Shown here: positions 1 to 64,000 of the stretch, piece by piece
How the letters are laid out: every line of letters starts with the position of its first letter
How positions within the stretch are numbered: the first letter of the stretch is position 1
Origin: Prevotella sp.
Lineage (GTDB): Bacteria; Bacteroidota; Bacteroidia; Bacteroidales; Bacteroidaceae
Assembly: GCA_045131435.1 (NCBI GenBank)
Contig: JBGUQW010000110.1
Location: forward strand, 177 to 64,176
Direction of reading: 5' to 3'
Length of the DNA: 64,000 bases
Notes under the pieces: generated by a model
What the model was told of the DNA's origin: nothing
Databases searched by the model: none
Seen by the model: the letters and a program-made list of their open reading frames with translations, nothing else
Made by a program: the position numbers and the translations under genes

Positions 1-1220
1 AGCAGTTCTGGAAGAAAGAAGCCTTCGGAGTCATCACCACCCACTACCAGAACCTGAAGCACTTTGCCGAAGACCATCCGGGCGTGGTGAACGGAGCGAT
101 GCTCTACGACCGACATCAGATGCAGGCGTTGTTCCAGTTGTCTATAGGTCAGCCAGGCTCGTCGTTTGCCATAGAGATAGCCCGTAAGACAGGAATTCCC
201 GATGAGGTCATCAATGACGCCTCTGAGATTGTGGGTTCTGAATATATCCAAAGTGACAAATACCTGCAGGACATTGTTCGCGACAAGCGCTACTGGGAGG
301 GCAAGCGTCAGACCATCCACCAGCACGAGAAGTCGCTGGAAGGTCACATCCAGCGCTACGAGACGAACCTGGAGGAGATTGAGCGTGAGCGCAAGCAGAT
401 TCTGCGCCGTGCCCAGGAACAAGCTGACGAACTGATTCGCCAGGCCAACCAGAAGATTGAGAACACCATCCGTGAAATCAAGGAGGCGCAGGCCGATAAG
501 GAGCGCACCCGTATTGTCCGCGAAGAGCTGCAGCAGTTCCGCGAACAGGTGGTCAACGACGACACACGCGGACTGATGAGCGAAGAGGACTTTGCCAAGC
601 GTCTGCAGAAAATGGAGGAGCGCAAGGCCCGTAAGGAAAAGCGCAAGGCTGAGAAAGGGCAGCAGCAGAAGGCCGTCAGCGAGAAGCTGGCTGCCAGGGC
701 GAAAGCGAGTCTGGACGATGCCAACCGTCCTTTGGAGAAGGGTGACACCGTGCGCATCAAGGGTACGAACAGCGTGGGCGAGATAGAAACCATACAGGGC
801 AAGCAGGCCACGGTTATCTTCGGCGGGTTGCGTTCGAAGGTGAAGCTGGAACAACTGGAAAGGACTGCCTCCCCCAGCTCCTCCAAAGGAGGGGAGAATG
901 CTGCAGATAAGCATGCCCATCTGGCTGTGCAGACCAGCAAGATGACACGCTCGACGATGGAAGACCGCAAGCAGAATTTCCATCAGGACTTGGACGTGCG
1001 CGGCATGCGTGGTGACGAGGCCGTCGACACCGTCATGCACTTCATCGACGATGCCATTCTAATAGGCATGAGCCGAGTGCGCATCCTTCATGGCACGGGG
1101 TCAGGTATTCTGCGCCAGCTGATTCGCCAGTATCTGAATACCGTCCCCAATGTCACTAAGGCACGCGATGAACACGTTCAGTTTGGTGGCGCCGGTATTA
1201 CTGTTGTCGATTTGGACTAA
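1..1220 (+). CDS. mutS2: endonuclease MutS2, C-terminal part (5' end lies outside the window)
   Basis: The frame is open from nt 3 (QFWKKEAFGVITTHYQNLKHF...). It has a long KE-rich coiled-coil linker and a C-terminal Smr-like block, LDVRGMRGDEA...RILHGTGSGILR. Confidence 0.9.
   Translation, partial: QFWKKEAFGVITTHYQNLKHFAEDHPGVVNGAMLYDRHQMQALFQLSIGQPGSSFAIEIARKTGIPDEVINDASEIVGSEYIQSDKYLQDIVRDKRYWEGKRQTIHQHEKSLEGHIQRYETNLEEIERERKQILRRAQEQADELIRQANQKIENTIREIKEAQADKERTRIVREELQQFREQVVNDDTRGLMSEEDFAKRLQKMEERKARKEKRKAEKGQQQKAVSEKLAARAKASLDDANRPLEKGDTVRIKGTNSVGEIETIQGKQATVIFGGLRSKVKLEQLERTASPSSSKGGENAADKHAHLAVQTSKMTRSTMEDRKQNFHQDLDVRGMRGDEAVDTVMHFIDDAILIGMSRVRILHGTGSGILRQLIRQYLNTVPNVTKARDEHVQFGGAGITVVDLD
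868..896 (+). repeat. C-rich/G-rich palindromic mini-element, in frame in mutS2
   Basis: cctcccccagctcctccaaaggaggggag, which encodes SPSSSKGGE. Confidence 0.7.
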
Positions 1221-2233
1221 AACGCCAAACCATCATTATCACAAAGGGATGTTGCCAGTTGCTGCGCTTCGTGACGAGCGGGTTTACCTGTAGCCGTCAT
1301 TGGAATATGCGGAACGGTGAGGATATGGCGCGGAAGCCAGTATTTAGGAAGAACGTTACGGCAAATGGCCTGTAAGGTTGCAGTATCAGACGACTCGGTG
1401 AGCATGACAACCTGTTCGCCGAGTCTGACGTCTGGCACTTTGGTAATTATAAAAGGAACACGCACGCAAGACCTCAGCAGGCGTTCCACCTCTTCAATCT
1501 GAATCTTGATACCACCTGAACAGATGACGTTGTCCTTGCGCCCAAGGATGCGGAAGGCCACCTTCCCCGCCCTCTCCGACTGGAGAGGGGGCCGCAGTTC
1601 AGCGATGTCGTTGGTGACGAGAGTTCCGTCGTGAACAGTAGGGGCATCAATGACCAAGCAGCCATCATCATTCAGCGATAAACGGACGCCATCGAAGGGC
1701 GTATACCAGTCGGAGCGCTCAGGGCCGTTGAGTCGGCGCAGGGCAATATGTGAGAGCGTTTCCGTCATGCCGTAGGTGCTATAAACAGGATTTGGGAAAT
1801 CAGCCAGGGCACGCTCCAGCTCAGCATCGATGGCACCCCCTCCGATGATGAGATGACGAATAGCTTTCAGGCATTCGCGTTCCTCAGGAACCTGAAGCGA
1901 GTTGTAAACCTGAAGAGGAACCATCGCCGCAAAATCAATATGCCCAGCCACTGTTCCCAGCGGGTTTCCGCTGGGTGGAACAGTGATAAGCTCCAGGCCA
2001 CAGGTGAGGGCACGGACGACCATCATTTTGCCTGCGATATAGTCGAGCGACATGCAAAGCAGAGCCGTATCGCCTGGCTGCAGTCCCAAGAAGCGGCATG
2101 TCATGCGTGCCGAGGCCTTCATGCGCCGTTTCTCTACGAGCATGGGCTTCGGCTGTCCCGTGGAGCCGCTGGTATGTACCAACAGCGTGGGACTATCGTT
2201 GTGCCATTCGGCAAGAAACTCTTCTAAACTCAC
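1217..2233 (-). CDS. menE: O-succinylbenzoate-CoA ligase (AMP-binding enzyme)
   Basis: AMP-binding motif TSGSTGQPKP, GMTE, and C-terminal TATGKPAR. It sits next to menC and menB. The start appears to be GTG. Its stop overlaps the mutS2 stop by 4 nt (convergent). Confidence 0.8.
   Translation of the reverse strand: MSLEEFLAEWHNDSPTLLVHTSGSTGQPKPMLVEKRRMKASARMTCRFLGLQPGDTALLCMSLDYIAGKMMVVRALTCGLELITVPPSGNPLGTVAGHIDFAAMVPLQVYNSLQVPEERECLKAIRHLIIGGGAIDAELERALADFPNPVYSTYGMTETLSHIALRRLNGPERSDWYTPFDGVRLSLNDDGCLVIDAPTVHDGTLVTNDIAELRPPLQSERAGKVAFRILGRKDNVICSGGIKIQIEEVERLLRSCVRVPFIITKVPDVRLGEQVVMLTESSDTATLQAICRNVLPKYWLPRHILTVPHIPMTATGKPARHEAQQLATSLCDNDGLAF
1565..1592 (-). repeat. related palindromic mini-element, in frame in menE
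   Basis: The sense strand reads ccccctctcc-agtc-ggagagggcgggg, which encodes PPLQSERAG. Confidence 0.5.
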
Positions 2234-2264
2234 CTTGAACCTTTAACCATGAACCCTTAACCAT
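2233..2264 (+). repeat. heptamer array CTTGAAC/CTTTAAC/CATGAAC/CCTTAAC at the menC-menE junction
   Basis: TGA/TAA recur at about 7-nt spacing and hit all three + frames (checked by hand). The array overlaps the menC C-terminus LWLRVHG. Confidence 0.7.
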
Positions 2265-3316
2265 AATTTGTCGCCCCTTATCTCTAAAGGCATATCGATA
2301 TTATCTGTAAAAAGCTGACCTGTGCCAAGACCCTGTGGCATCATCTCCCCTCCTTGGGAGGGGTTGGGGGAGCTTTCATACACGCTGGCACAAAACTGTG
2401 CGATGGCATTCAGTCCGATGTTGCTCTCAAGAGCCGATGTAATCCACGTGCCGATACGCATGTCGCGAGCTGTTTCTATCCACTCGCGACAGCCCATCAT
2501 GCCACCATGCAGCGAAGGTTTCAGCACGAGGTAGCGCGGACGGATGATGTTGAGCATCTGGCGCTTCTGGTCAGGATCGTTGACACCGATGAGTTCCTCG
2601 TCGAGGGCGATGGGCAATGGTGACTCGCGACATAGCTCGGACATAAACGACCACTGGCCAGCACGGATGGGTTGCTCGATGCTGTGCAGGGCATACTGCG
2701 ACAGCAGTTCGAGTTTGTACAAAGCTTCGTCAAAGGAGAACGCACCATTGGCATCGACGCGCAGTTCAACGTCGTGATGACTGAAACGGCTGCGAATCTT
2801 TTTAATCAGTTCCAGCTCGGCATCGAAGTCGATAGCCCCTATTTTCAGTTTGACGCAATGGAAGCCCTGCTTGAGTTTCTCTTCGATGCGCTGTTGCATC
2901 TCTTCAAAGGTTCCCATCCATACGAGACCGTTGATGGGAATACCCTGTTTGCCACGAGAGAAGGGGGTGTAGAAGAGAATGGGTGATGGGTGGTGGGTGT
3001 TGGGTGATGGATGATTCCTCAAATCAAGTAATGCTGTTTCCAAGCCGAAAAGCATGGAGGGGTAGTCGCGGAGGGCTTCGTAGGGTATTTCACCAGTACG
3101 CTCCACATCGTCGCAGAAGTGGCGCAGCACGTCGGCATAGTTTGGCAGGTCGTCGCAACTGAGCTGGGGCAGCGGGGCACATTCGCCTGTTCCGACTGCA
3201 GAACCGTCGGACACGCGAAGGAGCCAGATGCGGCGCTCAGTATAGACGCCACGACTGGTACCTGCTGGCTGTTTGAAATGGAGTACGCGCTCCTCAATGT
3301 CGATTTTATAACTCAT
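2243..3316 (-). CDS. menC: o-succinylbenzoate synthase (enolase superfamily, MR/MLE)
   Basis: Enolase-superfamily pattern: KLKIG, ELRVDANGAF, IEQP, LDEEL. It lies between menB and menE. It carries two short repeat insertions (see findings). Confidence 0.85.
   Translation of the reverse strand: MSYKIDIEERVLHFKQPAGTSRGVYTERRIWLLRVSDGSAVGTGECAPLPQLSCDDLPNYADVLRHFCDDVERTGEIPYEALRDYPSMLFGLETALLDLRNHPSPNTHHPSPILFYTPFSRGKQGIPINGLVWMGTFEEMQQRIEEKLKQGFHCVKLKIGAIDFDAELELIKKIRSRFSHHDVELRVDANGAFSFDEALYKLELLSQYALHSIEQPIRAGQWSFMSELCRESPLPIALDEELIGVNDPDQKRQMLNIIRPRYLVLKPSLHGGMMGCREWIETARDMRIGTWITSALESNIGLNAIAQFCASVYESSPNPSQGGEMMPQGLGTGQLFTDNIDMPLEIRGDKLWLRVHG
2345..2372 (-). repeat. C-rich/G-rich palindromic mini-element, in frame in menC
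   Basis: The sense strand reads ctcccccaacccctcc-caa-ggaggggag, which encodes SPNPSQGGE. Confidence 0.7.
2981..3014 (+). repeat. GT-rich heptamer array (GGGTGAT/GGGTGGT/GGGTGTT), a G4 motif, inside menC
   Basis: gggtgatgggtggtgggtgttgggtgatgg. The antisense reading gives NHPSPNTHHPSP. Confidence 0.8.
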
Positions 3317-3351
3317 CCGAAAAATCCGTCTAATCTGTGGTCAATCATAAT

Positions 3352-4209
3352 TTATGGAATCTGTGGATATTTATCGAAGTCGGGCTTACGCTTTTCGAGG
3401 AAAGCCTTTCCACCTTCCTGTGCTTCGTCGAGGAAGTAGTAGAGCATGGTGGCATCTCCCGCCAGCTGCTGGATGCCAGCCTGTCCGTCGAGTTCAGCAT
3501 TCAGACCAGCCTTGATCATCCTTAATGCCAACGGCGAACGCTCCATCATCGTCTCAGCCCACTCCACACACTCGTCCTCAAGCTGTTCGATAGGCACCAC
3601 CTTGTTCACCATTCCCATCTGTTCAGCCTCTGCTGCCGTATATTGACGACACAAGAACCATATCTCGCGAGCCTTCTTCTGACCCACGATACGAGCCAGA
3701 TAGCTGGAGCCGAAGCCAGCATCGAAGGAACCGACCTTAGGACCTGTTTGCCCGAAAATGGCATTTTCGGACGCGATGGTCAGGTCACACACCAAATGCA
3801 GCACATGGCCCCCACCGATGGCATAGCCGTTCACCATCGCAATGACGGGTTTAGGCAGCCGGCGAATCTGCATCTGCACATCGAGCACAGAGAGGCGGGG
3901 CACGCCATCCTCGTCGATATAGCCGCCACGACCTTTGACATGCATGTCGCCACCAGAGCAGAAGGCGTGTTTCACGTCCTCCGGGCGCTGTCCCTCCGGC
4001 ACTTCCGACATAGCCCCCGTCAGCAGCACCACACGGATCTGCTGCATCTCGCGGCAAAGCGCAAAGGCCTGACTCAGCTCATACGTCGTCTTCGGCGTGA
4101 AGGCATTGCGATAGTGCGGTCTGTTGATGGTAATCTTAGCGATGCCATGATACTCTTCGAAGAGAATCTCCTCGAACTTCCTAATCTCTTTCCATTGTCT
4201 TTTTTCCAT
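3352..4209 (-). CDS. menB: 1,4-dihydroxy-2-naphthoyl-CoA synthase
   Basis: A 285-aa crotonase-fold protein with typical MenB blocks ([37 protein letters not shown]). Confidence 0.95.
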
Positions 4210-4228
4210 ATGTTCCTAAAATTTTGTG

Positions 4229-4266
4229 CAAAGATAGGAAAAAATCCCAAATATTTTGTATCTTTG
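4229..4266. promoter_or_regulatory. divergent Bacteroidetes-type -7 boxes (TATCTTTG on both strands) for menB and the kinase-like gene
   Basis: CAAAGATA at 4229-4236 (minus strand) and TATCTTTG at 4259-4266 (plus strand) form a perfect inverted pair. Confidence 0.6.
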
Positions 4267-4285
4267 CAGACAAAATTCCATTGCT

Positions 4286-5965
4286 ATGCTACAAATCCGC
4301 TGCAAGAACAATGGCGTCACCAAGAGTTTCCCTGAAGGATGCTCCCTATTAGACGTTTATCAGGAGTTTGCCGACGACATCAAACTCCCCTACCCTGTGG
4401 TCTCGGCCAAAGTGAATAATGCCTCGCAAGGACTAAAGTTCCGTCTCTATCAGAATCGCGATGTAGAATTCCTCGACGCCCGTGAGGGAAGTGGTCATCG
4501 TGTCTATGTCCGTTCCCTGTGCTTCCTGCTCTACAAAGCTACGCAGGACGTCTTTCCCGGGTCAAAGCTTTTCATTGAGCATACCATCTCGCGTGGCTAC
4601 TACTGTAACTTCAAGAAGAAGGGCAACGAGGTGCTGTCCGATGGCGACGTAGAACAGATTTACAATCGCATGAATGAGATAGTGAATCTGGACATGCCGT
4701 TCCGACGCACTGAGGCGACGAACGAAGAAGCCATCCGCGTCTTTGCCGAACGGGGCTTTGCAGACAAGGTGAAGCTGCTGGAGACCAGCGGACAGATATA
4801 CAGCGACTACTACATGCTGGGCGATACTGCCGACTACTACTATGGTCCGTTGGTGCCCAGTGCGGGTTATTTGAAAGTATTCGGACTGGAGCCCTACCAC
4901 GACGGTATGCTGCTCCGCGTACCCGACTGGAATAACCCCACCATATTGGCCGAGAAGGTCGACATGCCTAAGACCTACGAGATGTTTGCTGAAAAGACCC
5001 GTTGGGACATCATCATGCGTCTGTCCAATGCCGGCGATGTCAACAGAGCCATCCTGAAAGGGCACGCCTCAGAGCTGATTCAGGTCAGTGAGGCCCTGCA
5101 GGAAAAGAAAATCGTACAGATAGCAGAGGATATAGACCGTCGTTTCCACGCCGAAGAGAATCCCATCCGCATCGTGCTCATCACAGGACCGTCATCATCG
5201 GGAAAAACCACGTTCTGCAAACGTCTAAGCATTCAGCTGCTGGCATGTGGACTGCGTCCGCTATCGTTCTCGACAGATGATTATTTCGTCAACCGCGTCG
5301 ATACGCCAAAATTACCCAACGGCGACTACGACTTCGACAACATCGAAGCTGTCGACTACCATCTGCTGGAGGATCACCTGACAGCTTTGATGAATGGCGA
5401 ACGCGTGGAGATTCCTGAATACAACTTCTCGACAGGCAAGCGCGAGTGGAACGGTAAGAAAATCAAACTGGGAGGCGACACGGTGCTGATCATCGAGGGC
5501 ATCCATGCACTGAATCCCTTGTTGACCAAGAAGATAGAAGACTCGCTGAAGTACAAGATCTATATCTCAGCACTGACCAGCATCTCACTCGATGACCACA
5601 ACTGGATTCCGACACGCGACAACCGTCTGCTGCGCCGCATCATCCGCGACTATAACAAGGGAGCCTTTACGGCTCAGGAAACCATTGCCCAATGGAAGAA
5701 CGTCTGCGAGGCCGAAGACAAATGGATTTTCCCCTATCAGGAGACTGCCGATGCGATGTTCAACTCGGCGCTGAACATCGAGTTTGCCGTACTCCGTACC
5801 CATGCAGAAATCATTCTGGCCTCCGTACCCCGCAACTGCGCTGAGTACGCCGAGGCCCACCGGCTGCTGAAGTTCATCCACTACTTCCTCCCTGTCTCTG
5901 ACAAGGAGATTCCACCCACCAGCATCATGCGTGAGTTCGTGGGTGGCAGCAGCTTTAAATATTAA
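4286..5965 (+). CDS. nucleoside/uridine-kinase-like P-loop protein with a TGS-like N-terminal domain
   Basis: P-loop ITGPSSSGKTTF and a PRK/uridine-kinase-like C-terminal half. I moved the start to ATG 4286 because the track start overlaps the TATCTTTG -7 box at 4259-4266. Confidence 0.7.
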   Translation: MLQIRCKNNGVTKSFPEGCSLLDVYQEFADDIKLPYPVVSAKVNNASQGLKFRLYQNRDVEFLDAREGSGHRVYVRSLCFLLYKATQDVFPGSKLFIEHTISRGYYCNFKKKGNEVLSDGDVEQIYNRMNEIVNLDMPFRRTEATNEEAIRVFAERGFADKVKLLETSGQIYSDYYMLGDTADYYYGPLVPSAGYLKVFGLEPYHDGMLLRVPDWNNPTILAEKVDMPKTYEMFAEKTRWDIIMRLSNAGDVNRAILKGHASELIQVSEALQEKKIVQIAEDIDRRFHAEENPIRIVLITGPSSSGKTTFCKRLSIQLLACGLRPLSFSTDDYFVNRVDTPKLPNGDYDFDNIEAVDYHLLEDHLTALMNGERVEIPEYNFSTGKREWNGKKIKLGGDTVLIIEGIHALNPLLTKKIEDSLKYKIYISALTSISLDDHNWIPTRDNRLLRRIIRDYNKGAFTAQETIAQWKNVCEAEDKWIFPYQETADAMFNSALNIEFAVLRTHAEIILASVPRNCAEYAEAHRLLKFIHYFLPVSDKEIPPTSIMREFVGGSSFKY

Positions 5966-6007
5966 AGATGAAAGATGAAAAATTAAAAATTAAAAATTAT
6001 AAATTAA
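5964..6007 (+). repeat. heptamer array 2x AAGATGA plus 4x AAAATTA between the kinase-like gene and menD
   Basis: 7-nt periodicity. Stops fall in two of the three + frames. Confidence 0.7.
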
Positions 6008-6020
6008 GGGCGGAGAGGTT

Positions 6021-7574
6021 ATGTATAGCAACAAAGAGAATGTCAATATCCTGACAGCACTGTTGGTGGCACATGGAATACGACATGCTGTGGTGTGTCC
6101 AGGTAGCCGCAACTCACCCCTTGTACATAATCTGAATGAATGCCCTGACATTGCTTGTTATCCTGTAACCGACGAACGCAGCGCAGGCTTCTATGCTTTG
6201 GGGATGGCATTGTGTGAGGCTGAGCCCGTGGTCGTTTGTGTCACCAGTGGTACGGCACTACTGAATCTTGCTCCTGCTGTGGCGGAAGCTTATTACCAGC
6301 ACGTTCCTTTAGTGGTGATTTCTGCTGATCGTCCCCCACAATGGATTGACCAGTTGGACGGACAGACACTCCCCCAGACGGATGCCTTAGGGCACTTTGT
6401 GTGCAGGGCCGTTTCGCTGCCAGAAGTGCGGAACGAAGAAGAGCACTGGTATTGCAACCGGCTTGTCAACGAAGCCCTTATCGTACGTCATACACCAGTT
6501 CATATCAACGTACCTATTACAGAACCACTCTTTGAATACACGCAGTCGTCACTGCCCCAAGAACGGAAGATAGAGCTGTTGCCTGCCGATATCCTGCCCC
6601 ACACGCTGAGCCATGCCCTGCATATGTTCATGCAGGCAGAGCGTCCGATGCTCATCAGTGGCCAGCCCATGAATCCACTACTCGACGAAGCCGTGATGGT
6701 GGTAGATGATGACGAAAAATACGTGCCTGACTTTGTACTATACACAGGTGGCAGTATCGTCAGTAAACGCGTGAAACACTATTTGCGCAAAGCCAAGGAG
6801 ACGTGGGTAGTGAACGAGACAGGCGAGGTGACTGATACATTTATGAACGTGACACACGTCATACAAGGCGACGGAAATGTCGTGGCCGATCAGGTGCGCT
6901 TCATGCTGGAACAGCAGCCACATCCCTTTGTGCAGCTATGGGAAGCTCTGCTGGAACACGTTCGCCGACAGGTGTCGGCCTATGAGCCTGCCTATTCCCA
7001 GATGGCTGCAGTGAAGTATCTCGAAGCACACAATGGGGCTGACTCTTTGTGTGGCTCTTTCCATTACGCCAACAGCACTGCCATCCGTCTTGCAAATATC
7101 TATGCACAACATCCCGTCTGGTGCAATCGGGGTGTAAATGGCATTGAGGGCTCACTCAGCACTGCTGCCGGCTATTCTGTTGTTTCGGAGCAGAGAATAG
7201 TCTGTGTGCTTGGCGACCTGAGTTTCTTCTACGATCAGAATGCCCTTTGGAATCAGAACCTAAAAGGCAACCTGCGCATCCTGTTGCTAAACAATGGCAA
7301 GGGTGGTATCTTTAATATGCTGAAAGGTCTGGAACAAAGTCCTGCCCGTGATAAGTTTGTCTCAGCAGCGCACCACACTACTGCCAAAGGTATCTGCCTG
7401 CAGAATGACGTCGTCTATTTGAAGGCAGAGAATATGGATGAGATGCAACAGGGTATTGATACCTTATTAAATATAGAGAGTCAGCGTCCCGTTCTCCTCG
7501 AAGTCATCACCGATGCAGCCGAGGACGAGCGTGTACTCAAAGCGTATTATACAAATATGTTACGCAGTCTTTAA
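6021..7574 (+). CDS. menD: 2-succinyl-5-enolpyruvyl-6-hydroxy-3-cyclohexene-1-carboxylate synthase
   Basis: ThDP enzyme pattern: N-terminal CPGSRNSPL and the C-terminal ThDP-binding block GDLSFFYDQNALWN...NNGKGGIF. Confidence 0.9.
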   Translation: MYSNKENVNILTALLVAHGIRHAVVCPGSRNSPLVHNLNECPDIACYPVTDERSAGFYALGMALCEAEPVVVCVTSGTALLNLAPAVAEAYYQHVPLVVISADRPPQWIDQLDGQTLPQTDALGHFVCRAVSLPEVRNEEEHWYCNRLVNEALIVRHTPVHINVPITEPLFEYTQSSLPQERKIELLPADILPHTLSHALHMFMQAERPMLISGQPMNPLLDEAVMVVDDDEKYVPDFVLYTGGSIVSKRVKHYLRKAKETWVVNETGEVTDTFMNVTHVIQGDGNVVADQVRFMLEQQPHPFVQLWEALLEHVRRQVSAYEPAYSQMAAVKYLEAHNGADSLCGSFHYANSTAIRLANIYAQHPVWCNRGVNGIEGSLSTAAGYSVVSEQRIVCVLGDLSFFYDQNALWNQNLKGNLRILLLNNGKGGIFNMLKGLEQSPARDKFVSAAHHTTAKGICLQNDVVYLKAENMDEMQQGIDTLLNIESQRPVLLEVITDAAEDERVLKAYYTNMLRSL

Positions 7575-7594
7575 AGAACTACGCAGTCTTTAAA
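7560..7594. repeat. 15-bp direct repeat TACGCAGTCTTTAAA x2 (5-bp spacer) at the menD/menF convergent junction
   Basis: Copy 1 (7560-7574) encodes the menD C-terminus and stop. Copy 2 (7580-7594) is antisense to the menF C-terminus. Confidence 0.85.
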
Positions 7595-8619
7595 AACAAG
7601 TTCCGCATCGTATCGAGCTTCGTCTCCGTCTCCTGCCACTCCAATTCTTCGACACTATCCTTCAGCAATCCGCCGCCTGCATAGAGCCGATAGCCGTTCT
7701 CGAAAATCTGCATACAACGCAAAGTCACAAACAAGTTGGTTTGTCCGTTAACGAACAACGGACCAAGGAAGCCACTATAGTAGTTCCGCTGGTCGTGCTC
7801 ATATTCCAATATAAACTGGAAAGCCTCCTGTTTGGGCAGTCCGCAGACAGCAGGTGTAGGATGCAGGGCCTGGAGCAAATCGCCTATCTGTGTGGCATCA
7901 GACAGGGAAAAGTGAAAATCACTGCGCAGGTGAGCCAGATGGCCAGCACGAGTGGTATAGGGTCCTTCTTCACGAAAATCATCCGTGAACTGCTCCAACT
8001 GACGGGTAATATAGGTAGCCACATAACGCTGTTCCTGAATATTCTTATCACCCCAGCTCACCCTTTCTGCAAAAGGCATCGTACCAGCCAGTGCCATCGT
8101 ATGCCACTCATGGTTGGTGCCTGACAACAGGATCTCAGGCGTTGCCGTGAGCCACAATCCGCTTTGAGGGGTATAGACCAGCGAAGCCATGACACGAGGA
8201 TAACGTTCACAAGCCCGTAAAAAAAGTGTGATGGGTGAGACATCCTCAGTTCTTCCGATATCGATACTACGCGAAAGAACGAGTTTCTGGAAGTCGCCAT
8301 TCGTCAGATGGGCGTGGAAATTACAGAAATCGATATGATACTCCTGTCGGGGATTTCGGACAGACAGACTGGATATCCTTGTCAGAAGAGGGAAACATGA
8401 TAATCTCGAGAGACCATCGGTTTCCTTTTCCAACGAGAGCTCCTCCACCTCGTCTGGACGGATCATCAGGACAGGGTTCATGGCAGAAGGTGCAAACGGA
8501 GCCACAACGAATCCCTGACAACTGCTGAGTGCCCCACACGAAGGCAGTTCGAGCACCTCGCCCGATACCATCGTACATTGTCTGCTGTATGGCAAACGGA
8601 AAAGGGCGACACCCGTCAT
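7579..8619 (-). CDS. menF: isochorismate synthase
   Basis: C-terminal motifs of chorismate-utilising enzymes: HPTPAVCGLP, YYSGFLGP, RLYAGGGLL. It lies in men-cluster context. Confidence 0.85.
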   Translation of the reverse strand: MTGVALFRLPYSRQCTMVSGEVLELPSCGALSSCQGFVVAPFAPSAMNPVLMIRPDEVEELSLEKETDGLSRLSCFPLLTRISSLSVRNPRQEYHIDFCNFHAHLTNGDFQKLVLSRSIDIGRTEDVSPITLFLRACERYPRVMASLVYTPQSGLWLTATPEILLSGTNHEWHTMALAGTMPFAERVSWGDKNIQEQRYVATYITRQLEQFTDDFREEGPYTTRAGHLAHLRSDFHFSLSDATQIGDLLQALHPTPAVCGLPKQEAFQFILEYEHDQRNYYSGFLGPLFVNGQTNLFVTLRCMQIFENGYRLYAGGGLLKDSVEELEWQETETKLDTMRNLFLKTA

Positions 8620-8621
8620 GA

Positions 8622-9035
8622 CTACTTCTTCTGCTTAATGATATAATTGGTAACGCGGACGGTGCTGATCAGTTCGTCTGCTGAATTCCTGATTTCGACA
8701 TGCCATACATGCAGCGTCTTGCCACTATGCTGCAAACGTGCATAGGCAGAAACGATGTCACCCTCGCTGACAGCCTGAACGTGGCTCCCACTGACCTCGA
8801 TACCCACACAGGCACAACCCGGACAGAGAGCTGACGAACCTACTCCCGCCACATTCTCTGCCAATGCCAGTGAGGCACCGCCACTGAGAAAACCGAATGG
8901 TTGACGATTTCGTTCGTCCACCTTCATACGTGCCATACAAGTATCGTCCTCAGGCGTGGAGATAAATTCCATACCGAGGGCGGTACTCAAATTGGGTTTT
9001 GCATTAATAATCTCTGTTATGCGCTCTACATTCAT
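8622..9035 (-). CDS. PaaI/YbdB-type hotdog thioesterase (probable DHNA-CoA thioesterase)
   Basis: 137 aa with the hotdog-fold motif GFLSGGASLALAE. It is directly upstream of menF on the same strand. Confidence 0.7.
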   Translation of the reverse strand: MNVERITEIINAKPNLSTALGMEFISTPEDDTCMARMKVDERNRQPFGFLSGGASLALAENVAGVGSSALCPGCACVGIEVSGSHVQAVSEGDIVSAYARLQHSGKTLHVWHVEIRNSADELISTVRVTNYIIKQKK

Positions 9036-9048
9036 GCTTCACCTGTCA

Positions 9049-10029
9049 CTACTTAAACAGTGAATACTCAGGAATGGTCCATGCCAAGGCAGCAGCACCC
9101 AGCACCTCACGCTCACGATTGTTCATCTGGGACAGCACAATCTTGATGCTGTCACGCATATTACCAAAAACGTGGTCGTTGAAAGACTGGCGCGTAGGCT
9201 CTAACAGCCACTTGCCTGCCTTGGAGATACCACCCGCCAAAATGATCATCTGGGGGTCGATGATACTGGCGTAATTAGCCAGACCAAGACCCAGCATATA
9301 TCCAGTACGACGATATACCTCAATGGCCAGTTCATCGCCTCTCTCACAGCACTCGGTAATATCTCGCGGCGTCAAATTCTCAATGTCACGCATCAGAGAA
9401 GGCGCATTGCTTTCAGCCATCAACTCCTGGGCTGTTTGAATAATACCATGAGCAGCACAATAGGCCTCCATACAACCTTCCTTGCCACAGCCACACTTAC
9501 GACCATGATCAACAATACAGGCATGTCCTACCTCTCCTGCAAACCCTCGGAAGCCACGATGTCCGCGACCACGGGAAAAGAAACAACTGCCAAAGCCGAT
9601 TCCCAGTGACACCACAATGAAGTCCTTCATACCATGGGCTGTACCATAACTGAATTCACCCAAGGCAGCTACGTGTGCATCGTTAGCCACTGCCACTGCC
9701 ATACCCAAACGGTCGCGCATCATGGCAGCCAAGGGGATGGTCCCCTTCCATGGAAGATTGGGAGCATTGACAATGCATCCGTTCAGAAAATTAGCACTTG
9801 GACAACTGATACCCACCGAACGCACAGACATAAAGCCGCCATTGGCCTCCATCAATTCTATCATACTATCCACCAGTTTTGATACAAACTGATTGACGTT
9901 GGGGAAAACAGATGTCTCAAAGCTGTTTTCAGCAATAATGTTTCCACGGATATCAACAATGGCATAAGCCGTCTGCTCGTTGCCAATATCAATACCCATG
10001 ACCCGTGATTTAACAATCTCTTCTTCCAT
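9049..10029 (-). CDS. ROK-family sugar kinase (paralog 1)
   Basis: GIDIGNEQT phosphate-1 motif, NDAHVAALGE catalytic-Asp motif, and the zinc motif GHACIVDHGRKCGCGKEGCME. Confidence 0.85.
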   Translation of the reverse strand: MEEEIVKSRVMGIDIGNEQTAYAIVDIRGNIIAENSFETSVFPNVNQFVSKLVDSMIELMEANGGFMSVRSVGISCPSANFLNGCIVNAPNLPWKGTIPLAAMMRDRLGMAVAVANDAHVAALGEFSYGTAHGMKDFIVVSLGIGFGSCFFSRGRGHRGFRGFAGEVGHACIVDHGRKCGCGKEGCMEAYCAAHGIIQTAQELMAESNAPSLMRDIENLTPRDITECCERGDELAIEVYRRTGYMLGLGLANYASIIDPQMIILAGGISKAGKWLLEPTRQSFNDHVFGNMRDSIKIVLSQMNNREREVLGAAALAWTIPEYSLFK

Positions 10030-10066
10030 AATAATAGTTGTTATAGTCAGTTATAATTATCCTTGT

Positions 10067-11047
10067 CTATTTAAATAATGAATATTCTTCAACCTCCCAG
10101 GCCAAGGCACTGGCACCTACCACATCGCGTTCACTGTCGTTGATGATAGACACCATCAATGGAGACTTGCCACGGATATTGTGGAACACATGCTCGTCGA
10201 ACGACTGTTGGGTCGATTCCTCCAGCCACTTCCAGGCCTTCGTCAGTTCGCCTGTCAGGATCACAGCCTCAGGATTAATGACGGAGGCATAGATGGACAG
10301 GCCAATGCCCAGCATCTCGCCAGTACGGCGATAGACCTCCTTCGCCAAGACGTCGCCCTGGTCACAACAAAGACCTATGGCTTCTGGCGTCAGATCCTGC
10401 AAAGCACGCATCAGGCTGGGTTCCGAACGCTCTGCCATCACCTCACGAGCCGTCTGTGCAATGCCACGTTTGGAAGCATACTCCTCCAAACAACCTTTCC
10501 GGCCACAGCCACACTGTCGGCCACCATCCTTAATACAGATATGTCCCACCTCACCGGCAGAACCAGATGTACCCAGATGCGGATTGCCATGTGAGTAGAA
10601 ACAGCTGCCCACACCGCCATGTCCCAATGAAATGACAATGAAGTTCTTCATACCATGAGCAGAGCCATAGACGCGTTCTCCAATAGCTGTCACATGGGCA
10701 TCATTGGCAAGGGCCACTGCCAGACCTAAGCGGTCACGCATCATAGCAGCCATCGGAATGACACCCTTCCACGGCATATTGCCTGCATTCTCAATACACC
10801 CTGTCAGGAAGTTACCACTCGGGGCACTGATACCCACCGAACGCACTGTCTCATAACCACCATTGGCCTCAACTAACATGATGATCTTTTCGCTGAGCAT
10901 ATTCACGAAATCATTCACGTTAGGGTAGTCAGGCGTATGAATGCGGTCTTCAGCAATGATAAAACCACGAATATCCACAACAGCATAAGTGGTAAACTCT
11001 ACGCCGATGTCGACACCGACTACTCTGGTTTTTATCGTCTGACTCAT
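10067..11047 (-). CDS. ROK-family sugar kinase (paralog 2)
   Basis: GVDIGVEFT, NDAHVTAIGE and GHICIKDGGRQCGCGRKGCLE. It has the same 326-aa length as its two neighbours. Confidence 0.85.
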   Translation of the reverse strand: MSQTIKTRVVGVDIGVEFTTYAVVDIRGFIIAEDRIHTPDYPNVNDFVNMLSEKIIMLVEANGGYETVRSVGISAPSGNFLTGCIENAGNMPWKGVIPMAAMMRDRLGLAVALANDAHVTAIGERVYGSAHGMKNFIVISLGHGGVGSCFYSHGNPHLGTSGSAGEVGHICIKDGGRQCGCGRKGCLEEYASKRGIAQTAREVMAERSEPSLMRALQDLTPEAIGLCCDQGDVLAKEVYRRTGEMLGIGLSIYASVINPEAVILTGELTKAWKWLEESTQQSFDEHVFHNIRGKSPLMVSIINDSERDVVGASALAWEVEEYSLFK

Positions 11048-11067
11048 ATTGGTTCTCTTTCGTCTGA

Positions 11068-12048
11068 TTACTTAAACAACGAATATTCTTTCACATTCCA
11101 AGCCAGCACACTGGCTCCCAAGAGGTTGGCCTCACTTTCATCAAAATGCGAGAGGAGGAACTTCACCTTGCCTTCAACATTATGAAATACATGCGAGTTA
11201 AACGCATCTATTGCAGGATTCAACAAACAATCACCATAACGTGCAACCTTACCTGTGAAAATAATAGCCTCAGGATTGACCATCGAAGCATAGTTGGCCA
11301 GTCCGACACCCAGCATGTAGCCTGTACGCCGCATGACCTCGAGGGCTAAGACATCACCTTCATTGCACAAAGCAGAAACGATATCGGCAGACAACGCTTC
11401 CACGTCTCTCATCTTGGAGGGCTCACTACTTTCAGCCATCAGTTCCTTGGCAGTCTGGACAATACCCCTTCGCGAGGTATACATCTCCAGACATCCTCTA
11501 TTGCCACACCCACAGAGACGTCCGCCTTGTTTGGCACAAGTATGGCCTATCTCGCCTGCAAACCCGCTACGTCCTAAATGTGGCTGTCCATTGGAGAAGA
11601 TGCAACTGCCCATTCCACTGCCTAATGTTATCAGAATGAAGTCCTTCATACCATGAGCCAAGCCATAAGCTTGTTCACCTAACGCACGGACATGGGCATT
11701 GTTGCCCAATGCCACAGCTAATCCCATACGGTCTCTCATCATGGCAGCCAAAGGCACTACCCCTTTCCATGGCAGATTAGGGGCATTCTCAATACAACCT
11801 GTCAGGAAATTTGCACTGGGACAACAGATGCCTACCGAGCGAATACTCTCATATCCGCCATTAGCCTCCACCAGATTCACAATATTTTCACTGAGTCTGG
11901 ATGCAAAGTCACCCACATTGGGATTGTCGCCAGTGGGGAAGTCATCTTTGGCTATCACGTTGCCTCGTACATCCACAACAGCAGTTGTCGTACTTTCCAA
12001 ACTGATATTGACACCTACAACTCGCGTCTTAGTCATCTCGTATATCAT
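11068..12048 (-). CDS. ROK-family protein (paralog 3), with both conserved Asp residues replaced by Asn
   Basis: It has GVNISLEST in place of DxGxT and NNAHVRALGE in place of NDAxxAAxGE. The zinc motif CGCGNRGCLE is intact. It is the first gene of the three-gene run. Confidence 0.8.
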   Translation of the reverse strand: MIYEMTKTRVVGVNISLESTTTAVVDVRGNVIAKDDFPTGDNPNVGDFASRLSENIVNLVEANGGYESIRSVGICCPSANFLTGCIENAPNLPWKGVVPLAAMMRDRMGLAVALGNNAHVRALGEQAYGLAHGMKDFILITLGSGMGSCIFSNGQPHLGRSGFAGEIGHTCAKQGGRLCGCGNRGCLEMYTSRRGIVQTAKELMAESSEPSKMRDVEALSADIVSALCNEGDVLALEVMRRTGYMLGVGLANYASMVNPEAIIFTGKVARYGDCLLNPAIDAFNSHVFHNVEGKVKFLLSHFDESEANLLGASVLAWNVKEYSLFK

Positions 12049-12187
12049 GGCATGCCTGATTGTTTTACGTGTCGCAAATTTAGTAAGAATTCTTTAATCC
12101 GCCAAATGTTTGTCAAGTTTTTAGCAATTATTTAACGTCAATCCCAAAATAATTATGATTATAAACAGTGAATTAAGAAAAATTTCG

Positions 12188-12195
12188 TACCTTTG
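12188..12195 (+). promoter_or_regulatory. -7 box TACCTTTG (lysS)
   Basis: It matches the Bacteroidetes TAnnTTTG consensus, 31 nt upstream of the ATG. Confidence 0.6.
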
Positions 12196-12225
12196 CACCG
12201 TATTGTGAAAACAGAACTCAATATT

Positions 12226-13956
12226 ATGAACGTATTAGAACTTAGTGAACAAGAGATTGGCAGACGCGAAAGTCTGCAACAATTACGGCAAATGGGTATC
12301 GACCCGTATCCAGCCGCAGAATATCCCACCAATGCATTTTCAACAGAAATCATAGATAGCTTCAAGGACGATGATGAGCCCCGTGAGGTAAGCATTGCAG
12401 GCCGTATGATGAGCCGTCGTGTGATGGGCAAGGCTTCGTTTGTAGAATTACAGGACTCTAAGGGCCGCATTCAGGTGTATATAACGCGTGATGACCTGTG
12501 CCCTGGTGAGGACAAGGAGTTATATAATACGGTGTTCAAAAAGTTGCTGGATATTGGTGACTTTATTGGCATCAAGGGTTTTGTGTTCCGTACGCAGACA
12601 GGAGAAATTAGCGTACACTGTAAAGAGCTGACACTGTTGTCAAAGGCCTTGAAGCCCCTGCCTATCGTCAAATATAAGGACGGTGTGGCCTACGATAAGT
12701 TTGATGATCCTGAACTGCGTTATCGCCAGCGTTATGTCGACCTGGTGGTGAACGAGGGCGTAAAAGATACTTTCCTAAAGCGTGCCACCATCATCCGTAC
12801 CCTGCGCAGCATCCTTGATGGTGCTGGTTACACGGAGGTTGACACGCCCATCCTGCAGAATATTGCAGGTGGTGCATCGGCCCGTCCATTCATCACCCAC
12901 TTCAACGCGCTCAACCAAGATATGTATATGCGTATCGCTACTGAGCTCTACCTGAAGCGACTCATCGTTGGTGGTTTCGAGGGCGTCTACGAGATGGGCA
13001 AGAACTTCCGCAACGAGGGTATGGACAAGACCCACAATCCGGAGTTTACCTGTATGGAGCTCTACGTCAGCTATAAGGACCTGCTGTGGGGTATGACCTT
13101 CACCGAGAATATGCTCGAGCAGATTTGTACGGCTGTCAACGGCAAGCCCGAGGTGGAGATCGATGGCAACATCATTTCATTCAAGGCGCCTTTCCGTCGT
13201 CTGCCTATCCTCGACGCCATCAAAGAGAAGACCGGTTTCGACTGCGATGGAAAGTCTGAGGACGAGATTCGCCAGTTCTGCCTCTCTAAGGGCATGGAAG
13301 TCGACGAGACCATGGGTAAGGGTAAGCTTATCGACGAGCTCTTTGGTGAGTTCTGCGAGGGTTCATTTATCCAGCCTACCTTCATTACCGACTATCCCGT
13401 TGAGATGTCTCCTCTCACCAAGATGCACCGTTCTAAGCCCGGTCTCACTGAGCGTTTCGAACTGATGGTGAATGGTAAGGAGCTGGCCAACGCCTACTCT
13501 GAGCTCAACGATCCTATCGACCAGGAGGAGCGCTTCATTGAACAGATGAAGTTGGCTGACAAGGGCGACGACGAGGCGATGATCATCGACCAGGACTTCC
13601 TGCGTGCCCTGCAATATGGTATGCCTCCAACGTTTGGTATCGGTATCGGTATTGACCGTCTTGTGATGCTGCTCACAGGCAAGTTCACTATTGGCGAGGT
13701 GATGCTGTTCCCGCAGATGAAGCCAGAGAAGAAGATTCCGCAGTCTACACCTGCTGAATGGGCTGCTGTAGGCGTTGCCGAAGAGTGGGTACCCGTACTG
13801 CGCAAAGCTGGTTTCAACCTCGTGCAGAACATCGCCACAGAGAAGGCTCAGGGATTGCAGCAGAAGATTGGTGACATCGTCAAGAAGTACAAGCTCGACA
13901 TGCAGAAGCCTTCTGTCGACGCAATCGCTGCATGGATAGAGAAAGCTAACAGCTAA
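12226..13956 (+). CDS. lysS: lysine--tRNA ligase
   Basis: Class IIb aaRS blocks FRNEGMDKTHNPEF and GIGIGIDRLVMLL. The start is set at ATG 12226, downstream of the TACCTTTG box at 12188-12195. Confidence 0.95.
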   Translation: MNVLELSEQEIGRRESLQQLRQMGIDPYPAAEYPTNAFSTEIIDSFKDDDEPREVSIAGRMMSRRVMGKASFVELQDSKGRIQVYITRDDLCPGEDKELYNTVFKKLLDIGDFIGIKGFVFRTQTGEISVHCKELTLLSKALKPLPIVKYKDGVAYDKFDDPELRYRQRYVDLVVNEGVKDTFLKRATIIRTLRSILDGAGYTEVDTPILQNIAGGASARPFITHFNALNQDMYMRIATELYLKRLIVGGFEGVYEMGKNFRNEGMDKTHNPEFTCMELYVSYKDLLWGMTFTENMLEQICTAVNGKPEVEIDGNIISFKAPFRRLPILDAIKEKTGFDCDGKSEDEIRQFCLSKGMEVDETMGKGKLIDELFGEFCEGSFIQPTFITDYPVEMSPLTKMHRSKPGLTERFELMVNGKELANAYSELNDPIDQEERFIEQMKLADKGDDEAMIIDQDFLRALQYGMPPTFGIGIGIDRLVMLLTGKFTIGEVMLFPQMKPEKKIPQSTPAEWAAVGVAEEWVPVLRKAGFNLVQNIATEKAQGLQQKIGDIVKKYKLDMQKPSVDAIAAWIEKANS

Positions 13957-13970
13957 TAGCTAACAGCAAG
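13944..13970 (+). repeat. heptamer array AGCTAAC/AGCTAAT/AGCTAAC at the lysS stop
   Basis: TAA at 7-nt spacing falls in all three + frames. The lysS stop is the second unit. Confidence 0.75.
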
Positions 13971-13973
13971 AGT

Positions 13974-14969
13974 ATGTACGACTGCGGTAGAATAGCCATC
14001 ATTGGCGGAGGTTCGTGGGCTACGGCCATTGCCAAGATAGTGGTGGGGAAAACCCATCATATCGGATGGTATATGCGTCGCGATGACCGTATCGAGGACT
14101 TTCGCCGCATGGGGCATAACCCTGCCTATCTGACGAGTGTCCACTTCAATATCGATGAGATTTACTTCGACAGCGACCTGAACCGTATTATCCAGCAGTA
14201 CGACACTTTGGTATTCGTCACGCCCTCTCCTTATCTGAAGAGCCATCTCAAGAAGTTGAAGGTGCGGCTGCGTGACAAATATATCGTCACGGCTATCAAG
14301 GGTATTGTACCCGACGAGAACCTTGTCGTCTCGGAGTTTTTCCATCAAGTCTACGATGTCCCCTACGAGAACCTTGCCTGCATCGGCGGTCCGTCGCATG
14401 CTGAGGAAGTAGCACTGGAACGTCTTTCCTACCTGACCGTAGGCTGCGCCGATGTTGAGAAGGCACAGTCGTTCGCTGACATCCTGAGCAGCCCATACAT
14501 CAAGACGAAGACATCTACCGACGTCATTGGCATCGAGTATTCATCGGTACTGAAGAACGTCTATGCCATTGCAGCAGGTATCTGCAACGGCCTCAAATTC
14601 GGTGATAACTTCCAGGCTGTACTCATGGCGAATGCCGTACAGGAGATGGCCCGTTTCCTGAAGGTAGTACATCCCATTGAACGCAATATCGTGGACTCCT
14701 GTTACTTAGGCGACCTGCTCGTTACGGGCTATTCCAATTTCTCGCGTAACCGTACCTTCGGCACGATGATTGGCAAGGGCTATAGCGTAAAATCGGCACA
14801 GATAGAGATGGAGATGATTGCCGAGGGCTATTTCGGTACCAAGTGCATGAAAGAAATCAACCGCCACTGCCACGTCAACATGCCCATCCTCGATGCCGTC
14901 TACAATATCCTGTACGAGCGTATCAGTCCGCAGATTGAGATAAAGCTGCTGACCGATAGTTTCCGCTAA
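13974..14969 (+). CDS. gpsA: NAD(P)H-dependent glycerol-3-phosphate dehydrogenase
   Basis: Rossmann N-terminus IAIIGGGSWATAIA, 331 aa, with GpsA-type blocks throughout. Confidence 0.93.
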   Translation: MYDCGRIAIIGGGSWATAIAKIVVGKTHHIGWYMRRDDRIEDFRRMGHNPAYLTSVHFNIDEIYFDSDLNRIIQQYDTLVFVTPSPYLKSHLKKLKVRLRDKYIVTAIKGIVPDENLVVSEFFHQVYDVPYENLACIGGPSHAEEVALERLSYLTVGCADVEKAQSFADILSSPYIKTKTSTDVIGIEYSSVLKNVYAIAAGICNGLKFGDNFQAVLMANAVQEMARFLKVVHPIERNIVDSCYLGDLLVTGYSNFSRNRTFGTMIGKGYSVKSAQIEMEMIAEGYFGTKCMKEINRHCHVNMPILDAVYNILYERISPQIEIKLLTDSFR

Positions 14970-14993
14970 AGCAAGAACACAGAGATACCATGA

Positions 14994-15040
14994 AGAGGGC
15001 GCATCCCAATCATATCGGAATGCGCCCTCTTTGTTTTTTT
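14994..15040 (+). terminator. intrinsic terminator after gpsA (the hairpin is shared with convergent metY)
   Basis: AGAGGGCGCAT-N15-ATGCGCCCTCT followed by TTGTTTTTTT. Confidence 0.8.
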
Positions 15041-16367
15041 ACTTGATCTGGTCTAAGGCCTGACGGATGTCGGCCAGAATGTCGTCGATATCCTCGATAC
15101 CCACAGACAGGCGGATCAGGTCGGGGGCTACACCGGCTTCACGCAGCTGCTCGTCGCTCAACTGACGATGGGTATGGCTGGCGGGGTGCAGCACGCAGGT
15201 CCTGGCATCAGCTACGTGGGTAACAATGGCTATCAGCTTCAGCGAGTCCATGAACTTGACAGCCGTCTCACGGGTGCCCTTCAGTCCGAATGCCAGTACA
15301 CCACACGAGCCGTTAGGCAGATACTTCTGCGCCAATTCATGACTCTCGTCCGTGGGCAGTCCACTATAGTGAACCCATGCCACGCGGTCGTCCTGACTCA
15401 GGAACTCAGCCACCTTCTGAGCGTTAGCACAGTGCTGCTTCATACGCAGGTGCAGCGTCTCCAGTCCAAGGTTCAGCAGGAAGGCGTTATGGGGTGAGGG
15501 AATGCTGCCGAGGTCGCGCATCAGCTGGGCCACAAGCTTCGTCATATAGGCCATCTTGCCAAACTTCTTCGTATAGGTCAGTCCGTGATACGACTCATCA
15601 GGGGTGCAGAGTCCAGGGAACTTGTCTTTACCCGATGGAGAACCGTCGGGCACAGGGGCTCCTGCATGGGTGCAGGTTTCCCAGTCGAAGTTACCACTGT
15701 CAACGACACAGCCGCCTACCTGAGTGGCGTGTCCGTCCATATACTTCGTCGTGGAGTGGGTCACAATGTCAGCACCCCATTCGAAGGGACGGCAGTTGAC
15801 GGGTGTGGGGAAGGTATTGTCAACAATCAGGGGTACACCGTGCTTGTGGGCAATACGTGCAAACTTCTCAATATCCAGAATCTTACAGCCGGGATTGCTG
15901 ATGGTCTCGCCGAACAGCGCCTTCGTATTGGGACGGAAAGCCTTTTCAATCTCTTCCTCCGAGGCCTCCTGCGACACATAAGTACACTCGATGCCCAGCT
16001 TCTTCAGCGTCACACCAAACAGGTTGTACGTGCCGCCATAGATCTCGTTGGAGGTGACGAAGTGGTCGCCAGCCTCGCAGATATTGAAGATAGCGTAGAA
16101 GTTGGCAGCCTGTCCGCTGGAGGTCAGCATAGCCCCTACTCCACCCTCTAAGGCTGCAATCTTGCTGGCCACGGCATCGTTGGTGGGGTTTGCCAGACGG
16201 GTGTAGAAGTAGCCCTCCTTCTTCAAGTCGAAGAGGTCAGCCATCTCTTCCGTGTTGTCATACTTGAACGTCGTGCTCTGATAGATAGGGAGCACACGCG
16301 ACTCTCCATTCTTCGGCTTCCAGCCTGCCTGTACACAAAGGGTAGCAGGCTTCAGTTTCTTTTCCAT
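15039..16367 (-). CDS. metY: O-acetylhomoserine aminocarboxypropyltransferase / sulfhydrylase (PLP-dependent)
   Basis: Cys/Met-metabolism PLP family with the lysine motif HSTTKYMDGH. The length (442 aa) is typical. Confidence 0.88.
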   Translation of the reverse strand: MEKKLKPATLCVQAGWKPKNGESRVLPIYQSTTFKYDNTEEMADLFDLKKEGYFYTRLANPTNDAVASKIAALEGGVGAMLTSSGQAANFYAIFNICEAGDHFVTSNEIYGGTYNLFGVTLKKLGIECTYVSQEASEEEIEKAFRPNTKALFGETISNPGCKILDIEKFARIAHKHGVPLIVDNTFPTPVNCRPFEWGADIVTHSTTKYMDGHATQVGGCVVDSGNFDWETCTHAGAPVPDGSPSGKDKFPGLCTPDESYHGLTYTKKFGKMAYMTKLVAQLMRDLGSIPSPHNAFLLNLGLETLHLRMKQHCANAQKVAEFLSQDDRVAWVHYSGLPTDESHELAQKYLPNGSCGVLAFGLKGTRETAVKFMDSLKLIAIVTHVADARTCVLHPASHTHRQLSDEQLREAGVAPDLIRLSVGIEDIDDILADIRQALDQIK

Positions 16368-16379
16368 AATGTATTGTTC

Positions 16380-17135
16380 TTATTTAATATAATAATAGAT
16401 TCCAATAGTCCCATAGATGGGATAGAGCGTCTGCTCAACGGTCTTGTAGTCACCGGGGAAGATACCGGTGAGTCCCCAGCTGACATCAGCCGAAAGACCC
16501 AGACGCGACGTCAGCGACACATCGGCTCCCACAGCAATACCGAACTGCATCGTCCGCATATCATCGCTGAGGTCATAGGTAGCCCATTCGCCTTCCTTGT
16601 CTCCCATGACGACTTTTGGTCCGGTAGGATCACCCTGACGCAGATAGCCGTCGTAGGCAATGCCGCTGAACTCCCTGGACACCAACAGCGACAGATAGGG
16701 TCCGCCCTTCAGCTCCACCCTCTTGCCTGCTTTGAACACGGCCTGCACAGGCACCGTCAGCATCCATTCCGTCACCTTCTGTTGCACCTTACCCGTAAAA
16801 AGGCCACTCAACCGGCTGTCTCCCTTGACCACCTCCATGTGGTAGCCCTTAGTGGTGACACTGCCATCCATAGCCTTGTTCTCGAAGTGCAGACCCGTCA
16901 GCACACCCCAGCGGCTGTTGAGCATCAGCGAGGCATCGACACCCACCATGAACGACGGTGTCAGCTTATAGGCGTCTACACTCCTGATGGTTGCCGGCAG
17001 TCCCAGTGGCGTCGTACCACCAATGCTATAGCCCAGTCGTGCTTTCAGTTGCAGACTGTCAAGTGTATGCCCTGCTCTGGCAGTCGCCGTCAGGCCTACG
17101 AGTGTTATCATCAGAATTACTATTCTCTTCATCAT
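16380..17135 (-). CDS. outer-membrane beta-barrel (porin-family) protein
   Basis: Signal peptide MMKRIVILMITLVGLTATARA and alternating hydrophobic beta-strand periodicity. I trimmed the start from the track ORF to remove the overlap with the upstream gene. Confidence 0.55.
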   Translation of the reverse strand: MMKRIVILMITLVGLTATARAGHTLDSLQLKARLGYSIGGTTPLGLPATIRSVDAYKLTPSFMVGVDASLMLNSRWGVLTGLHFENKAMDGSVTTKGYHMEVVKGDSRLSGLFTGKVQQKVTEWMLTVPVQAVFKAGKRVELKGGPYLSLLVSREFSGIAYDGYLRQGDPTGPKVVMGDKEGEWATYDLSDDMRTMQFGIAVGADVSLTSRLGLSADVSWGLTGIFPGDYKTVEQTLYPIYGTIGIYYYIK

Positions 17136-17154
17136 CAGCACTTGCCAATCACTG

Positions 17155-18312
17155 TTACTCTTCATACGTTATTTCCACCTCGTCAACATACAGCACGCTG
17201 CCGATAGCACCCTCAAAGAGATCACCACCCTTACTCGACGAGAACACCACTGTCAGGTTATAGCCCTTGTCGGCCAAGATGTCGGCATCGATAGTGCCCC
17301 CCTGAAAGAAAGCCTCAAAGCGGGTATACTCACTGGTAGGCGGCAGACTGGTCACAATGGCCTTCGAAACGATGTACGGATTCGTCTGGACATCGTTGCC
17401 ATAGAGGAACACGTCACGTCCGTGCTCGTCCTTGTTACGATAGAACACGGCATAGATTGTAGCCTCGTCAGTCCGCCCTTCCACAATCTTCATATTCTTG
17501 TCGGTAAACTCCTTTCCCGGCTGATACTTATAGTAACCGGTTATTCGTACGGGAACTTTATCGGCTACGATACCGAACTGCGTAGCCTTCAAGGGTTTGA
17601 CGAGTACGCTGTCCACATTGAACTTACCCAGATACAGGTTGCCGGCAGCAATGGGCTTTTTGATAAAAGAGCCCAAGGAACCCGTAGAGATGGTCTTCAG
17701 ACAGACACCCCGACCTTCATAGCCATTGGTCGTAGAACTTGTCGGGAAGGCCGACGGCCGGGAGTTCTTGGCGATGGTCATGCCGGCTCCTGCATTACCC
17801 GATGCCCATACGTTCTGACGGCTGCCGTCGGCGCCAATCTCATAAAACACATGGTATTGGGAGCCGCTTGTCATCGTCACCGAGTCGATATGCTCAAAAC
17901 TGAACTTGCTGCTGGGCAGTGAGGGTTCCTTGAACACCACGGTATAATGCCGTTGCCACTGTCCGTCCTCTGAGGTCACGGTATAGGTGACGGGGCCGGC
18001 CGTAAAGTCCTGCATCGAACCATTGGCCGGTTCGATGGTGGCGCCTTCGGTGAGTGTAAACGATACTGGTATCTGCCGGGACAGTGATGTCATAGACCGC
18101 ACATTGAAGACGATCTCGTCCTCGTTCGACATGATAGCATCATGCCGCATCTGACTGACATCGTAGAAGTATGCTTCATACTGTTCACCCTCCACCCAGG
18201 CAGCCGTGATGTCACACTCGTTGTTGCGAGGTTCATCCTTGATGCAGGACACGAGGGTCAGCAATACCACTGACGCCAATGTCAGAAGACATACATGCAG
18301 TCGATTCGTCAT
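17155..18312 (-). CDS. lipoprotein with a PCMD-like (putative carbohydrate metabolism) C-terminal domain
   Basis: Lipobox LTLVSC. The C-terminal pattern VVFSSSKGGDLFEGAIGSVLYVDEVEI recalls PCMD-domain proteins. It is co-oriented with GH31. Confidence 0.55.
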   Translation of the reverse strand: MTNRLHVCLLTLASVVLLTLVSCIKDEPRNNECDITAAWVEGEQYEAYFYDVSQMRHDAIMSNEDEIVFNVRSMTSLSRQIPVSFTLTEGATIEPANGSMQDFTAGPVTYTVTSEDGQWQRHYTVVFKEPSLPSSKFSFEHIDSVTMTSGSQYHVFYEIGADGSRQNVWASGNAGAGMTIAKNSRPSAFPTSSTTNGYEGRGVCLKTISTGSLGSFIKKPIAAGNLYLGKFNVDSVLVKPLKATQFGIVADKVPVRITGYYKYQPGKEFTDKNMKIVEGRTDEATIYAVFYRNKDEHGRDVFLYGNDVQTNPYIVSKAIVTSLPPTSEYTRFEAFFQGGTIDADILADKGYNLTVVFSSSKGGDLFEGAIGSVLYVDEVEITYEE

Positions 18313-18324
18313 ATTCCTTGGTTG

Positions 18325-20664
18325 TTACTGTTCTATACTCTGAAGGGCAGCGTCGCCCGGCTTATACAACAGACCCGTACACTTCCGGGCATTAGCCTTA
18401 TAGGCCTTCAGCTCCACCTGGTCCCACTGAATCTGGTCGGTACGCTGGGCCAACGGTGCATGGGGAATGAGTGAGCCGTCACGCACCAGGATAACGCACG
18501 GTATCTTGCCGGCCTTGATAGTCTGCCAACCGCTGTCGTGCACCTCACCCGTCTGGTAGTCAATCCATTTCGAGTGTCCTTCAGTTCCCCTGAAGGACGG
18601 GAGATAGACGTCACGCTCAGTGCCGCTCTCCATCAGCGGGGCCACCAGAATCTGTGAACCGAACATATACTCGTCCTCTACCAGCCAGGCTCCCTTATCT
18701 TCGGGGAACTCCACCAGCAGGGCACGCACCATGGGCAGACCGCGCTCCGAGCAGTCCTTAGCCTGGGCATAGACATACGGCATCAGCTTGTATTTCATCT
18801 CGGCACACTCGCGGAAGGCCTCGGTGAATGACTCCGAGATCAGCCACGGCTCCGTGGGCGGTGCACCGTGGGCACGGGTATGACTCGACAGGAAGCCGAA
18901 GGGCAGCCAGCGACGGTAGATATCCTCGGGCGATGCCGTCACAAAGCCACCCATATCGTGGCTCCAGAAGGAGAATCCGCTGAGTCCGAACGACAAACCG
19001 CCACGCAGGTCACCCAGCATACCGATATTCGTCGTGGCAGCATCACCGCCCCAGTGCAGGGCATAGCGCTGACTGCCGGCCCATGCCGAGCGCGCCCAGA
19101 TGATGCCCTCGCCGGGATACTGCTGTTCCACAGCTTCCCAGAGGGTCTTGTTATAGCGCAGCGGATAGAGGTTATGCTCATAGAGTCCGCCCCGTCCGTT
19201 ATGGTAGAAGCCATCGTAGGGCGCAGCTTCTCCGAAGTCGCACTTGATGGTCGACACGCCCTGCTTCAGCAATCCCAGTATCTTCTGCTGATACCAGCTG
19301 ACGGTCTCGGGATTGGTAAAGTCCAGCACGGCATCCTCGTAGGGCATACCGCCATCGGCATTCCGCACGTGGAGATTGTTTCTGACGATCTCCCCAAAGA
19401 AGCGGTTCTTCGGTGTGAAGTACGGCAACTGCCACAAGCAAGTATGGAAGCCGTCCTTCTTCAACTGCTTCAGCATACCCACAGGATCCTTGAAACGGTC
19501 TTTGGCAAACTCGTAGTCACACTGCCAGTCGACGCCAAACCAACCCGTATCGAAGTGGATGACGTCGGAAGGAATCCTGTGCTGGCGCAGCTGCTTGGCA
19601 ATATCCAGTCCCTCTTCTTGCGAGAAGTAGGTGATACGACTCATCCAGGTACCGAACGACCACAACGGCAGCATGGGCGAACGGCCCGTGATGGCGGTGT
19701 ACTCGTACAGGATTTCTTTGGGGGAACCAAGGAACACGAAGAGGTCCAGCTGCTCGTCGGCCATATACAGGCGCTGGGCACCGATATAGCTGGCGCCGAA
19801 GTCGGCAGTGACAGGTGCGGAGGTATGCATAAAAATGCCGTAGCCGCGGTTCGAGAAATAGAACGGCACGGGCTTATACTGCCCGTCGGTCTCCGGTCCC
19901 TGGGGATCGGTGACGCTGAGCTGTACCTTCTGCCCCACCTTGTTCAGGGCACCGAACGACTCGCCGCAACCATAGATACGCTCACCGGGAGCCAGCGAGA
20001 AGACGGGGTTCACCGAACGGCTGTTGTCGTTGCCGCGCTTGATAAACGAGAAGGGCAGCAGCTTCACCTGGCTGGAGTCGTTGTCGATGATATGGCGCGT
20101 CTGCGTCAGCACCCTACCCTGCTTGTCCTTCAGCACCAGGCGGAAGGGGAAGCGCTGGATTTCCAGCCGTCCAAAATCCGTTTCGTATGTGACGACTGAG
20201 TCGTCACACACTGTACGCCAGGCGGACGTTTGGGGTACGGGGCCCGCCAGCATGGGGCTGTCGCTATCCTTCCGCTGCGACGCCACGGGAGTGGTCAGCA
20301 TACGGATGCGCAGGCAGCGGGGACTGATGAAGTCTACCTTCAGCTGCAGGTTGGGGTCGTTGTCGTACTGCGTATCGGGGAAGTCCAGCATCTGCATCCG
20401 CACCGGCCAGTAGCCATTCAGGTTGAAAGCCTGGCGCGGCGTCAGGCGGTAACGCTTCCAGTTTACCAGACCCTCACCCTTGGCAGCGTCGAAGGCGGCC
20501 AGCGAGTCGGCCAGGAAATACGTATGACGCAAATCGTTGAAATCGCCCGTCATATCCTTGGGCATGCACTGCAGATACTGCTGTGCACAGGCTGCCGTCG
20601 TGCTTAGGCACGCCACGAGCAGCATGGTCATCAGTCGTTTCTTCATCTTTCTATTGTATTTCAT
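18325..20664 (-). CDS. glycoside hydrolase family 31 (YicI-like alpha-xylosidase/alpha-glucosidase)
   Basis: GH31 blocks IHFDTGWFGVDW and STIKCDFGEAAP, a signal peptide, and 779 aa. The start could instead be the MKKRLMTM methionine at 20646. Confidence 0.88.
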   Translation of the reverse strand: MKYNRKMKKRLMTMLLVACLSTTAACAQQYLQCMPKDMTGDFNDLRHTYFLADSLAAFDAAKGEGLVNWKRYRLTPRQAFNLNGYWPVRMQMLDFPDTQYDNDPNLQLKVDFISPRCLRIRMLTTPVASQRKDSDSPMLAGPVPQTSAWRTVCDDSVVTYETDFGRLEIQRFPFRLVLKDKQGRVLTQTRHIIDNDSSQVKLLPFSFIKRGNDNSRSVNPVFSLAPGERIYGCGESFGALNKVGQKVQLSVTDPQGPETDGQYKPVPFYFSNRGYGIFMHTSAPVTADFGASYIGAQRLYMADEQLDLFVFLGSPKEILYEYTAITGRSPMLPLWSFGTWMSRITYFSQEEGLDIAKQLRQHRIPSDVIHFDTGWFGVDWQCDYEFAKDRFKDPVGMLKQLKKDGFHTCLWQLPYFTPKNRFFGEIVRNNLHVRNADGGMPYEDAVLDFTNPETVSWYQQKILGLLKQGVSTIKCDFGEAAPYDGFYHNGRGGLYEHNLYPLRYNKTLWEAVEQQYPGEGIIWARSAWAGSQRYALHWGGDAATTNIGMLGDLRGGLSFGLSGFSFWSHDMGGFVTASPEDIYRRWLPFGFLSSHTRAHGAPPTEPWLISESFTEAFRECAEMKYKLMPYVYAQAKDCSERGLPMVRALLVEFPEDKGAWLVEDEYMFGSQILVAPLMESGTERDVYLPSFRGTEGHSKWIDYQTGEVHDSGWQTIKAGKIPCVILVRDGSLIPHAPLAQRTDQIQWDQVELKAYKANARKCTGLLYKPGDAALQSIEQ

Positions 20665-20672
20665 GCCGCGAA

Positions 20673-20718
20673 GGTACGAAAAAAAAATGAGCTGACCAAA
20701 CGGTCAGCCCACTTTTTG
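20673..20718 (-). terminator. intrinsic terminator after the small ORF (hairpin GCTGACC-AAAC-GGTCAGC)
   Basis: A perfect 7-bp stem followed by a U-run on the minus strand. A T5 run also follows on the plus strand. Confidence 0.7.
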
Positions 20719-20723
20719 TTTAC

Positions 20724-20900
20724 TTAGTTACCAAGCAGGGCATCCCACTCGTCGCCCTCAAAGAGGGCGGGGGCCATGGAGCTGCCGGGATTCTGCGGGT
20801 TGTCCATGTGGTAGCCGTCGCCGCCGCTACCTGCCAGCAGCTGTTGGTTCATGTTGATGTCTATCGCCTCCATCCGAGGCGCGGAATATTGTTTTTTCAT
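20724..20900 (-). CDS. small hypothetical protein (58 aa), possibly an exported or leader-type peptide
   Basis: An ORF starting MKKQYSAPRMEAIDINMNQQLLAGSGGDG, followed by a hairpin plus U-tract terminator. There is no homology evidence. The start was chosen at the MKK methionine. Confidence 0.3.
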   Translation of the reverse strand: MKKQYSAPRMEAIDINMNQQLLAGSGGDGYHMDNPQNPGSSMAPALFEGDEWDALLGN

Positions 20901-20919
20901 TGTTCTTCTTTTATAATTT

Positions 20920-20947
20920 TGAGTGTTGAATGTTGAGTGTTGAATGG
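20920..20947 (+). repeat. heptamer array TGTTGAG/TGTTGAA
   Basis: Four TGA at 7-nt spacing cover all three + frames. Confidence 0.75.
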
Positions 20948-20975
20948 TCTCGCTTTGCGAGATGTCTGAATGACG

Positions 20976-21048
20976 AATTTTCAATTATTCATTGATCAAT
21001 CGCCGAAGGCGACCATTCCTCATTCCTCATTCCACATTCCTCATTTTA
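20976..21048. repeat. composite element: AT-rich heptamers, a GC hairpin TCGCC-GAA-GGCGA (21000-21012), then CATTCCT heptamers
   Basis: The architecture and hairpin core (AATCGSCGAAGSCGAC) match the element at 51885-51957. The LRR stop codon lies in the right-hand array. Confidence 0.7.
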
Positions 21049-22966
21049 TCACTACTTTTCGTCCGTTATTGATGTAGATTCCCTTCTTCGTTGGCTTCTG
21101 CGAGAGCTTGCGGCCACTCAGGTCATACCACTCCCCTCCATATAGGGAGGGGCTGGGGGTGGGTCTGAGGTTCGTCGTCTCGCCCTCATAAATCCACTGG
21201 AATCCCGCTGCATTGTTGCTGAGGTTCAGTTGATTGGTGGGCAGTGAGAGGTACGCCTTGTTGGCGCCGATGGCTCCGGCCTCAGAGAGCGTGTACCAGT
21301 CGATGCCGTAGTTGCCGTTGGCCAGGATGAAGTTCGTGTTCGTGCTGGTGGTCACGGGTACCTCAGTCGTAGCGTCCGTCACACCGACCAGGTAGTTCTG
21401 GGCAGGCGCACTGGCGCTGGTGGCGACTGGTACGGTGAATGTTGTGCTGGGTGTACCCTTCAGCAGCAGGCCTGTACCGGCGGGTACTGCGCCGACACTG
21501 CTCAGCGTCAGTGTGCCTGCTGTGCCGTCGAATGCGCTGACGATGTATGCCGACAGTCCAGCGATGCCCGTGAAGTCGAGCGCCTGGGTGCTGGCATAGG
21601 TCATGATGCCTGCGCTGTTCATGGTCACGGTGCAGGCGAGGGGGAGGAATTCTTCGGTGCCGCTGTATGTCAGGTAAGCCGTCTGGGCGACGATGTCATC
21701 GGTGTCGCTGAGACGGTAGAAGCCTATGCCGTCGCTGCCATTTTTCAGCATGTAGGCATTGCCCGGGTTGGTGATTCTGGTCATTTTTCCTTCAAGTCTG
21801 TTGCTATTGTAGCTGTGAGTGCTGCCCGAAGCTGCATATTCAGGCTGAATGCTACTTGATGCAGACTTCAGCACCACGCCCTTGCCCTTGTTGATGATGC
21901 GGTCAGGAATCTCCACCAGCTTCAGAGAAGTGCCGCTGAGCGTCACTTTGAATACCTGCGTTCCTGAGGGCGCCTGAGCGTTGGAGAGATTGTTGAAGTA
22001 TGTTGCCCAGTACTCGCCCGTCTCTGCTTCTTCGGCAGGGATGGTGATGGCCTCTATCCTGCTTGCATAGTCGCTCCAGCCACTCTTATAGGTATCGACA
22101 CATCCGTTGAATACGTGAATCTTAAGTTTTGCATTTGTGCCTGCGAAAGCAGTGCTACTATACGTAGTCAGACTTGGCGCATAGATGGTTGCTGACGTCA
22201 GGTTTTCATTATTGCACCCATAGAAGGCATAGTTGCCAATGTGCGTTACGCCTTCATCGATAACGATGCTTGTGATAGAGGCACGGTCAGAGTACCATGG
22301 GGCATTACCTGCTGAATAATCCGCCATTGCTCCCATACCGCTGATCATCAGTACGCCATACTGTGCCAGCACCCACGTCACTTCACTTTCGTGCCCAGTT
22401 GTGCCGCAGTTTCCCATGCCATCATAGCCCATTATGATGCTGGATTTGTCAGACCAATTGGCGGCAGCTTTGTAATCATCAACACTAGCTGTAGGCACAT
22501 ATATTGTTGTAAGGGCAGAGCATCCATCAAATGCCTTGGTGCCCAGCGTTGTTAACGGAAACAAGCGTTTTACGGCAACTGTAGTAAGCTTGCTACATAT
22601 ATTGAAAGCATAATTACCGATACTCTTCATGCTGGAGGGAATCTCAATAGATGTCAGATTGCTACAACGATTGAAAGCATAGTCACTAATGTGGGTAATG
22701 TTATTATCGATAACCACCGTTGTGATGTTGTCCCTAAAAGAGAACCATGGGGTTTGATCCTTAGTGTAGTCCCACATCTCTCCTGTACCGCTGATGGTGA
22801 GGGTCTCGTCGGTGCCGTCGCTATTGGTGTCGGTCATGGTCCATGTGACGTTATCACCACAGTAGCCATCACTGACTACTGCGGCGGTGCCGGTGACGTC
22901 GGTGCTGGTGCCGCTACCCGTCCATGCCCATGCCGTCTGTGCGGTCATCGTGAGCAAAAAGTACAC
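21041..22966 (-). CDS. BspA-type leucine-rich-repeat surface protein with a T9SS C-terminal sorting domain
   Basis: Repeated units of the type IxxYAFxxCxxLTSIxIPSS, and a C-terminus WYDLSGRKLSQKPTKKGIYINNGRKVVIK. The 5' end is unclear: either a GTG start at 22966, or ATG 23036 plus a 1-nt frameshift (see finding). Confidence 0.8.
   Translation of the reverse strand: MYFLLTMTAQTAWAWTGSGTSTDVTGTAAVVSDGYCGDNVTWTMTDTNSDGTDETLTISGTGEMWDYTKDQTPWFSFRDNITTVVIDNNITHISDYAFNRCSNLTSIEIPSSMKSIGNYAFNICSKLTTVAVKRLFPLTTLGTKAFDGCSALTTIYVPTASVDDYKAAANWSDKSSIIMGYDGMGNCGTTGHESEVTWVLAQYGVLMISGMGAMADYSAGNAPWYSDRASITSIVIDEGVTHIGNYAFYGCNNENLTSATIYAPSLTTYSSTAFAGTNAKLKIHVFNGCVDTYKSGWSDYASRIEAITIPAEEAETGEYWATYFNNLSNAQAPSGTQVFKVTLSGTSLKLVEIPDRIINKGKGVVLKSASSSIQPEYAASGSTHSYNSNRLEGKMTRITNPGNAYMLKNGSDGIGFYRLSDTDDIVAQTAYLTYSGTEEFLPLACTVTMNSAGIMTYASTQALDFTGIAGLSAYIVSAFDGTAGTLTLSSVGAVPAGTGLLLKGTPSTTFTVPVATSASAPAQNYLVGVTDATTEVPVTTSTNTNFILANGNYGIDWYTLSEAGAIGANKAYLSLPTNQLNLSNNAAGFQWIYEGETTNLRPTPSPSLYGGEWYDLSGRKLSQKPTKKGIYINNGRKVVIK
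21131..21161 (-). repeat. C-rich/G-rich palindromic mini-element, in frame in the LRR gene (inside the T9SS CTD)
   Basis: The sense strand reads cacccccagcccctcc-ctatat-ggaggggag, which encodes TPSPSLYGGE. Confidence 0.7.
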
Positions 22967-23088
22967 AAAGGGGACTTTTTGTGTACTTCGGCAGCATCAC
23001 TGCCGCCCGGAAAAAAATCTGACTTGTCTTTGTCATATCGTTATTTCTTTTGAATGCCAAAACGTTTTAATGATTTAGTTTACGTCTG

Positions 23089-23096
23089 CAAAGGTA
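23089..23096 (-). promoter_or_regulatory. -7 box TACCTTTG (LRR gene)
   Basis: Consensus match, about 50 nt upstream of ATG 23036. Confidence 0.55.
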
Positions 23097-23181
23097 CGAA
23101 TAAATGGGGATAACACAAAATAATTATGTATTTTTATCCCTACAGTATCGCTGCCCGTTATCAAACAAAACCTCCATAGAG

Positions 23182-23244
23182 TGCAACTGATACCTTTCTG
23201 CTGTGCAGCTGATACCTCTCTGGTGTGCAGCCGATGCTCTCCTG
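23182..23244 (+). repeat. 3 x 22-bp repeat TGCARCYGATRCYYTYCTG (array A', inverted relative to array A)
   Basis: Copies start at 23182, 23204 and 23226. Confidence 0.85.
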
Positions 23245-23271
23245 GAGTCCAACAAAGGCCTCCATTATTAG

Positions 23272-23353
23272 CAAATTCAGTTAATTTTTTCTGCAAATTC
23301 AGTTAATTTACTCAACAAATTCAGTTAATTTACTTAGCAAATTCAGTTAATTT
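23272..23353 (+). repeat. 4 x 22-bp-spaced repeat CAAATTCAGTTAATTT (array B)
   Basis: Perfect 16-mers start at 23272, 23294, 23316 and 23338. Confidence 0.9.
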
Positions 23354-23403
23354 GCAAAGGCTATTATGCGAATTTGTAAAGCAAAGGATTAGCTTGTGCA
23401 CAG

Positions 23404-23466
23404 CAGAAAGGCATCGGCTGCACACCAGAAAGGCATCGGCTGCAAAGCAGAAAGGCATCGGTTGCA
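23404..23466 (+). repeat. 3 x 22-bp repeat CAGAAAGGCATCGGYTGCA (array A)
   Basis: Copies start at 23404, 23426 and 23448, on the same 22-bp lattice as array B. A degenerate fourth copy follows. Confidence 0.85.
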
Positions 23467-23503
23467 GAACTGGGAGGTATCGGAAGGATGCCAAGCGACG
23501 GAT

Positions 23504-23540
23504 AAAAAAAGTGGGCTGACCAAACGGCCAACCCACTATT
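23504..23540 (-). terminator. intrinsic terminator after GH31 (23559-26501)
   Basis: GTGGGTTGGCC-GTTT-GGTCAGCCCAC followed by T7 on the minus strand. The sequence is related to the 20681-20718 terminator. Confidence 0.7.
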
Positions 23541-23558
23541 ATCTGTTATAATGACAGC

Positions 23559-26501
23559 TTACAGCTTGACGCTGACGGCCTTGCCGTTGTATTGTACGGT
23601 CTTGCCCTCGGGATTGTCGAGGTTGAGAGCCTTGGCATCGTCCTTTGTGACGAGGACAACCTTGAAGGTGCGGTTCTTCAGCATGCCCGTGAACTGTCCC
23701 TTGCGCTGTCCGAAGGAGAGGGTGCGCGAGGCATCGTCGTACTTCATCTCGATGGTGGCGTACTTGCCCTTCTCGTAGTTGTAGTTGGTACCCTCGTCCT
23801 CATAGAGCAGGAACTGGGCGTTCCGTCCGGCATAGACATAAACGGTCAGCAGGTCGGCAGGACGCTCGTCGGCATACTGGATGACGGGACCATAGGGGAT
23901 GATGCTGCCCTCGCGGACATAGACCGGCATGCGCTCGTAGGGGGCATCGACCACCATACGCTGCCCGCCCTGGATATACTCGCCGCTGTAGAGGTCGTAC
24001 CAGCCAGAGGCCTTGGGGAAGTAGACGCTACGGTTGCGGGCCTTATAGTAGCCTACAGGACAAGCCATGAAGGCGGGACCGAACATCCACTGGTCCTTGA
24101 TGTCGAAGACCTCGCGCTCGTTGCTGAAGTCCATCACCAAGGCACGCATCATGGTGTAGTCGTTGAAGTGTACCCAGCCGGCCATAGAATAGAGGTAAGG
24201 CATGAGGCGGTAGCGCAGCTTGTCGTAGTAGACGAACGAGCGGTAGGCAGGATGGTTGTCGGGTGCGATGTTCCAGATTTCACGTGTAGGCCACTGGCCA
24301 TGTACGCGGAACAGGGGGATGAAGGCACCGAACTGGCTCCAGCGTGCCTGCAGCTCGCGCCACTCCTTGAGGTCTTCGTTCTCCACGCCGCTCTTGTCGA
24401 ACTGCTGCTGGGCAGCCACATAGCGCTTCTCAACACAGAAGCCGCCCTGGTCCATGCCCCAGAAGGGCAGACCCGACATAGAGTAGTTCAGGCCGGCCGT
24501 CATCTGGGCACGCATGTCCTCCCAGCGGGTACCGATGTCGCCCGACCATGTGGCGGTGCTGTAACGCTGCTCGCCGGCAAAGCCGCTGCGGGTGAGCAGG
24601 AAGACGCGCTGGTTGGGGGCGACTGAGCGCTGGCCGTTGTAGATGGCGTCGGCATTGACGATGCTGTAGGCATTGAAATACTCGGTGGCAGTACCCAAAG
24701 CGGTCGGGCCGCTGAGTGCCTTGCGGTACCACATGGGGGTGCAGTCGCGGACATTGGGCTCGGAGGCATCCATCCACCAGGCATCGATGCCATACTTATA
24801 CTTCGTGAAGAGGTTGTCGTTCATCTGTTTCCAGAACAGCTTGCGGGCACCGGCATCGTAGGCATCGTAGAACGAACCGACATAGCCCGGGCCTACCCAG
24901 TCGTGGATGTCGTCCTTGACGGCCTGGTGGTACATCCAGCCCTTGGCATCGATCTCCTTGTAGTTGTCGGTATTGCAGTAGAACTTGGGCCAGACGGAAA
25001 TCATGAAGCGGCCACCCATCTGGTGTACCTTGTCGAGCATGGCCTGCGGATTGGGATAGCGCGAGGCCTCGAACTGGTGGGAGCCCCACTGGTCCTCCTT
25101 CCAGTAGTTCCAGTCCTGCACGATGTTGTCGCACGGAATCTGGCGCTTGCGGAACTCAGCGAGGTTGTCCTCTATCTCCTGCTGTGTCTGGTAACGCTCA
25201 CGACTCTGCCAGAAACCCAGCACCCACTTGGGATAGACGGGAGCCTTGCCAGTCAGTGTACGGTAGCCGCTGATGACCTCGTCGGCATTGCGACCGGCAA
25301 TGAAGTAGTAGTCCATGTCCTTGGCCATCTCGCTCCAGATGCTGAGCTTGTACTGATCCTCGCCAATCTGCTTGGCGACACGCAGACCGCAATAGCTGAC
25401 GCTGCCGTCAGGCTGCCACTCGATGCGCAGCTGGGCACGACGTCCCTTCTCGAGCAGGGTCATGAACTTATAGGTGTTGGGGTTCCAGGCCGTACGCCAA
25501 CGCTCGGGCACTACCTCCTGACCGTCGATGTACACCTTGATATAGCCGGCATAGTAGAGGATGAAGTGGTAGACACTGCTGGACGGAGCCTCGATGAAGC
25601 CCTCGTAGGTGACCGTGGCGCCATCGAGCTGGAAGTCCTTCGGCAGGTTCTTGATGCCGCCGGGCTCGGTGCGGTTGGCCAGTTCAGAGGCTGCGGGGCA
25701 GTCGAACTCGTAGTAGATGGAGTCCTCGTCGCGCACCAGTTTCTTGCCGTTCTTGTCGACATAGGTACCGGTCAGGTGTCCTTCCTTGCCATGCTTGTCG
25801 AAGAGCTTGAAGGCACGGCCCAACTGCAGGTAGTCGTTGGGATTGCCGAAACGGCAGTAGCTGTAGGAGTCCCACAGGATACCGTAGTTGCGGTTGGAGA
25901 GCACAAAGGGTACGCTGACCTTGGTGTTATACTGGAAGAGGTCTTCGTTGCGGCCCTTCATGTTCAGCTCCTCAGACTGGTGCTGGCCGAGACCATAGAG
26001 CGCCTCGTTGTTGTTCTGGTTAAACAGCAGGCGCCATGTCAGACCGTTTTTCTGGGACTCGGGCACCTTGGCGATGTCGACACCAATCTCACGGTCGGGC
26101 ACACGGTAGGGCTGGAACGTCTTACCGTTCTCGGCCTCGCTGGCAAGCTGGTTTCCCTGGGCGTCGTAGAACGTCACACGACCAGTCTGTCTCTCAACAC
26201 GGGCTTCCACGTTCTTGGCCTTGACGCTAACCACGCTGCCGTCCTTGACGGTAAACTTCGGCTTGGCAGTCTGGTTGACCACTGTCAGACTCTGCTTCTC
26301 GGGCAGCTGTGACTCGGACGTGGCCTGCACACGGATAATGTTGTCGTTAACTACTTGCAGACGTACCACACGTGGTCCGCCGGCCTTGACTTGTCTGACG
26401 GGAATGGTCACCTGCTGGCCGTTGACCATGTCGTCGGCAGCCATCAACAGGACGGCTGCCATGGACAGCGCACCCGTCAAGATTGTTCTCATTGTTTTCA
26501 T
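23559..26501 (-). CDS. glycoside hydrolase family 31 alpha-xylosidase-like enzyme with a PA14-like insert
   Basis: Nucleophile region GIDAWWMDASEPN and a PA14-like segment (VYHFILYYAGYIKVYIDGQEV...), plus a signal peptide. 980 aa. Confidence 0.88.
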   Translation of the reverse strand: MKTMRTILTGALSMAAVLLMAADDMVNGQQVTIPVRQVKAGGPRVVRLQVVNDNIIRVQATSESQLPEKQSLTVVNQTAKPKFTVKDGSVVSVKAKNVEARVERQTGRVTFYDAQGNQLASEAENGKTFQPYRVPDREIGVDIAKVPESQKNGLTWRLLFNQNNNEALYGLGQHQSEELNMKGRNEDLFQYNTKVSVPFVLSNRNYGILWDSYSYCRFGNPNDYLQLGRAFKLFDKHGKEGHLTGTYVDKNGKKLVRDEDSIYYEFDCPAASELANRTEPGGIKNLPKDFQLDGATVTYEGFIEAPSSSVYHFILYYAGYIKVYIDGQEVVPERWRTAWNPNTYKFMTLLEKGRRAQLRIEWQPDGSVSYCGLRVAKQIGEDQYKLSIWSEMAKDMDYYFIAGRNADEVISGYRTLTGKAPVYPKWVLGFWQSRERYQTQQEIEDNLAEFRKRQIPCDNIVQDWNYWKEDQWGSHQFEASRYPNPQAMLDKVHQMGGRFMISVWPKFYCNTDNYKEIDAKGWMYHQAVKDDIHDWVGPGYVGSFYDAYDAGARKLFWKQMNDNLFTKYKYGIDAWWMDASEPNVRDCTPMWYRKALSGPTALGTATEYFNAYSIVNADAIYNGQRSVAPNQRVFLLTRSGFAGEQRYSTATWSGDIGTRWEDMRAQMTAGLNYSMSGLPFWGMDQGGFCVEKRYVAAQQQFDKSGVENEDLKEWRELQARWSQFGAFIPLFRVHGQWPTREIWNIAPDNHPAYRSFVYYDKLRYRLMPYLYSMAGWVHFNDYTMMRALVMDFSNEREVFDIKDQWMFGPAFMACPVGYYKARNRSVYFPKASGWYDLYSGEYIQGGQRMVVDAPYERMPVYVREGSIIPYGPVIQYADERPADLLTVYVYAGRNAQFLLYEDEGTNYNYEKGKYATIEMKYDDASRTLSFGQRKGQFTGMLKNRTFKVVLVTKDDAKALNLDNPEGKTVQYNGKAVSVKL

Positions 26502-26510
26502 TAATAGTGC

Positions 26511-26546
26511 GTTATTGTTGTTATTGTTGTTATTGATTTTATTGAT
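26511..26546 (+). repeat. 4 x 9-bp tandem repeat GTTATTGTT / GTTATTGAT
   Basis: It lies in the 73-nt spacer between the sensor stop and the GH31 start. Confidence 0.8.
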
Positions 26547-26574
26547 GCTATAGTGAATATAGAAACTATCGGTG

Positions 26575-29500
26575 TTAGTCTATCACTTCGGGTACGACAT
26601 ATTCCACCTCAGGATGGACGGGCAGAGAGATGAAGAAGATGGTGCCGCCACCGGGATTGTCCTCCAGACGGATGCTGCCGCCATGGGCCACCACGATATT
26701 CTTCACGATATCGAGACCGATACCCTCGCTACCCACCATGGGTTCGAAGGCAGTAGCCTTGAATTCGTCCTTAATGCCAATGCTGTTATCAGCCACCTGA
26801 ATGCTGGCAAGGTCACCCTCGCCACGTCCGACATTGACGAATATCTGGCAGTCGCCGGGCGAGAAGCGGACGCTGTTTTTGAACAGGATGTTCATGGCCT
26901 CGACGATCTTCTTGCGGTCAATGCTTGCCAACAACTCATCGGCCATCGAGCGACAGGTGACCTTGGCCTTCCGTCCTGTAGGTGAGTCGGCAAAGACCTT
27001 AGTGACATCCTTCACGACATCCACCAGATTGCAGTCGGCGAGGTTCAGGGTGATGGCTGTTGGCTGTTGGGTGTTGGGTGATGGCTGTTGGCTGTCAGCT
27101 GAGGGGTGTTGACCATCGGCCTCTACCTTGAGCTTCTTGTACATCTCACTCATCCAATGCTGCTTATCGGTCTCGCGCTGTAGTTCCTGGGCACGGACAC
27201 GCTCAGCATGGCGCTTCAGGAACCAGCGGCGCCACCACCATGCTGCAGCGGCTATGAGCACCATGTAGAGCAGGATCATCCAGCGTGTGCGCCATAGTGG
27301 CGGACGGATGGTGATGTCGAGTTCGGCCTCGTCCTCACCCAGTGTGCCGTCGTCGTTCAGCATGCGGACATGCAAGGTGTAAGAGCCGGCACGCAGGGAG
27401 TTATAGGTGATGTTGGGGTTCTGCTCGGAGGTCTTCACCCAGTTTTCGTTGAAGCCCTCAAGCTGATAGACAAAGCGTGAGCGGTTGTGGATCTCGCCGC
27501 TCGAGCTGGCCAGCTGGATGGTGAACTGCTCGTCGTAGCGCAGCGTGATGTCACGGCAGTCGTCAAGGGCTTCGTCGAGAATGACACGACCCTCAATCTC
27601 CTGACCTACGGGGACGTCCTGGTCGAAGATTTGCAGACCACTAAAGAGGGGCACCTCACGGACACGGCCCTTGCCCATGTTCTTGGGGTTGATGACGTCG
27701 AGACCACCCTGACCGCCTACAAGGATGAGACCGTCAGGGGTATAGCACATGGAACGCTGGTTGTAGGGGCCGTCCTGCAAGCCGTCGCGGTTGTTGTAGC
27801 TGTGTACCACGAAACTCCACGTGCCATCGTCCTGCTTTGTCGGAACGATGTTCGAGATACCATGGTCGGTAGCCAGCCAGATGGTATGCCTGGCGTCTTC
27901 GATGATACTATTGACAGTAGAACCGAAGAATCCCGACTTCATATCGAGCAGATAGACGTGGTTGCCCTTACGGTCCCAGATGGTTGCACCCTGCGTGGAA
28001 CCCTGCCAGATGAGTTCGCGGCTGTCCTCAAGGGACGTAATGCCGCTCTCTGTAATGGGAACGTCATCCTGATTATTCGTGATATTGAAGTTCAGAATCT
28101 GGAAGGTCTTGGGATTGATGTACGAAATGTATTGCGAGTGGGAGATTTGCAGCCACCCCTTCTTGGTCTTGCCAACCACATTGATGTAGTCGCTGGGCAG
28201 ACGAGAATTGCTGATACGGAAGGTGCGCATCTTGCCGGTATTTTTGTCGATGCGCTGCACACCGGCTCCCAGCGTACCTATCCAGATATTGCCCCACATG
28301 TCTTCACACAGCGTCCAGACATTATTGGTCTGAAGACCGGTGGTATCGTTCGATGCCAGGATGTTCGTCACCTGACCGTTCTTGATGCGGATGATACCGC
28401 CTTCGAAGGTACCGAACCACACGGAGCCGTCACGGGCAACCAGTGATCCCACCATGGTGTTAGAGCGGAAACCGCTGTTCTCACGGTTGTAGACGACCTG
28501 CTCCTGGGTACGTGGATTATAGCGGATGATACCCTTGTCATTAGTGCCCAGCCACCAGTAGCCCTGACGGTCGGCACAGACGGTGTTGATGTTGCCCAGC
28601 TCCAGGTTGACGAAATTGGAGAGGCTGCCCGAATAGAGGTTGACACCACTGGTATAGGTACCTATCCACATGCGTCCCAGCTGGTCGCACATCAACATGC
28701 GCACGGTGTTGTCGGAGATGGTGGACTGGTCGAGCTTGTTGTTCAGGAACTGGCGCATCTCCTTCGTCTTGGGGTCAGCAATGAAGAGACCGCCATGATC
28801 GGTAGCTATCCAATAGCGACCTTCCTTGTCGACACGCATGTCCCAGATGGCCATCTCGCTGGGAACATCCTGATAGCCCCAGCTGCGCAGGGCCTCAGGA
28901 GCAGAGCGGATCCACTCCTTGGTGTGCAGGTTCAGAATGTAGGCATTGCCCGTAGAAATCAGCCACAGGAAACCGTCAGGGGTGAGGCATGGTCTGCAGC
29001 CCTGATTGTTCACCAACTGCTGTTCGCGCAGGTATTTGTTCTTCCATACAATGCGATCGGTCTTCTTGTCGAAACACAGCACCTCGCCATTGTTTGAGGT
29101 GACATACAGGTATTTGTCGTCATCGGTAAAGGATGACACACCGATGTCGTTATTGAACTCCTGGTCGCCATAGCCAAAGGGGTATTGCTTCAGCTTGGAC
29201 TCCTTGAGGTCAACATGCCAGAAACCATCTTCGAAGGTCTTTACCCAGTAGTTTTTCTCGCTGTCGATATAGATGCGCTCGACACCGCCCTTGACGCCAG
29301 CCTTGGTCAGTATGCGCTCAGGATGGCGGTCGGCCTGTTCCGTCCGCGGATCGAAGGTGGTATAGTTCATGCCCTGACGAAGCCACAGACAGCCATCGGC
29401 AGCCTCATAGATTTCGTCAATGTAGTTGTTACGCAGCGTCATGGTATCCTTCAGGACCGAGTAATAGGTCTTGAAGCGATAGCCGTCGTAGCGGTTCAGA

Positions 29501-29676
29501 CCATAGGGCGTGCCTATCCATACGAATCCTTTGGAGTCGCGCATAATAGATAGGATCTGTGAATTGGAGAGACCGTCGCGGGTGTCCAATCGACGAAACT
29601 TCATATCAGGAATACTGGCCTGAAGTGCCACTGGCAGCAGCATGGCCACCAAAAGCAGGGATAGTGTTCTTCGCAT
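26575..29676 (-). CDS. HTCS-like periplasmic sensor (beta-propeller repeats + Y_Y_Y + one TM). It keeps only a degenerate HATPase-like C-terminus, with no H-box, receiver or HTH.
   Basis: N-terminus FRRLDTRDGLSNSQI...GLNRYDGY and repeated propeller units. TM segment WMILLYMVLIAAAAWWW. The tail has KNSVRF, DNSIGI and GSEGIGLDIV but no HExxTPL box. Confidence 0.85.
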   Translation of the reverse strand: MRRTLSLLLVAMLLPVALQASIPDMKFRRLDTRDGLSNSQILSIMRDSKGFVWIGTPYGLNRYDGYRFKTYYSVLKDTMTLRNNYIDEIYEAADGCLWLRQGMNYTTFDPRTEQADRHPERILTKAGVKGGVERIYIDSEKNYWVKTFEDGFWHVDLKESKLKQYPFGYGDQEFNNDIGVSSFTDDDKYLYVTSNNGEVLCFDKKTDRIVWKNKYLREQQLVNNQGCRPCLTPDGFLWLISTGNAYILNLHTKEWIRSAPEALRSWGYQDVPSEMAIWDMRVDKEGRYWIATDHGGLFIADPKTKEMRQFLNNKLDQSTISDNTVRMLMCDQLGRMWIGTYTSGVNLYSGSLSNFVNLELGNINTVCADRQGYWWLGTNDKGIIRYNPRTQEQVVYNRENSGFRSNTMVGSLVARDGSVWFGTFEGGIIRIKNGQVTNILASNDTTGLQTNNVWTLCEDMWGNIWIGTLGAGVQRIDKNTGKMRTFRISNSRLPSDYINVVGKTKKGWLQISHSQYISYINPKTFQILNFNITNNQDDVPITESGITSLEDSRELIWQGSTQGATIWDRKGNHVYLLDMKSGFFGSTVNSIIEDARHTIWLATDHGISNIVPTKQDDGTWSFVVHSYNNRDGLQDGPYNQRSMCYTPDGLILVGGQGGLDVINPKNMGKGRVREVPLFSGLQIFDQDVPVGQEIEGRVILDEALDDCRDITLRYDEQFTIQLASSSGEIHNRSRFVYQLEGFNENWVKTSEQNPNITYNSLRAGSYTLHVRMLNDDGTLGEDEAELDITIRPPLWRTRWMILLYMVLIAAAAWWWRRWFLKRHAERVRAQELQRETDKQHWMSEMYKKLKVEADGQHPSADSQQPSPNTQQPTAITLNLADCNLVDVVKDVTKVFADSPTGRKAKVTCRSMADELLASIDRKKIVEAMNILFKNSVRFSPGDCQIFVNVGRGEGDLASIQVADNSIGIKDEFKATAFEPMVGSEGIGLDIVKNIVVAHGGSIRLEDNPGGGTIFFISLPVHPEVEYVVPEVID
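27048..27096 (+). repeat. GT-rich heptamer array inside the sensor gene
   Basis: gggtgat ggctgtt ggctgtt gggtgtt gggtgat ggctgtt ggctgt. The antisense reading gives QQPSPNTQQPTAIT. Confidence 0.8.
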
Positions 29677-29710
29677 CTCGTACAGTTGCTAAGTAGTTTT
29701 ATGTTTTCTG

Positions 29711-29718
29711 CAAAAGTA
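29711..29718 (-). promoter_or_regulatory. -7 box TACTTTTG (sensor 26575-29676)
   Basis: Consensus match in the 81-nt spacer between the two sensor genes. Confidence 0.5.
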
Positions 29719-29757
29719 CGACTTTTCTATTAGATGACCAAATAAAATGGAGAATAT

Positions 29758-32259
29758 TTATTTCTTGCTGCTATTTTTTTCTACATACCTGTGACGCAGT
29801 TGCCAAATGATTGCTGCCGCCAGCAGCAGCCAAAGCAGCCAAGCCCACCAGGAACGATACCAGGGCACGCCGATGGTAATGTCAAGGCGGCTCTCGTATT
29901 CGCCCATCGTACCGTCGTCCTTGAACATGCGCACACACAGTGTGTAGGAACCCGAAGGAAGACCCATGTAACTGATGTTGGGATTGATGGCTTCCGTCTT
30001 GACCCATGTGTCGTTATAGCCCTTCAGGCAGTAGATGAAGCGGGTGCCGTTCTTGATGCTGCCGTCATCAGATGCCATCTGAATGGTGAAGTGGTTCTCA
30101 GAGTGTTTCAGGGTGATCGCATCGCTGTCGAACAAGGCCTTCTTCAAGACGACATGTCCGTCATACTCATGACCCGACTCGATGAGCTTGTCGTAAATCA
30201 CCAGACCGCTGAATATGGGCTTTTCTTCCTTACTGTCACCTGCCAGCTTACGGGTATTGATGATGTCAAGACCGTCCTGACCGCCTATCAGCAGCATGCC
30301 CGCTTTGGAATAGTAGACGGCACGCTGGTTGAAGGGACCAGGCTGCAGACCGTCGCGGTCGTTGTAGCTGCGGACGGCAAAGGTCCATACACCGTCCTCT
30401 TCCTGTTGGGGAGTGATGTTCGACACGCCATGGTCGGTGACTGCCCAGATGGTGCCACGGGCATCTTCCGTCAGTGCCACGACGCTGTTGCCGTGGAATC
30501 CTGACTTCATGTCGAGCAGCGTGCTTTGTCCTGTCTTGCGATCGAACACATTGACACCCGATGCCGACCCCTGCCAGATGAGTCCCCTCTCGTCCATCAG
30601 TGCTTGCGTGGTGGACGCTGAGATGGTGTAGGAGTTGGGGTCGTGGGGCAATGGCATGTTGAGGACCTTCATGGTCTTGGGATTCACCAGCGAACAGTAT
30701 TCGGAGTTGCCTAACAGAATCCAGCCGTTGGCAGCACGGGAGATGCTGTTGGTCCAGTCGGTCTTGATCCTGGAGTTCTTCGTCGTCCAGGAGCGTTGCT
30801 TGTCAGTATTCTTGTCGATGCGTACCACACCGCCACCCAGCACACCGGCCCAGATGTTGCCCCAGTAGTCTTCTGTCACGCCCCACACGTTGTTGGTCTG
30901 GAAGGCACTGCCCGGCATGGCGGCCGTGTAGTTCTTCCATTGTCCGTTGCGATAGCGGATGAGGCCGCCTTCCCATGTGCCGAACCACAAGGAGCCGTCC
31001 TTGGCGGCATAGCTGCCGACGATGACGTCGTTCTGCGCTCCTATGTCTTGTTTGTAATAGCGTTCCTCCACCTCATAGGTCTCCGGGTTGACCTTCAATA
31101 TACCGCCGCTGTTCAGGCCCAGCCAGTAGTGGCCGTCGCGGTCTTCGGTGATGGCATTGATGTCTCCCAGCATCAGACTGCTGAAGTTCGACATGGCATC
31201 GGCACTCATGGCTACACCGTTCTTGTACGTTGCCACCCACATGCGTCCTAACTGGTCCTCATAGAGATGTTTGGCTGTGATGTCGGGAAGGGTAGTCTCG
31301 TCGCCTTTCACGTTGGTGAACTGGCGCCACTCCTTGTTCTTGAAGTCGAGCAACAGCACGCCCAAATGGTCGGTAGCCACCCACAAATAGCCTTTCTGGT
31401 CGTAGCGCACCTCCCAGACGATGATGTCGTCGGGCACGTTCTCGAAGCCCTTGGCACGCATCAGTTCTGTCAGCGACGTATACCAGCGCTTGTCCTGTGG
31501 TACATATATATAGGTACCCGTAGAATGGGTGATGACCCACGTGATACCGTCCTTGTCGTAATAGAGCCAATAGTCGTTATAGGTGTCGTTCAGACTGCGC
31601 CGAACGTAGTCTTCCCTCCACAGCACCTTGCCCTTTACGTCGTCGATGCACATCAGCTCGCCCAGGTTTGATACCAGCAGTATGCCCTCCTTCGTCCTGG
31701 CATAGCACATGATACCGAACTCCTTCGGGAACTCGTTGTCCTTGTAGCCGAAGCCCATATTGACCAGCTTCTTGGTATTAGGGTCGTAAATGTAATAGCC
31801 GTTATCCCACGACTTCACATAGAAACGCTTGGTGACAGGGTCGATGAAGAGGTGTTCGGCACCTCCCGTCATACCGTATTCAGCCAGCGACTTGGTAGGC
31901 CAACGCTCCACAGTCTCCGTGATGGGGTCGTAGACAGCATAGTTGAAGCCATGGTCCAGCCACAGACGGCCGTCGAAAGCCTCCATCACCGCGTTTACAC
32001 GGTTGGAGCGGATGGTTGTCGTATCTTGCTCGTAAGAGTAGAATGTACGGAAGCGGTAGCCGTCGTAGCGGCACAGTCCGAATGGGGTGGGGAGCCAAAC
32101 GAAACCACGGGAGTCACGCAGGATGCAGTTTACCTGGGAGTTTGATAATCCGTCACGTGTATCCAGTCGGCGGAACTTGATATCGGGAATCACTGCCATT
32201 GAAATGAGTGGCAGTAGGGCTAGTAGTAATAGTGCTTGTCGTAGTTTACTTGTCATCAT
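29758..32259 (-). CDS. HTCS-like periplasmic sensor (beta-propeller repeats + Y_Y_Y + one TM) that ends about 20 aa after the TM
   Basis: A paralog of the neighbouring sensor (FRRLDTRDGLSNSQV...GLCRYDGYRF). It ends WWAWLLWLLLAAAIIWQLRHRYVEKNSSKK. Confidence 0.85.
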   Translation of the reverse strand: MMTSKLRQALLLLALLPLISMAVIPDIKFRRLDTRDGLSNSQVNCILRDSRGFVWLPTPFGLCRYDGYRFRTFYSYEQDTTTIRSNRVNAVMEAFDGRLWLDHGFNYAVYDPITETVERWPTKSLAEYGMTGGAEHLFIDPVTKRFYVKSWDNGYYIYDPNTKKLVNMGFGYKDNEFPKEFGIMCYARTKEGILLVSNLGELMCIDDVKGKVLWREDYVRRSLNDTYNDYWLYYDKDGITWVITHSTGTYIYVPQDKRWYTSLTELMRAKGFENVPDDIIVWEVRYDQKGYLWVATDHLGVLLLDFKNKEWRQFTNVKGDETTLPDITAKHLYEDQLGRMWVATYKNGVAMSADAMSNFSSLMLGDINAITEDRDGHYWLGLNSGGILKVNPETYEVEERYYKQDIGAQNDVIVGSYAAKDGSLWFGTWEGGLIRYRNGQWKNYTAAMPGSAFQTNNVWGVTEDYWGNIWAGVLGGGVVRIDKNTDKQRSWTTKNSRIKTDWTNSISRAANGWILLGNSEYCSLVNPKTMKVLNMPLPHDPNSYTISASTTQALMDERGLIWQGSASGVNVFDRKTGQSTLLDMKSGFHGNSVVALTEDARGTIWAVTDHGVSNITPQQEEDGVWTFAVRSYNDRDGLQPGPFNQRAVYYSKAGMLLIGGQDGLDIINTRKLAGDSKEEKPIFSGLVIYDKLIESGHEYDGHVVLKKALFDSDAITLKHSENHFTIQMASDDGSIKNGTRFIYCLKGYNDTWVKTEAINPNISYMGLPSGSYTLCVRMFKDDGTMGEYESRLDITIGVPWYRSWWAWLLWLLLAAAIIWQLRHRYVEKNSSKK

Positions 32260-32279
32260 AAGAGAATATTGGTAATCAC

Positions 32280-33311
32280 CTATTTCTTTTTGTTTTTGGC
32301 CGATGTCTCGCGGATGACTAACTGCTGGGGAACGATTTCCTTATAGACCTTCGTATCGCCGGCAATGTTCTTTAACAGCAGCTGACAGGCGGTGACACCC
32401 ATCAGGTGCGACTGGTCTTCAATGGCCGACATGCGTGGTGTGACATAGGCTGCATGGGCATCGTCAGTAAAGCCGATAAGTGCCACATCCTCAGGGATGC
32501 GCAAACCACGTTCCTTGATAGCCGTAAAGGCAGCAAAGGTAATGATGTCGTTGAAGGCGAGGATGGCATCTGGCGGCGAAGGCAAGTCAAGCAGTCTCAG
32601 GGTAGCATCGAGAGCCACCTGATAGTCAATCTTGTCGCAGGCCACGATGTCCCTGTCAATGGAAATGCGGTTTTCCCGCAATGCTTCCAGATAGCCGTGT
32701 TTGCGGCGTCGCACCATGTCAAGGTGGTTGGGACCGCCGATGAATGCGATGCGTTTGCTACCGGTATCTATCAGGTGCTGTGTAGCCATCTGTGCTGCCT
32801 CGTCACCATTGGCTGTCACGGTCGAGAAGCGGTCAGTCAGGCAGGTACGTCCAAAGAATACCAATGGCACCCCCATCGTAGCTATCTCTTCATAGTGCTG
32901 GTAGTCGGTGGTATTCTGAGCCAGACAGGCGATGATGCCTTCTACGTGCAGACCGAGGAAGTTATCGATGGCACGGGCTTCGTCTTCAAAGCTCTCATGG
33001 CTGTTGGCACTGATGACGCTATAGCCGGAACGGCGTGCCTCGTCCTCAATGCCATCGAGTACGGCGGCATAATAGTGTGTTACCAGATTAGGTACGACGA
33101 CGCCAATCACCTTCGGAGCCTCCTTACGCAGACTCTGTGCAAAAGGGTTGGGACGGTAGTTCAGCTTTTTGGCCAGTTCCTTCACCCGCTCCTGCATCTC
33201 TTTTCCTATTTCCGGAGAGCTGCGTAATGCCCTGCTGACGGTTGCTATGCTAACCCCCAATTCCCGAGCTAAATCCTTCAACGAGGTTCGATGCTGCTTC
33301 TTGTTTGTCAT
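32280..33311 (-). CDS. LacI-family transcriptional regulator
   Basis: HTH SLKDLARELGVSIATVSRAL and a periplasmic-binding-fold core. The start is set at ATG 33311 because the track start overlaps the -7 box at 33333-33340. Confidence 0.9.
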   Translation of the reverse strand: MTNKKQHRTSLKDLARELGVSIATVSRALRSSPEIGKEMQERVKELAKKLNYRPNPFAQSLRKEAPKVIGVVVPNLVTHYYAAVLDGIEDEARRSGYSVISANSHESFEDEARAIDNFLGLHVEGIIACLAQNTTDYQHYEEIATMGVPLVFFGRTCLTDRFSTVTANGDEAAQMATQHLIDTGSKRIAFIGGPNHLDMVRRRKHGYLEALRENRISIDRDIVACDKIDYQVALDATLRLLDLPSPPDAILAFNDIITFAAFTAIKERGLRIPEDVALIGFTDDAHAAYVTPRMSAIEDQSHLMGVTACQLLLKNIAGDTKVYKEIVPQQLVIRETSAKNKKK

Positions 33312-33332
33312 AGTTGATAACCTTTTCGACCA

Positions 33333-33340
33333 CAAAGATA
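33333..33340 (-). promoter_or_regulatory. -7 box TATCTTTG (LacI gene)
   Basis: Consensus match, about 20 nt upstream of ATG 33311. Confidence 0.55.
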
Positions 33341-33429
33341 CGAATTTTTATCTAACTCGCAAACGTTTACGTGTTTTTTTTTAGCTTTTTTACTTGAAAA
33401 TCACGAAATAGTATGTACCTTTGCAACGT

Positions 33430-33515
33430 AAAAAACAAGAATGAGTAATGAATAGTTGATAATAAGTTAGTTAGAAAGGGGTTAGGAGTGTCGTGAGATA
33501 CTCCTAATTTTTTTT
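33430..33515 (+). ncRNA. candidate small RNA (orphan promoter plus intrinsic terminator, no credible ORF)
   Basis: TACCTTTG -7 box at 33416-33423. Hairpin TTAGGAGT-N10-ACTCCTAA at 33482-33507, followed by T8. The only ORF inside is MSNE. Confidence 0.4.
33482..33515 (+). terminator. intrinsic terminator, plus-strand orientation
   Basis: An 8-bp stem TTAGGAGT/ACTCCTAA followed by T8. Confidence 0.7.
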
Positions 33516-33567
33516 GCTTATCTTTCAGCATCGCGATGTACTGCTTCGGCTCAGCGCACACAACTTC

Positions 33568-36150
33568 TTAGAACATCATCGTGAAGCCGAAACGTACGCT
33601 GTTCTTGGTAACTCCCGGGTAGTCGTTATAGTTCATTCGGCGGACATATTCCACTTGGAAGAAACGCCAGATGCCACGGATGCCGAGTGAGATTTCCCAA
33701 TAAGGCACTCTCGGATTCATGATCCGTGAGCCTTCTGGGAAAGCCATGACGATAGGGCTGTTGGCATTTTCTGGCAGATAGGGGTTGTTCTTGTCGGAAA
33801 GTCCTCCCCACAGCATCTTGGCACCGATATACTCACGCAGTCGTGCCTTGCGGATGAGTGGTATACGGTTGAATATCTTTCCCTGCATATCCCAATTGAT
33901 GTCGACACTCCAGAAGCGGTCGTTCATGAACTCAAGGTTCTTGATGAGGTTGAAGGACTGCTTCTGACTGATGTACGACAGGTTGACGGCTGGCTGACAA
34001 AGCAGGATGAAGGGTACCTGGTTCCATTGCAGGCCGGCACGGGTGTATAGGTCGATACGTCCCCAGCTGGACAGCCAGAAACGTTTGAAGATGCTAGCCT
34101 CCGAGTAGTTGTAGTTGTAGCGTCCTCCAAGGAAGCCGTCGATACCGATGGCATGGCTGAGTTTGAAGATGGGTGCCTCGCGGTTTATCTTGACGCGTCG
34201 CAACTTCAGATTGGAGTAGAGGGCATTGGGACTGTATTCCAGTTCCGCTTTCAGCTCTGTCGTCCGCACTTGTATGGTAGGTGGCAGGTCTGTCCATTTG
34301 GGGTAGAGCGTTGAAGTGAAACTGCCTTGTTTCGTTTCCGACATTGGCGTGAAGCGCAGACTGGCAGCAGCATCGTTCCGTTCTGTCTTGATGCTGAAGA
34401 CGCTGCGCAGTCCCCACGGCTCTTCCCTTTCGTAGGCCAGGCTCTGACGGTTGTAGTACATCATCATGTCGACGGTCGTCCACTTGGCAGAGGTGAACAC
34501 GTTGTCTTTATCGTGTTCAAGGAACATGTCGGCTGGTGAACAGACGTCGTAGGTGGAAGTAAACGACAGCTGATGGCGGGGGAATTCGTCGGGCAGATAC
34601 CGTTTTCGGTTAAACGACCATGTGACATTGCCTTTATAGTAGGTATTATGGCTCTTGGCACCGCGAGCCACATAACCTTTTAGGAACAGGTGGTGTGACA
34701 GGTTACCGGTGGTCTGGGCACCGATGCGCAGCCTCAGTCCGTCGATGAAGTTCGTGCTGATCATTGAGGTTACAGGACCGATGTCAACCTTACTGCTGTC
34801 GCTGGTCTCAATGAAGTTCTCGGTGAGTATCTTCAGTCCAAAGAGGGCATACTTGTAGAAGCCCAAGCTGCGGATGCCGTCCATGAAGCCTTCCATCTTT
34901 TCTTCACTCTGTGTCATGGTGGCCGTACGGTGCTGTTGCCAGAAGCTGTTGTCCTGACTCTCGGCATATGGGTCGACGACGGTCTTGGTGTAGCCCTTGA
35001 AGAGTTTGTTCTGAATAGGGTCAAAGGAATAGTCCGACAACCTCGTCGTTCTGATGGCAACTCCCTTGTGTGCAAACTCGAACATAACCAATTCTACCAC
35101 GAGGTCATCGGTGGTCAGCACCCATTCGCCTGTGGGCAGCGGCTTGAACTCTTGGGTGAGTCGCAGTGACTCCACAAAGTTGACGCCGGTCTGGTTGGGA
35201 AGAATCATCTCACAGCGTTTCACCTGGTAGCTGGAGTCCTTCAGAATGTACAGGTCGCCGCGGAATCCGAAGTCCTGCTGGTTGTTAGGCAGGAAATGCA
35301 GGTGTATGCACGAGTCGCGGTCAATCTTGAGCGTATCCTCTATATAATATCTGTAGAAAGAGATAGCCCCCTTGCCGATAGGCGACGTGAAGGGATGCTG
35401 GAGGATGCGTATCTGGTCGTCATAGATATTGACATCGGTAAAGATATCCTTGGAACCGACATTAACGATGTCTCCCGTCTCAATCAGCTGGTTGATACCC
35501 GTTGCCTTTTTGCCAAGCACGATTTCTTTCTCGTCATGGGGATCTTTGCGGTATATCTTCTTGGTGACGGTCTCGTCGAGGGTGAGCGGCAGGATGAGTT
35601 TTCCTGTCAGGTCACATTTCTCCACCTGCCCTGTCAGCCATGGATACTTGGCAAACTGCGGGTCGGTCATCATGTCCGGTGTAATGTTGTTCAGGGCCAG
35701 CTTCAGCTTCTGATACTTGGTGTACTGATAGTAGTCACGCTGCGCCAGATCAGTTTTCCTCTTGTGTTCTATCACCTTTCGCATGAGTTCCACGGCAGGG
35801 TTGTTCTTGCGGCGATAACGGCTGCGCTTGGTTCTGACGGTGACCTCCCCCAGCATCTTGTTGTCGGGCTTCAGGGCCAGAAGCAGACGGTGCGTCCCCT
35901 TCTCAATGGTGATGGTGCGGGTCTTGTAGCCTACGGCACTGAACGACAGCTTCCATCCCACATGTTTGGGAATGGAGAAGTAGCCGCGATGGTCGCAGAC
36001 CGTATTCACTTTCTGACCTTTATATTGTACCGTGACGAATCCCAGGCTGTCTCCTGTGACGTCGTCAATAGCATATCCGGTAATCATCTCCTGTGCTGCC
36101 ACACGGAGCGGAAAGAGTGTTAATAGAAAGAATACTATATAATGTTTCAT
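33568..36150 (-). CDS. CarboxypepD_reg-like plus DUF5686-type outer-membrane protein
   Basis: Signal peptide, an N-terminal ITGYAIDDVTGDSLGFVTVQYKG carboxypeptidase-regulatory-like domain, and a large beta-rich remainder ending in F. Confidence 0.7.
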   Translation of the reverse strand: MKHYIVFFLLTLFPLRVAAQEMITGYAIDDVTGDSLGFVTVQYKGQKVNTVCDHRGYFSIPKHVGWKLSFSAVGYKTRTITIEKGTHRLLLALKPDNKMLGEVTVRTKRSRYRRKNNPAVELMRKVIEHKRKTDLAQRDYYQYTKYQKLKLALNNITPDMMTDPQFAKYPWLTGQVEKCDLTGKLILPLTLDETVTKKIYRKDPHDEKEIVLGKKATGINQLIETGDIVNVGSKDIFTDVNIYDDQIRILQHPFTSPIGKGAISFYRYYIEDTLKIDRDSCIHLHFLPNNQQDFGFRGDLYILKDSSYQVKRCEMILPNQTGVNFVESLRLTQEFKPLPTGEWVLTTDDLVVELVMFEFAHKGVAIRTTRLSDYSFDPIQNKLFKGYTKTVVDPYAESQDNSFWQQHRTATMTQSEEKMEGFMDGIRSLGFYKYALFGLKILTENFIETSDSSKVDIGPVTSMISTNFIDGLRLRIGAQTTGNLSHHLFLKGYVARGAKSHNTYYKGNVTWSFNRKRYLPDEFPRHQLSFTSTYDVCSPADMFLEHDKDNVFTSAKWTTVDMMMYYNRQSLAYEREEPWGLRSVFSIKTERNDAAASLRFTPMSETKQGSFTSTLYPKWTDLPPTIQVRTTELKAELEYSPNALYSNLKLRRVKINREAPIFKLSHAIGIDGFLGGRYNYNYSEASIFKRFWLSSWGRIDLYTRAGLQWNQVPFILLCQPAVNLSYISQKQSFNLIKNLEFMNDRFWSVDINWDMQGKIFNRIPLIRKARLREYIGAKMLWGGLSDKNNPYLPENANSPIVMAFPEGSRIMNPRVPYWEISLGIRGIWRFFQVEYVRRMNYNDYPGVTKNSVRFGFTMMF

Positions 36151-36155
36151 TGTCC

Positions 36156-37418
36156 TCAGCTTTTTGATAATTCCACCCAGAACACGGAGCCTTTCCCCAG
36201 TTCTGAAGCGACGCCGACGTTACCCCCCAGCGTCAGTGCCATGCTACGGCAGATGCTCAATCCTAGTCCCATGCCAGGTACGAACTCATTGACCTTGACA
36301 AAGCGTTCAAACAAAGCATCGTTGCACTTATCGGCAGGGATACCCTGTCCTGTATCACGCACCCAGATACGCCAGTGACTGCCTGTATCATCACATCCCA
36401 GGGTTATTTTCCCTTCAAGCGTAAACTTGATGGCATTGTCGATATATTGGTTCAGTATTTCTCGCAAACGGTCACGGTCGGTATGGAGTACCGGCATGGT
36501 CTCTTCGTCCTCAATCTCCAGGGCTAGTCCCTTTATTTCCGCCCTGACTACATATTTTTCCTTCAATGAAGTCATGAGCGACTGCAGTTGGAATTCCGAG
36601 CGTTTTATCTCTCCGCCGCCACGTGCCTCCAACTTCGACATATTGACAATGTCGTCAAACAGGCGCAGCAGCTGGTTATTGCTCTGACTGATCATCGACA
36701 CCAGATGTTGGCGTTCCTCATCGTCTTCCACCATCGGCAGTACTTCGCTGAATCCTACAATGGCATTCAGCGGCGTACGTATCTCGTGACTGATATTGGC
36801 CAGGAAGGCAGATTTCAGGCGGTCGCTCTCTTCGGCATGGAACAGCGCATCCATCAATGCCTGCTCTATCTCTTTCTGCTGGTCGATGCGTCTGGTTGTG
36901 CCCACCAAGGTCAGCGGCTTGCCCTTGGCATCTCTTTTCTCTATCGTCACAAAAGTCTCGCTCCAATAACTTTCCTCGCTGTGGGGTTTCCGCATCTTGT
37001 ATTGAATGTGGAAGTTGTCAGTCATACCTGTTGCCACATCGTGCAGTCCTTTCCTGATGACGTCCTGGTATTCAGGGGACAGCTGCTCGATAATAGTTTC
37101 AGTAGTGGCATTCGACGGAGGGTCGATGTTATCGGTAAATTCCCGGTAGTCACTGTTGATGCTGACTGCACGTGTTGGTACATCAACACGCCAGATACAC
37201 AGTTTCATGGCTTTGATGACCATCTCATATTCAATGGAGTAGCGCTGCATCTTCTTCATCTGGGCCAGTTCGCTGTCCAGCATCTTCTTCTGGCGATACT
37301 GATACCATAACAACCATATTGCCCCCACCATCAGCGGGAGACCTACGACCCATGCCAGGATGTCCAGCCTCAGCATGGATTCAAGGGCAAAAAGCAGTGT
37401 CATTGCAGTTGCTACCAT
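36156..37418 (-). CDS. sensor histidine kinase (two TM segments, PAS-like, HisKA, HATPase_c)
   Basis: H-box FLANISHEIRTPLNAI, N-box YIDNAIKFT, G-boxes DTGQGI and GMGLGLSI. There is no adjacent response regulator. Confidence 0.9.
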   Translation of the reverse strand: MVATAMTLLFALESMLRLDILAWVVGLPLMVGAIWLLWYQYRQKKMLDSELAQMKKMQRYSIEYEMVIKAMKLCIWRVDVPTRAVSINSDYREFTDNIDPPSNATTETIIEQLSPEYQDVIRKGLHDVATGMTDNFHIQYKMRKPHSEESYWSETFVTIEKRDAKGKPLTLVGTTRRIDQQKEIEQALMDALFHAEESDRLKSAFLANISHEIRTPLNAIVGFSEVLPMVEDDEERQHLVSMISQSNNQLLRLFDDIVNMSKLEARGGGEIKRSEFQLQSLMTSLKEKYVVRAEIKGLALEIEDEETMPVLHTDRDRLREILNQYIDNAIKFTLEGKITLGCDDTGSHWRIWVRDTGQGIPADKCNDALFERFVKVNEFVPGMGLGLSICRSMALTLGGNVGVASELGKGSVFWVELSKS

Positions 37419-37551
37419 TGACCTATTTGCATAATTGCGGGCAAAATTACAAAATAATTATGAATTATGCTTAGAAATTATATTTTATTTGTAACTTTCA
37501 CCCCTGGTAAAGTTACTTTCGCTCGGAAATGAAAAGAAAAAACAGTTTTTC

Positions 37552-37587
37552 TTTTGTATTTTGCTCGCTTATTCGTAACTTTGCAGC
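37552..37587 (+). promoter_or_regulatory. promoter block with TTTG (-33) and TAACTTTG (-7), for the methyltransferase gene
   Basis: 32 of 36 nt are identical to the block at 42657-42692. Confidence 0.6.
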
Positions 37588-37606
37588 ATATTTATTGAAA
37601 TACATC

Positions 37607-39118
37607 ATGACACAGGAATTTGAAATGATCGCCAAGACCTTCATGGGACTGGAACCTGTCTTGGCGAAAGAACTGACGCAGCTGGGCGCCAACAATGTGC
37701 AAGAAGGACGAAGAATGGTGTCCTTCACCGGTGACAAGGAACTGATGTACCGGGCTAATTTCCAACTGCATACTGCCATCCGCATACTGAAACCCATCAA
37801 ACACTTCAAGGCACTGTCGGCTGACGATGTCTACGAAGGTGTCAAGACCGTCGACTGGTCGGATTATATTGCCCTCGACAAGACCTTTGCCGTCGACTCA
37901 GTGGTATTCTCCGAGGAGTTCCGCCACTCGAAGTTCGTGGCATACAAGGTCAAGGACGCCATTGTCGACCAGTTCCGCGAGAAAACGGGAAAGCGTCCGA
38001 ACATCAGCGTCACCAACCCTGACCTCAGGCTGCATATCCATATTGCCGACGTGGCACCGGGCAAGAGTGAATGTACGCTGTGCCTCGACTCCAGCGGCGA
38101 GTCGCTGCACCGCCGAGGCTACCGGCAAGAATCGGTGGAAGCTCCCCTCAACGAGGTGTTGGCCGCCGGCATGATTCTCATGACGGGCTGGCACGGCGAG
38201 TGCGACTTCATCGACCCCATGTGCGGCTCCGGAACGCTGCTCATCGAGGCTGCCCTCATTGCACGTAACATGGCACCGGGCCTATTCCGCAAGGAGTTTG
38301 CCTTCGAAAAGTGGCCCGACTTCGATGCCGACCTCTTCGACGAAATCTACAACGACGACTCCCGGGAACGTGAGTTCACCCATCATATCTATGGCTACGA
38401 TGTCGATATCAAGGCCGTCAATACAGCCCGTCTCAATGTCAAGGCAGCCGGTCTGACCAGCAATATCACCATCCAGGAACAAGACTTCAAGGACTTCACG
38501 CAGCCCAGGGATAAGAGTATCATGGTGACCAATCCACCCTACGGTGAACGTATCTCTACGAACGACCTGCTAGGTACGTATAAGATGATTGGCGAGCGTC
38601 TGAAACACCAGTTTACCGGCAACGATGCTTGGGTGCTATCCTATCGTGAGGAGTGTTTCGACCAGATTGGCCTGAAGCCCAGCATCAAGATTCCCCTGTT
38701 CAACGGCAGCCTGGAATGCGAGTTCCGCAAATACCAGATGTTCGACGGCAAGATGAAGGTTTTCCGTGAAGAGGGTGGCGTTGTAAAGACCGAGGAGGAG
38801 AAGCAGAAGATGGCTGAGAAGCACCGTTTCCGCAAGGAGCGTGAGTTCAAAAAGCGCCTCGACGAACAGGAAGAGAACGAGGGTAGCGACATCCGCAGCT
38901 TCAAATTCCACTCGCTGGAGCATAAAGAGCCCCGGAAGCCCCGTGAGCCCCGTGAAGCGAGAGACTCCCGAAAGCCGAGAGATGCCAGGGATTCCCGAAG
39001 TTCCAGAGATTTCCGTGATTCCCGAAAGCCCCGTGGTCCCCGTGACTCCCGTGACTTCAGGAAGGGCAAGTATCCCAAAAAGAACCAAAGCAGATTCAAC
39101 GACGATGACGAAGATTAA
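37607..39118 (+). CDS. THUMP-domain class I SAM-dependent RNA methyltransferase (RlmL/K-like) with an Arg/Asp/Ser-rich repeat tail
   Basis: DPMCGSGTLLIEA SAM motif and NPPYGERI motif. The start is at ATG 37607, downstream of the TAACTTTG box at 37576-37583. Confidence 0.85.
   Translation: MTQEFEMIAKTFMGLEPVLAKELTQLGANNVQEGRRMVSFTGDKELMYRANFQLHTAIRILKPIKHFKALSADDVYEGVKTVDWSDYIALDKTFAVDSVVFSEEFRHSKFVAYKVKDAIVDQFREKTGKRPNISVTNPDLRLHIHIADVAPGKSECTLCLDSSGESLHRRGYRQESVEAPLNEVLAAGMILMTGWHGECDFIDPMCGSGTLLIEAALIARNMAPGLFRKEFAFEKWPDFDADLFDEIYNDDSREREFTHHIYGYDVDIKAVNTARLNVKAAGLTSNITIQEQDFKDFTQPRDKSIMVTNPPYGERISTNDLLGTYKMIGERLKHQFTGNDAWVLSYREECFDQIGLKPSIKIPLFNGSLECEFRKYQMFDGKMKVFREEGGVVKTEEEKQKMAEKHRFRKEREFKKRLDEQEENEGSDIRSFKFHSLEHKEPRKPREPREARDSRKPRDARDSRSSRDFRDSRKPRGPRDSRDFRKGKYPKKNQSRFNDDDED
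38963..39070 (+). repeat. 4 x 27-bp tandem repeat encoding DSRxxRxxR nonapeptides (methyltransferase tail)
   Basis: Units start at 38963, 38990, 39017 and 39044 (gaYtcccgaaag...). Confidence 0.8.
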
Positions 39119-41366
39119 GCATGGTATTCTCCCACCTAAAGGTAGGAGTGTGGCGTTGCGAAGGGTAATAGTTGTTTGGTGTTGGGTGATAGGTGTTGGA
39201 TGTTGGCTGTTACCTTGTGACATGAAAGCTCAGGACAAACTCTTTACGCTGGAAGACCTCAACTTCGGTGGCACCAACTACCGCAACATGCAGCCCGAGA
39301 ACATGTGGCTTACATGGTGGGGCGACCAGCTGGTACAGACCGATGTGGAAGAATGTAACCTCATCGATGTCAAGACCGGTAGGAAGCAGCAGCTCTTTAC
39401 CCTCGACGACATCAACAAATGGGCAGACAGCGACGAAGAAGCCAACCGCTATGTACGACACCTGATGAATGTCACCTTCCCCTACCCTGACCAGCCACTG
39501 GTGGCTGTAGGCAACAAGAAGGCATTCCTGCTCGTCGACTTCAAAGCCCACCAGGTGGTGTGGCAAGACAGCATCTCTGGTCAAGAGGCCAACGACTGGA
39601 GCACGCCGTCGCGAGCCACTGCCTATGTGGACGGCCACCAGCTCTTCATCGTCGACGGACAGGGCCGGAAACACCAGCTGACCACCGACGGCAGCCGTAG
39701 CGTGGTGTACGGATCCCCCGTACACCGAAACGAGTTCGGTATCAACAAGGGAACCTTCTGGAGTCCCGATGGCCAGCGCCTGGCCTTCTATCGCATGGAC
39801 CAGTCCATGGTTGCCGACTATCCGCAGGTCGACATCTTCCCCCGTGAGGCCACCTACGAGCCCGACAAGTATCCCATGGCCGGCATGACGAGCCACGTGG
39901 TGACCGTCGGTGTCTACGACCTCAAGACCGGCAAGACCGTCTATTTGAAAACCCCTAACGGCAGTGTGGTCGGTGATTCCGTCACCGACCCAAGCCCCGT
40001 TTACTTCACAAACATCGCCTGGAGTCCCGACGGCAGCACCATCTACATGTTTGAGCTGAACCGCGACCAGAATGACTGCCGCCTTGTCAGCTATGATGCT
40101 GTGACGGGAGAGCGAATGGCCGAGCTCTACCGCGAGACCAGCGACAAATACGTCGAACCAATGCACCCCATCCAATTCCTGCCCTGGGATTCCGACAAGT
40201 TCGTCATGCAGAGCCAGCGCGACGGCTTCAACCACCTATATATATATAATAAGGAGGGGAAGCTCCTGAAGCAGCTCACTAGTGGCCCGTGGGTGGTACA
40301 GAAGGTGCTGGGCTTCAACAGCAGGCAAAAGAGCATCATCTTCGAAGCCAACAAGTACCATCACCTGCACCGCCAAATATACAGTGTCAGCGTCAATAGT
40401 GGAAAAATCACGCAGCTTACGGTAGAAGACGGCGTTCATCGTGGAGAGCTGTCGGCAACGGGCGCTTTCCTCATCGACCGCCACTCAGCACCCAATGTGC
40501 CCCGCAACATCAACGTGGTCAACGTATCCAGCGGGAAAACCGCTGGACACTCGCTCCGCCTCCTGACCGCCGCAGACCCGTGGGCCGGCTACCAGCAGCC
40601 CCTCTTCGAGTGCGGCTCCATCAAGGCCGCCGACGGACGTACCGACCTATACTACCGCATGGTGAAGCCTGCCGACTTCGACCCGGCAAAGAATTACCCC
40701 ACCGTGGTCTACGTCTATGGCGGTCCTCACGCCCACAACGTCGAGGCCAGCTGGCACTGGTACAGTCGTACATGGGAAACGTATATGGCACAGAAGGGCT
40801 ACATCATCTTCATTCTCGATAACAGAGGCTCTGAATACCGGGGGCGCGACTTCGAGCAGGCAACCTTCCGACAGCTGGGACAAGTCGAGATGCAGGATCA
40901 GATGCAGGGCGTAGCATTCCTAAAGACCCTGCCGTATGTTGACGCCGACAGAATCGGTGTCCACGGCTGGTCGTTCGGCGGCTTCATGACCATCTCGCTC
41001 ATGCTTAACTACCCCGACGTGTTCAAGGTCGGCGTTGCCGGAGGACCCGTCATTGACTGGAAGTGGTACGAGGTGATGTATGGCGAGCGCTATATGGACA
41101 CACCCCTGCAAAACCCCGAGGGCTACGAGAAAACCAGCCTTATCAACAAGGCCGCCAACCTGAAGGGACGCCTGCAGATTATTACGGGCTACAACGACAA
41201 CACCGTCGTACCCCAGCACTGCCTGTCGTTCCTCGACGCCTGCATCAAGGCCGGCACCCAGCCCGACTTCTTCGCCTACCCCGGCGAGGGTCACAACATG
41301 CGGGGACATGCCAGCGTCCATCTGCATGAGCGTATCACCCGGTATTTTGAAGACTACCTGAAATAG
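39105..41366 (+). CDS. S9-family serine peptidase, dipeptidyl-peptidase IV-like
   Basis: DPP-IV-type propeller block WSPDGQRLAFYRMDQS and nucleophile motif HGWSFGGFM. The start choice (ATG 39105, overlapping the upstream stop) is tentative. ATG at about 39222 is the alternative. Confidence 0.82.
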   Translation: MTKIKHGILPPKGRSVALRRVIVVWCWVIGVGCWLLPCDMKAQDKLFTLEDLNFGGTNYRNMQPENMWLTWWGDQLVQTDVEECNLIDVKTGRKQQLFTLDDINKWADSDEEANRYVRHLMNVTFPYPDQPLVAVGNKKAFLLVDFKAHQVVWQDSISGQEANDWSTPSRATAYVDGHQLFIVDGQGRKHQLTTDGSRSVVYGSPVHRNEFGINKGTFWSPDGQRLAFYRMDQSMVADYPQVDIFPREATYEPDKYPMAGMTSHVVTVGVYDLKTGKTVYLKTPNGSVVGDSVTDPSPVYFTNIAWSPDGSTIYMFELNRDQNDCRLVSYDAVTGERMAELYRETSDKYVEPMHPIQFLPWDSDKFVMQSQRDGFNHLYIYNKEGKLLKQLTSGPWVVQKVLGFNSRQKSIIFEANKYHHLHRQIYSVSVNSGKITQLTVEDGVHRGELSATGAFLIDRHSAPNVPRNINVVNVSSGKTAGHSLRLLTAADPWAGYQQPLFECGSIKAADGRTDLYYRMVKPADFDPAKNYPTVVYVYGGPHAHNVEASWHWYSRTWETYMAQKGYIIFILDNRGSEYRGRDFEQATFRQLGQVEMQDQMQGVAFLKTLPYVDADRIGVHGWSFGGFMTISLMLNYPDVFKVGVAGGPVIDWKWYEVMYGERYMDTPLQNPEGYEKTSLINKAANLKGRLQIITGYNDNTVVPQHCLSFLDACIKAGTQPDFFAYPGEGHNMRGHASVHLHERITRYFEDYLK
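39171..39211 (+). repeat. degenerate GT-rich heptamer array inside the 5' end of the S9 peptidase gene
   Basis: gttgtttggtgttgggtgataggtgttggatgttggctgtt, read in sense as VVWCWVIGVGCWLL. Confidence 0.65.
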
Positions 41367-41390
41367 CTGAGAATTGAGAGTTGAGAATTA
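41367..41390 (+). repeat. heptamer array CTGAGAA/TTGAGAG/TTGAGAA between the S9 peptidase gene and serB
   Basis: TGA at 7-nt spacing falls in all three + frames. Confidence 0.75.
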
Positions 41391-42619
41391 TGAAAGAAGA
41401 GCAGATATTAGTCCGCATTACAGGTCAGGACCGGCCGGGGCTGACAGCAGCCGTCATGAGCATCCTGGCCAAGTACGACGCACAGATACTCGACATCGGT
41501 CAGGCCGACATCCACAGCACACTGTCATTAGGCATCCTCATCCGCATGGATGACACAAAGTCGGGCTTTGCCATGAAGGAATTGTTGTTCAAGGCCACCG
41601 AGCTGGGTGTCAACATCATGTTCTCACCCATCACCGACGATGAGTACGAAGACTGGGTGGGCCATCAGGGCAAGAACCGCTACATCCTCATGGTGATGGG
41701 GCGACAGCTGGAGGCCAGCCAGATAGCTGCCGCCACCAGCATCATTGCCGACCAGGGACTGAACATCGACAGCATCCTGCGCCTGACAGGCCGCAAGAGC
41801 ATCAAGCAACTGGACAAGCACACGCGTGCCTGCATACAGTTCTCGCTGCGTGGAGAACCCATCAACCGCCAGGAGATGCAGGGCAAGCTGATGCGCATGT
41901 CGTCGGAGATGGGCATTGACTTCTCGTTCCAGCGCGACGACATGTTCCGGCGCATGCGTCGCCTCATCTGCTTCGATATGGACTCAACACTCATCCAGAC
42001 GGAGTGCATCGACGAGCTAGCTGAGCGCAACGGCGTCGGTGCCCAGGTCAGGGCCATCACCGAGAGTGCCATGCGCGGCGAGATAGACTTCAAGGAGAGT
42101 TTTACCCGCCGTGTCAGCCTACTCAAGGGTCTCGACGTCAGCGTCATGCAGGACATTGCCGAGCATCTGCCAATAACTGAAGGTGTCGACCGCCTCATGT
42201 CCATCCTCAAGACCTGCGGCTACAAGATTGCCATCCTCAGCGGCGGCTTCACTTATTTCGGTGAGTACCTGCAGCGCAAGTACGGCATCGACTATGTCTA
42301 TGCCAACGAGCTGGAGATTGGCGACGATGGCAAGCTGACGGGCCGCTATGTCGGCGAGATTGTCGACGGCCACCGAAAGGCCGAGCTACTGAAACTCATC
42401 GCACAGGTCGAGAAGGTGAACCTCGCACAGACTATTGCCGTGGGTGACGGTGCCAACGACCTCCCCATGATCAGTCAGGCCGGACTGGGCATCGCCTTCC
42501 ACGCCAAGCCACGCGTGGTGGCCAATGCCAAACAGAGCATAAACACCATCGGACTCGACGGCGTCCTCTATTTCCTCGGTTTCAAAGACTCTTACCTCGG
42601 TGAACAAGGTAAGCTATAG
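41390..42619 (+). CDS. serB: phosphoserine phosphatase with N-terminal ACT-like domains
   Basis: HAD motif I FDMDSTLI and motif GDGANDLPM. Two ACT-like repeats sit in the N-terminal part. Confidence 0.9.
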   Translation: MKEEQILVRITGQDRPGLTAAVMSILAKYDAQILDIGQADIHSTLSLGILIRMDDTKSGFAMKELLFKATELGVNIMFSPITDDEYEDWVGHQGKNRYILMVMGRQLEASQIAAATSIIADQGLNIDSILRLTGRKSIKQLDKHTRACIQFSLRGEPINRQEMQGKLMRMSSEMGIDFSFQRDDMFRRMRRLICFDMDSTLIQTECIDELAERNGVGAQVRAITESAMRGEIDFKESFTRRVSLLKGLDVSVMQDIAEHLPITEGVDRLMSILKTCGYKIAILSGGFTYFGEYLQRKYGIDYVYANELEIGDDGKLTGRYVGEIVDGHRKAELLKLIAQVEKVNLAQTIAVGDGANDLPMISQAGLGIAFHAKPRVVANAKQSINTIGLDGVLYFLGFKDSYLGEQGKL

Positions 42620-42656
42620 TCTCTTACACTCGACAATGAAAATAAATCGTTATTTA

Positions 42657-42692
42657 TTTTGTATTGTCCTCGCTTATTCGTACCTTTGTAGC
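42657..42692 (+). promoter_or_regulatory. promoter block with TTTG (-33) and TACCTTTG (-7), for the GH2 gene
   Basis: 32 of 36 nt are identical to the block at 37552-37587. Confidence 0.6.
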
Positions 42693-42693
42693 C

Positions 42694-45102
42694 ATGAAAT
42701 ACAATAGAACGATGATGAATATGAGACGACTTTTGGCTGTAGGCTTATGCCTGACGGCTTTTGGCCTTTCGACGCAGGCCCGTGAACATAAGAATTTCGA
42801 TAATGACTGGTTGTTCCAGCTTGGTGACTCTGCCAATCTGGCCAGTCCGGATTATAAAGACGGCCACTGGCGCAGGCTGAACCTGCCGCACGACTGGGCC
42901 ATCGAGGGTGACTTCCAGGCATCGAACCCCAGCGGTGCCGGCGGCGGTGCGCTGCCTGGCGGCGTAGGGTGGTACCGTAAGCACTTCAGCGTAGGCGATC
43001 CTGCCAAGTACTTCATTGAGTTCGACGGTGTGTACATGAACGCTACGGTGTACATCAACGGTGAGTGGCTGGGCACCCGTCCCTACGGCTACAGTTCGTT
43101 TGAGTATGACATCACCAATTACCTGCGTGCCGGCGACAATGTCATAGCCGTGCGTGTGGACAACAGCGACCAGCCTAACTCCCGTTGGTATTCGGGCTGC
43201 GGCATCTACCGCCATGTGTGGTTTACCAAGGCTAACCCCGTGCACGTCAAGCACTGGGGCGTGCATGTGCAGACGAACGTCAAAAAGAGTCAGGTGAGCA
43301 TCAGTGCTGACGTGGCAGGACGGAACTACAGCGTGCTGAACACTGTCTTTGATGCCCGGGGCCAAGAGGTTGGCCGCGGCTCAGGAAAGAGCACGAAGGT
43401 GAAGGTCAAGAATCCCAGGATGTGGTCGCCGGAGAGTCCAAATATCTATAAGGTACGCACGCAGGTGCTGGTAGGCAGCCAGGTGGTCGACGAGGTCTGG
43501 ACCACCACGGCCTTCCGTGACTTCCGCTTCGATGCGAAGACGGGCTTCTGGCTGAACGGCAAGAACATGAAGCTGAACGGTGTCTGCGAACACCATGACT
43601 TCGGCTGTCTGGGTGCTGCCGTGTATGAGGACGCCCTGCACCGCAAGCTCACGAAGCTGAAGGCGATGGGTGTCAACGCCATCCGCTCCAGCCATAACCC
43701 GCCGGCTCCAGAGCTGCTGAACATGTGCGACACGATGGGATTCATCGTCATGGACGAAAGCTTCGACATGTGGCGTCGCCGCAAGACACAGAACGACTAT
43801 GCTCGCTTCTTCGACAAGTGGCACGAGCGCGACCTGACGGATCTGGTGCTGCGCGACCGCAACCATCCCTGCATTCTGATGTGGTCTATCGGCAACGAGG
43901 TGCTGGAGCAGTGGTCGAGTGCCGAGGCTGACACGCTGACGCTGGAGCAGGCCAACCTCATCTTGAATGCCGGTCACGACAAGTCGACGCTGGCCAAGGA
44001 GGGCGAGATGAGCGTCAACACGCTGCTTGCCGACCACCTGAGCGACATTGTGCGCCGCTACGACACCACACGTCCAATCACCGCAGGCTGTAACGAACCG
44101 GCACCGGGCAACCACCTGTTCCGTGGCAAGGCCATCGACATCATCGGCTTCAATTACCACCATGAGTGGATTAAGGATGTGCCGAAGAACTTCCCCAACC
44201 GTCCGTTCATCATGACTGAGAGTGTGTCGGCCCTGCAGACCAACGGCTACTACATGATGCCCAGCGACGTGATACGCAAGGCTCCGAAGGAGTGGTGGCT
44301 GCCGTATACCGACCCCACCTTCATGTGTTCGGCATACGATAACATGCATGCTTCGTGGTCGAGTACCCATGAGCAGACATGGGACGTGGTGAAGCATACG
44401 CCGTATGTGGGCGGACAGTTCATCTGGACGGGCTTCGACTACATCGGCGAGCCTACCCCCTACTCGTTCCCAGCACGCAGCAGCTATTTCGGTATTATCG
44501 ACCTGGCCGGCCAGCCCAAGGACATCTACTATATGTACCAGAGCGAGTGGACTGCGAAGCCTGTGCTGCACCTCTTCCCCCACTGGAACTGGCTCGAAGG
44601 GCAGGAGATTGACATGTGGTGCTACTACAACAATGCCGACGAGGTCGAATTGTTTGTTAACGGTCAGTCCAAGGGTGTGCGTGCCAAGAAGGACGGGCAC
44701 CAGTATCATGTCATGTGGCGTGTAACCTTCGAACCGGGTGAGGTAAAGGTGGTGGCCCGCAAGAACGGACAGGTAGTGCGCGAGCAGGCCATCCGTACGG
44801 CCGGACAACCCGACCACGTCCAGCTGACTATAGACTATAAGGGCAAGGATCTGACCTTCGTTCAGGCCGTGGTCGTCGACAAGGACGGCAACCGCTGTCC
44901 GTGGGCCGAGAACCAGCTATTCTTCTCTGCCACCAACGGTGCCAAGGTCATTGCCACCGACAATGGCCGCCAGACGTCGATGGAGCGTTTCACGGCTCCT
45001 GAGCGCAAGGCTTTCTTCGGCCGCTGCATCGCCGTCGTAAAAGGTCGTGGCATTGTTACTGCCCGCGCCATCGGTCTGAAGACTCAGACCATTCGTCTTT
45101 AA
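42694..45102 (+). CDS. glycoside hydrolase family 2 (beta-galactosidase-like)
   Basis: HWRRLNLPHDWAIEG, the acid/base block MWSIGNE, and a signal peptide MRRLLAVGLCLTAFGLSTQA. The start is ambiguous between 42694 and 42721. Confidence 0.88.
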   Translation: MKYNRTMMNMRRLLAVGLCLTAFGLSTQAREHKNFDNDWLFQLGDSANLASPDYKDGHWRRLNLPHDWAIEGDFQASNPSGAGGGALPGGVGWYRKHFSVGDPAKYFIEFDGVYMNATVYINGEWLGTRPYGYSSFEYDITNYLRAGDNVIAVRVDNSDQPNSRWYSGCGIYRHVWFTKANPVHVKHWGVHVQTNVKKSQVSISADVAGRNYSVLNTVFDARGQEVGRGSGKSTKVKVKNPRMWSPESPNIYKVRTQVLVGSQVVDEVWTTTAFRDFRFDAKTGFWLNGKNMKLNGVCEHHDFGCLGAAVYEDALHRKLTKLKAMGVNAIRSSHNPPAPELLNMCDTMGFIVMDESFDMWRRRKTQNDYARFFDKWHERDLTDLVLRDRNHPCILMWSIGNEVLEQWSSAEADTLTLEQANLILNAGHDKSTLAKEGEMSVNTLLADHLSDIVRRYDTTRPITAGCNEPAPGNHLFRGKAIDIIGFNYHHEWIKDVPKNFPNRPFIMTESVSALQTNGYYMMPSDVIRKAPKEWWLPYTDPTFMCSAYDNMHASWSSTHEQTWDVVKHTPYVGGQFIWTGFDYIGEPTPYSFPARSSYFGIIDLAGQPKDIYYMYQSEWTAKPVLHLFPHWNWLEGQEIDMWCYYNNADEVELFVNGQSKGVRAKKDGHQYHVMWRVTFEPGEVKVVARKNGQVVREQAIRTAGQPDHVQLTIDYKGKDLTFVQAVVVDKDGNRCPWAENQLFFSATNGAKVIATDNGRQTSMERFTAPERKAFFGRCIAVVKGRGIVTARAIGLKTQTIRL

Positions 45103-45144
45103 GATTTCCTACAGCTACTGCCATGAGCTCTTGACTGATCTGTT

Positions 45145-45965
45145 ATGGAATTCAGGACAAAGGTTGAGACGGGGAAAGCAGACTTTGAAATAAAAGCCTG
45201 CGAAGATGTACTTCTGGTGGGCTCGTGCTTTGCAAACGGGATAGGACAACGGTTTAAGGACAATGGTTTTCCGGCAACGGTGAATCCATTCGGCACCATG
45301 TATAACCCTGCCAGCGTGCTGCATACGCTGGAACGATTCATGGTTCATGGTTCACGGTTCACGGTTAACACCGTTTTCCTGACGCTGGGCACGAACCATG
45401 TATATCGTCTGAAAGAGACTGGCGAGATTGTGGACAACTGTGAGAAGCGCCCTGCCGCACTGTTTCAGGAGGAAGAACTGACAGTAGATGCATGTGCTGA
45501 CTATCTGCAGAAAGCCATCGAATTGCTCAGAGGTCATCATCCGGACGTCCGCGTGGTGCTGACTGTCAGCCCCATCCGCTATCGCAAATACGGCTATCAT
45601 GAGAGCCAGCTGTCAAAAGCCACCCTATTGTTAGCCATTGAGAAGGTGATGTCATCTCAAATCTCAAACCTCTCCATCTGTCCTACTTCCCTGCCTACGA
45701 AATCGTGATGGATGAATTGCGCGACTACCGTTTCTATGCGTCTGACATGCTGCACCCTTCGGAGCAGGCTGTCGACTACATCTGGGAACGGCTGGTGGAG
45801 TGGTGCTTCAGCGACGAGGCCAAAGCATTTATGGACGAATGGCGCCCCATCAGGGAAGCCTTACACCATCGTCCCTTCAATCCGGAGTCGGAGGAATACC
45901 TTTTGTTCAAGGAAAAAACGCAGGCTCGCCTAAAAGCCTTCAAAGAGAAATGGAAAATGCGATAG
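45145..45965 (+). pseudogene. GSCFA-family protein split by a frameshift around 45650-45675
   Basis: The N-terminal frame has the LVGSCFANGIG motif. The C-terminal part (HLSYFPAYEIVMDELRDYRFYASDMLHPSE...) continues in the -1 frame (equivalently +2). The switch coincides with a 7-nt repeat. Confidence 0.75.
45652..45672 (+). repeat. heptamer array TCATCTC/AAATCTC/AAACCTC inside the GSCFA gene, at the frameshift
   Basis: It shares a 19-nt identical stretch (ATCTCAAATCTCAAACCTC) with the mtnN array. Confidence 0.75.
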
Positions 45966-46000
45966 TCATTCCTCATTTCTCATTCCTCATTTCTCATTTA
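45966..46000 (-). repeat. heptamer array (TGAGGAA/TGAGAAA on the minus strand) just downstream of the fkp stop
   Basis: Five minus-strand TGA at 7-nt spacing cover all three frames. Confidence 0.75.
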
Positions 46001-46004
46001 GATT

Positions 46005-48608
46005 TTAGCTCCTGCTAACCTGTAGGCCCTTCTTGGAGAGCGTCATATCGACGAAGCGGGCATTGGGATTGGGTTGTGCCTCGTTGATGACCTGTTTGAT
46101 GCGAGCCGCAGCCTCAGGATCCTTAGCCACCATGTAGAGATAGCCTCCCCCACCCGCTCCAGGCAGCTTATAGCCCAGACAGAGGTCATCGACAAGGTCA
46201 GTGATGCATCGCACACTGTCAGGATTGGTACCGCTGTCGATGAGCTGGTTCTGCTGCCACGTCCTGCGGATGAGTCGTCCCATCTCCTGGAAGTCCTGAC
46301 GCTGGATGGCCTCGTACATATCGATGGCATGTGCCTTCATGGCCCGCAACTGACGCAGTTCACCACCGTGGTTGAGGAACATGCGGCGTACAATCTCTGC
46401 CAGAATGGTCTTGGCCGTACGTGTGATGCCAGTGTAATAGAGCAGATGACACTGCCTGTATTCCGGTTGGATGAAGACATCGTCGGGCAACCAGCGCACC
46501 AAGGGGTCTTGGTTGAAGCCGCGTTGCGTCTGCAACAATTTCACGCCACCCAATATGCCGCCAAACTGATCCTGCCAGCCACCGCCAGTGGTCAGCAGCT
46601 GTTCGAGCATCAGGGTACGACGGCCTATCTCGTTCTTGTCCCATGCCAGCGAACAGAAATCGCTCAAGGCACCCAGTACGGTCGATGCCAGGATGCTCGA
46701 CGTACCCAGTCCACTGCCTGCAGGAACGGCCGACAGCAACGTCAGTTCGATGCCTGTTCCAAAGGCCTCCAACTGCTGACGCAGCGAGGAAAAGTTCTCC
46801 TGTGAAAAGGCCGGCAGGAAGCCCGCTAAGGCCAGTGCCGCCTTGGGAATGGAGAACGGCGAGCCTACCTTGTTATATTCCGCCAACTGCTCGTAGGTCT
46901 CAATGACTTCCCTCGCTCCGAGGTCGATGCTACGAAGTACGATATGCGGTTCACGGCAGGGCTTGACAAAGGTCTGCAGTGGTGGCTGTCCATTCAGCTC
47001 TATGGCGATGTTCACCACGTTGCCACCCTCCATCAGACAGTAAGGCGGTGTGTCTGTCCAACCGCCAGCCAGGTCGATGCGGACGGGTGAACGTCCCCAC
47101 ACAATTTGGTCTGGATAGACGGAGAGATGTGGGGTGGCAGGTGCTGGATGATGAGTGATACCCTGACGCAGCAGCGAGAAGGCCTGCTGGCTATTGCCAC
47201 GGAACATGGCATCATGGATGCGCGTCATCAGGGGTGCCGTATCGCTAAGGGGTTCTGGCATGGGTAGTTGCGCCTCGCTGAATTCATGGAAGGCATCGTC
47301 GAGGTCAAGCTGATAGAACACCGAGTGCTGCCAGTTCTTGGCCAATGCCGGCCAGTTCTGCTTGCGGAAGGTGCGACGCTGTTCAAAGAGTCTGCGCAGA
47401 TTGACACGCTCAGCGAGTTCGTTGCTGTTTAGAGCCTCATCGATACGATAGCGGCGTACCTCATAGTCGCTATCGCCCACAGGTGCCACATCAATGCACT
47501 CGCCAGGCTCCAGATGCACCTCCCAGTCGTTCTCGGGAACCCCCGTCACGATATTGTCGTGGGTCAGTGTCCATCGCGGTCCGATGTAGCTGTTCTCCAC
47601 CCAGATATTGTAGTTGTCAGCCGTAAAAGGATAGTGGCAGATACTGTTCTGCGTAAAAATGCTGGGGTGTGGCTTACGGTCGTTGTGCATGATGTCACGC
47701 TGGTCGTTGACGACGTTCTGGATGGCCACCGTCGAGGAAATCATTTCCTTTGACGTCCCAAAGTGGTAGAACTCGCCACCTGGCAGGGGCACAATGGCCA
47801 CGCTAAGCTCATGCAGTTCAGGGTCAGCGATGGTGGGATCGGTGCCAAGGGCACAACCGAATTCCGAGTAGAGGTCGTATTCTTTGAGGTGATGGGTGTT
47901 GGGTGATGGGTGATGGGTGTTGGCATCATCCTCCGCTTGACACCTATTACATAACAACTTGACGGCACGGTCGCTGAGCATCCAGATACCAATATCAGTC
48001 AGGTAGAAGTGGTCTTTCAGTAGTTCTGAAAGGCGTTCTACGCTGGGCTTCTGCAGCATCTGCTTCAATACAGTAGGTGTACGGCGGTCGCTGACAAACA
48101 CACCGTGATTCTTGGCGATACTGGCATCGAGCCACAGACCGTAGCATACCACGTCGGCATCGGGAATCTGGCCGATACGCTCAGCAGCTCGGATGTAGAC
48201 GTCGCCACTGACAATCATCGTGGTCAGGCGTTTCGGTGCCTGTTCCATCATGCGCTCATAAAGCGGCAGCTGCAGGTCGAGCAGCGTCTGACTGAGGCGC
48301 TGTCCGCGTTCCCAGCGGAATACGGGGATAGGTGTCAGAATCTTGCCACTGACAGCATAGGCAGGCAGTCGCTTGCTTTGTCCACCGGCATGCAGGATGA
48401 TGCGCTTTTCCTTTGACAGCCAGTCGGAGAACGACTGACCACCATCTTCTGCCTGCCACGCTTGCTGAAGCAGCCATGTAGTGCCACCACCGGATCCTAA
48501 CCGATGACCGATAGGGTCACAGGTGCAGAAATACTCGTCACGCGACAGTCCCGTCACGTCGTGGAAACAGTCCACCAGATTCGGTGGCAACGACAGCAGC
48601 TTTTTCAT
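46005..48608 (-). CDS. fkp: bifunctional L-fucokinase / fucose-1-phosphate guanylyltransferase-like protein
   Basis: C-terminal GHMP-kinase motif VPAGSGLGTSSILAS and an N-terminal nucleotidyltransferase-like half. The size and layout resemble Bacteroides Fkp. Confidence 0.8.
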   Translation of the reverse strand: MKKLLSLPPNLVDCFHDVTGLSRDEYFCTCDPIGHRLGSGGGTTWLLQQAWQAEDGGQSFSDWLSKEKRIILHAGGQSKRLPAYAVSGKILTPIPVFRWERGQRLSQTLLDLQLPLYERMMEQAPKRLTTMIVSGDVYIRAAERIGQIPDADVVCYGLWLDASIAKNHGVFVSDRRTPTVLKQMLQKPSVERLSELLKDHFYLTDIGIWMLSDRAVKLLCNRCQAEDDANTHHPSPNTHHLKEYDLYSEFGCALGTDPTIADPELHELSVAIVPLPGGEFYHFGTSKEMISSTVAIQNVVNDQRDIMHNDRKPHPSIFTQNSICHYPFTADNYNIWVENSYIGPRWTLTHDNIVTGVPENDWEVHLEPGECIDVAPVGDSDYEVRRYRIDEALNSNELAERVNLRRLFEQRRTFRKQNWPALAKNWQHSVFYQLDLDDAFHEFSEAQLPMPEPLSDTAPLMTRIHDAMFRGNSQQAFSLLRQGITHHPAPATPHLSVYPDQIVWGRSPVRIDLAGGWTDTPPYCLMEGGNVVNIAIELNGQPPLQTFVKPCREPHIVLRSIDLGAREVIETYEQLAEYNKVGSPFSIPKAALALAGFLPAFSQENFSSLRQQLEAFGTGIELTLLSAVPAGSGLGTSSILASTVLGALSDFCSLAWDKNEIGRRTLMLEQLLTTGGGWQDQFGGILGGVKLLQTQRGFNQDPLVRWLPDDVFIQPEYRQCHLLYYTGITRTAKTILAEIVRRMFLNHGGELRQLRAMKAHAIDMYEAIQRQDFQEMGRLIRRTWQQNQLIDSGTNPDSVRCITDLVDDLCLGYKLPGAGGGGYLYMVAKDPEAAARIKQVINEAQPNPNARFVDMTLSKKGLQVSRS
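47888..47923 (+). repeat. GT-rich heptamer array, a G4 motif, inside fkp
   Basis: ggtgatgggtgttgggtgatgggtgatgggtgttgg. The antisense reading gives NTHHPSPNTHH. Confidence 0.8.
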
Positions 48609-48638
48609 TGACCATTGAACGTTGAACGTTGAACATTA
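48606..48638 (+). repeat. heptamer array CATTGAC/CATTGAA/CGTTGAA/CGTTGAA/CATTATT between the YfhO-like gene and fkp
   Basis: Four + strand TGA at 7-nt spacing cover all three frames. Confidence 0.75.
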
Positions 48639-51122
48639 TTTTTTCCGACGACGGTATTCCAGGAAGGCACCTCCCACGATGAGGAGGATTAGGATGCCAT
48701 AGGCACAATAGGCCACCGTTTCCGTACGCTTGATGCTCTTGGGGAAGAAGCTGAGCACCACCTCATGCTTGCCGGGTTTCACCCGCAGGGCACGCAGCAC
48801 GTAGTCGACACGGCCCAGTTCCTGTTCCACACCATCGACTGTTGCTATCCAGCCTGGGAAATAAATCTCAGAGAATACCACGACACCACCCTTGCCCGTG
48901 TTTACCTCGTACACCAGCTGGTTGGGTTCGTAGCTCTTGATGCTCACACGGCTCAGCGTATCCTGTTCGATGCCGTCACCCAGCACGTCGCGGAACTTCT
49001 TGTCTGCCACAGCCTCATGGCGCAGGGCTATCTTGCCAGTTGTCTCCAGTTCCTGATTGGCATTGTCCACATAGCTCACCTTGTCGACGAGCCATGCATT
49101 GCCATAGGTGTACGGATTCTCGAGAGGTACCGTCTGACCACCCTGCAAGGGCAGGATGAAGTACTTCGTATTCAGCATGTTCAGCACGGGACAGATGCTG
49201 TCACCATTCACCTGCGTCATATCACCACCAGCCTCAGCAACGGTACTGTACAACTGTTCCATCTCAGGCTGTATATGGGCGTCGATGAGTTCCTGATAGC
49301 GGCGCAGCTTGGCGGGATGGTAGCCACCGATGCTCTTCAGGTAGAACGACGTCTCGTTTTCGTTGAATGTCGACGACGCCAGATTCAGCACACGGAAGTC
49401 CAGCGACTTGTCCTGCAGGATACGGTCGATGGCTGCCGACTTCTGCATGGGCTCCTCGCGGACGCTGGCAGGCACGAACATCTCATCGTTCAGATAGCGC
49501 TTGTTGACTGTCCACATATCTACCAGACAGAGTACCAGTATGATACCCACGCCATACTCCTTTTTCAACTTGCCCAATACTACGCACAACAGCACACCGG
49601 TACCTACCAGGATAATGTAGAACGAGCGCAGGCTGTCGGCTGTAAACACGGCCTGACGCATTTCAGTCAGGTTCTGTACCAACGGGGCCAGCTGGTCGGC
49701 AGGAATCTGCCCCAGTGCATGCATCTCGGTGGAACTGATAAAGCTGTCGAAGAACACAGAGGGCATCATCGAGAACAACAAGGCTACACCTCCAGTTAAC
49801 AGGAACGAGATGCCGATATACTTCAGCCTCGGCTTCATCTGCTCCGGCTCTTCCAACAGTTTCTTCAGTGCCAGCATCGCCAGCAGAGGGATAGTGAACT
49901 CAGCGATGACCAGGATGGATGCCACCGTTCGGAATTTAGCATACATGGGGATGTAGTCGATAAAGAAGTCGGTGAATGGCATGAAGTTACGACCCCACGA
50001 CAACAGGATGGAGAGGATAGTCACAGCCAGCAATGCCCATTTCATAGGCCCTTTGACAATGAACAAGCCCAGCACAAACAGCATCAGCACGAAGGCACCC
50101 ACATAGACGGGTCCCAAGGTCATCGGCTGTTCACCCCAATACTGGCCAATCTGCTGATAGATGCTCAGATAATCAGTGTTGGCGACCTTCATGGCCTTCT
50201 CATTCTGTACCATCGGCACGGAGGCGCCACCCTTTGCATTGGGCACCAGCAGCGTCCAGGTCTCGTCTATGCCATAGCTCCACTGGGTGATGTAGTCGCG
50301 ATCCAGTCCGCTGGAAGTCTGGTTGGCACTATTCTCCTTCACCAGTTCACTCTTGCTACGCATCGACTCCTGTCCATAGAGCCACGTATGATAGAGATTC
50401 GAGATATTGATACTGATACCGATGGCAGCACCTGCCAGACAGACACCAGTAGCCTTCAGCAGATGTTGATAGTCCTTATGCTTGATACCCTCAATCAAGA
50501 AGGCAATAACCATCGCTACGATGACAAACAGATAATAATATGTCATCTGCACGTGGTTGGCCAACACCTCCAGAGCTGCGAAGAGGGCCGTCACCACCAG
50601 TCCCCACAGGTATTTCCCCCTATAGGCCAGCACCACACCGGCAATCATCGGTGGCAGGTAGGCCAGCGCCATCACCTTCCAGATGTGACCAGCAGCGATG
50701 ATGATGAAGAAATAGCTGGAGAAGGCCCATACGATAGCTCCCAGCATGGCCAGATACTGGCGGAAGTCAAAGGCACGCAGCAGGATATAGAATCCCAACA
50801 GATAGGCAAAGACATACCATACATTCTCAGGCAGCCACAGGTGGTAGGCACTCTCAGCCTTTGTCAGCACATCGGTGCTGTCATACGACGGCGACATCTG
50901 ATAGGTCGGCATGCCACCAAACAGTGCATTGGTCCAGCGTGTCCGTTCTCCCGTACGGTCATGGTACTCCGAAGACTCTTGTCCTAACCCTTTGCTGGCC
51001 GATGAGTCATGCCGAAAAAGGATGCGTCCCTCGATGTCGGCAGGGAAGAAATAGGCAAACGAAATCACTGCAAACAATACCACTGCCAGCACATCAGGCA
51101 GCCATGCTTTCAAACTTTTCAT
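48636..51122 (-). CDS. YfhO-like polytopic membrane protein (putative glycosyltransferase)
   Basis: Many TM segments, a large C-terminal extracytoplasmic domain and a final TM. The start is at MKSLKAW, downstream of the -7 box at 51146-51153. Confidence 0.65.
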   Translation of the reverse strand: MKSLKAWLPDVLAVVLFAVISFAYFFPADIEGRILFRHDSSASKGLGQESSEYHDRTGERTRWTNALFGGMPTYQMSPSYDSTDVLTKAESAYHLWLPENVWYVFAYLLGFYILLRAFDFRQYLAMLGAIVWAFSSYFFIIIAAGHIWKVMALAYLPPMIAGVVLAYRGKYLWGLVVTALFAALEVLANHVQMTYYYLFVIVAMVIAFLIEGIKHKDYQHLLKATGVCLAGAAIGISINISNLYHTWLYGQESMRSKSELVKENSANQTSSGLDRDYITQWSYGIDETWTLLVPNAKGGASVPMVQNEKAMKVANTDYLSIYQQIGQYWGEQPMTLGPVYVGAFVLMLFVLGLFIVKGPMKWALLAVTILSILLSWGRNFMPFTDFFIDYIPMYAKFRTVASILVIAEFTIPLLAMLALKKLLEEPEQMKPRLKYIGISFLLTGGVALLFSMMPSVFFDSFISSTEMHALGQIPADQLAPLVQNLTEMRQAVFTADSLRSFYIILVGTGVLLCVVLGKLKKEYGVGIILVLCLVDMWTVNKRYLNDEMFVPASVREEPMQKSAAIDRILQDKSLDFRVLNLASSTFNENETSFYLKSIGGYHPAKLRRYQELIDAHIQPEMEQLYSTVAEAGGDMTQVNGDSICPVLNMLNTKYFILPLQGGQTVPLENPYTYGNAWLVDKVSYVDNANQELETTGKIALRHEAVADKKFRDVLGDGIEQDTLSRVSIKSYEPNQLVYEVNTGKGGVVVFSEIYFPGWIATVDGVEQELGRVDYVLRALRVKPGKHEVVLSFFPKSIKRTETVAYCAYGILILLIVGGAFLEYRRRKK

Positions 51123-51145
51123 AACAATATTTTGGTTTTTGCCTG

Positions 51146-51173
51146 CAAAATTACGAAAAAATCCGTAACTTTG
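51146..51173. promoter_or_regulatory. divergent -7 boxes: TAATTTTG (minus strand, YfhO-like gene) and TAACTTTG (plus strand, mtnN)
   Basis: CAAAATTA at 51146-51153 and TAACTTTG at 51166-51173. Confidence 0.55.
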
Positions 51174-51228
51174 CACGCAGAACCCTCAATTTTTACATGA
51201 TACATTATTAAAAATACATCATTACTAT

Positions 51229-51885
51229 ATGAAGATAGGTATTATTGTAGCAATGGACAAGGAGCTGCGACAGCTTCAGCAGCTCTTCGACAGCAGTCAC
51301 GTCCGTGTAGAAAAATGTGGCATCGGCAAGGTGAATGCCGCCCTTGGTGCCCAGCGCATGATCAATGAGTTCCACCCTGACTGCATCATCTCCAGCGGAT
51401 GTGCCGGTGGCAACGGCGATGATGTCAACATACAGGATGTCGTTGTCAGCAGCGAACTGTGTTATCACGACGTCTACTGTGGCACAGCCATCGACAACAC
51501 GACCATTTATGGACAGGTGCAGGGCCTTCCAGCCCGCTACCAGGCAGACCCACACTTGCTGCAGAAGGCGCAAAGCCTAAATCTCAAATCTCAAACCTCA
51601 AATCTCAAAACACATTCTGGTCTGATTGTTACTGGCGACTGGTTTGTGGACTCGAAGGAAAAGATGCGCGAGATTATCGGACACTTCCCTGAGGCTAAGG
51701 CTGTCGACATGGAGTCGTGTGCCATCGCCCAGACGTGCTACATCAACAAGGTGCCGTTCATTTCCTTCCGTGTCATCAGCGACATTCCTCTTCGCGACAC
51801 CGATGCCTCGCAGTATCACAACTTCTGGGACACCATCGCCGACCACTCCTTCCAGGTCACCAAGACCTTCGTCGAGTCCCTATAA
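51229..51885 (+). CDS. mtnN: 5'-methylthioadenosine/S-adenosylhomocysteine nucleosidase
   Basis: MKIGIIVAMDKE..., GIGKVNAA, VDMESCAIAQ. It lies upstream of luxS. It contains an in-frame 7-nt repeat array. Confidence 0.9.
   Translation: MKIGIIVAMDKELRQLQQLFDSSHVRVEKCGIGKVNAALGAQRMINEFHPDCIISSGCAGGNGDDVNIQDVVVSSELCYHDVYCGTAIDNTTIYGQVQGLPARYQADPHLLQKAQSLNLKSQTSNLKTHSGLIVTGDWFVDSKEKMREIIGHFPEAKAVDMESCAIAQTCYINKVPFISFRVISDIPLRDTDASQYHNFWDTIADHSFQVTKTFVESL
51579..51613 (+). repeat. heptamer array AAATCTC x2, AAACCTC, AAATCTC, AAAACAC, in frame inside mtnN
   Basis: It encodes LNLKSQTSNLK. The antisense strand carries TGA every 7 nt. Confidence 0.8.
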
Positions 51886-51957
51886 TTCTCAATTCTTAAT
51901 TGTTAATCGGCGAAGCCGACAACTCTTAATTCTTAACTCTTAATTCTTAATTCATAA
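51885..51957 (+). repeat. composite element: AATTCTY heptamers, a GC hairpin CGGC-GAA-GCCG (51908-51918), then CTTAAYT heptamers
   Basis: It fills the mtnN-luxS spacer. The right-hand array has TAA in all three + frames. Confidence 0.75.
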
Positions 51958-52452
51958 ATGGAAGTCATACAAAGTTTTACGATTGACCACACCCACCTGA
52001 AGCCGGGTATCTATGTTTCACGCATAGATAAAGGGTTTACAACGTTCGACCTGCGCATCACCGAGCCCAACAAAGAACCTGCTGTAGCCCCATCGGCTAT
52101 GCATAGCATAGAACACCTGATGGCCACCTGGTTCCGCAATTCCCGTGTCAAGGACGATGTCGTCTATGTCGGCCCAATGGGTTGTCTCACAGGCATGTAC
52201 ATCATTATGACGGGCTCATATACCGTTGAGGACATGCGCCAACTGACCATCGAGTGTCTGGAGTGGATTCTCACGCAGGACATGGTGCCTGCCACCGAGC
52301 CCCAGACCTGTGGCAACTACCTGTTGCACGACCTGCCCATGTGCAAGTGGGAGTGTGCACGCTATCTGGACCGTCTGCAAAACGATTTCCACTCGGAGTA
52401 TACCAAACTGCAGATTACCCTCGATGACGGTCTGCTGTTTGCCGATGCGTAA
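51958..52452 (+). CDS. luxS: S-ribosylhomocysteine lyase
   Basis: Metal-binding motif HSIEHLMA and a conserved Cys block (PQTCGNY). 164 aa. Confidence 0.93.
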   Translation: MEVIQSFTIDHTHLKPGIYVSRIDKGFTTFDLRITEPNKEPAVAPSAMHSIEHLMATWFRNSRVKDDVVYVGPMGCLTGMYIIMTGSYTVEDMRQLTIECLEWILTQDMVPATEPQTCGNYLLHDLPMCKWECARYLDRLQNDFHSEYTKLQITLDDGLLFADA

Positions 52453-52467
52453 ACAAAGAGAACAGGA

Positions 52468-53397
52468 TTATCCGAGGTAGAGCAAACGGCTCAGGCCCGT
52501 CTTACGGAGTACCCAGTCCACTGCCAGGCTGCCCGATACACAAATGAGTAGCGAGACGGCCAGGAATATCAGGCATGTGGGGTCGAAGTCGAGATAGGGC
52601 ACTAGGGGTTTGCAGAGAATGGTAAACAGCGGTGAGAAGAGGAACAGCGGCATCGTCCGCTTGCCAAGATACAGCACAAGCTGCTGCAAACGTCCTTTGA
52701 CATACGTGCCCATCCACAACAGACTGCTGATGGCCAGATACACCATCAGCACACCACCAGCCACATCCATTCGGCAGTTTTGGGGGAAGTATGCCAAGAG
52801 GGCAAAGGCCACGATGGCCAGCACCGATGGCTTAAAGACGTCAGTAAACTTCAGTCCACTGTGTCTCACCACTGCTCCTGCCAGGAAATACAAGGCACAG
52901 GCCAGTGTTACCATTCCTACGCCCCAGGCGATGGCAAAGAAGAGGATTCCCAACAGGATGAAACGTGACAGAGTGCTGATTCTCAACCATTTGAATACCG
53001 CATAATACAACACACCGCATACCAGCAGCGTCAGCAGATACCAGTAGGGACCCAGCGGATGAATCAGCAGATGGTTGAAAAACGTGCCTATCGTCAGTTC
53101 GTCGATATGTTCCCTGATGGGCAACACCGATGCCATCACGATATATCCTGACTCCATCACCAGATAGGGTACGGCATAGCTCAGCAACGTCTTCAGAAAC
53201 TGTCGCCAGGGTTTCTCAACATTCATCAGATAGCCTGAGATGATGAGAAACCCTGGCATATGGAAGGTGTAAACCACCTGTTTCGCATAGGGATGGGAAT
53301 CGCCAAACCAGACGAGATGGAAACTGATCATCAGCAGAATCAGGACTCCCTTCAGGAAGTCCAGTTCTACGATTCGTCCCCGTCCGTCAGTCTGCAT
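52468..53397 (-). CDS. membrane acyltransferase-family protein
   Basis: About 9-10 TM segments with an N-terminus (LDFLKGVLILLMISFHL) typical of the acyltransferase_3 / DUF1624-like families. It starts 3 nt after the typA stop. Confidence 0.6.
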   Translation of the reverse strand: MQTDGRGRIVELDFLKGVLILLMISFHLVWFGDSHPYAKQVVYTFHMPGFLIISGYLMNVEKPWRQFLKTLLSYAVPYLVMESGYIVMASVLPIREHIDELTIGTFFNHLLIHPLGPYWYLLTLLVCGVLYYAVFKWLRISTLSRFILLGILFFAIAWGVGMVTLACALYFLAGAVVRHSGLKFTDVFKPSVLAIVAFALLAYFPQNCRMDVAGGVLMVYLAISSLLWMGTYVKGRLQQLVLYLGKRTMPLFLFSPLFTILCKPLVPYLDFDPTCLIFLAVSLLICVSGSLAVDWVLRKTGLSRLLYLG

Positions 53398-53400
53398 AGT

Positions 53401-55209
53401 CTATCCGCGCTGAATAGAGGCCTTCTTGCGCTGGTCGTGGTCGAGAATGATTTTGCGCATACGCATCGACTTCGGTGTCACCTCAACCAGCTCGTCTTCC
53501 TTGATATACTCCAGACACTCCTCCAGCGACATCACTACCTTGGGGATGATGCGCGCCTTGTCGTCAGTACCCGATGCACGGACGTTGGTCAGCTGTTTGG
53601 CCTTGCAAACGTTAATGACGAGGTCATTGTCGTGAACGTGCTCACCAACCACCTGACCCATATAGACGTCCTCACCTGGGTCGATGAAGAACTTGCCGCG
53701 ATCCTGGAGCTTGTCGATAGCATAGGCGAAGGCATTACCTGTCTCGAGGGCTATCATCGAACCATTCACACGACGCTCAATCTCGCCCTTATACGGCTGA
53801 TACTCCTTGAAGCGGTGCGCCATGATGGCCTCGCCCTGCGAGGCTGTCAGCACATTGGTGCGCAATCCGATAATACCACGTGAAGGGATGTTGAACTCGA
53901 TATTGGTGCGTTCACCCTGTGACTCCATACTTGTCATCTCGCCCTTACGACGGGTGACCATATCAATCATCTTTGAGGCAAATTCCTCAGGGACATTAAT
54001 AGTCAGTTCCTCGATAGGCTCGCAGCGCACACCATCTATTTCCTTGTAAATTACCTGCGGCTGACCTACCTGCAACTCGTAGCCCTCACGACGCATGGTC
54101 TCGATGAGCACACTGAGGTGCAGCACACCACGACCAGAGACTATCCACCGATCGGTAGCATCCTCGAAAGGTTCTACGCGCAGGGCAAGGTTCTTCTCCA
54201 GTTCCTTCTCCAGACGATCGTTGATGTGGCGCGAAGTAACAAACTTACCTTCCTTGCCAAAGAAGGGCGAGTCGTTGATGGTAAAGAGCATCGACATGGT
54301 GGGCTCGTCGATGGCGATAGGAGGCAGGGGCTCCGGATTCTCGATGTCGCAGATGGTATCGCCAATCTCGAATTTCTCCAGACCAATCACAGCACAGATG
54401 TCGCCACAATCGACGCTGTCGGTGCGCACATGGCTCATACCGTCGAAGATGTGCAACTCCTTGATCTTCGTCTTCTCCAGCGAACCGTCACGATGGGCGA
54501 TGGTCACCTGCTGGCCGTCCTTCAAGGTTCCGCGATGTACACGGCCCACGGCAATGCGGCCAGTGTACGAGCTATAGTCGAGCGAGGTGATGAGCATCTG
54601 CGGCGTACCCTCCAACTGCTTGGGAGCAGGTATCACCTCGACAATCTTATCTAATAAATAGGTAATGTCCGTTGTGGGCTTGTTGTAGTCCTCGCCCATC
54701 CAGCCGTTCTTGGCCGAACCATACACCACGGGGAAGTCCAGCTGGTCCTCAGTGGCATTCAGCGAGAACATCAGGTCGAACACCATCTCGTACACCTCCT
54801 CAGGGCGACAGTTGGGCTTGTCGACCTTGTTGACCACCACGATGGGCTTCAGACCTATCTGCAGGGCCTTCTGCAACACGAAGCGCGTCTGGGGCATAGG
54901 GCCCTCAAAGGCGTCCACCAACAACAGACAGCCGTCGGCCATGTTCAGCACACGCTCCACCTCACCACCGAAATCCGAGTGTCCTGGGGTGTCGATGATA
55001 TTGATTTTCGTTCCTTTCCAATTGATACTCACATTCTTCGACAGAATGGTTATTCCTCGTTCACGCTCCAGGTCGTTAGCGTCCAACACCTGGCTCGACA
55101 GGTTCTGGCCCTCACGGAACAGATTGCCTGCCAGCATCATCTTGTCCACGAGCGTCGTCTTGCCGTGGTCTACATGCGCAATAATTGCAATGTTTCTGAT
55201 ATCCTGCAT
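53401..55209 (-). CDS. typA: translational GTPase TypA/BipA
   Basis: G1 AHVDHGKTT, G3 DTPGHSDF, G4 NKVD. The start is at MQDIRNIAII because the track start overlaps the -7 box at 55244-55251. Confidence 0.95.
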   Translation of the reverse strand: MQDIRNIAIIAHVDHGKTTLVDKMMLAGNLFREGQNLSSQVLDANDLERERGITILSKNVSINWKGTKINIIDTPGHSDFGGEVERVLNMADGCLLLVDAFEGPMPQTRFVLQKALQIGLKPIVVVNKVDKPNCRPEEVYEMVFDLMFSLNATEDQLDFPVVYGSAKNGWMGEDYNKPTTDITYLLDKIVEVIPAPKQLEGTPQMLITSLDYSSYTGRIAVGRVHRGTLKDGQQVTIAHRDGSLEKTKIKELHIFDGMSHVRTDSVDCGDICAVIGLEKFEIGDTICDIENPEPLPPIAIDEPTMSMLFTINDSPFFGKEGKFVTSRHINDRLEKELEKNLALRVEPFEDATDRWIVSGRGVLHLSVLIETMRREGYELQVGQPQVIYKEIDGVRCEPIEELTINVPEEFASKMIDMVTRRKGEMTSMESQGERTNIEFNIPSRGIIGLRTNVLTASQGEAIMAHRFKEYQPYKGEIERRVNGSMIALETGNAFAYAIDKLQDRGKFFIDPGEDVYMGQVVGEHVHDNDLVINVCKAKQLTNVRASGTDDKARIIPKVVMSLEECLEYIKEDELVEVTPKSMRMRKIILDHDQRKKASIQRG

Positions 55210-55243
55210 AACTAAATTACGTAATTCTTCTATTTTTCGGGTG

Positions 55244-55301
55244 CAAAGGTACAACTTTTTGGCGAAATATTTGCGAGTTTTACAAAAAATGTGTACCTTT
55301 G
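55244..55301. promoter_or_regulatory. divergent -7 boxes TACCTTTG for typA (minus strand) and rpsO (plus strand)
   Basis: CAAAGGTA at 55244-55251 and TACCTTTG at 55294-55301. Confidence 0.6.
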
Positions 55302-55389
55302 CAGCCGCATTTGACGATGTGCCCCATGGATGATGACTGTGGTAAGCATCCGAAAGATGTAATTATTAACAATTAAATCATCAAAAATT

Positions 55390-55659
55390 ATGTATTTAGA
55401 TTCAGCTAAGAAGACTGAGATCTTCGGCCAGTACGGCCAGAACGCACAGGACACCGGTTCTGTTGAGAGCCAGGTAGCCCTGTTCACCTATCGTATCCAG
55501 CACCTCACCGAGCACCTGAAGAAGAACCACAAGGACTTCGGCACCGCTCGTGCACTGACCAAGATGGTAGGTCGCCGTCGTAAGCTCCTGAAGTATCTCT
55601 ACAACAAGGACATCAATCGCTATCGTGCACTTATCAAGGCTCTCGGCCTCCGTAAGTAA
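55390..55659 (+). CDS. rpsO: 30S ribosomal protein S15
   Basis: 89 aa with the canonical S15 sequence (GSVESQVALFTYRIQHLTEHLKKNHKD...). Confidence 0.97.
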   Translation: MYLDSAKKTEIFGQYGQNAQDTGSVESQVALFTYRIQHLTEHLKKNHKDFGTARALTKMVGRRRKLLKYLYNKDINRYRALIKALGLRK

Positions 55660-55684
55660 TCCGGTACGAACGACAGAATCTACA

Positions 55685-55713
55685 AGCCTCCCTCACATCG
55701 GGAGGCTTTTTTT
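55685..55713 (+). terminator. intrinsic terminator after rpsO
   Basis: AGCCTCCC-N6-GGGAGGCT followed by T7. Confidence 0.85.
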
Positions 55714-55786
55714 GTGCCAAAGACATGGCTTTTTCGAAAGTTTTTCGTATCTTTGCATCCGATTATGTAGCAATAACCAAGGAAAT

Positions 55787-56602
55787 ATGAAGAAACCGCA
55801 ATGGCTTGAGAAAGAAAGACTCTACAGCATCATGTTCGAGTCGGAGCGCCCGGCAGGACGCATCTTCGACCTCACCCTGATAGTAGCTATCTCGCTGAGC
55901 ATCATCATCTCGTTCATCGAGACCATCCCCTCGCTGGCCCATACCTTCAAGCTGGTGCTGGAGATTCTGGAGTATCTGCTAACCTTCTTCTTCACCGTCG
56001 AATACATTGCCCGCGTCTATTGTTCACCCCGTCCACGCGACTACGTGCTCAGCTTCTTCGGCGTCATCGACCTCCTGTCGACACTGCCACCCTACCTCTC
56101 ATTCTTCCTGCCCAATGCACGCTACATGATTCTGCTGCGTTCCTTCCGCTTCATCCGTATCTTCCGCATTTTCAAGCTGTTCAGCTTCATCAACGAGGGC
56201 TACATGCTGATGCGCTCGCTCCAGAAGAGTCTCACCAAGATATCCGTCTATTTCCTGTTTGTGCTCATACTCGACGTCTGTCTGGGCACGCTGATGTTCA
56301 TGGTGGAGAGTGGCGAGCCCGATACACAGTTCACCGATTTGGCCACGTCAGTCTATTGGGCCATCGTCACCATGACCACCGTAGGCTATGGCGACATCAC
56401 CCCCGTCACTGCCATAGGACGCCTGCTCTCGGCTTTCGTCATGCTGCTGGGTTACACCATCATCGCCGTACCCACAGGCATCGTGACAGCCAACATCATC
56501 GACGAAGTCAAGGAAAAGCCCAAGGACGGCCACTGTCCCCGTTGCGATGCGATGGTGCGCGACGAAGACCGCTATTGCTCACAATGCGGTGAAAAACTGT
56601 AG
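55787..56602 (+). CDS. voltage-gated-type K+ channel with a C-terminal zinc-ribbon
   Basis: S4-like segment LRSFRFIRIFRIFK, selectivity filter TVGYGD, and C-terminal CPRCDAMV...YCSQCG. The start is at ATG 55787, downstream of the TATCTTTG box at 55748-55755. Confidence 0.85.
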   Translation: MKKPQWLEKERLYSIMFESERPAGRIFDLTLIVAISLSIIISFIETIPSLAHTFKLVLEILEYLLTFFFTVEYIARVYCSPRPRDYVLSFFGVIDLLSTLPPYLSFFLPNARYMILLRSFRFIRIFRIFKLFSFINEGYMLMRSLQKSLTKISVYFLFVLILDVCLGTLMFMVESGEPDTQFTDLATSVYWAIVTMTTVGYGDITPVTAIGRLLSAFVMLLGYTIIAVPTGIVTANIIDEVKEKPKDGHCPRCDAMVRDEDRYCSQCGEKL

Positions 56603-56661
56603 GGTTTTGAGCACAATTAAAAATATTGTCGTAATTATGCAACCAGAATCGACAAAACAAC

Positions 56662-58305
56662 ATGAAACGGATTGTATACATATTATATATAGTTGTTGTG
56701 GCGATGATAGAGAGCTGCGCAGGCTGTGGTAACACGAAGGACGGGGCGGCGGGTAATGCCTGCAATGCAGACTTCGAGCGGACCATGCGTGTGGCCGACT
56801 CGCTTTATAGTAGCATGCAGTTCCGCGATGCCTACGACATGTACCTGCAACTATTAGACAGCAAGGAGGCCGAGGCCGACGACGAGAAACGGCTGCGCGT
56901 GCTCAGCTCGCTCAGCAACGTCAGCGAGCTCTCCGGACACAAGGACATGGAGAACAAGTGACTTCAGCAGCAGATGGACCTGGCCGAGGCGACGGGCAAC
57001 GACTACTACCACGCCATGGCTCAGGTGTCGATGGGCCAGAACATCTTCTTCGAGGGCAACCGCGAGCGGGGCATCCAGTACGTCAACGAGGCCATCAGCC
57101 TTATGGCGAAGAGCGACCGCGACGATGCCGACCACCTGACCCACGGCTTCCTGAACCTGTTGGCCAGCCTGTACAGCGAGATGAAGGACTACGACAGCGC
57201 GCTGCGCACCAACGAGCGCAACCTGCAGCTCACCACTGAGGGTACGCGCTGGGGAGCGTCACAGAACCAGCAGCTCATCGACCGCCGCATGGCACTGGCC
57301 AAGACAGCCGGCCTGCTGGCCAGGATGGGGATTCACAGTTCCGGCAGTCAGCAGAGCGCCTATTTCCAGCGCGCCGACTCGGCCTACGCTGCATGGAAGG
57401 TCGTGCAGTACGAGGGCAACCACACCCGCGACTATTTCATCGTAGATTACATGAAGCGGCGCGGACTCCATCGCGAGGCCGTCACCATCTACAACGGCCT
57501 TATCGAGCGCATACGCCAGCAGGGCGACACGCTGGGCGAGATGATGAACACCGCCAAGTGGGGCTTGGCCGACGTCTATCACCAGATGGGCCGCTGCGAG
57601 CAGGCCGCCACCCTCTACGAGCAGGTGCTCGAGATTCAGGACACGCTGAAGTGCCGCAAGGCCCGTAACACGGCCCAGGAGCTGGCCGCCGTCTATCACG
57701 ACAAGGAGCAGCAGACCATCATGCAGCAGAAGGCCGAGAACACCCGCCAGCGCTACCTGCTGTTTAGCGTTCTGGCCGTTATGCTCGCCGTGACAGTCCT
57801 TGCCGCCATCGTCATCGTAAAGAACCGTGTCATCAGCCGTAAAAACCGCTTCCTAGCCCAACAGATTTCCGAAGCGGTGAACTACAAGAAGATGTACTGG
57901 GAGGAGAAGCGGGCCCAGAAGCCGGCCGTTGTCCCCGACGCAAACATCGAGACCAACGAACAGCTCTTCCAGCACATCAACGAGGTTGTTATTCGCGAAA
58001 AACTCTTCCTCGACCCCAAGTTTGGGCGTCATACCATTATGGACCGCTTCCAGTTGTCGAAGGAGCGTGTCGGTGCCATTTTCTCCAAAGGCAGTGAACA
58101 TGCCAAGCTGAACAGCTATGTTCAGCAACTGCGTCTGGACCATGCTGCCAACCTGCTCATCGAACAGCCCGACAGGAGTGTTATTGAGATAGCCTCCGAG
58201 TGCGGTTTCAGCAGCAATACCTATTTCAGCGACTGTTTCCGTCAGCACTTCGGTATGTCTCCCACCAACTTCCGAAAGGAATCTTTGGAACCAAGTGAAG
58301 TATAA
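56662..58305 (+). pseudogene. lipoprotein-anchored TPR sensor + TM + AraC-type HTH regulator, interrupted by one in-frame TGA (56959-56961)
   Basis: ORFs 56662-56961 and 56974-58305 are in the same frame, separated only by TGA CTT CAG CAG CAG. The C-terminus has the AraC HTH IEIASECGFSSNTYFSDCFRQHFGMSP. Confidence 0.7.
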
Positions 58306-58394
58306 ATATCCTCAAAATGGGCTTTTAATTTCGCCTACAGATTTCAGATTTCGTCTAAAAACCTTTAAATCTTGTCTGAAAACGAAAAAAAATA

Positions 58395-58425
58395 GTCTGT
58401 ACTATTGCGGTACAGACATTTTTTG
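58395..58425 (+). terminator. intrinsic terminator after the TPR/AraC gene
   Basis: GTCTGTAC-N7-GTACAGAC followed by ATTTTTT. Confidence 0.8.
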
Positions 58426-58433
58426 TATCTTTG
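58426..58433 (+). promoter_or_regulatory. -7 box TATCTTTG (BMP-like / C13 lipoprotein cluster)
   Basis: Consensus match directly after the upstream terminator, 56 nt before ATG 58489. Confidence 0.55.
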
Positions 58434-58488
58434 CCATCAAAGATGGCGAAAATACGACTAAAAACTAAGAACAAAATACTGACTCAAT

Positions 58489-59577
58489 ATGAAGAGAAAA
58501 AAGATATTGGCATCATTCGCCCTATTGACTTCCATCATCATATCAGCAACTTTCACCGCTTGCAGCAAGGAGGGTGACACCATTTACCAGTCGCCTCCTG
58601 AGGACCTGCCGGCACAGACGCCACTGGTCACCGTGGTCTATGATCCGGATGCCCTGGGTGATCGTTCGTACAACGACCTTGTCTATCAAGGAGTAGAACA
58701 GGCAGCCAAGGAACATGGACTGCGCACCTTGCAGCTGTCGCCATCGTCAAGACAGGAGGGCTTGGCCTATCTGGAGAACCTGTTCACGGACCTCAGCACC
58801 CGTCAGGACACGGTACGCAGGCTGGTCATTGTCACCAGTCCGGCGTATGACGAGTTCCTGCGCAAGAACAACCGCCGGCTGGAGAACAATCCCCGTGCCG
58901 ATTTGCTCTATCTGGAAACCCGTACCCCGCTTGAGGGCAAGGGTTCAACGCTGTATATTCCCTATTACGGAGCCATGTTTGAAGCGGGTGCCATTGCCGC
59001 CCACTTCTCTTCGGAGATGCTCCTTGTGGGCGCCAATCCCCAGAATGAGTCGGTGAAGGATGCCCTGCAGGGTTTCCGCGACGGTTTTGCCACCGATATC
59101 TTCCCTTACGACAGGAAGAAGACCCTCAATGTAGAATACCTGGGCAGTGCTGCCGATGAAGGCTTCAGCATTGCCGACACCACGGCCATGAAGTTTCTGA
59201 TTGATAAGGAAGACCAATACGTGCTCCCTCTGTTGGTACCCGTCTGCGGAGGAGCGGCAGGCGTGTTCCACCGCATGAACGAGATACTCCAATTTTGTTT
59301 CATCATGGGCGTGGATGTTCCCGTGGTCTCCACCTCCTGTCCCTTCTCTGCCGTCAAGCGCATGGACCGTGCCGTGGCGCAGTGCATAACGCAGTGGCTG
59401 TCGGCTGACGGCATGCCCAAGCATCAGTCGCTGGGGTTGGCTGGTGACTTTACGGGAGTAGAGATACACACAGTAAACAGTCTGATGTCCATCGCTTTCT
59501 ATGGTGAGCTGACAGACGAAATACTCAAGGCGGCACACGACGAAGCTGTCAGAAAGGAGGCGGAGTATGAGAAGTAA
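58489..59577 (+). CDS. BMP/PnrA-like (periplasmic-binding-fold) lipoprotein
   Basis: Lipobox TFTAC, and a GDRSYNDLVYQGVEQAAKEHG block resembling BMP-family binding proteins. No ABC permease or ATPase is nearby. Confidence 0.5.
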   Translation: MKRKKILASFALLTSIIISATFTACSKEGDTIYQSPPEDLPAQTPLVTVVYDPDALGDRSYNDLVYQGVEQAAKEHGLRTLQLSPSSRQEGLAYLENLFTDLSTRQDTVRRLVIVTSPAYDEFLRKNNRRLENNPRADLLYLETRTPLEGKGSTLYIPYYGAMFEAGAIAAHFSSEMLLVGANPQNESVKDALQGFRDGFATDIFPYDRKKTLNVEYLGSAADEGFSIADTTAMKFLIDKEDQYVLPLLVPVCGGAAGVFHRMNEILQFCFIMGVDVPVVSTSCPFSAVKRMDRAVAQCITQWLSADGMPKHQSLGLAGDFTGVEIHTVNSLMSIAFYGELTDEILKAAHDEAVRKEAEYEK

Positions 59578-61930
59578 GATGATTGATGTCAGATGGATGA
59601 TGTGGCTGTGCGCAGCATGCATCATGCTTTTCACGGGATGCAAGCAGGAGGACGACACTATCGTCATACAGTCACAACGCCATTGGGTGGAGAAGACCAT
59701 GGCGGTGGTTGCCCCGCTGAGCGACATGCAGCAGAAGATGCGCCTGGAGCGGACGGCACAGTGGTTCCTGGACAATTTCCACGAAGCACAGCTCTACGAC
59801 ACACTGGCCGTCAGTCTGAAACTGGAGTGGTACGACGAGCAGACCGAAGACCTGTCGGCACTCAGCCAGCGACTGGCTGGACGCGACGACATCACGGCTA
59901 TTATCGGTCCGTTTGACAATGATGCACTGGCCGCCTTTGCCCCTGGCTGCCAGCAGACGCTCAAGCCGCTCATCACCCCAACGGCCACCGCCGAGGAGAT
60001 TATCCGCCGCTTTGCCGTTACGGCCGGCAACAACGACAAGCCCTTCCTCTGGGCACTCACCGGGACCGACGTTAAGATGACCGAGGCGCTCATGAGCAGC
60101 TATGCCGCTCTGTGCCAAACGGACCCAGAGCGTCCTTCGGTCAGTGCTAATCTACTGGCCCCGGCCAACAGCTACGGACAGACTTTCAGCTATTGGGCAC
60201 CCTTCTTTGCGGAGAACTACGACATTGACCTGATTAACAACCTGCAATACAACAACGAGGCTGAGCTCTATGAATACATCCGCTCCTACATCATCAATGC
60301 CGGTTCCGATGCCGGAAACGCCGTTATTTCGGGTACCTTCACGGTGATTGAGAGCGTCAAGCAGCTTTATGACATCGCCCGGCTGCGGCGTCAGCTGATA
60401 TTCGAGCGCATGGGGTTGGCAAGGTTTTACGATACCACTTATGACGACCCTGCAATGGATCAATTCTGGCAGCTCTTCAAGAATTTCTATGGCTCGTATT
60501 TCGCCTTGAACAACCTCTGCGAAGAGAAGATAGAAGCCCTCGGAGGGCGGGCATACCCCATACTGCAGGGCTATCAGGGATTCTCACCCTACGCTGACCC
60601 CACGACGGGCTTTGAGCTGAGCTACCAGAACCGCTTCGGTGTCAGACCGCTTTTCGCTGAGTGCAAGTTCTACGATGCGCTGATGCTCAGCGCCTTTGCC
60701 GCCTGCTACATGGAGCACCGTAGTGTGGTCGGCGGTTCTCCCGCTAACATCAACGACGCCATCGTGACCATTACCAGCGTTGCCGACAACGACAGTAAAC
60801 TCAGCGGTGCTGCCTGGAACGCCACATCCATGGAGATATACCTTTCAGCCATGGAGCGCGGCAACCTGCTGCACTTCAAGGGGGCTTCCGGCGACATTGC
60901 CTTTGACCCCGAAACCTATACGGCCGCCACACACACTACCTACGTGCAGTGGGAGATTCTTGACGGTCAGATTCACCATCGCGCCTATATCGGCGATACG
61001 GGAAGCCGCCGCATAGGAGACAGTTATGCAGCCTGGCAGTATCTCTACGACCTGAACACGGCCGAGAAGGACTTTGACGAACAGACTGCCAGCGGTACTG
61101 CCATTCAGTATCCGGCGCTAACGGATCAGTATGCCGTGCTGGTCCAGGGCAGTATAGGCTTTGAAAACTATCGCCATCAGGCCGATGTGCTTTCCGTCTA
61201 TCAGCTGCTGCGTCGTGGCGGGTTTGACGATGACCACATCATCCTGATTATTGATGCTTCGACGGCCAATGACGCTAACAACCGCGAACGGGGCATTGTC
61301 CGTGCCGCACCAGGAGGTCCCGACCTGCTGGGAGGCTCTGACGGTCTCCCCGCTGCCGTCATTGACTACGACGCTGCCTTGCTCTCGGCTGCCGACATCA
61401 GCAGCATACTTCTGGGAGAGCAGAGCAACAGGCTGCCCATTGTGCTGCCCAAGGATGCCGGACAGAACGTGCTGTTCTACTGGAGCGGACACGGGCGTAC
61501 GGGAGAGTTTTCCTGGCGTGATGCTGGCAACGGTAATGGGTTTACCTCCGACATGATGCGCCAGACGGCACAGCAGATGGCTGGTGGAGGCCACTTCCGC
61601 AAGCTGTTCGTCGTAGCAGAGCCGTGCTACTCAGAGTCAGTGGTACGTCCGTTGGAGGGTATTCAGGGCGTGCTGGCTATGACGGGAGCCAGCGGTTCCG
61701 AGCAGTCGTGGGCCGACAATTGGAGCCCCACGCTGTTGGTATGGATGAGCGACCGCTTTTCGCAGAATTTCGTGAAGATACTCTCCGAGAATCCCGCCAC
61801 GAGCTACCGCGACCTCTTCCTCTACTGTGCCGAGCACACCCTCGGCTCTCATGCCAAGATAGTGAATGCCGGCAACTTTGGCAATCTCTACTCTCTCAAT
61901 CCAAGTGAATTTATAGTTACAACAAAATAA
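59567..61930 (+). CDS. lipoprotein fusing a type-I periplasmic-binding-protein-like domain to a C13 (legumain-like) cysteine peptidase domain
   Basis: Lipobox LFTGC and a LivJ/ANF-receptor-like N-terminal half (VAPLSD...AIIGPFDNDA). The C-terminal half has YAVLVQGSIGFENYRHQADV, the His block YWSGHG and the Cys block VAEPCYSES, which align with the legumain motifs. Confidence 0.75.
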   Translation: MRSKMIDVRWMMWLCAACIMLFTGCKQEDDTIVIQSQRHWVEKTMAVVAPLSDMQQKMRLERTAQWFLDNFHEAQLYDTLAVSLKLEWYDEQTEDLSALSQRLAGRDDITAIIGPFDNDALAAFAPGCQQTLKPLITPTATAEEIIRRFAVTAGNNDKPFLWALTGTDVKMTEALMSSYAALCQTDPERPSVSANLLAPANSYGQTFSYWAPFFAENYDIDLINNLQYNNEAELYEYIRSYIINAGSDAGNAVISGTFTVIESVKQLYDIARLRRQLIFERMGLARFYDTTYDDPAMDQFWQLFKNFYGSYFALNNLCEEKIEALGGRAYPILQGYQGFSPYADPTTGFELSYQNRFGVRPLFAECKFYDALMLSAFAACYMEHRSVVGGSPANINDAIVTITSVADNDSKLSGAAWNATSMEIYLSAMERGNLLHFKGASGDIAFDPETYTAATHTTYVQWEILDGQIHHRAYIGDTGSRRIGDSYAAWQYLYDLNTAEKDFDEQTASGTAIQYPALTDQYAVLVQGSIGFENYRHQADVLSVYQLLRRGGFDDDHIILIIDASTANDANNRERGIVRAAPGGPDLLGGSDGLPAAVIDYDAALLSAADISSILLGEQSNRLPIVLPKDAGQNVLFYWSGHGRTGEFSWRDAGNGNGFTSDMMRQTAQQMAGGGHFRKLFVVAEPCYSESVVRPLEGIQGVLAMTGASGSEQSWADNWSPTLLVWMSDRFSQNFVKILSENPATSYRDLFLYCAEHTLGSHAKIVNAGNFGNLYSLNPSEFIVTTK

Positions 61931-61952
61931 ATAACAAAATACCACACGAATA

Positions 61953-64000
61953 TGAATACAAAACAAATTACCAGCTGCATGACACAGGCTATTAGGACCT
62001 GCATGTTTGCGTATATGCTGTCAGCAGGCGTCATTGGCTGTTCAGACAAGGATGTTGATTCTCCTAACGGAGGAACTGGAGGCGAAGGAATACCCGGCCA
62101 ACTGATAGGAACGTGGTATGGCGACTACTCTTCGCAAGGAAAAATAGACACGGCAGCACCCGGCAGCCGCAAGGGCTATTACGTACGTACCGTACAGGGT
62201 CTGAAGTTCAATGCCGACGGCACGGGTACCAGCTACCAGTATCTGTGCAACGTGGCCGGCGACCCCATCAGCGTCTACGGAGGTACAATGGATGCACAGA
62301 ACGGACAGTTCCACTTTACCGTCAAGGACGACAGCATCATCACTATTGTGCGCGACGGTGAGGGCGATGCCTTGCACCCCAAAACGTGGCAGGTCATCAA
62401 CGGTTGGAACGGTATACGCGGCACCGACGGCACAACAGCGTACAACATGCAGACGGCCACTGCCGAGGAGCAGGGTTATCTGACCAACTGGGCAAAGCTT
62501 CTGCGTGCTGGCAACAATGATGACCCGGAAGAGATGGCTGACTTCCTCAATAACTGGGAGAAAGCCCAGACCGTCAATCTGAGCAGCTACGGCACGCGTA
62601 ACCTGCCTTGGTATGGTTCAGCCGACAACGACATACCCGAGGCCATTCGTTTCGACATGAAGAAGGCCGACGGTTGGCAAATGGCATTCTGCATGCTCAA
62701 CGACCCGTATGCCCCCAATGTCCACATGTTCGGACTCTATAACAAGCTGACGGGCATGTTGCGTGTATGGCAGTACGTAGAAAATGCTTCCGGCTATGGC
62801 AAGGAGCTGTTCTTCAACTTGGTCAACGACAGCTATTCCCCAAACCGCTACCCGTTCTACAACTCGATGGCTTACTGCATTCCGCTCAACCGTACATGGG
62901 GTGAATCACAGACTGACAACAACTTACAGCTGAAAATGAATGCCGAGCTCATTACCAACGGCAATCGCTACAAGCCGTTTGAATACCTCATGTCGGCCTA
63001 TACCCGTTCGGGCGAAGCCAAGGGCGTGTCGCCCAACTGGCACTGTGTCGATCTTGACCTCTCTGGCTACATGCCCATGGATTTGCCTAATAGCGACGGC
63101 AAGAAATGGCGCGAGAGTGTCGATGCACAGCGTTCGCTGTTCAACATCAGCCTGGCCAGCCAGAATGTCAGCGAGATAACGCTGTCGGGCAAACTATTGG
63201 GTGGTATTGCCGGTTCTTTCACTTCTGAAACGACTGTTAAGAGCAGTTGTGCCAATCCTCATCTGGCAAATGCAACAAACGCAATAGGTAATATAGCAGG
63301 ATTCTTTAATACCAGCATCACCAATATAAGTTGTCTCTGTGGCATAGCAAAGAGCGGCGGTAACATATTCTGGGATCCATCTAAACCAGATCCAAAAGTC
63401 AATCTCATAGAAGATGACGTCAATAACATAGAAGATGACTTGTCCGATGACTCTGAAGCCCCGGCTTATGCACCCAGGAGATTTCCCCTTACTTTTATGG
63501 GATTTATAGCAGGTATATCAGGCGTGCTGAATCTTACAACGGCGGTACTGAAAAGCATTCCCAATCCTACCTCTACGAGCGAGTGTGCCAAGGGTAACAT
63601 CAATCTGTCACTGAACGCGAACCTGGACCTGAGCGGACTCATCACTCAGTGGACAGGACTGCCCGACGGCGGTGTTACCGTGACGCCCTACCTGCTCAAT
63701 GCTTCTAACGAAGACTGCTCCATAGGCACGGGCTGCTTCGGACTGAAGGAAGACCCCGTCATCTATGTTTGCAAGGAAGACCTTCTGAGTTCCTCCGACC
63801 GCATCAACATCACGAAAAACAATGATGGCACCATGTATTGCGACGACATTGAGAAAAAAGAACTGCGAATGGTGTCCTTCTTAGACCCGAGTAGCGTCAA
63901 GTTCTATCTGAATACTGACACCTACCATGACATTACAGACTTGAACCTTACTGCCATTCCCGTCGTAGATGTCTATAGGCCATTGGGAAATACCGACAGC
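61953..64000 (+). CDS. large lipoprotein of unknown function (3' end outside the window; absent from the supplied ORF track)
   Basis: My hand translation from ATG 61953 stays open to nt 64000 (more than 680 codons). Lipobox SAGVIGCSD. The sequence is Asn/Asp/Gly-rich with three GxAG hydrophobic patches. Confidence 0.6.

Follow-up and report, generated by a model that had tools for sequence, protein, structure and literature searches.

A 64,000-nucleotide stretch of DNA from an uncultured rumen Prevotella (the window) fills the gap between an S9 peptidase gene and serB with head-to-tail heptamers that each carry a TGA triplet. Because 7 equals 1 modulo 3, any stop triplet of a repeated unit falls in all three reading frames, and the initial annotation, which listed comparable arrays at other gene junctions, proposed that they may serve as frame-independent translation stops or insulators, with slippage-prone spacers as a fallback. 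The locus thus raises the question of whether such arrays are selected as stop signals or whether their stops accompany a repeat that arises and persists for other reasons.

Census and placement of the period-7 arrays

Of the 18 period-7 rows that TRF reported for the window, 16 reach three copies or more (Table 1), and arrays were present at all nine sites listed by the initial annotation, whose gene names (DPP-IV/S9 peptidase, SerB, LysS, LuxS and Fkp) were likewise correct. Its impression that the arrays are far from random was borne out at genome scale. In the 3.79-Mb genome (G000), TRF returned 819 period-7 rows with at least three copies (796 once merged), well above the 64 and 179 rows at periods 6 and 8 and the 98 at period 9, while a genome simulated with an order-3 Markov model gave 12, 10, 5 and 0 rows at periods 7, 6, 8 and 9, respectively. 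A strict scan found 326 period-7 arrays in the genome, with 5, 29 and 8 at periods 6, 8 and 9, and none in the simulation. The period-7 TGA pattern is also present in 126 of 151 Bacteroidota genomes, for a chance expectation of less than one per genome.

Table 1. Period-7 arrays of the window, with their genomic context, stop codons and the metagenome runs whose contigs carry an array of the same length
Position	Unit and copies	Context	Stops and frame closure	Runs, same length	Source
2232–2264	ACCTTGA/CCTTAAC, ~4 units, 14-nt super-period	gap between minus-strand genes 1217–2233 and 2243–3316	+ strand three frames, − strand two (script)	X2, X6, X7	TRF
2979–3015	ATGGGTG x5.3	within ORF 2243–3316 (−)		X2, X6, X7	TRF, gene map
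5955–6007	AAAGATG x2, then AAAAATT x4	from TAA stop of PRK-family kinase gene (4286–5965) to 14 nt short of TPP-enzyme gene (6021)		X6, X7	TRF
13944–13970	AGCTAAC x3.4	formed from final lysS codons; 3 nt short of gpsA ATG (13974)	in-frame lysS TAA stop is in unit 2; three frames closed on both strands		TRF
20915–20946	AATGTTG/AGTGTTG x4.6, 14-nt super-period	376-nt region between minus-strand genes	stops and three-frame closure on + strand only, antisense to flanking genes		TRF
21014–21048	CATTCCT x4.6	overlaps stop codon of gene 21041–22948 (−)	sense (−) strand: TAA, then (AGGAATG)n with a TGA per unit		TRF
27048–27111	TGGCTGT x6, super-periods of 21 and 28 nt	within ORF 26575–29643 (−)			TRF, gene map
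39173–39211	TGTTGGG x5.6, GT-rich	spacer between gene ending 39118 and S9 peptidase gene (ATG 39222)		X2, X4, X6	TRF
41367–41390	CTGAGAA TTGAGAG TTGAGAA TT	entire gap from S9 peptidase TAG stop (41364–41366) to serB ATG (41390)	TGA x3, one in each + frame (script)		TRF
45333–45366	ACGGTTC x4.9	within ORF 45145–45708 (+)		X1, X8, X9, X11	TRF, gene map
45654–45672	ATCTCAA x2.7; copy number polymorphic among metagenomes
45966–45999	TCATTCC/TCATTTC x4.9, exact 14-nt super-period	gap of convergent genes 45708–45965 (+) and fkp 46005–48608 (−)	stops and three-frame closure on − strand only		TRF
47888–47923	GGTGATG x5.1	within fkp (46005–48608, −)			TRF, gene map
48606–48637	CATTGAA x4.6	gap between YfhO-like gene (stop 48636) and fkp (start 48608), both − strand	sense-strand unit TTCAATG provides fkp ATG; all-frame stops antisense (+) only		TRF
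51579–51609	AAATCTC x4.4	within mtnN-like ORF 51229–51885 (+)			TRF, gene map
51883–51907	TAATTCT x3.6	begins at stop codon of mtnN-like gene			TRF, gene map
51919–51957	TCTTAAT/TCTTAAC x4.9, 14-nt super-period	runs to luxS ATG (51958)	TAA in all frames, both strands		TRF
58338–58352	CAGATTT x2.1, minimal, weak	after gene 56974–58305			TRF

The arrays draw on a limited repertoire. Only 65 canonical units account for the 326 strict arrays, AAATGAG alone for 54, and the notion that each array has a unit sequence of its own was not upheld. The units are AT-rich (68%), the median copy number is 4.6, and unit families such as TGAGAGT and TGAATGT reappear across different species; the small repertoire and recurring families suggest either that certain sequences are preferred or that arrays are copied from one another. 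In contigs from metagenomes, spikes in depth and dissimilar flanks place the unit of the array at 45966–45999 at many other loci. Two further readings were considered and rejected. An all-against-all BLAST of 60-nt flanks, run for a larger dispersed element containing the arrays, grouped 230 flanks into a single large cluster; no common element was seen in the members inspected, which shared neighboring arrays and a promoter box, TAcCTTTG. Same-unit direct pairs 300–4000 nt apart, as expected of insertion-sequence target-site duplications, made up 19 of 386 adjacent pairs, which by a rough reckoning is about what common units alone would give and so leaves that reading unsupported.

Placement follows gene boundaries. 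Genome-wide, 4.0% of intergenic bases and 0.33% of coding bases fall in arrays, a 12-fold difference. Of 394 arrays at tandem gene junctions, 70 begin within the stop codon of the upstream gene and 45% end no more than 10 nt from the next start codon, these distances being approximate since genes were called with a crude in-house caller. In addition, 84 arrays stop 4–9 nt (mode 6) short of a TAnnTTTG box, and arrays next to promoters are rich in T when read on the promoter strand. Within ORFs we counted 240 arrays across the genome; a consensus sense stop occurs in 41 arrays classed as internal, indicating that some of the genes are miscalled.

Local seeding, rapid turnover and a probable slippage origin

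The lysS–gpsA junction records how an array can begin. The lysS coding sequence contains the heptamer AGCTAAC with an out-of-frame TAA, and a second copy makes that TAA the in-frame stop; this array was seeded locally from coding sequence. Its subsequent history is one of rapid replacement, as four relatives display four states at the junction (AGCTAAC x3, TTKTCAA x4, an array of 9-mers, and overlapping genes). Across 79 species the spacer ranges from −22 to 1000 nt, nearly every species differs, and arrays are common only to small groups of species. At the serB junction, alignment shows TTAAGAG x4 in G015 where G000 has three units, inverted array pairs occur in G005 and G025, and the array is absent in G008 and seven other relatives, whose upstream sequence also fails to align. 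The spacer upstream of the S9 peptidase gene carries a CTCTCAC/CTCATAC array in G015, while the coding flanks and the ATG are conserved. Orthologous junctions could be reliably mapped to G015 in three cases, synteny by DNA search being fragmentary; an attempt to establish synteny by coordinate offset was abandoned when two of the alignments proved non-orthologous.

Among near-identical sequences, length is largely constant. Five of six checkable window arrays have an identical length in at least three other metagenomes at ~99.9% identity, in a comparison of assembled contigs, which mask rare variants, and the arrays are not hypermutable. The exception lies at 45662, where seven of eight metagenomes carry an extra unit, CTCAAAC (+7 nt), in otherwise near-identical sequence, and this unit brings ORFs 45145–45708 and 45708–45965 into one frame. 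The shorter form was confirmed by an independent assembly of run X1, possibly the source sample of the window. Whole-unit length change is therefore seen both between strains, at 45662, and between species, at the serB junction.

Taken together, these arrays are probably heptanucleotide long simple-sequence repeats (LSSR; STRR-like), and the fallback reading of slippage-prone spacers is the part of the original proposal that gained support. [quoted passage not shown] The array would then grow, shrink and homogenize by one unit, or by two units to give the 14-nt super-periods, while selection would purge it only where it is harmful. The survivors would consequently extend through unconstrained DNA exactly as far as the nearest stop codon, start codon or promoter −7 box, and would also occupy tolerant protein segments.

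Several observations count against slippage as the whole explanation, among them the small repertoire of units and the constancy of array length noted above. Slippage alone gives no account of why a period of 7 is favored, or of 8 in some congeneric species. All three junctions mapped to G015 bear arrays, above a background expectation of ~18%. Finally, the oriented sub-classes, namely the T-rich promoter-adjacent arrays and the TAAATTG leader described below, are unexpected of neutral filler.

Alternative roles and the meaning of the all-frame stops

The variation in period is seen among 81 congeneric genomes, of which 21 are rich in period 7 and nearly devoid of period 8, 4 are dominated by period 8, 15 are rich in both and 15 have almost neither; in 82 kb of G064, TRF found ten period-8 rows against one of period 7. 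Such a distribution could indicate that array period is a heritable lineage trait and that a dedicated trans-acting determinant, not generic slippage, makes or uses the arrays at fixed slots, an alternative that we consider unlikely. The slots that the arrays occupy are the stop-to-start spacer, a position 4–9 nt ahead of the −7 box, the two arms of PF05635 cassettes discussed below and the oriented TAAATTG leader. The determinant could be a variant of the replisome or of repair, a protein that binds the arrays, or the PF05635 cassettes themselves.

One strongly oriented class is the TAAATTGTAAATTGTCAAATTGTAAAT element, a TAAATTG leader represented by 28 arrays, which lies in sense orientation in a ratio of 26:0 and ends 2–10 nt before an ATG. 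It precedes housekeeping genes (read by eye as rplW, lpxA, gyrA, acpP, serS and thioredoxin), and 23 of the 81 genomes of the genus contain the identical motif, there too 4–7 nt ahead of an ATG. The window contains no member of this sub-class, and in the literature searched we found no description of the TAAATTG motif or of such arrays in Prevotella. This recurrence and orientation favor a function for some of the arrays, or for all of them, as 5' leader or translation-initiation elements where Shine-Dalgarno pairing is lacking from the lineage. They would be unstructured A-rich repeats bound by S1, a cold-shock protein or similar, a role proposed for the TAACTGA repeats in PMC4679880. The frequency with which tandem-junction arrays end near start codons fits as well, as does the A-richness of start-abutting arrays on the sense strand (A 0.43, T 0.33). 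Most other units, however, show no orientation bias (AAATGAG, 13:20), arrays also follow convergent genes and sit in ORFs and upstream of promoters, and orthologous junctions have different arrays or none. Moreover, in promoter-proximal genes coverage is minimal (0.2–0.8%) from the −7 box to the start codon, which is the true 5' UTR. A leader function, for some or all of the arrays, is improbable.

A third possibility links the arrays to mobile DNA. Each of the four PF05635 genes of G000 lies between period-7 arrays, which at three of the genes share one unit and are inverted, and in other genomes both arms were inverted short-unit arrays by eye in five of the six cassettes inspected. One such cassette occurs in G076, a genome that scored zero for both pattern anchors, and Segatella copri HDD04 carries one within the lysS–gpsA junction itself. 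PF05635 copy number also correlates with array load across the 81 genomes (Spearman 0.69, p = 1.5e-12, without regard to phylogeny or genome size). The arrays might thus be cis-elements belonging to a mobile cassette, or its footprints. In this view the cassette has a sole gene, for the PF05635 protein, an S23p/Avd-like small four-helix bundle, and the solitary arrays would represent landing pads or remnants; we found no report of a PF05635–array link in the literature searched. Against this stand the disparity between four cassettes and ~800 arrays in G000, where no further PF05635 fragments were found, and the rarity of inverted same-unit neighbors (27 of 696 adjacent pairs genome-wide). Two genomes that are nearly complete, G070 in 2 contigs and G018 in 3, contain 203 and 103 hits to the period-7 pattern, respectively, and zero PF05635 genes, the window has no PF05635 gene, the lysS array arose from local coding sequence, and the correlation is equally expected if the cassettes merely use arrays. 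As an account of the arrays, the cassette reading is very unlikely. Contingency loci, at which a gene would be turned on or off by frameshift, or a promoter retuned, whenever a unit is gained or lost, are more doubtful still, since the one-unit polymorphism that breaks or restores a frame at 45662, and the arrays immediately ahead of −7 boxes, in which a change of 7 nt would shift upstream elements, are outweighed by the constant length of most checkable arrays, their low copy number and flanking genes that are housekeeping rather than surface or virulence genes.

There remains the proposal from which we began, that the arrays are selected as frame-independent terminators or insulators between neighboring genes. 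Its arithmetic is sound. A script confirmed the hand-checked three-frame closures at the sites starting at 41367, 13944, 51919, 45966, 48606, 20920 and 2233. Of the two arrays described as covering only two frames, that at 5964–6007 does so on the plus strand while closing three on the minus strand, and that at 21015–21048 closes three on the minus strand, counting the TAA of the gene ending at 21041. Sense closure of all three frames is also raised, occurring in 50%, 55% and 75% of array-bearing spacers of 15–30, 30–45 and 45–70 nt versus 7%, 24% and 33% of spacers without an array, and is thus 2–7 times commoner in short array spacers than in length-matched plain ones. On the antisense strand, however, closure is raised too (35%, 29% and 46% with an array, 6%, 7% and 16% without).

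Every directional test of a stop or insulator function failed. Considering the 220 tandem-junction arrays that lie wholly past the upstream stop codon, 132 have a sense stop, against 131.2 expected from permutation of their letters, and 139 an antisense stop; three-frame closure is found in 94 on the sense and 110 on the antisense strand. The overall excess of sense stops among all 394 tandem-junction arrays (281 versus 210) is true by definition, being wholly due to 168 arrays in which the stop codon of the gene itself is included. A weak sense excess in arrays beginning 0–10 nt past the stop (50 versus 37, p = 0.08) is set against an antisense lean in closure among those more than 10 nt away (73 versus 44). 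Likewise, every unit at the serB junction has a sense stop in both G000 (TGA) and G015 (TAA), yet G015 retains sense stops at only one of the three orthologous junctions and lacks them at the other two, and closure is exclusively antisense at three of the sites singled out by the initial annotation. The lysS and gpsA genes overlap or abut (spacer ≤3 nt) in 14 of 79 species, and where the spacer measures 4–100 nt, closure is found in 13 of 47 on the sense and 15 of 47 on the antisense strand. Non-stop triplets are equally periodic (AAT 559, ATG 231 and ACC 215, versus 347 for TGA/TCA and 287 for TAA/TTA), period-7 arrays anchored on AGT, an anchor free of stops on both strands, match TGA-anchored arrays in frequency in many relatives, and 240 arrays fall within ORFs. 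The terminator or insulator proposal is thus largely refuted by this strand symmetry, and the chance that it is correct is slight. All-frame closure is a by-product on either strand, with no sign of selection on it, and is common because the units are AT-rich and often seeded on a stop codon.

As simple repeats, the arrays nonetheless matter for annotation in this clade, where they shape gene ends, start-codon choice and some apparent frameshifts. The pair of ORFs 45145–45708 and 45708–45965 is split in the assembly through loss of one unit, and a stop-free array can be read through, fusing or extending ORFs. The arrays also illustrate the de novo origin of spacers from coding ends and their replacement within genus-level divergence, and the switch between periods 7 and 8 among congeners, together with the PF05635 link, offers a route to understanding why heptamers dominate the long simple repeats of bacteria.

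Comparison with known repeat systems

Phase-variable simple-sequence repeats of Haemophilus and Neisseria have units of 1–5 nt at high copy number and switch surface or virulence targets rapidly. Whole-unit slippage can shift a reading frame in those systems as it does at 45662, whereas the present arrays, at 3–6 copies, are for the most part stable and situated between housekeeping genes. The closest counterparts are LSSR, among which, in the work of Mrazek, Guo & Shah (2007) as relayed in PMC4679880 and PMC4692102, heptamers are the commonest and for which a polymerase-slippage model was proposed. By these accounts LSSR consist of head-to-tail units of 5–11 nt and are mainly intergenic, lineage-patchy and heptamer-dominated, all of which, apart from the attribution to slippage, was measured here. 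The arrays are direct repeats of at least three copies in excess over both chance and neighboring periods, mainly intergenic and subject to whole-unit length change. In contrast, the ten genomes richest in 5–11-nt repeats, as given in the same two papers, include no Bacteroidota, and in our material congeners differ in preferred period, and arrays take up gene spacers from the stop codon exactly to the next start codon. The STRR of heterocystous cyanobacteria (Calothrix, Anabaena/Nostoc), as summarized in PMC4692102, are similarly dispersed intergenic tandem heptamers with a limited set of units, but they comprise about three G/C-containing units, versus at least 65 AT-rich ones here, and belong to another phylum with unrelated sequence.

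The GGGAATC repeats of Xanthomonas and the GGGGA(C/T)T repeats of Nostoc (Rehm et al. 2015, PMC4692102) occupy the same junctions in relatives while differing in length and sequence, and some form inverted pairs, as seen among the present arrays. Each is a single G-rich, quadruplex-forming unit, whereas most of the many AT-rich units described here are unable to form a G4. Finally, TAACTGA direct repeats (MacGregor 2015, PMC4679880) are known from marine Beggiatoaceae, some Cyanobacteria and five Bacteroidetes, and that paper already notes that forward TAACTGA repeats place stops in three frames and that overlap with a gene end supplies the stop codon. Like our arrays, they are intergenic heptamers just upstream of start codons. 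They represent one strongly forward unit, in contrast to the 65 mostly unoriented units found here, where only the TAAATTG element behaves in the manner of TAACTGA.

Extent, placement and period of the arrays

The genome that contains the window (3.79 Mb in 243 contigs, 50% GC; the window is C110:177-64176) has its LysS relatives at 82-97% identity mostly among uncultured rumen Prevotella MAGs and Segatella copri, and near-identical contigs occur in gut metagenomes of sheep, goat and bovine. Within the 64 kb of the window, TRF returned 18 rows of period 7. Genome-wide, rows with at least three copies numbered 64, 819, 179 and 98 for periods 6, 7, 8 and 9, against 10, 12, 5 and 0 in an order-3 Markov simulation, and a strict scan gave 5, 326, 29 and 8 against 0 at each period. 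The 796 merged period-7 arrays are 68% A+T, while the 326 arrays of the strict scan (median copy number 4.6) draw on only 65 canonical units, most commonly AAATGAG (54), ACCCATC (36) and AAATCTC (22). The window also carries 22-bp tandem repeats in three blocks upstream of a minus-strand gene.

Period-7 arrays cover 4.0% of intergenic bases versus 0.33% of coding bases. Of 394 arrays at same-direction gene junctions, 70 start within the stop codon and 45% end no more than 10 nt from the called start codon (genes were called with our own codon-usage caller, giving 2979 genes and 89% coding, so start codons are approximate); in spacers of at least 15 nt the median share occupied by the array is 59%. 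A further constrained neighbor is the TAnnTTTG box, interpreted as the -7 promoter box of Bacteroidetes: 84 arrays, whose promoter strand is T-rich, lie upstream of it and stop 4-9 nt short (mode 6). Counted from the box, arrays cover 8-10% of bases between -40 and -11, and 0.2-0.8% on the downstream side. The arrays thus adjoin constrained elements, as expected if free DNA gets filled. The linker between array and box is usually short (tTTTG/TTTCG), and several box-adjacent arrays lie between two divergent boxes.

The pattern (TGA N4)x3 TGA, expected by chance less than once per genome, has 0 to about 370 matches per genome among 81 genomes of the genus (zero in fourteen), and 126 of 151 Bacteroidota genomes contain it at least once. 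The preferred period varies between species of one genus. A period-8 pattern has 6 matches in the window genome, 330 + 383 in G064, 307 in G003 and 128 + 546 in G069, with G071, G084 and G031 as further period-8 relatives (loci L044-L058 for all six). TRF agrees, with period-8 and period-7 arrays numbering 10 and 1 in an 82-kb sample of G064, 0 and 16 in the window, and 1 and 10 in a 59-kb sample of the relative G008. Summed over the two anchor triplets on which cross-genome loads are based, 21 genomes are rich in period 7 with little period 8, 4 are dominated by period 8, 15 are rich in both and 15 have almost none. Period-8 units resemble period-7 units plus one base (TGAGAAAT versus TGAGAAT). 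At three or more loci of the window genome, inverted period-8 GCCCGAAT arrays surround an AT-rich palindromic core, with GTAGACTT x3 arrays close by.

Coordinates of arrays and associated features (bare numbers are window positions; C, contigs of the window genome; L, loci from relatives)
Feature	Location
Array from S9 peptidase stop to serB ATG	41367-41390
Arrays with corrected frame counts	5964-6007; 21015-21048
27-nt coding repeat, 3' end of gene before S9 peptidase gene	38966-39031
Counterpart of the coding repeat in G015	L030:19565-19637
22-bp repeats in three blocks	23181-23466
Gene downstream of 22-bp repeats	23559-26462(-)
Array with length change; extra unit after 45662	45654-45672
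ORFs split by unit loss	45145-45708; 45708-45965
Arrays of constant length	2232; 2979; 5955; 39173; 45333
Arrays with depth spikes and unlike flanks	45966; 47888; 51921
Examples of arrays upstream of TAnnTTTG	C108:1842; C166:82757; C205:49805
Inverted GCCCGAAT arrays	C154:4786; C233:26353; C42:21609
TAAATTGTAAATTGTCAAATTGTAAAT examples	C111:5074-5108; C17:28051-28079; C237:50406-50445
PF05635 loci	C55:28286-28709; C133:7672-8166; C205:201715-202241; C193:29470-30116
PF05635 cassette, Segatella copri HDD04	L137:2889-3251

Stop triplets and three-frame closure

The initial annotation suggested that the heptamer arrays may be frame-independent translation stops or insulators. A script reproduced its frame counts at nine window arrays with two small corrections: both arrays credited with two frames have three closed on the minus strand, and the second of them overlaps the end of a gene for which this strand is sense. 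The frame arithmetic of 7-nt units is also a real physical effect genome-wide. In spacers of 15-30, 30-45 and 45-70 nt, closure (a stop triplet in all three frames) with versus without an array is 50% vs 7%, 55% vs 24% and 75% vs 33% on the sense strand, and 35% vs 6%, 29% vs 7% and 46% vs 16% on the antisense strand; a bias of sense over antisense closure is already present in spacers without an array.

The proposed function fared less well. Counting either strand, 86% of arrays have a unit with a stop triplet versus 76% of letter-permuted units, a mild excess among arrays that are non-independent observations where they have a common unit. Among the 394 junction arrays, stops are found in 281 on the sense and 210 on the antisense strand, an asymmetry that arises wholly because 168 arrays include the upstream gene's own stop codon, a sense stop by definition. 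In the 220 arrays beyond that stop, the unit holds a stop in 132 sense and 139 antisense cases (131.2 sense expected from permuted units), and three-frame closure is found in 94 and 110, respectively. Closure favors the sense strand in arrays starting 0-10 nt past the stop (50 vs 37, p = 0.08), is reversed in those starting more than 10 nt past it (44 vs 73) and is even in arrays adjoining the next start codon (37 vs 39). In 240 arrays within called ORFs, stops are enriched antisense, not sense (136 vs 93.4 expected). Nor is the 7-nt spacing a speciality of stop triplets, as AAT recurs four times at this spacing in 559 instances, TGA/TCA in 347, TAA/TTA in 287, ATG/CAT in 231 and ACC/GGT in 215. 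A reversed, AGT-anchored period-7 control equals or exceeds the TGA pattern in 18 genomes of the genus; therefore, stop content is not universal. All-frame closure is a real consequence of the arrays, and selection for it is undetectable.

Turnover at orthologous junctions and between populations

The array between the DPP-IV/S9 peptidase gene, which ends in TAG, and serB reads CTGAGAA TTGAGAG TTGAGAA TT. Its counterpart in G015, a relative with a 93% identical SerB, is TTAAGAG x4, so that one position differs in every unit. Arrays in inverted pairs mark this junction in two other relatives (G005 and G025), and G008 and seven further relatives have no such array there, their upstream sequence also being unalignable with that of the window genome. 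In the spacer before the S9 peptidase gene, GT-rich TGTTGGG-type units correspond in G015 to CTCTCAC/CTCATAC, devoid of a sense stop; conservation is seen in the adjoining coding sequence and at the ATG (39222). The preceding gene ends in a 27-nt coding repeat, in whose place G015 has 9/27-nt repeats (TCTAGAGAT).

Between lysS and gpsA, the window genome has AGCTAAC x3, G015 has TTKTCAA x4 (an antisense TGA and no sense stop), G008 has an array of 9-mers, and in G013 the lysS stop overlaps the gpsA ATG, leaving no spacer. The AGCTAAC array is made from the final lysS codons (GCT AAC), and the out-of-frame TAA of the 7-mer is the in-frame stop in copy two. This array displays local seeding directly, together with the origin of every-frame stops. 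Across 79 species the two genes overlap or lie no more than 3 nt apart in 14, and other spacers reach up to 1000 nt; ten short tandem arrays were flagged (eight of period 7, one each of periods 6 and 9) by a strict detector that misses weaker arrays, that of the window genome among them. Several further spacers hold hairpin-like inverted arrays, judged by eye, and one an inserted gene. Some units are found again in a few species, with AGCTAAC common to the window genome, L072 and L085, and TTGTCAA to L080, L098, L101 and L140. Three-frame closure is found in 13 of 47 spacers of 4-100 nt on the sense and 15 of 47 on the antisense strand.

Length change is also seen between populations. Contigs from seven other metagenomes, otherwise near-identical, carry one extra CTCAAAC unit in a window array, and the shorter form recurs in an independent assembly of run X1, which may be the source sample of the window assembly. 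Because 7 = 1 mod 3, the extra unit joins two ORFs in one frame, and its loss in the window assembly and X1 splits them. Five other window arrays have the same length in at least three runs at ~99.9% identity, in a comparison of assembled contigs that hides rare variants. The arrays therefore vary by whole units, without hypermutability. Three more show depth spikes and unlike flanks in metagenome contigs, their units being present at many other loci of these communities. We infer, rather than observe, slippage as the source of the arrays.

Oriented leaders, PF05635 cassettes and known repeat systems

Four of four genes for PF05635 (23S_rRNA_IVP, a four-helix bundle) in the window genome are bracketed by period-7 arrays, in three of them inverted arrays of one unit. 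In other genomes, both arms are inverted short-unit arrays in five of six cassettes inspected by eye, and in Segatella copri HDD04 a cassette with TGTTGAA/TTCAACA arms occupies the lysS-gpsA junction. Among 81 genomes, array load rises with the number of PF05635 genes (Spearman 0.69, p = 1.5e-12, a statistic that ignores phylogeny). Several counts speak against cassettes as the generators of the arrays: about 800 arrays accompany only 4 cassettes in the window genome, inverted same-unit pairs make up just 27 of 696 adjacent array pairs, and two near-complete genomes lack a PF05635 gene despite 203 (G070) and 103 (G018) pattern matches. It is therefore more economical to suppose that the cassettes make use of arrays.

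An oriented TAAATTG leader, TAAATTGTAAATTGTCAAATTGTAAAT, forms 28 arrays (32 pattern matches) in the genome, none of them in the window. Its orientation is 26:0 sense, and it ends 2-10 nt ahead of the ATG of genes whose products, by eye, are housekeeping (rplW, lpxA, gyrA, acpP, serS, thioredoxin). Of the 81 genomes of the genus, 23 contain the motif in exact form and one contains the reversed control; in three other species (L038, L039, L041) the motif again lies 4-7 nt ahead of the ATG. Literature searches returned no match to this motif and no paper on heptamer arrays in Prevotella.

Mrazek's work, as summarised in PMC4679880 and PMC4692102, identified heptamers as the commonest long simple repeat and put forward polymerase slippage. 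MacGregor (PMC4679880) noted that forward TAACTGA repeats give three-frame stops and hence ORF ends, and the TAAATTGTAAATTGTCAAATTGTAAAT element resembles these repeats in behavior. Rehm et al. (PMC4692102) found different arrays at the same junctions of Xanthomonas species, and inverted pairs too. The present arrays satisfy every defining feature of this class of long simple-sequence heptamer repeats.

Follow-up and report, generated by a model that had tools for sequence, protein, structure and literature searches.

Most work on C13 cysteine peptidases concerns eukaryotic enzymes: lysosomal legumain, the vacuolar processing enzymes of plants, the peptide ligases used in biotechnology, and the enzyme of GPI anchoring. 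Legumain and the plant peptide asparaginyl ligases (MEROPS C13, clan CD) share a catalytic fold with an Asn-His-Cys set of residues, and the S1 pocket of human legumain is zwitterionic, formed by Arg44, His45, Ser216, and Asp231 (PMC4357240). GPI8/PIGK, the catalytic subunit of GPI transamidase, has the same C13 domain and acts within a multi-protein complex with PIGT, GPAA1, PIGS, and PIGU. A literature search returned no paper on the family described below, nor any on C13 peptidases or legumains of bacteria, of Prevotella, or of the rumen.

Clan CD is also found at the surface of Bacteroidales cells. The C11 proteases, such as fragipain, DpnB, and PmC11, are cysteine peptidases made as surface lipoproteins, and fragipain and DpnB activate pore-forming CDCL toxins (PMC11169675). 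C11 proteases are specific for Arg/Lys and process or activate secreted toxins, beside which they are usually not encoded. Two groups of binding proteins are also close to the present locus. LivJ/ANF-receptor proteins (Peripla_BP_6, PF01094) have the Venus-flytrap fold with IGP and P-x-I-(S/T)-P-x-A-T loops, and Bmp/PnrA nucleoside-binding lipoproteins (PF02608) have a type I binding fold with a G-D-x-S-(F/Y)-N motif near the N-terminus. In a rumen Prevotella locus, a C13 domain fused to a binding-protein fold is encoded directly after a distant Bmp/PnrA-like lipoprotein.

Organization of the Locus

The window is a stretch of 64,000 nucleotides of Prevotella sp. (contig JBGUQW010000110.1), and the genes of interest, g1, g2, and g3, lie at its end (Table 1). 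A first-pass annotation made from the letters alone had placed three consecutive lipoprotein genes here behind a single promoter, and this layout is borne out. Each of the three signal peptides ends at a lipobox Cys, with the junctions FTAC-SKEGD in g1, FTGC-KQEDD in g2, and VIGC-SDKDVD in g3. The third protein, expected to exceed 680 aa, is 874 aa long in identical metagenome contigs. Beyond the window end, g3 is followed by g4, a lipoprotein with a carbohydrate-binding domain, and by g5, a BspA-like leucine-rich repeat (LRR) protein of the type IX secretion system (T9SS), so that the system comprises at least five genes. As had also been stated for the surroundings of g1, permease and ATPase genes of ABC transporters are absent from the 38–64 kb part of the window and from the loci L001–L006, and ABC nucleoside transporter genes are linked to g1 neither in the window nor in related loci.

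Table 1. Positions in the window of the cassette genes, their domains, and the elements upstream
Feature	Position	Strand	Basis or remark
TPR/transmembrane helix/AraC-HTH regulator	56662..58305	+	Pfam HTH_18 2.5e-18, TPR_12; 548 aa intact
Terminator-like hairpin	58395..58417	.	9-bp stem then T-run, scored on both strands
Bacteroidetes -7 promoter motif TAnnTTTG (TATCTTTG)	58426..58433	+	Perfect match to consensus, consensus match only
g1, 362-aa lipoprotein, distant Bmp/PnrA-like (type I binding-protein) member	58489..59577	+	Pfam Bmp 22.2 bits, homolog matches
g2, 787-aa lipoprotein, fusion of binding domain and C13 peptidase	59567..61930	+	Cys25 then KQEDD, resembling lipoprotein export signal
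g2 type I periplasmic-binding (LivJ/ANF-receptor-like, Venus-flytrap) domain, residues ~38–478	59678..61000	+	Foldseek, motif alignment
g2 C13 catalytic domain, residues 515–787	61109..61930	+	Pfam, phmmer, Foldseek, residue conservation
g2 catalytic codons	Asn534 61166–61168, His642 61490–61492, Cys687 61625–61627	+	Coordinate mapping
g3, Asn-rich lipoprotein without known family	61952..64000 (window end)	+	683 of 874 codons in window; LES-like start CSDKDVD

The proposed promoter coincides with the TAnnTTTG motif, from which the ATG of g1 lies 55 nt downstream. The window contains 30 copies of this motif, where 18.5±4.2 would be expected; a sigma-70 promoter scan, which is uninformative for Bacteroidetes, was set aside in its favor. 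The terminator-like hairpin just upstream of the motif separates the operon starting with g1 from a preceding regulator gene. The reading frame of this regulator is broken in the window by an in-frame TGA at 56959–56961; the codon is TGG in L001–L006, where the gene is intact, and a related regulator is found upstream of the cassette in about 22 related loci.

Export signals of Bacteroidetes lipoproteins have the form CS(D/E)2 and K(D/E)2 (PMC6222051). The acidic residues following the lipobox Cys in g2 (CKQEDD, nearly invariant), g3 (CSDKD), and g4 (CSDSNDD) resemble these signals, suggesting that the three proteins are exposed at the surface; the start of g1 (CSKEGD) is a weaker match.

A Legumain-Type Peptidase Domain in g2

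The C-terminal half of g2 is a bona fide C13 (legumain) domain. The motifs on which the first-pass annotation based this assignment, ENYRHQAD with Asn534, SGHG with His642, and EPCYSES with Cys687, are all present, and residues 521–763 match Peptidase_C13 (PF01650) at E = 2e-32, scoring 113.2 bits where the threshold is 22.8. A phmmer search of the PDB finds legumains, peptide asparaginyl ligases, and GPI8 at 1e-20 to 1e-13. The best matches are to peptide asparaginyl ligases (9vsx, 2e-20; 6idv, 2e-18), and legumains and ligases in general (2e-20 to 1e-16) score better than PIGK chains (1e-14 to 6e-13). In the AF2 model of g2, Foldseek recognizes the caspase-like alpha/beta fold of clan CD and aligns it to human legumain (7fqi/4aw9) with E ~1e-16, a target TM-score of 0.87–0.89 (0.89 for 7fqi), and an rmsd of 2.6 Å. 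Sequence identity to eukaryotic C13 enzymes is only about 24%.

Asn534, His642, and Cys687 align with the catalytic residues of legumain and are invariant among 33 g2 homologs of 55–90% identity, so that the catalytic His and Cys are kept in homologs as the assignment demands. Furthermore, an alignment to hamster legumain (4d3x) identifies Arg536, His537, Ser714, and Asp729 as the equivalents of legumain Arg44, His45, Ser216, and Asp231; in the same 33 homologs the first three are invariant and Asp729 is at least 90% conserved. Because both the catalytic residues and the S1 pocket are conserved, specificity for Asn (or Asp) at P1 is expected, and g2 probably cuts surface proteins after asparagine. 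For the same reason, the possibility that g2 is a pseudo-enzyme is rejected.

Unlike legumain, g2 lacks the C-terminal prodomain (LSAM/activation peptide). Its last residue, 787, belongs to the catalytic domain, and matches of its model to prolegumains span only the peptidase part (target TM-score 0.52–0.60). It has instead an N-terminal type I binding domain, a bacterial lipoprotein anchor, and an obligate Bmp-like partner gene. From GPI8/PIGK, which it matches more weakly than legumains (~1e-14 versus 1e-20), g2 differs in its bacterial envelope context and in lacking the partner subunits and the C-terminal membrane helix. The C11 proteases share with g2 the clan and the surface lipoprotein form, but differ in their specificity and in having neither a binding-protein domain nor a Bmp-like partner.

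Binding-Protein Folds in g2 and g1

For the N-terminal half of g2, the earlier suggestion of a type I solute-binding or ANF-receptor domain stands at the level of fold, whereas the sequence similarity is weak. According to the structural model, this half is a type I periplasmic-binding fold, and only the fold search is decisive: Foldseek matches it to an ABC substrate-binding protein (4mlc) with E = 7.8e-14 and a target TM-score of 0.70, among 863 PDB matches at E ≤ 1e-3. For the window protein, similarity to LivJ/ANF-receptor sequences is near noise level, with E = 0.028 and 13.9 bits against ANF_receptor (PF01094; cut-off 25.4) and a best E of 0.39 by phmmer against the PDB. Matches to PF01094/PF13458 are on record for many g2 homologs, including distant ones. 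The IGP...PLITPTAT motifs can be aligned to a branched-chain amino-acid binding protein (4gnr); the residue after IGP is Asp/Asn in the g2 family, at a position that in LivJ-type proteins holds a ligand-contacting Ser. Conservation across the domain is dense and includes many invariant residues, both aromatic and charged. In contrast to LivJ/ANF-receptor proteins, the domain is joined to a protease and has neither an ABC transporter nor a receptor output domain. The pTM of the g2 model is 0.58, and the relative orientation of the two domains is uncertain.

g1, proposed earlier as a BMP/PnrA-like binding protein, appears to be a distant member of this group; its sequence similarity to Bmp proteins is weak. 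The assignment is supported by 14 of 32 homologs, which match Bmp (PF02608) at E ≤ 0.01 (best 3.1e-9), and g1 itself falls just under the cut-off, with 22.2 bits against 24.1. A profile of the g1 family finds weak matches to the Bmp-family lipoproteins 4pev and 2fqw in the PDB (E = 0.054), and its conserved GDRSYND motif aligns with the equivalent motif of 4pev. Unlike typical Bmp/PnrA proteins, g1 is not accompanied by ABC genes and is always paired with a C13 protein, to which it is sometimes fused. A paralogous origin of g1 and the N-terminal domain of g2 was considered and rejected, as hhalign aligns only their signal peptides and lipoboxes.

g1 and g2 Form the Conserved Unit

The two genes overlap by 11 nt, as first described, with the ATG of g2 at 59567 and the stop codon of g1 ending at 59577. 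Overlaps of 4–14 nt are found in 49 loci, most often of 11 nt (27 loci), 14 nt (10), or 8 nt (8). Of 68 genome loci, about 67 have g1 immediately before g2 (63 under strict parsing, with a g1 match remaining in four of the five exceptions), and g2 follows g1 in all 68 metagenome loci anchored on g1. The pairing is kept in members only 27–41% identical and is also found in a Treponema MAG. In several metagenome contigs, g1 and g2 are naturally fused into one ORF of 1207–1230 aa; the 1207-aa form is read as a single ORF in two contigs (P0141/P0291), and the fused gene stands alone, with no client neighbors. The conserved unit is thus g1 and g2, with g1 as an obligate partner of g2. The three genes had been expected to co-occur as a unit; this is true of the inseparable g1 and g2, but g3 homologs are detectable by BLAST in only about 22 of 81 loci.

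A Variable Slot Downstream

Downstream genes on the same strand are present in 50 of the 62 loci with enough flanking sequence and absent from the operon in the other 12; lipoproteins are among them in 40 of the 50. A g3-like superfamily is found in 31 of the 62, and g3/g4 in between roughly one quarter and one third of loci. Other loci fill the slot with unrelated surface proteins, including MACPF lipoproteins, BspA-type LRR proteins, and further lipoproteins without known family; among 131 operon neighbors, the recurring annotated families are BspA-type LRR (9), MACPF (4), and BACON (3). One cassette of 29% identity lies within a cluster holding two MACPF genes.

g3 has no match in Pfam or the PDB, and a Foldseek search with its AF2 model (pLDDT 58.6, low) returns nothing at E ≤ 1e-3. 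Its Asn content is 8.0% against a background of 3.9%, and an alignment of 18 homologs contains no conserved Asn in the N-terminal linker following the lipid anchor. g3, once nominated as a substrate of g2, may be kept as a weak candidate on grounds of composition.

Two other relationships of g3 and g4 were tried and rejected. One is that they form a "long + short" toxin pair of the MACPF/CDCL type: there are no Pfam hits and no Foldseek match for g3, and hhalign of the g3/g4 profiles against neighboring MACPF proteins recovers only the signal peptide and lipobox. Since g3 and g4 are not relatives of MACPF/CDCL proteins, the link to toxins is indirect for this window. The other is an N-terminal module common to g3, g4, and further neighbors, for which the signal from iterated HMMs is largely drift through signal peptides; once these are stripped, g3 and g4 fall into separate families, and direct BLASTP finds nothing.

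Possible Functions of the Cassette

A tentative reading, for which we see nearly an even chance, is that g1 and g2 are a lipid-anchored, probably outer-surface complex, an Asn-specific cysteine endopeptidase that processes surface proteins. In such a complex, g2 would supply an intact legumain-type catalytic domain, carrying the Venus-flytrap domain in place of a prodomain, and g1 would be a binding-fold subunit made in fixed proportion to it through translational coupling. The two binding-fold modules may serve to recognize the substrate, to place it, or to regulate entry to the active site. As clients, one would most expect other proteins of the cell surface, typically those variable ones whose genes adjoin the cassette: here the 874-aa g3, g4, and the BspA-like LRR protein, and elsewhere proteins including the MACPF pore-forming lipoproteins. 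Cleavage after Asn (or Asp at low pH) would then mature or activate these clients, or free them from the lipid anchor; a precedent is the activation of CDCL toxins by the surface C11 proteases fragipain and DpnB. We infer the surface location, the formation of a complex, the identity of the substrates, and the purpose of cleavage. Neighboring clients are not needed by the cassette itself, given the 12 loci without a downstream operon gene and the fusion that stands alone. A more specific form, which we consider rather improbable, makes g1-g2 a cis-encoded activator or sheddase under flytrap control that acts on polymorphic surface effectors, clipping the lipid-anchored ones after Asn once a cue or the client itself is bound; MACPF pore-formers, BspA-like adhesins, and g3/g4 lipoproteins would be released or armed in this way.

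The absence of the usual legumain prodomain implies that g2 needs another control, and the flytrap of g2, g1, or both may provide it by binding a small ligand, for example an amino acid or a nucleoside, with closure switching the C13 domain on or off so that proteolysis reports a nutrient or signal. The alignment of the g2 loops with a branched-chain amino-acid binding protein, the Bmp-type GDRSYND motif retained in g1, and the dense conservation of the g2 domain all agree with such gating. However, Asp/Asn takes the place of the Ser after IGP, the geometry between the domains is uncertain at a pTM of 0.58, and the conservation is equally explained by an interface between g1 and g2 or by an exosite for protein substrates. 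Ligand gating, a reasonable idea of the first-pass annotation, is on balance unlikely, and is compatible with a surface processing complex rather than exclusive of it.

Two further roles concern what the active site does. In nature, legumains process plant storage proteins, and the ruminant-gut origin of the best 80 genome loci, the several paralogous cassettes per genome, and the cassettes that lack client genes would suit a nutritional protease, digesting dietary (plant) or host protein at the cell or vesicle surface while its binding domains trap peptides or amino acids to be taken up. This is doubtful, as neither the window nor the inspected loci show a linked transporter, whether of SusC/SusD type, ABC, or another kind, the neighbors are adhesin-like or toxin-like surface proteins rather than peptidases or transporters, and strict Asn specificity fits processing better than bulk degradation. 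Still less probable is a transpeptidase or ligase, in which the C13 acyl-enzyme is resolved by an amine instead of water, the binding folds present the amine nucleophile, and surface proteins become attached or cyclized. Near-neutral pH, as in the rumen, favors ligation in known enzymes of the C13 family, the best PDB sequence matches of g2 are ligases, GPI8 is matched as well, and databases name family members "GPI8." On the other hand, the lead of ligases over proteolytic legumains is marginal in score, the cassette neighbors include no recognizable acceptor-synthesis genes and carry no recognizable C-terminal sorting motif, and g5 is already on the T9SS route. Processing of surface proteins by hydrolysis is the reading that we prefer.

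Distribution and Significance

At E ≤ 1e-30, the g2 family falls into 255 sequence clusters, nearly all of which come from ruminant guts; a scan of one genome per species gives 134 matches. Its main carriers are Prevotella and other Bacteroidales of this habitat, from which nearly all metagenome matches also come. All matches belong to MAGs or metagenomes. The family is already annotated automatically in databases as "peptidase C13/GPI8."

This large bacterial family of paired g1 and g2 offers a first bacterial handle on C13 proteases. Replacement of the eukaryotic prodomain by a solute-binding fold, together with a second binding-fold partner, suggests that an Asn-specific protease is controlled or targeted here by other means. 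A prodomain-free C13 enzyme, if active near neutral pH, would be of interest as a peptide ligase or protease tool. With its habitat and its variable surface neighbors, including MACPF proteins, the family may bear on the maturation of surface proteins, on antagonism between bacteria, or on protein breakdown in the rumen. If the cassette does act as a sheddase or activator, it would represent a new principle by which rumen Bacteroidales deploy weapons and adhesins through contact or on vesicles.

Catalytic and binding halves of g2

The C-terminal half of g2, the second of three consecutive lipoprotein genes at the end of the window, belongs to the legumain family: residues 521–763 match Pfam Peptidase_C13 (E = 2e-32) and find 36 distinct PDB sequences (legumains, plant asparaginyl ligases and GPI8; 1e-20 to 1e-13). 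An alignment of 33 homologues with 55–90% identity shows no variation at Asn534 (ENYRHQAD), His642 (SGHG) or Cys687 (EPCYSES). In human legumain, the Asn-specific S1 pocket consists of Arg44, His45, Ser216 and Asp231 (PMC4357240), whose equivalents in g2 are Arg536, His537 and Ser714, all invariant, and Asp729, kept in at least 90% of the homologues. An AlphaFold2 model (pLDDT 78.5) fits mature human legumain at a target TM-score of 0.87–0.89, bearing out the C13 assignment of the first-pass annotation. Since g2 ends where the catalytic domain ends, the legumain prodomain is missing.

The N-terminal half is marginal by the window sequence alone (ANF_receptor, E = 0.028; 4gnr, E = 0.39). Its model matches 4mlc, an ABC substrate-binding protein (E = 7.8e-14), and distant family members reach Peripla_BP_6/ANF_receptor in Pfam outright, so that the binding-domain/C13 architecture described earlier is correct. 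An intact Asn-type legumain active site is thus fused to a flytrap domain in g2.

Features of the locus
Feature	Position	Strand	Remarks
TPR/transmembrane/AraC-type regulator gene	56662–58305		upstream of hairpin, promoter motif and g1–g3
Terminator-like hairpin	58395–58417		3′ of the regulator gene
Bacteroidetes -7 promoter motif TATCTTTG	58426–58433		perfect match to the motif, after the hairpin
g1	58489–59577	same as g2, g3	362 aa
g2	59567–61930	same as g1, g3	787 aa
g3	61952 to window end	same as g1, g2	874 aa in full (length from L001–L006)
g5	L001:14964–16352, beyond window end		ordinary type I signal peptide; C-terminal end (...GVYIYKGNKRVIK) similar to a type IX secretion tail

Pairing of g1 and g2

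The Bmp/PnrA profile falls just under its threshold on g1 of the window (22.2 against 24.1 bits) and matches 14 of 32 members of the g1 family (best E = 3e-9). The conserved G-D-R-S-Y-N-D of g1 aligns with the equivalent motif of 4pev, a Bmp-family lipoprotein. As noted previously, this BMP-like protein comes without an ABC transporter, no such genes being found near g1. Apart from the signal peptide, g1 and the N-terminal domain of g2 have no detectable kinship.

One genome per species was scanned, which yielded 134 relatives; the best 80, whose loci were analysed, are all from ruminant-gut Prevotella/Bacteroidales MAGs, frequently with two or three g1–g2 cassettes per genome. Under strict parsing, a g1 homologue lies immediately 5′ of g2 in 63 of the 68 loci with sufficient flank, and BLAST still detects g1 in four of the five exceptions. 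Conversely, among 80 metagenome loci anchored on g1, g2 is directly next in all 68 with downstream room. Short overlaps are usual: 27 loci have 11 nt, the length seen in the window, 10 have 14 nt and 8 have 8 nt. The pairing is kept in cassettes only 27–41% identical to that of the window (L062, L064, L087 and L091) and in a Treponema MAG (L089). Furthermore, g1 and g2 are fused in a cluster of 1207–1230-aa proteins (g1 part 51% identical); in two independent assemblies the 1207-aa form reads as one ORF. Adjacency in both directions, overlaps, persistence in distant cassettes and fusion argue strongly that g1 and g2 function as a single unit; the partner of g2 is Bmp-like, obligate, translationally coupled and sometimes fused.

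The fusion (L172:8001–11624 and L173:7462–11085) still has, in its interior, the signal peptide and lipobox that belonged to g2 and adjoins an integrase fragment and AbiEii/KilA-N genes, with no lipoprotein genes downstream. L062:2801–12310 and L064:1327–10809 carry tandem cassettes, the second 27–29% identical to the first, with a 441-aa lipoprotein gene in between. An Armatimonadota member of 884 aa (L090:1557–8268) stands without g1 and is followed by dockerin-containing proteins, so the same binding-domain/C13 fusion is employed in a different context.

Upstream, the regulator gene has an in-frame TGA at 56959–56961 (aag tga ctt cag). In six metagenome contigs whose g2 protein is identical to that of the window, the sequence there is TGG TTA CAG and the gene encodes an intact 548-aa protein; the TGA reflects either an assembly error or a nonsense mutation specific to the strain, with three substitutions in five bases.

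Downstream neighbours

The finding of the first-pass annotation is real and well described, with corrections on the conserved unit and g3: of the proposed three-gene unit, the g1–g2 pair is conserved, and many other neighbours can stand in the place of g3. Only 20 homologues of g3 are detectable, and g3 and g4 homologues, which co-occur, are confined to about 20 loci. The locus extends past the window in six bovine/rumen metagenome contigs with an identical g2 protein (L001–L006). The gene order there is g3, one or two lipoprotein paralogues of 466–474 aa (g4, g4b), then g5, a DUF285/BspA-type LRR protein. Given the tail of g5, a likely T9SS cargo is encoded in the operon beside the lipoproteins. 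At its C-terminus, g4 has a domain that matches one in a GH92 mannosidase structure (8e-22) and is probably carbohydrate-binding. Among these contigs (e.g., L006:8210–11039) the 466-aa form alone, the g4b type (474 aa) alone or a 466-aa and 471-aa tandem occurs, suggesting recent duplication or loss of this lipoprotein.

No family was found for g3, and its low-confidence model has no structural matches. In this model, residues ~397–577 (window 63140–63680) form two very long amphipathic strands (FNISLASQNVSEITL... and NINLSLNANLDLSGLI) flanking two hydrophobic helices rich in glycine, together with a disordered loop that is acidic, rich in Asn/Asp and variable among homologues. The predicted arrangement recalls an element for membrane insertion or activation, a likeness that no match backs. 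Neither g3 nor g4 resembles a MACPF protein.

Same-strand genes follow the cassette in 50 of the 62 loci with sufficient downstream sequence, and include lipoproteins in 40 of these 50. The majority of the neighbours have no Pfam domain; recurrent annotated families among 131 are BspA-type LRR (9), MACPF (4) and BACON (3). The genes adjoining the cassette code for variable surface proteins. In L087, the distant cassette lies between two MACPF genes and a set of four lipoprotein paralogues, the latter lying 3′ and having a common N-terminal region, EEKQQKQEQE...FLLTSEFWQVVGQLS. MACPF-domain lipoproteins adjoin cassettes in rumen MAGs (L087:1367–18274, L019:12448–14634 and L050:17282–20044), some also carrying BACON and Fib_succ_major domains.

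Possible function and family status

Each of the three products has a signal peptide and lipobox Cys followed by acidic residues (g1, C-SKEGD; g2, C-KQEDD; g3, C-SDKDVD), predicted lipoprotein signals with motifs resembling lipoprotein export signals (PMC6222051). The g1 and g2 products may together make up a processing protease anchored at the surface. Substrate recognition or control would fall to its binding-fold modules, and it would act on other envelope proteins as clients, in many cases ones co-encoded with the cassette. A precedent is the activation of pore-forming CDCL toxins by lipoprotein proteases of Bacteroidales from C11, another clan-CD family (PMC11169675). As a caveat to neighbours as clients, certain cassettes have no such neighbours, the fused one among them, and g3, earlier put forward as a candidate substrate, showed no conserved cleavage site.

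The first-pass annotation read the binding domain as gating proteolysis by a ligand, which we consider unlikely. A nutritional role for the protease appears somewhat less probable still, and that the C13 domain acts in transpeptidation is quite doubtful. A processing protease is the reading we prefer.

An exhaustive search of 1.84 billion representatives gave 1670 matches at E ≤ 1e-3, 692 at ≤ 1e-10 and 255 at ≤ 1e-30. Members are mostly 700–800 aa, and most align to the query in the binding-domain and C13 parts alike; their sources name them "peptidase C13," "GPI8," "caspase family protein" or nothing. A literature search on bacterial, Prevotella or rumen C13/legumain found no study of a bacterial member. 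The g2 protein, widespread in the rumen and uncharacterised, represents a known peptidase family in a new architectural form.
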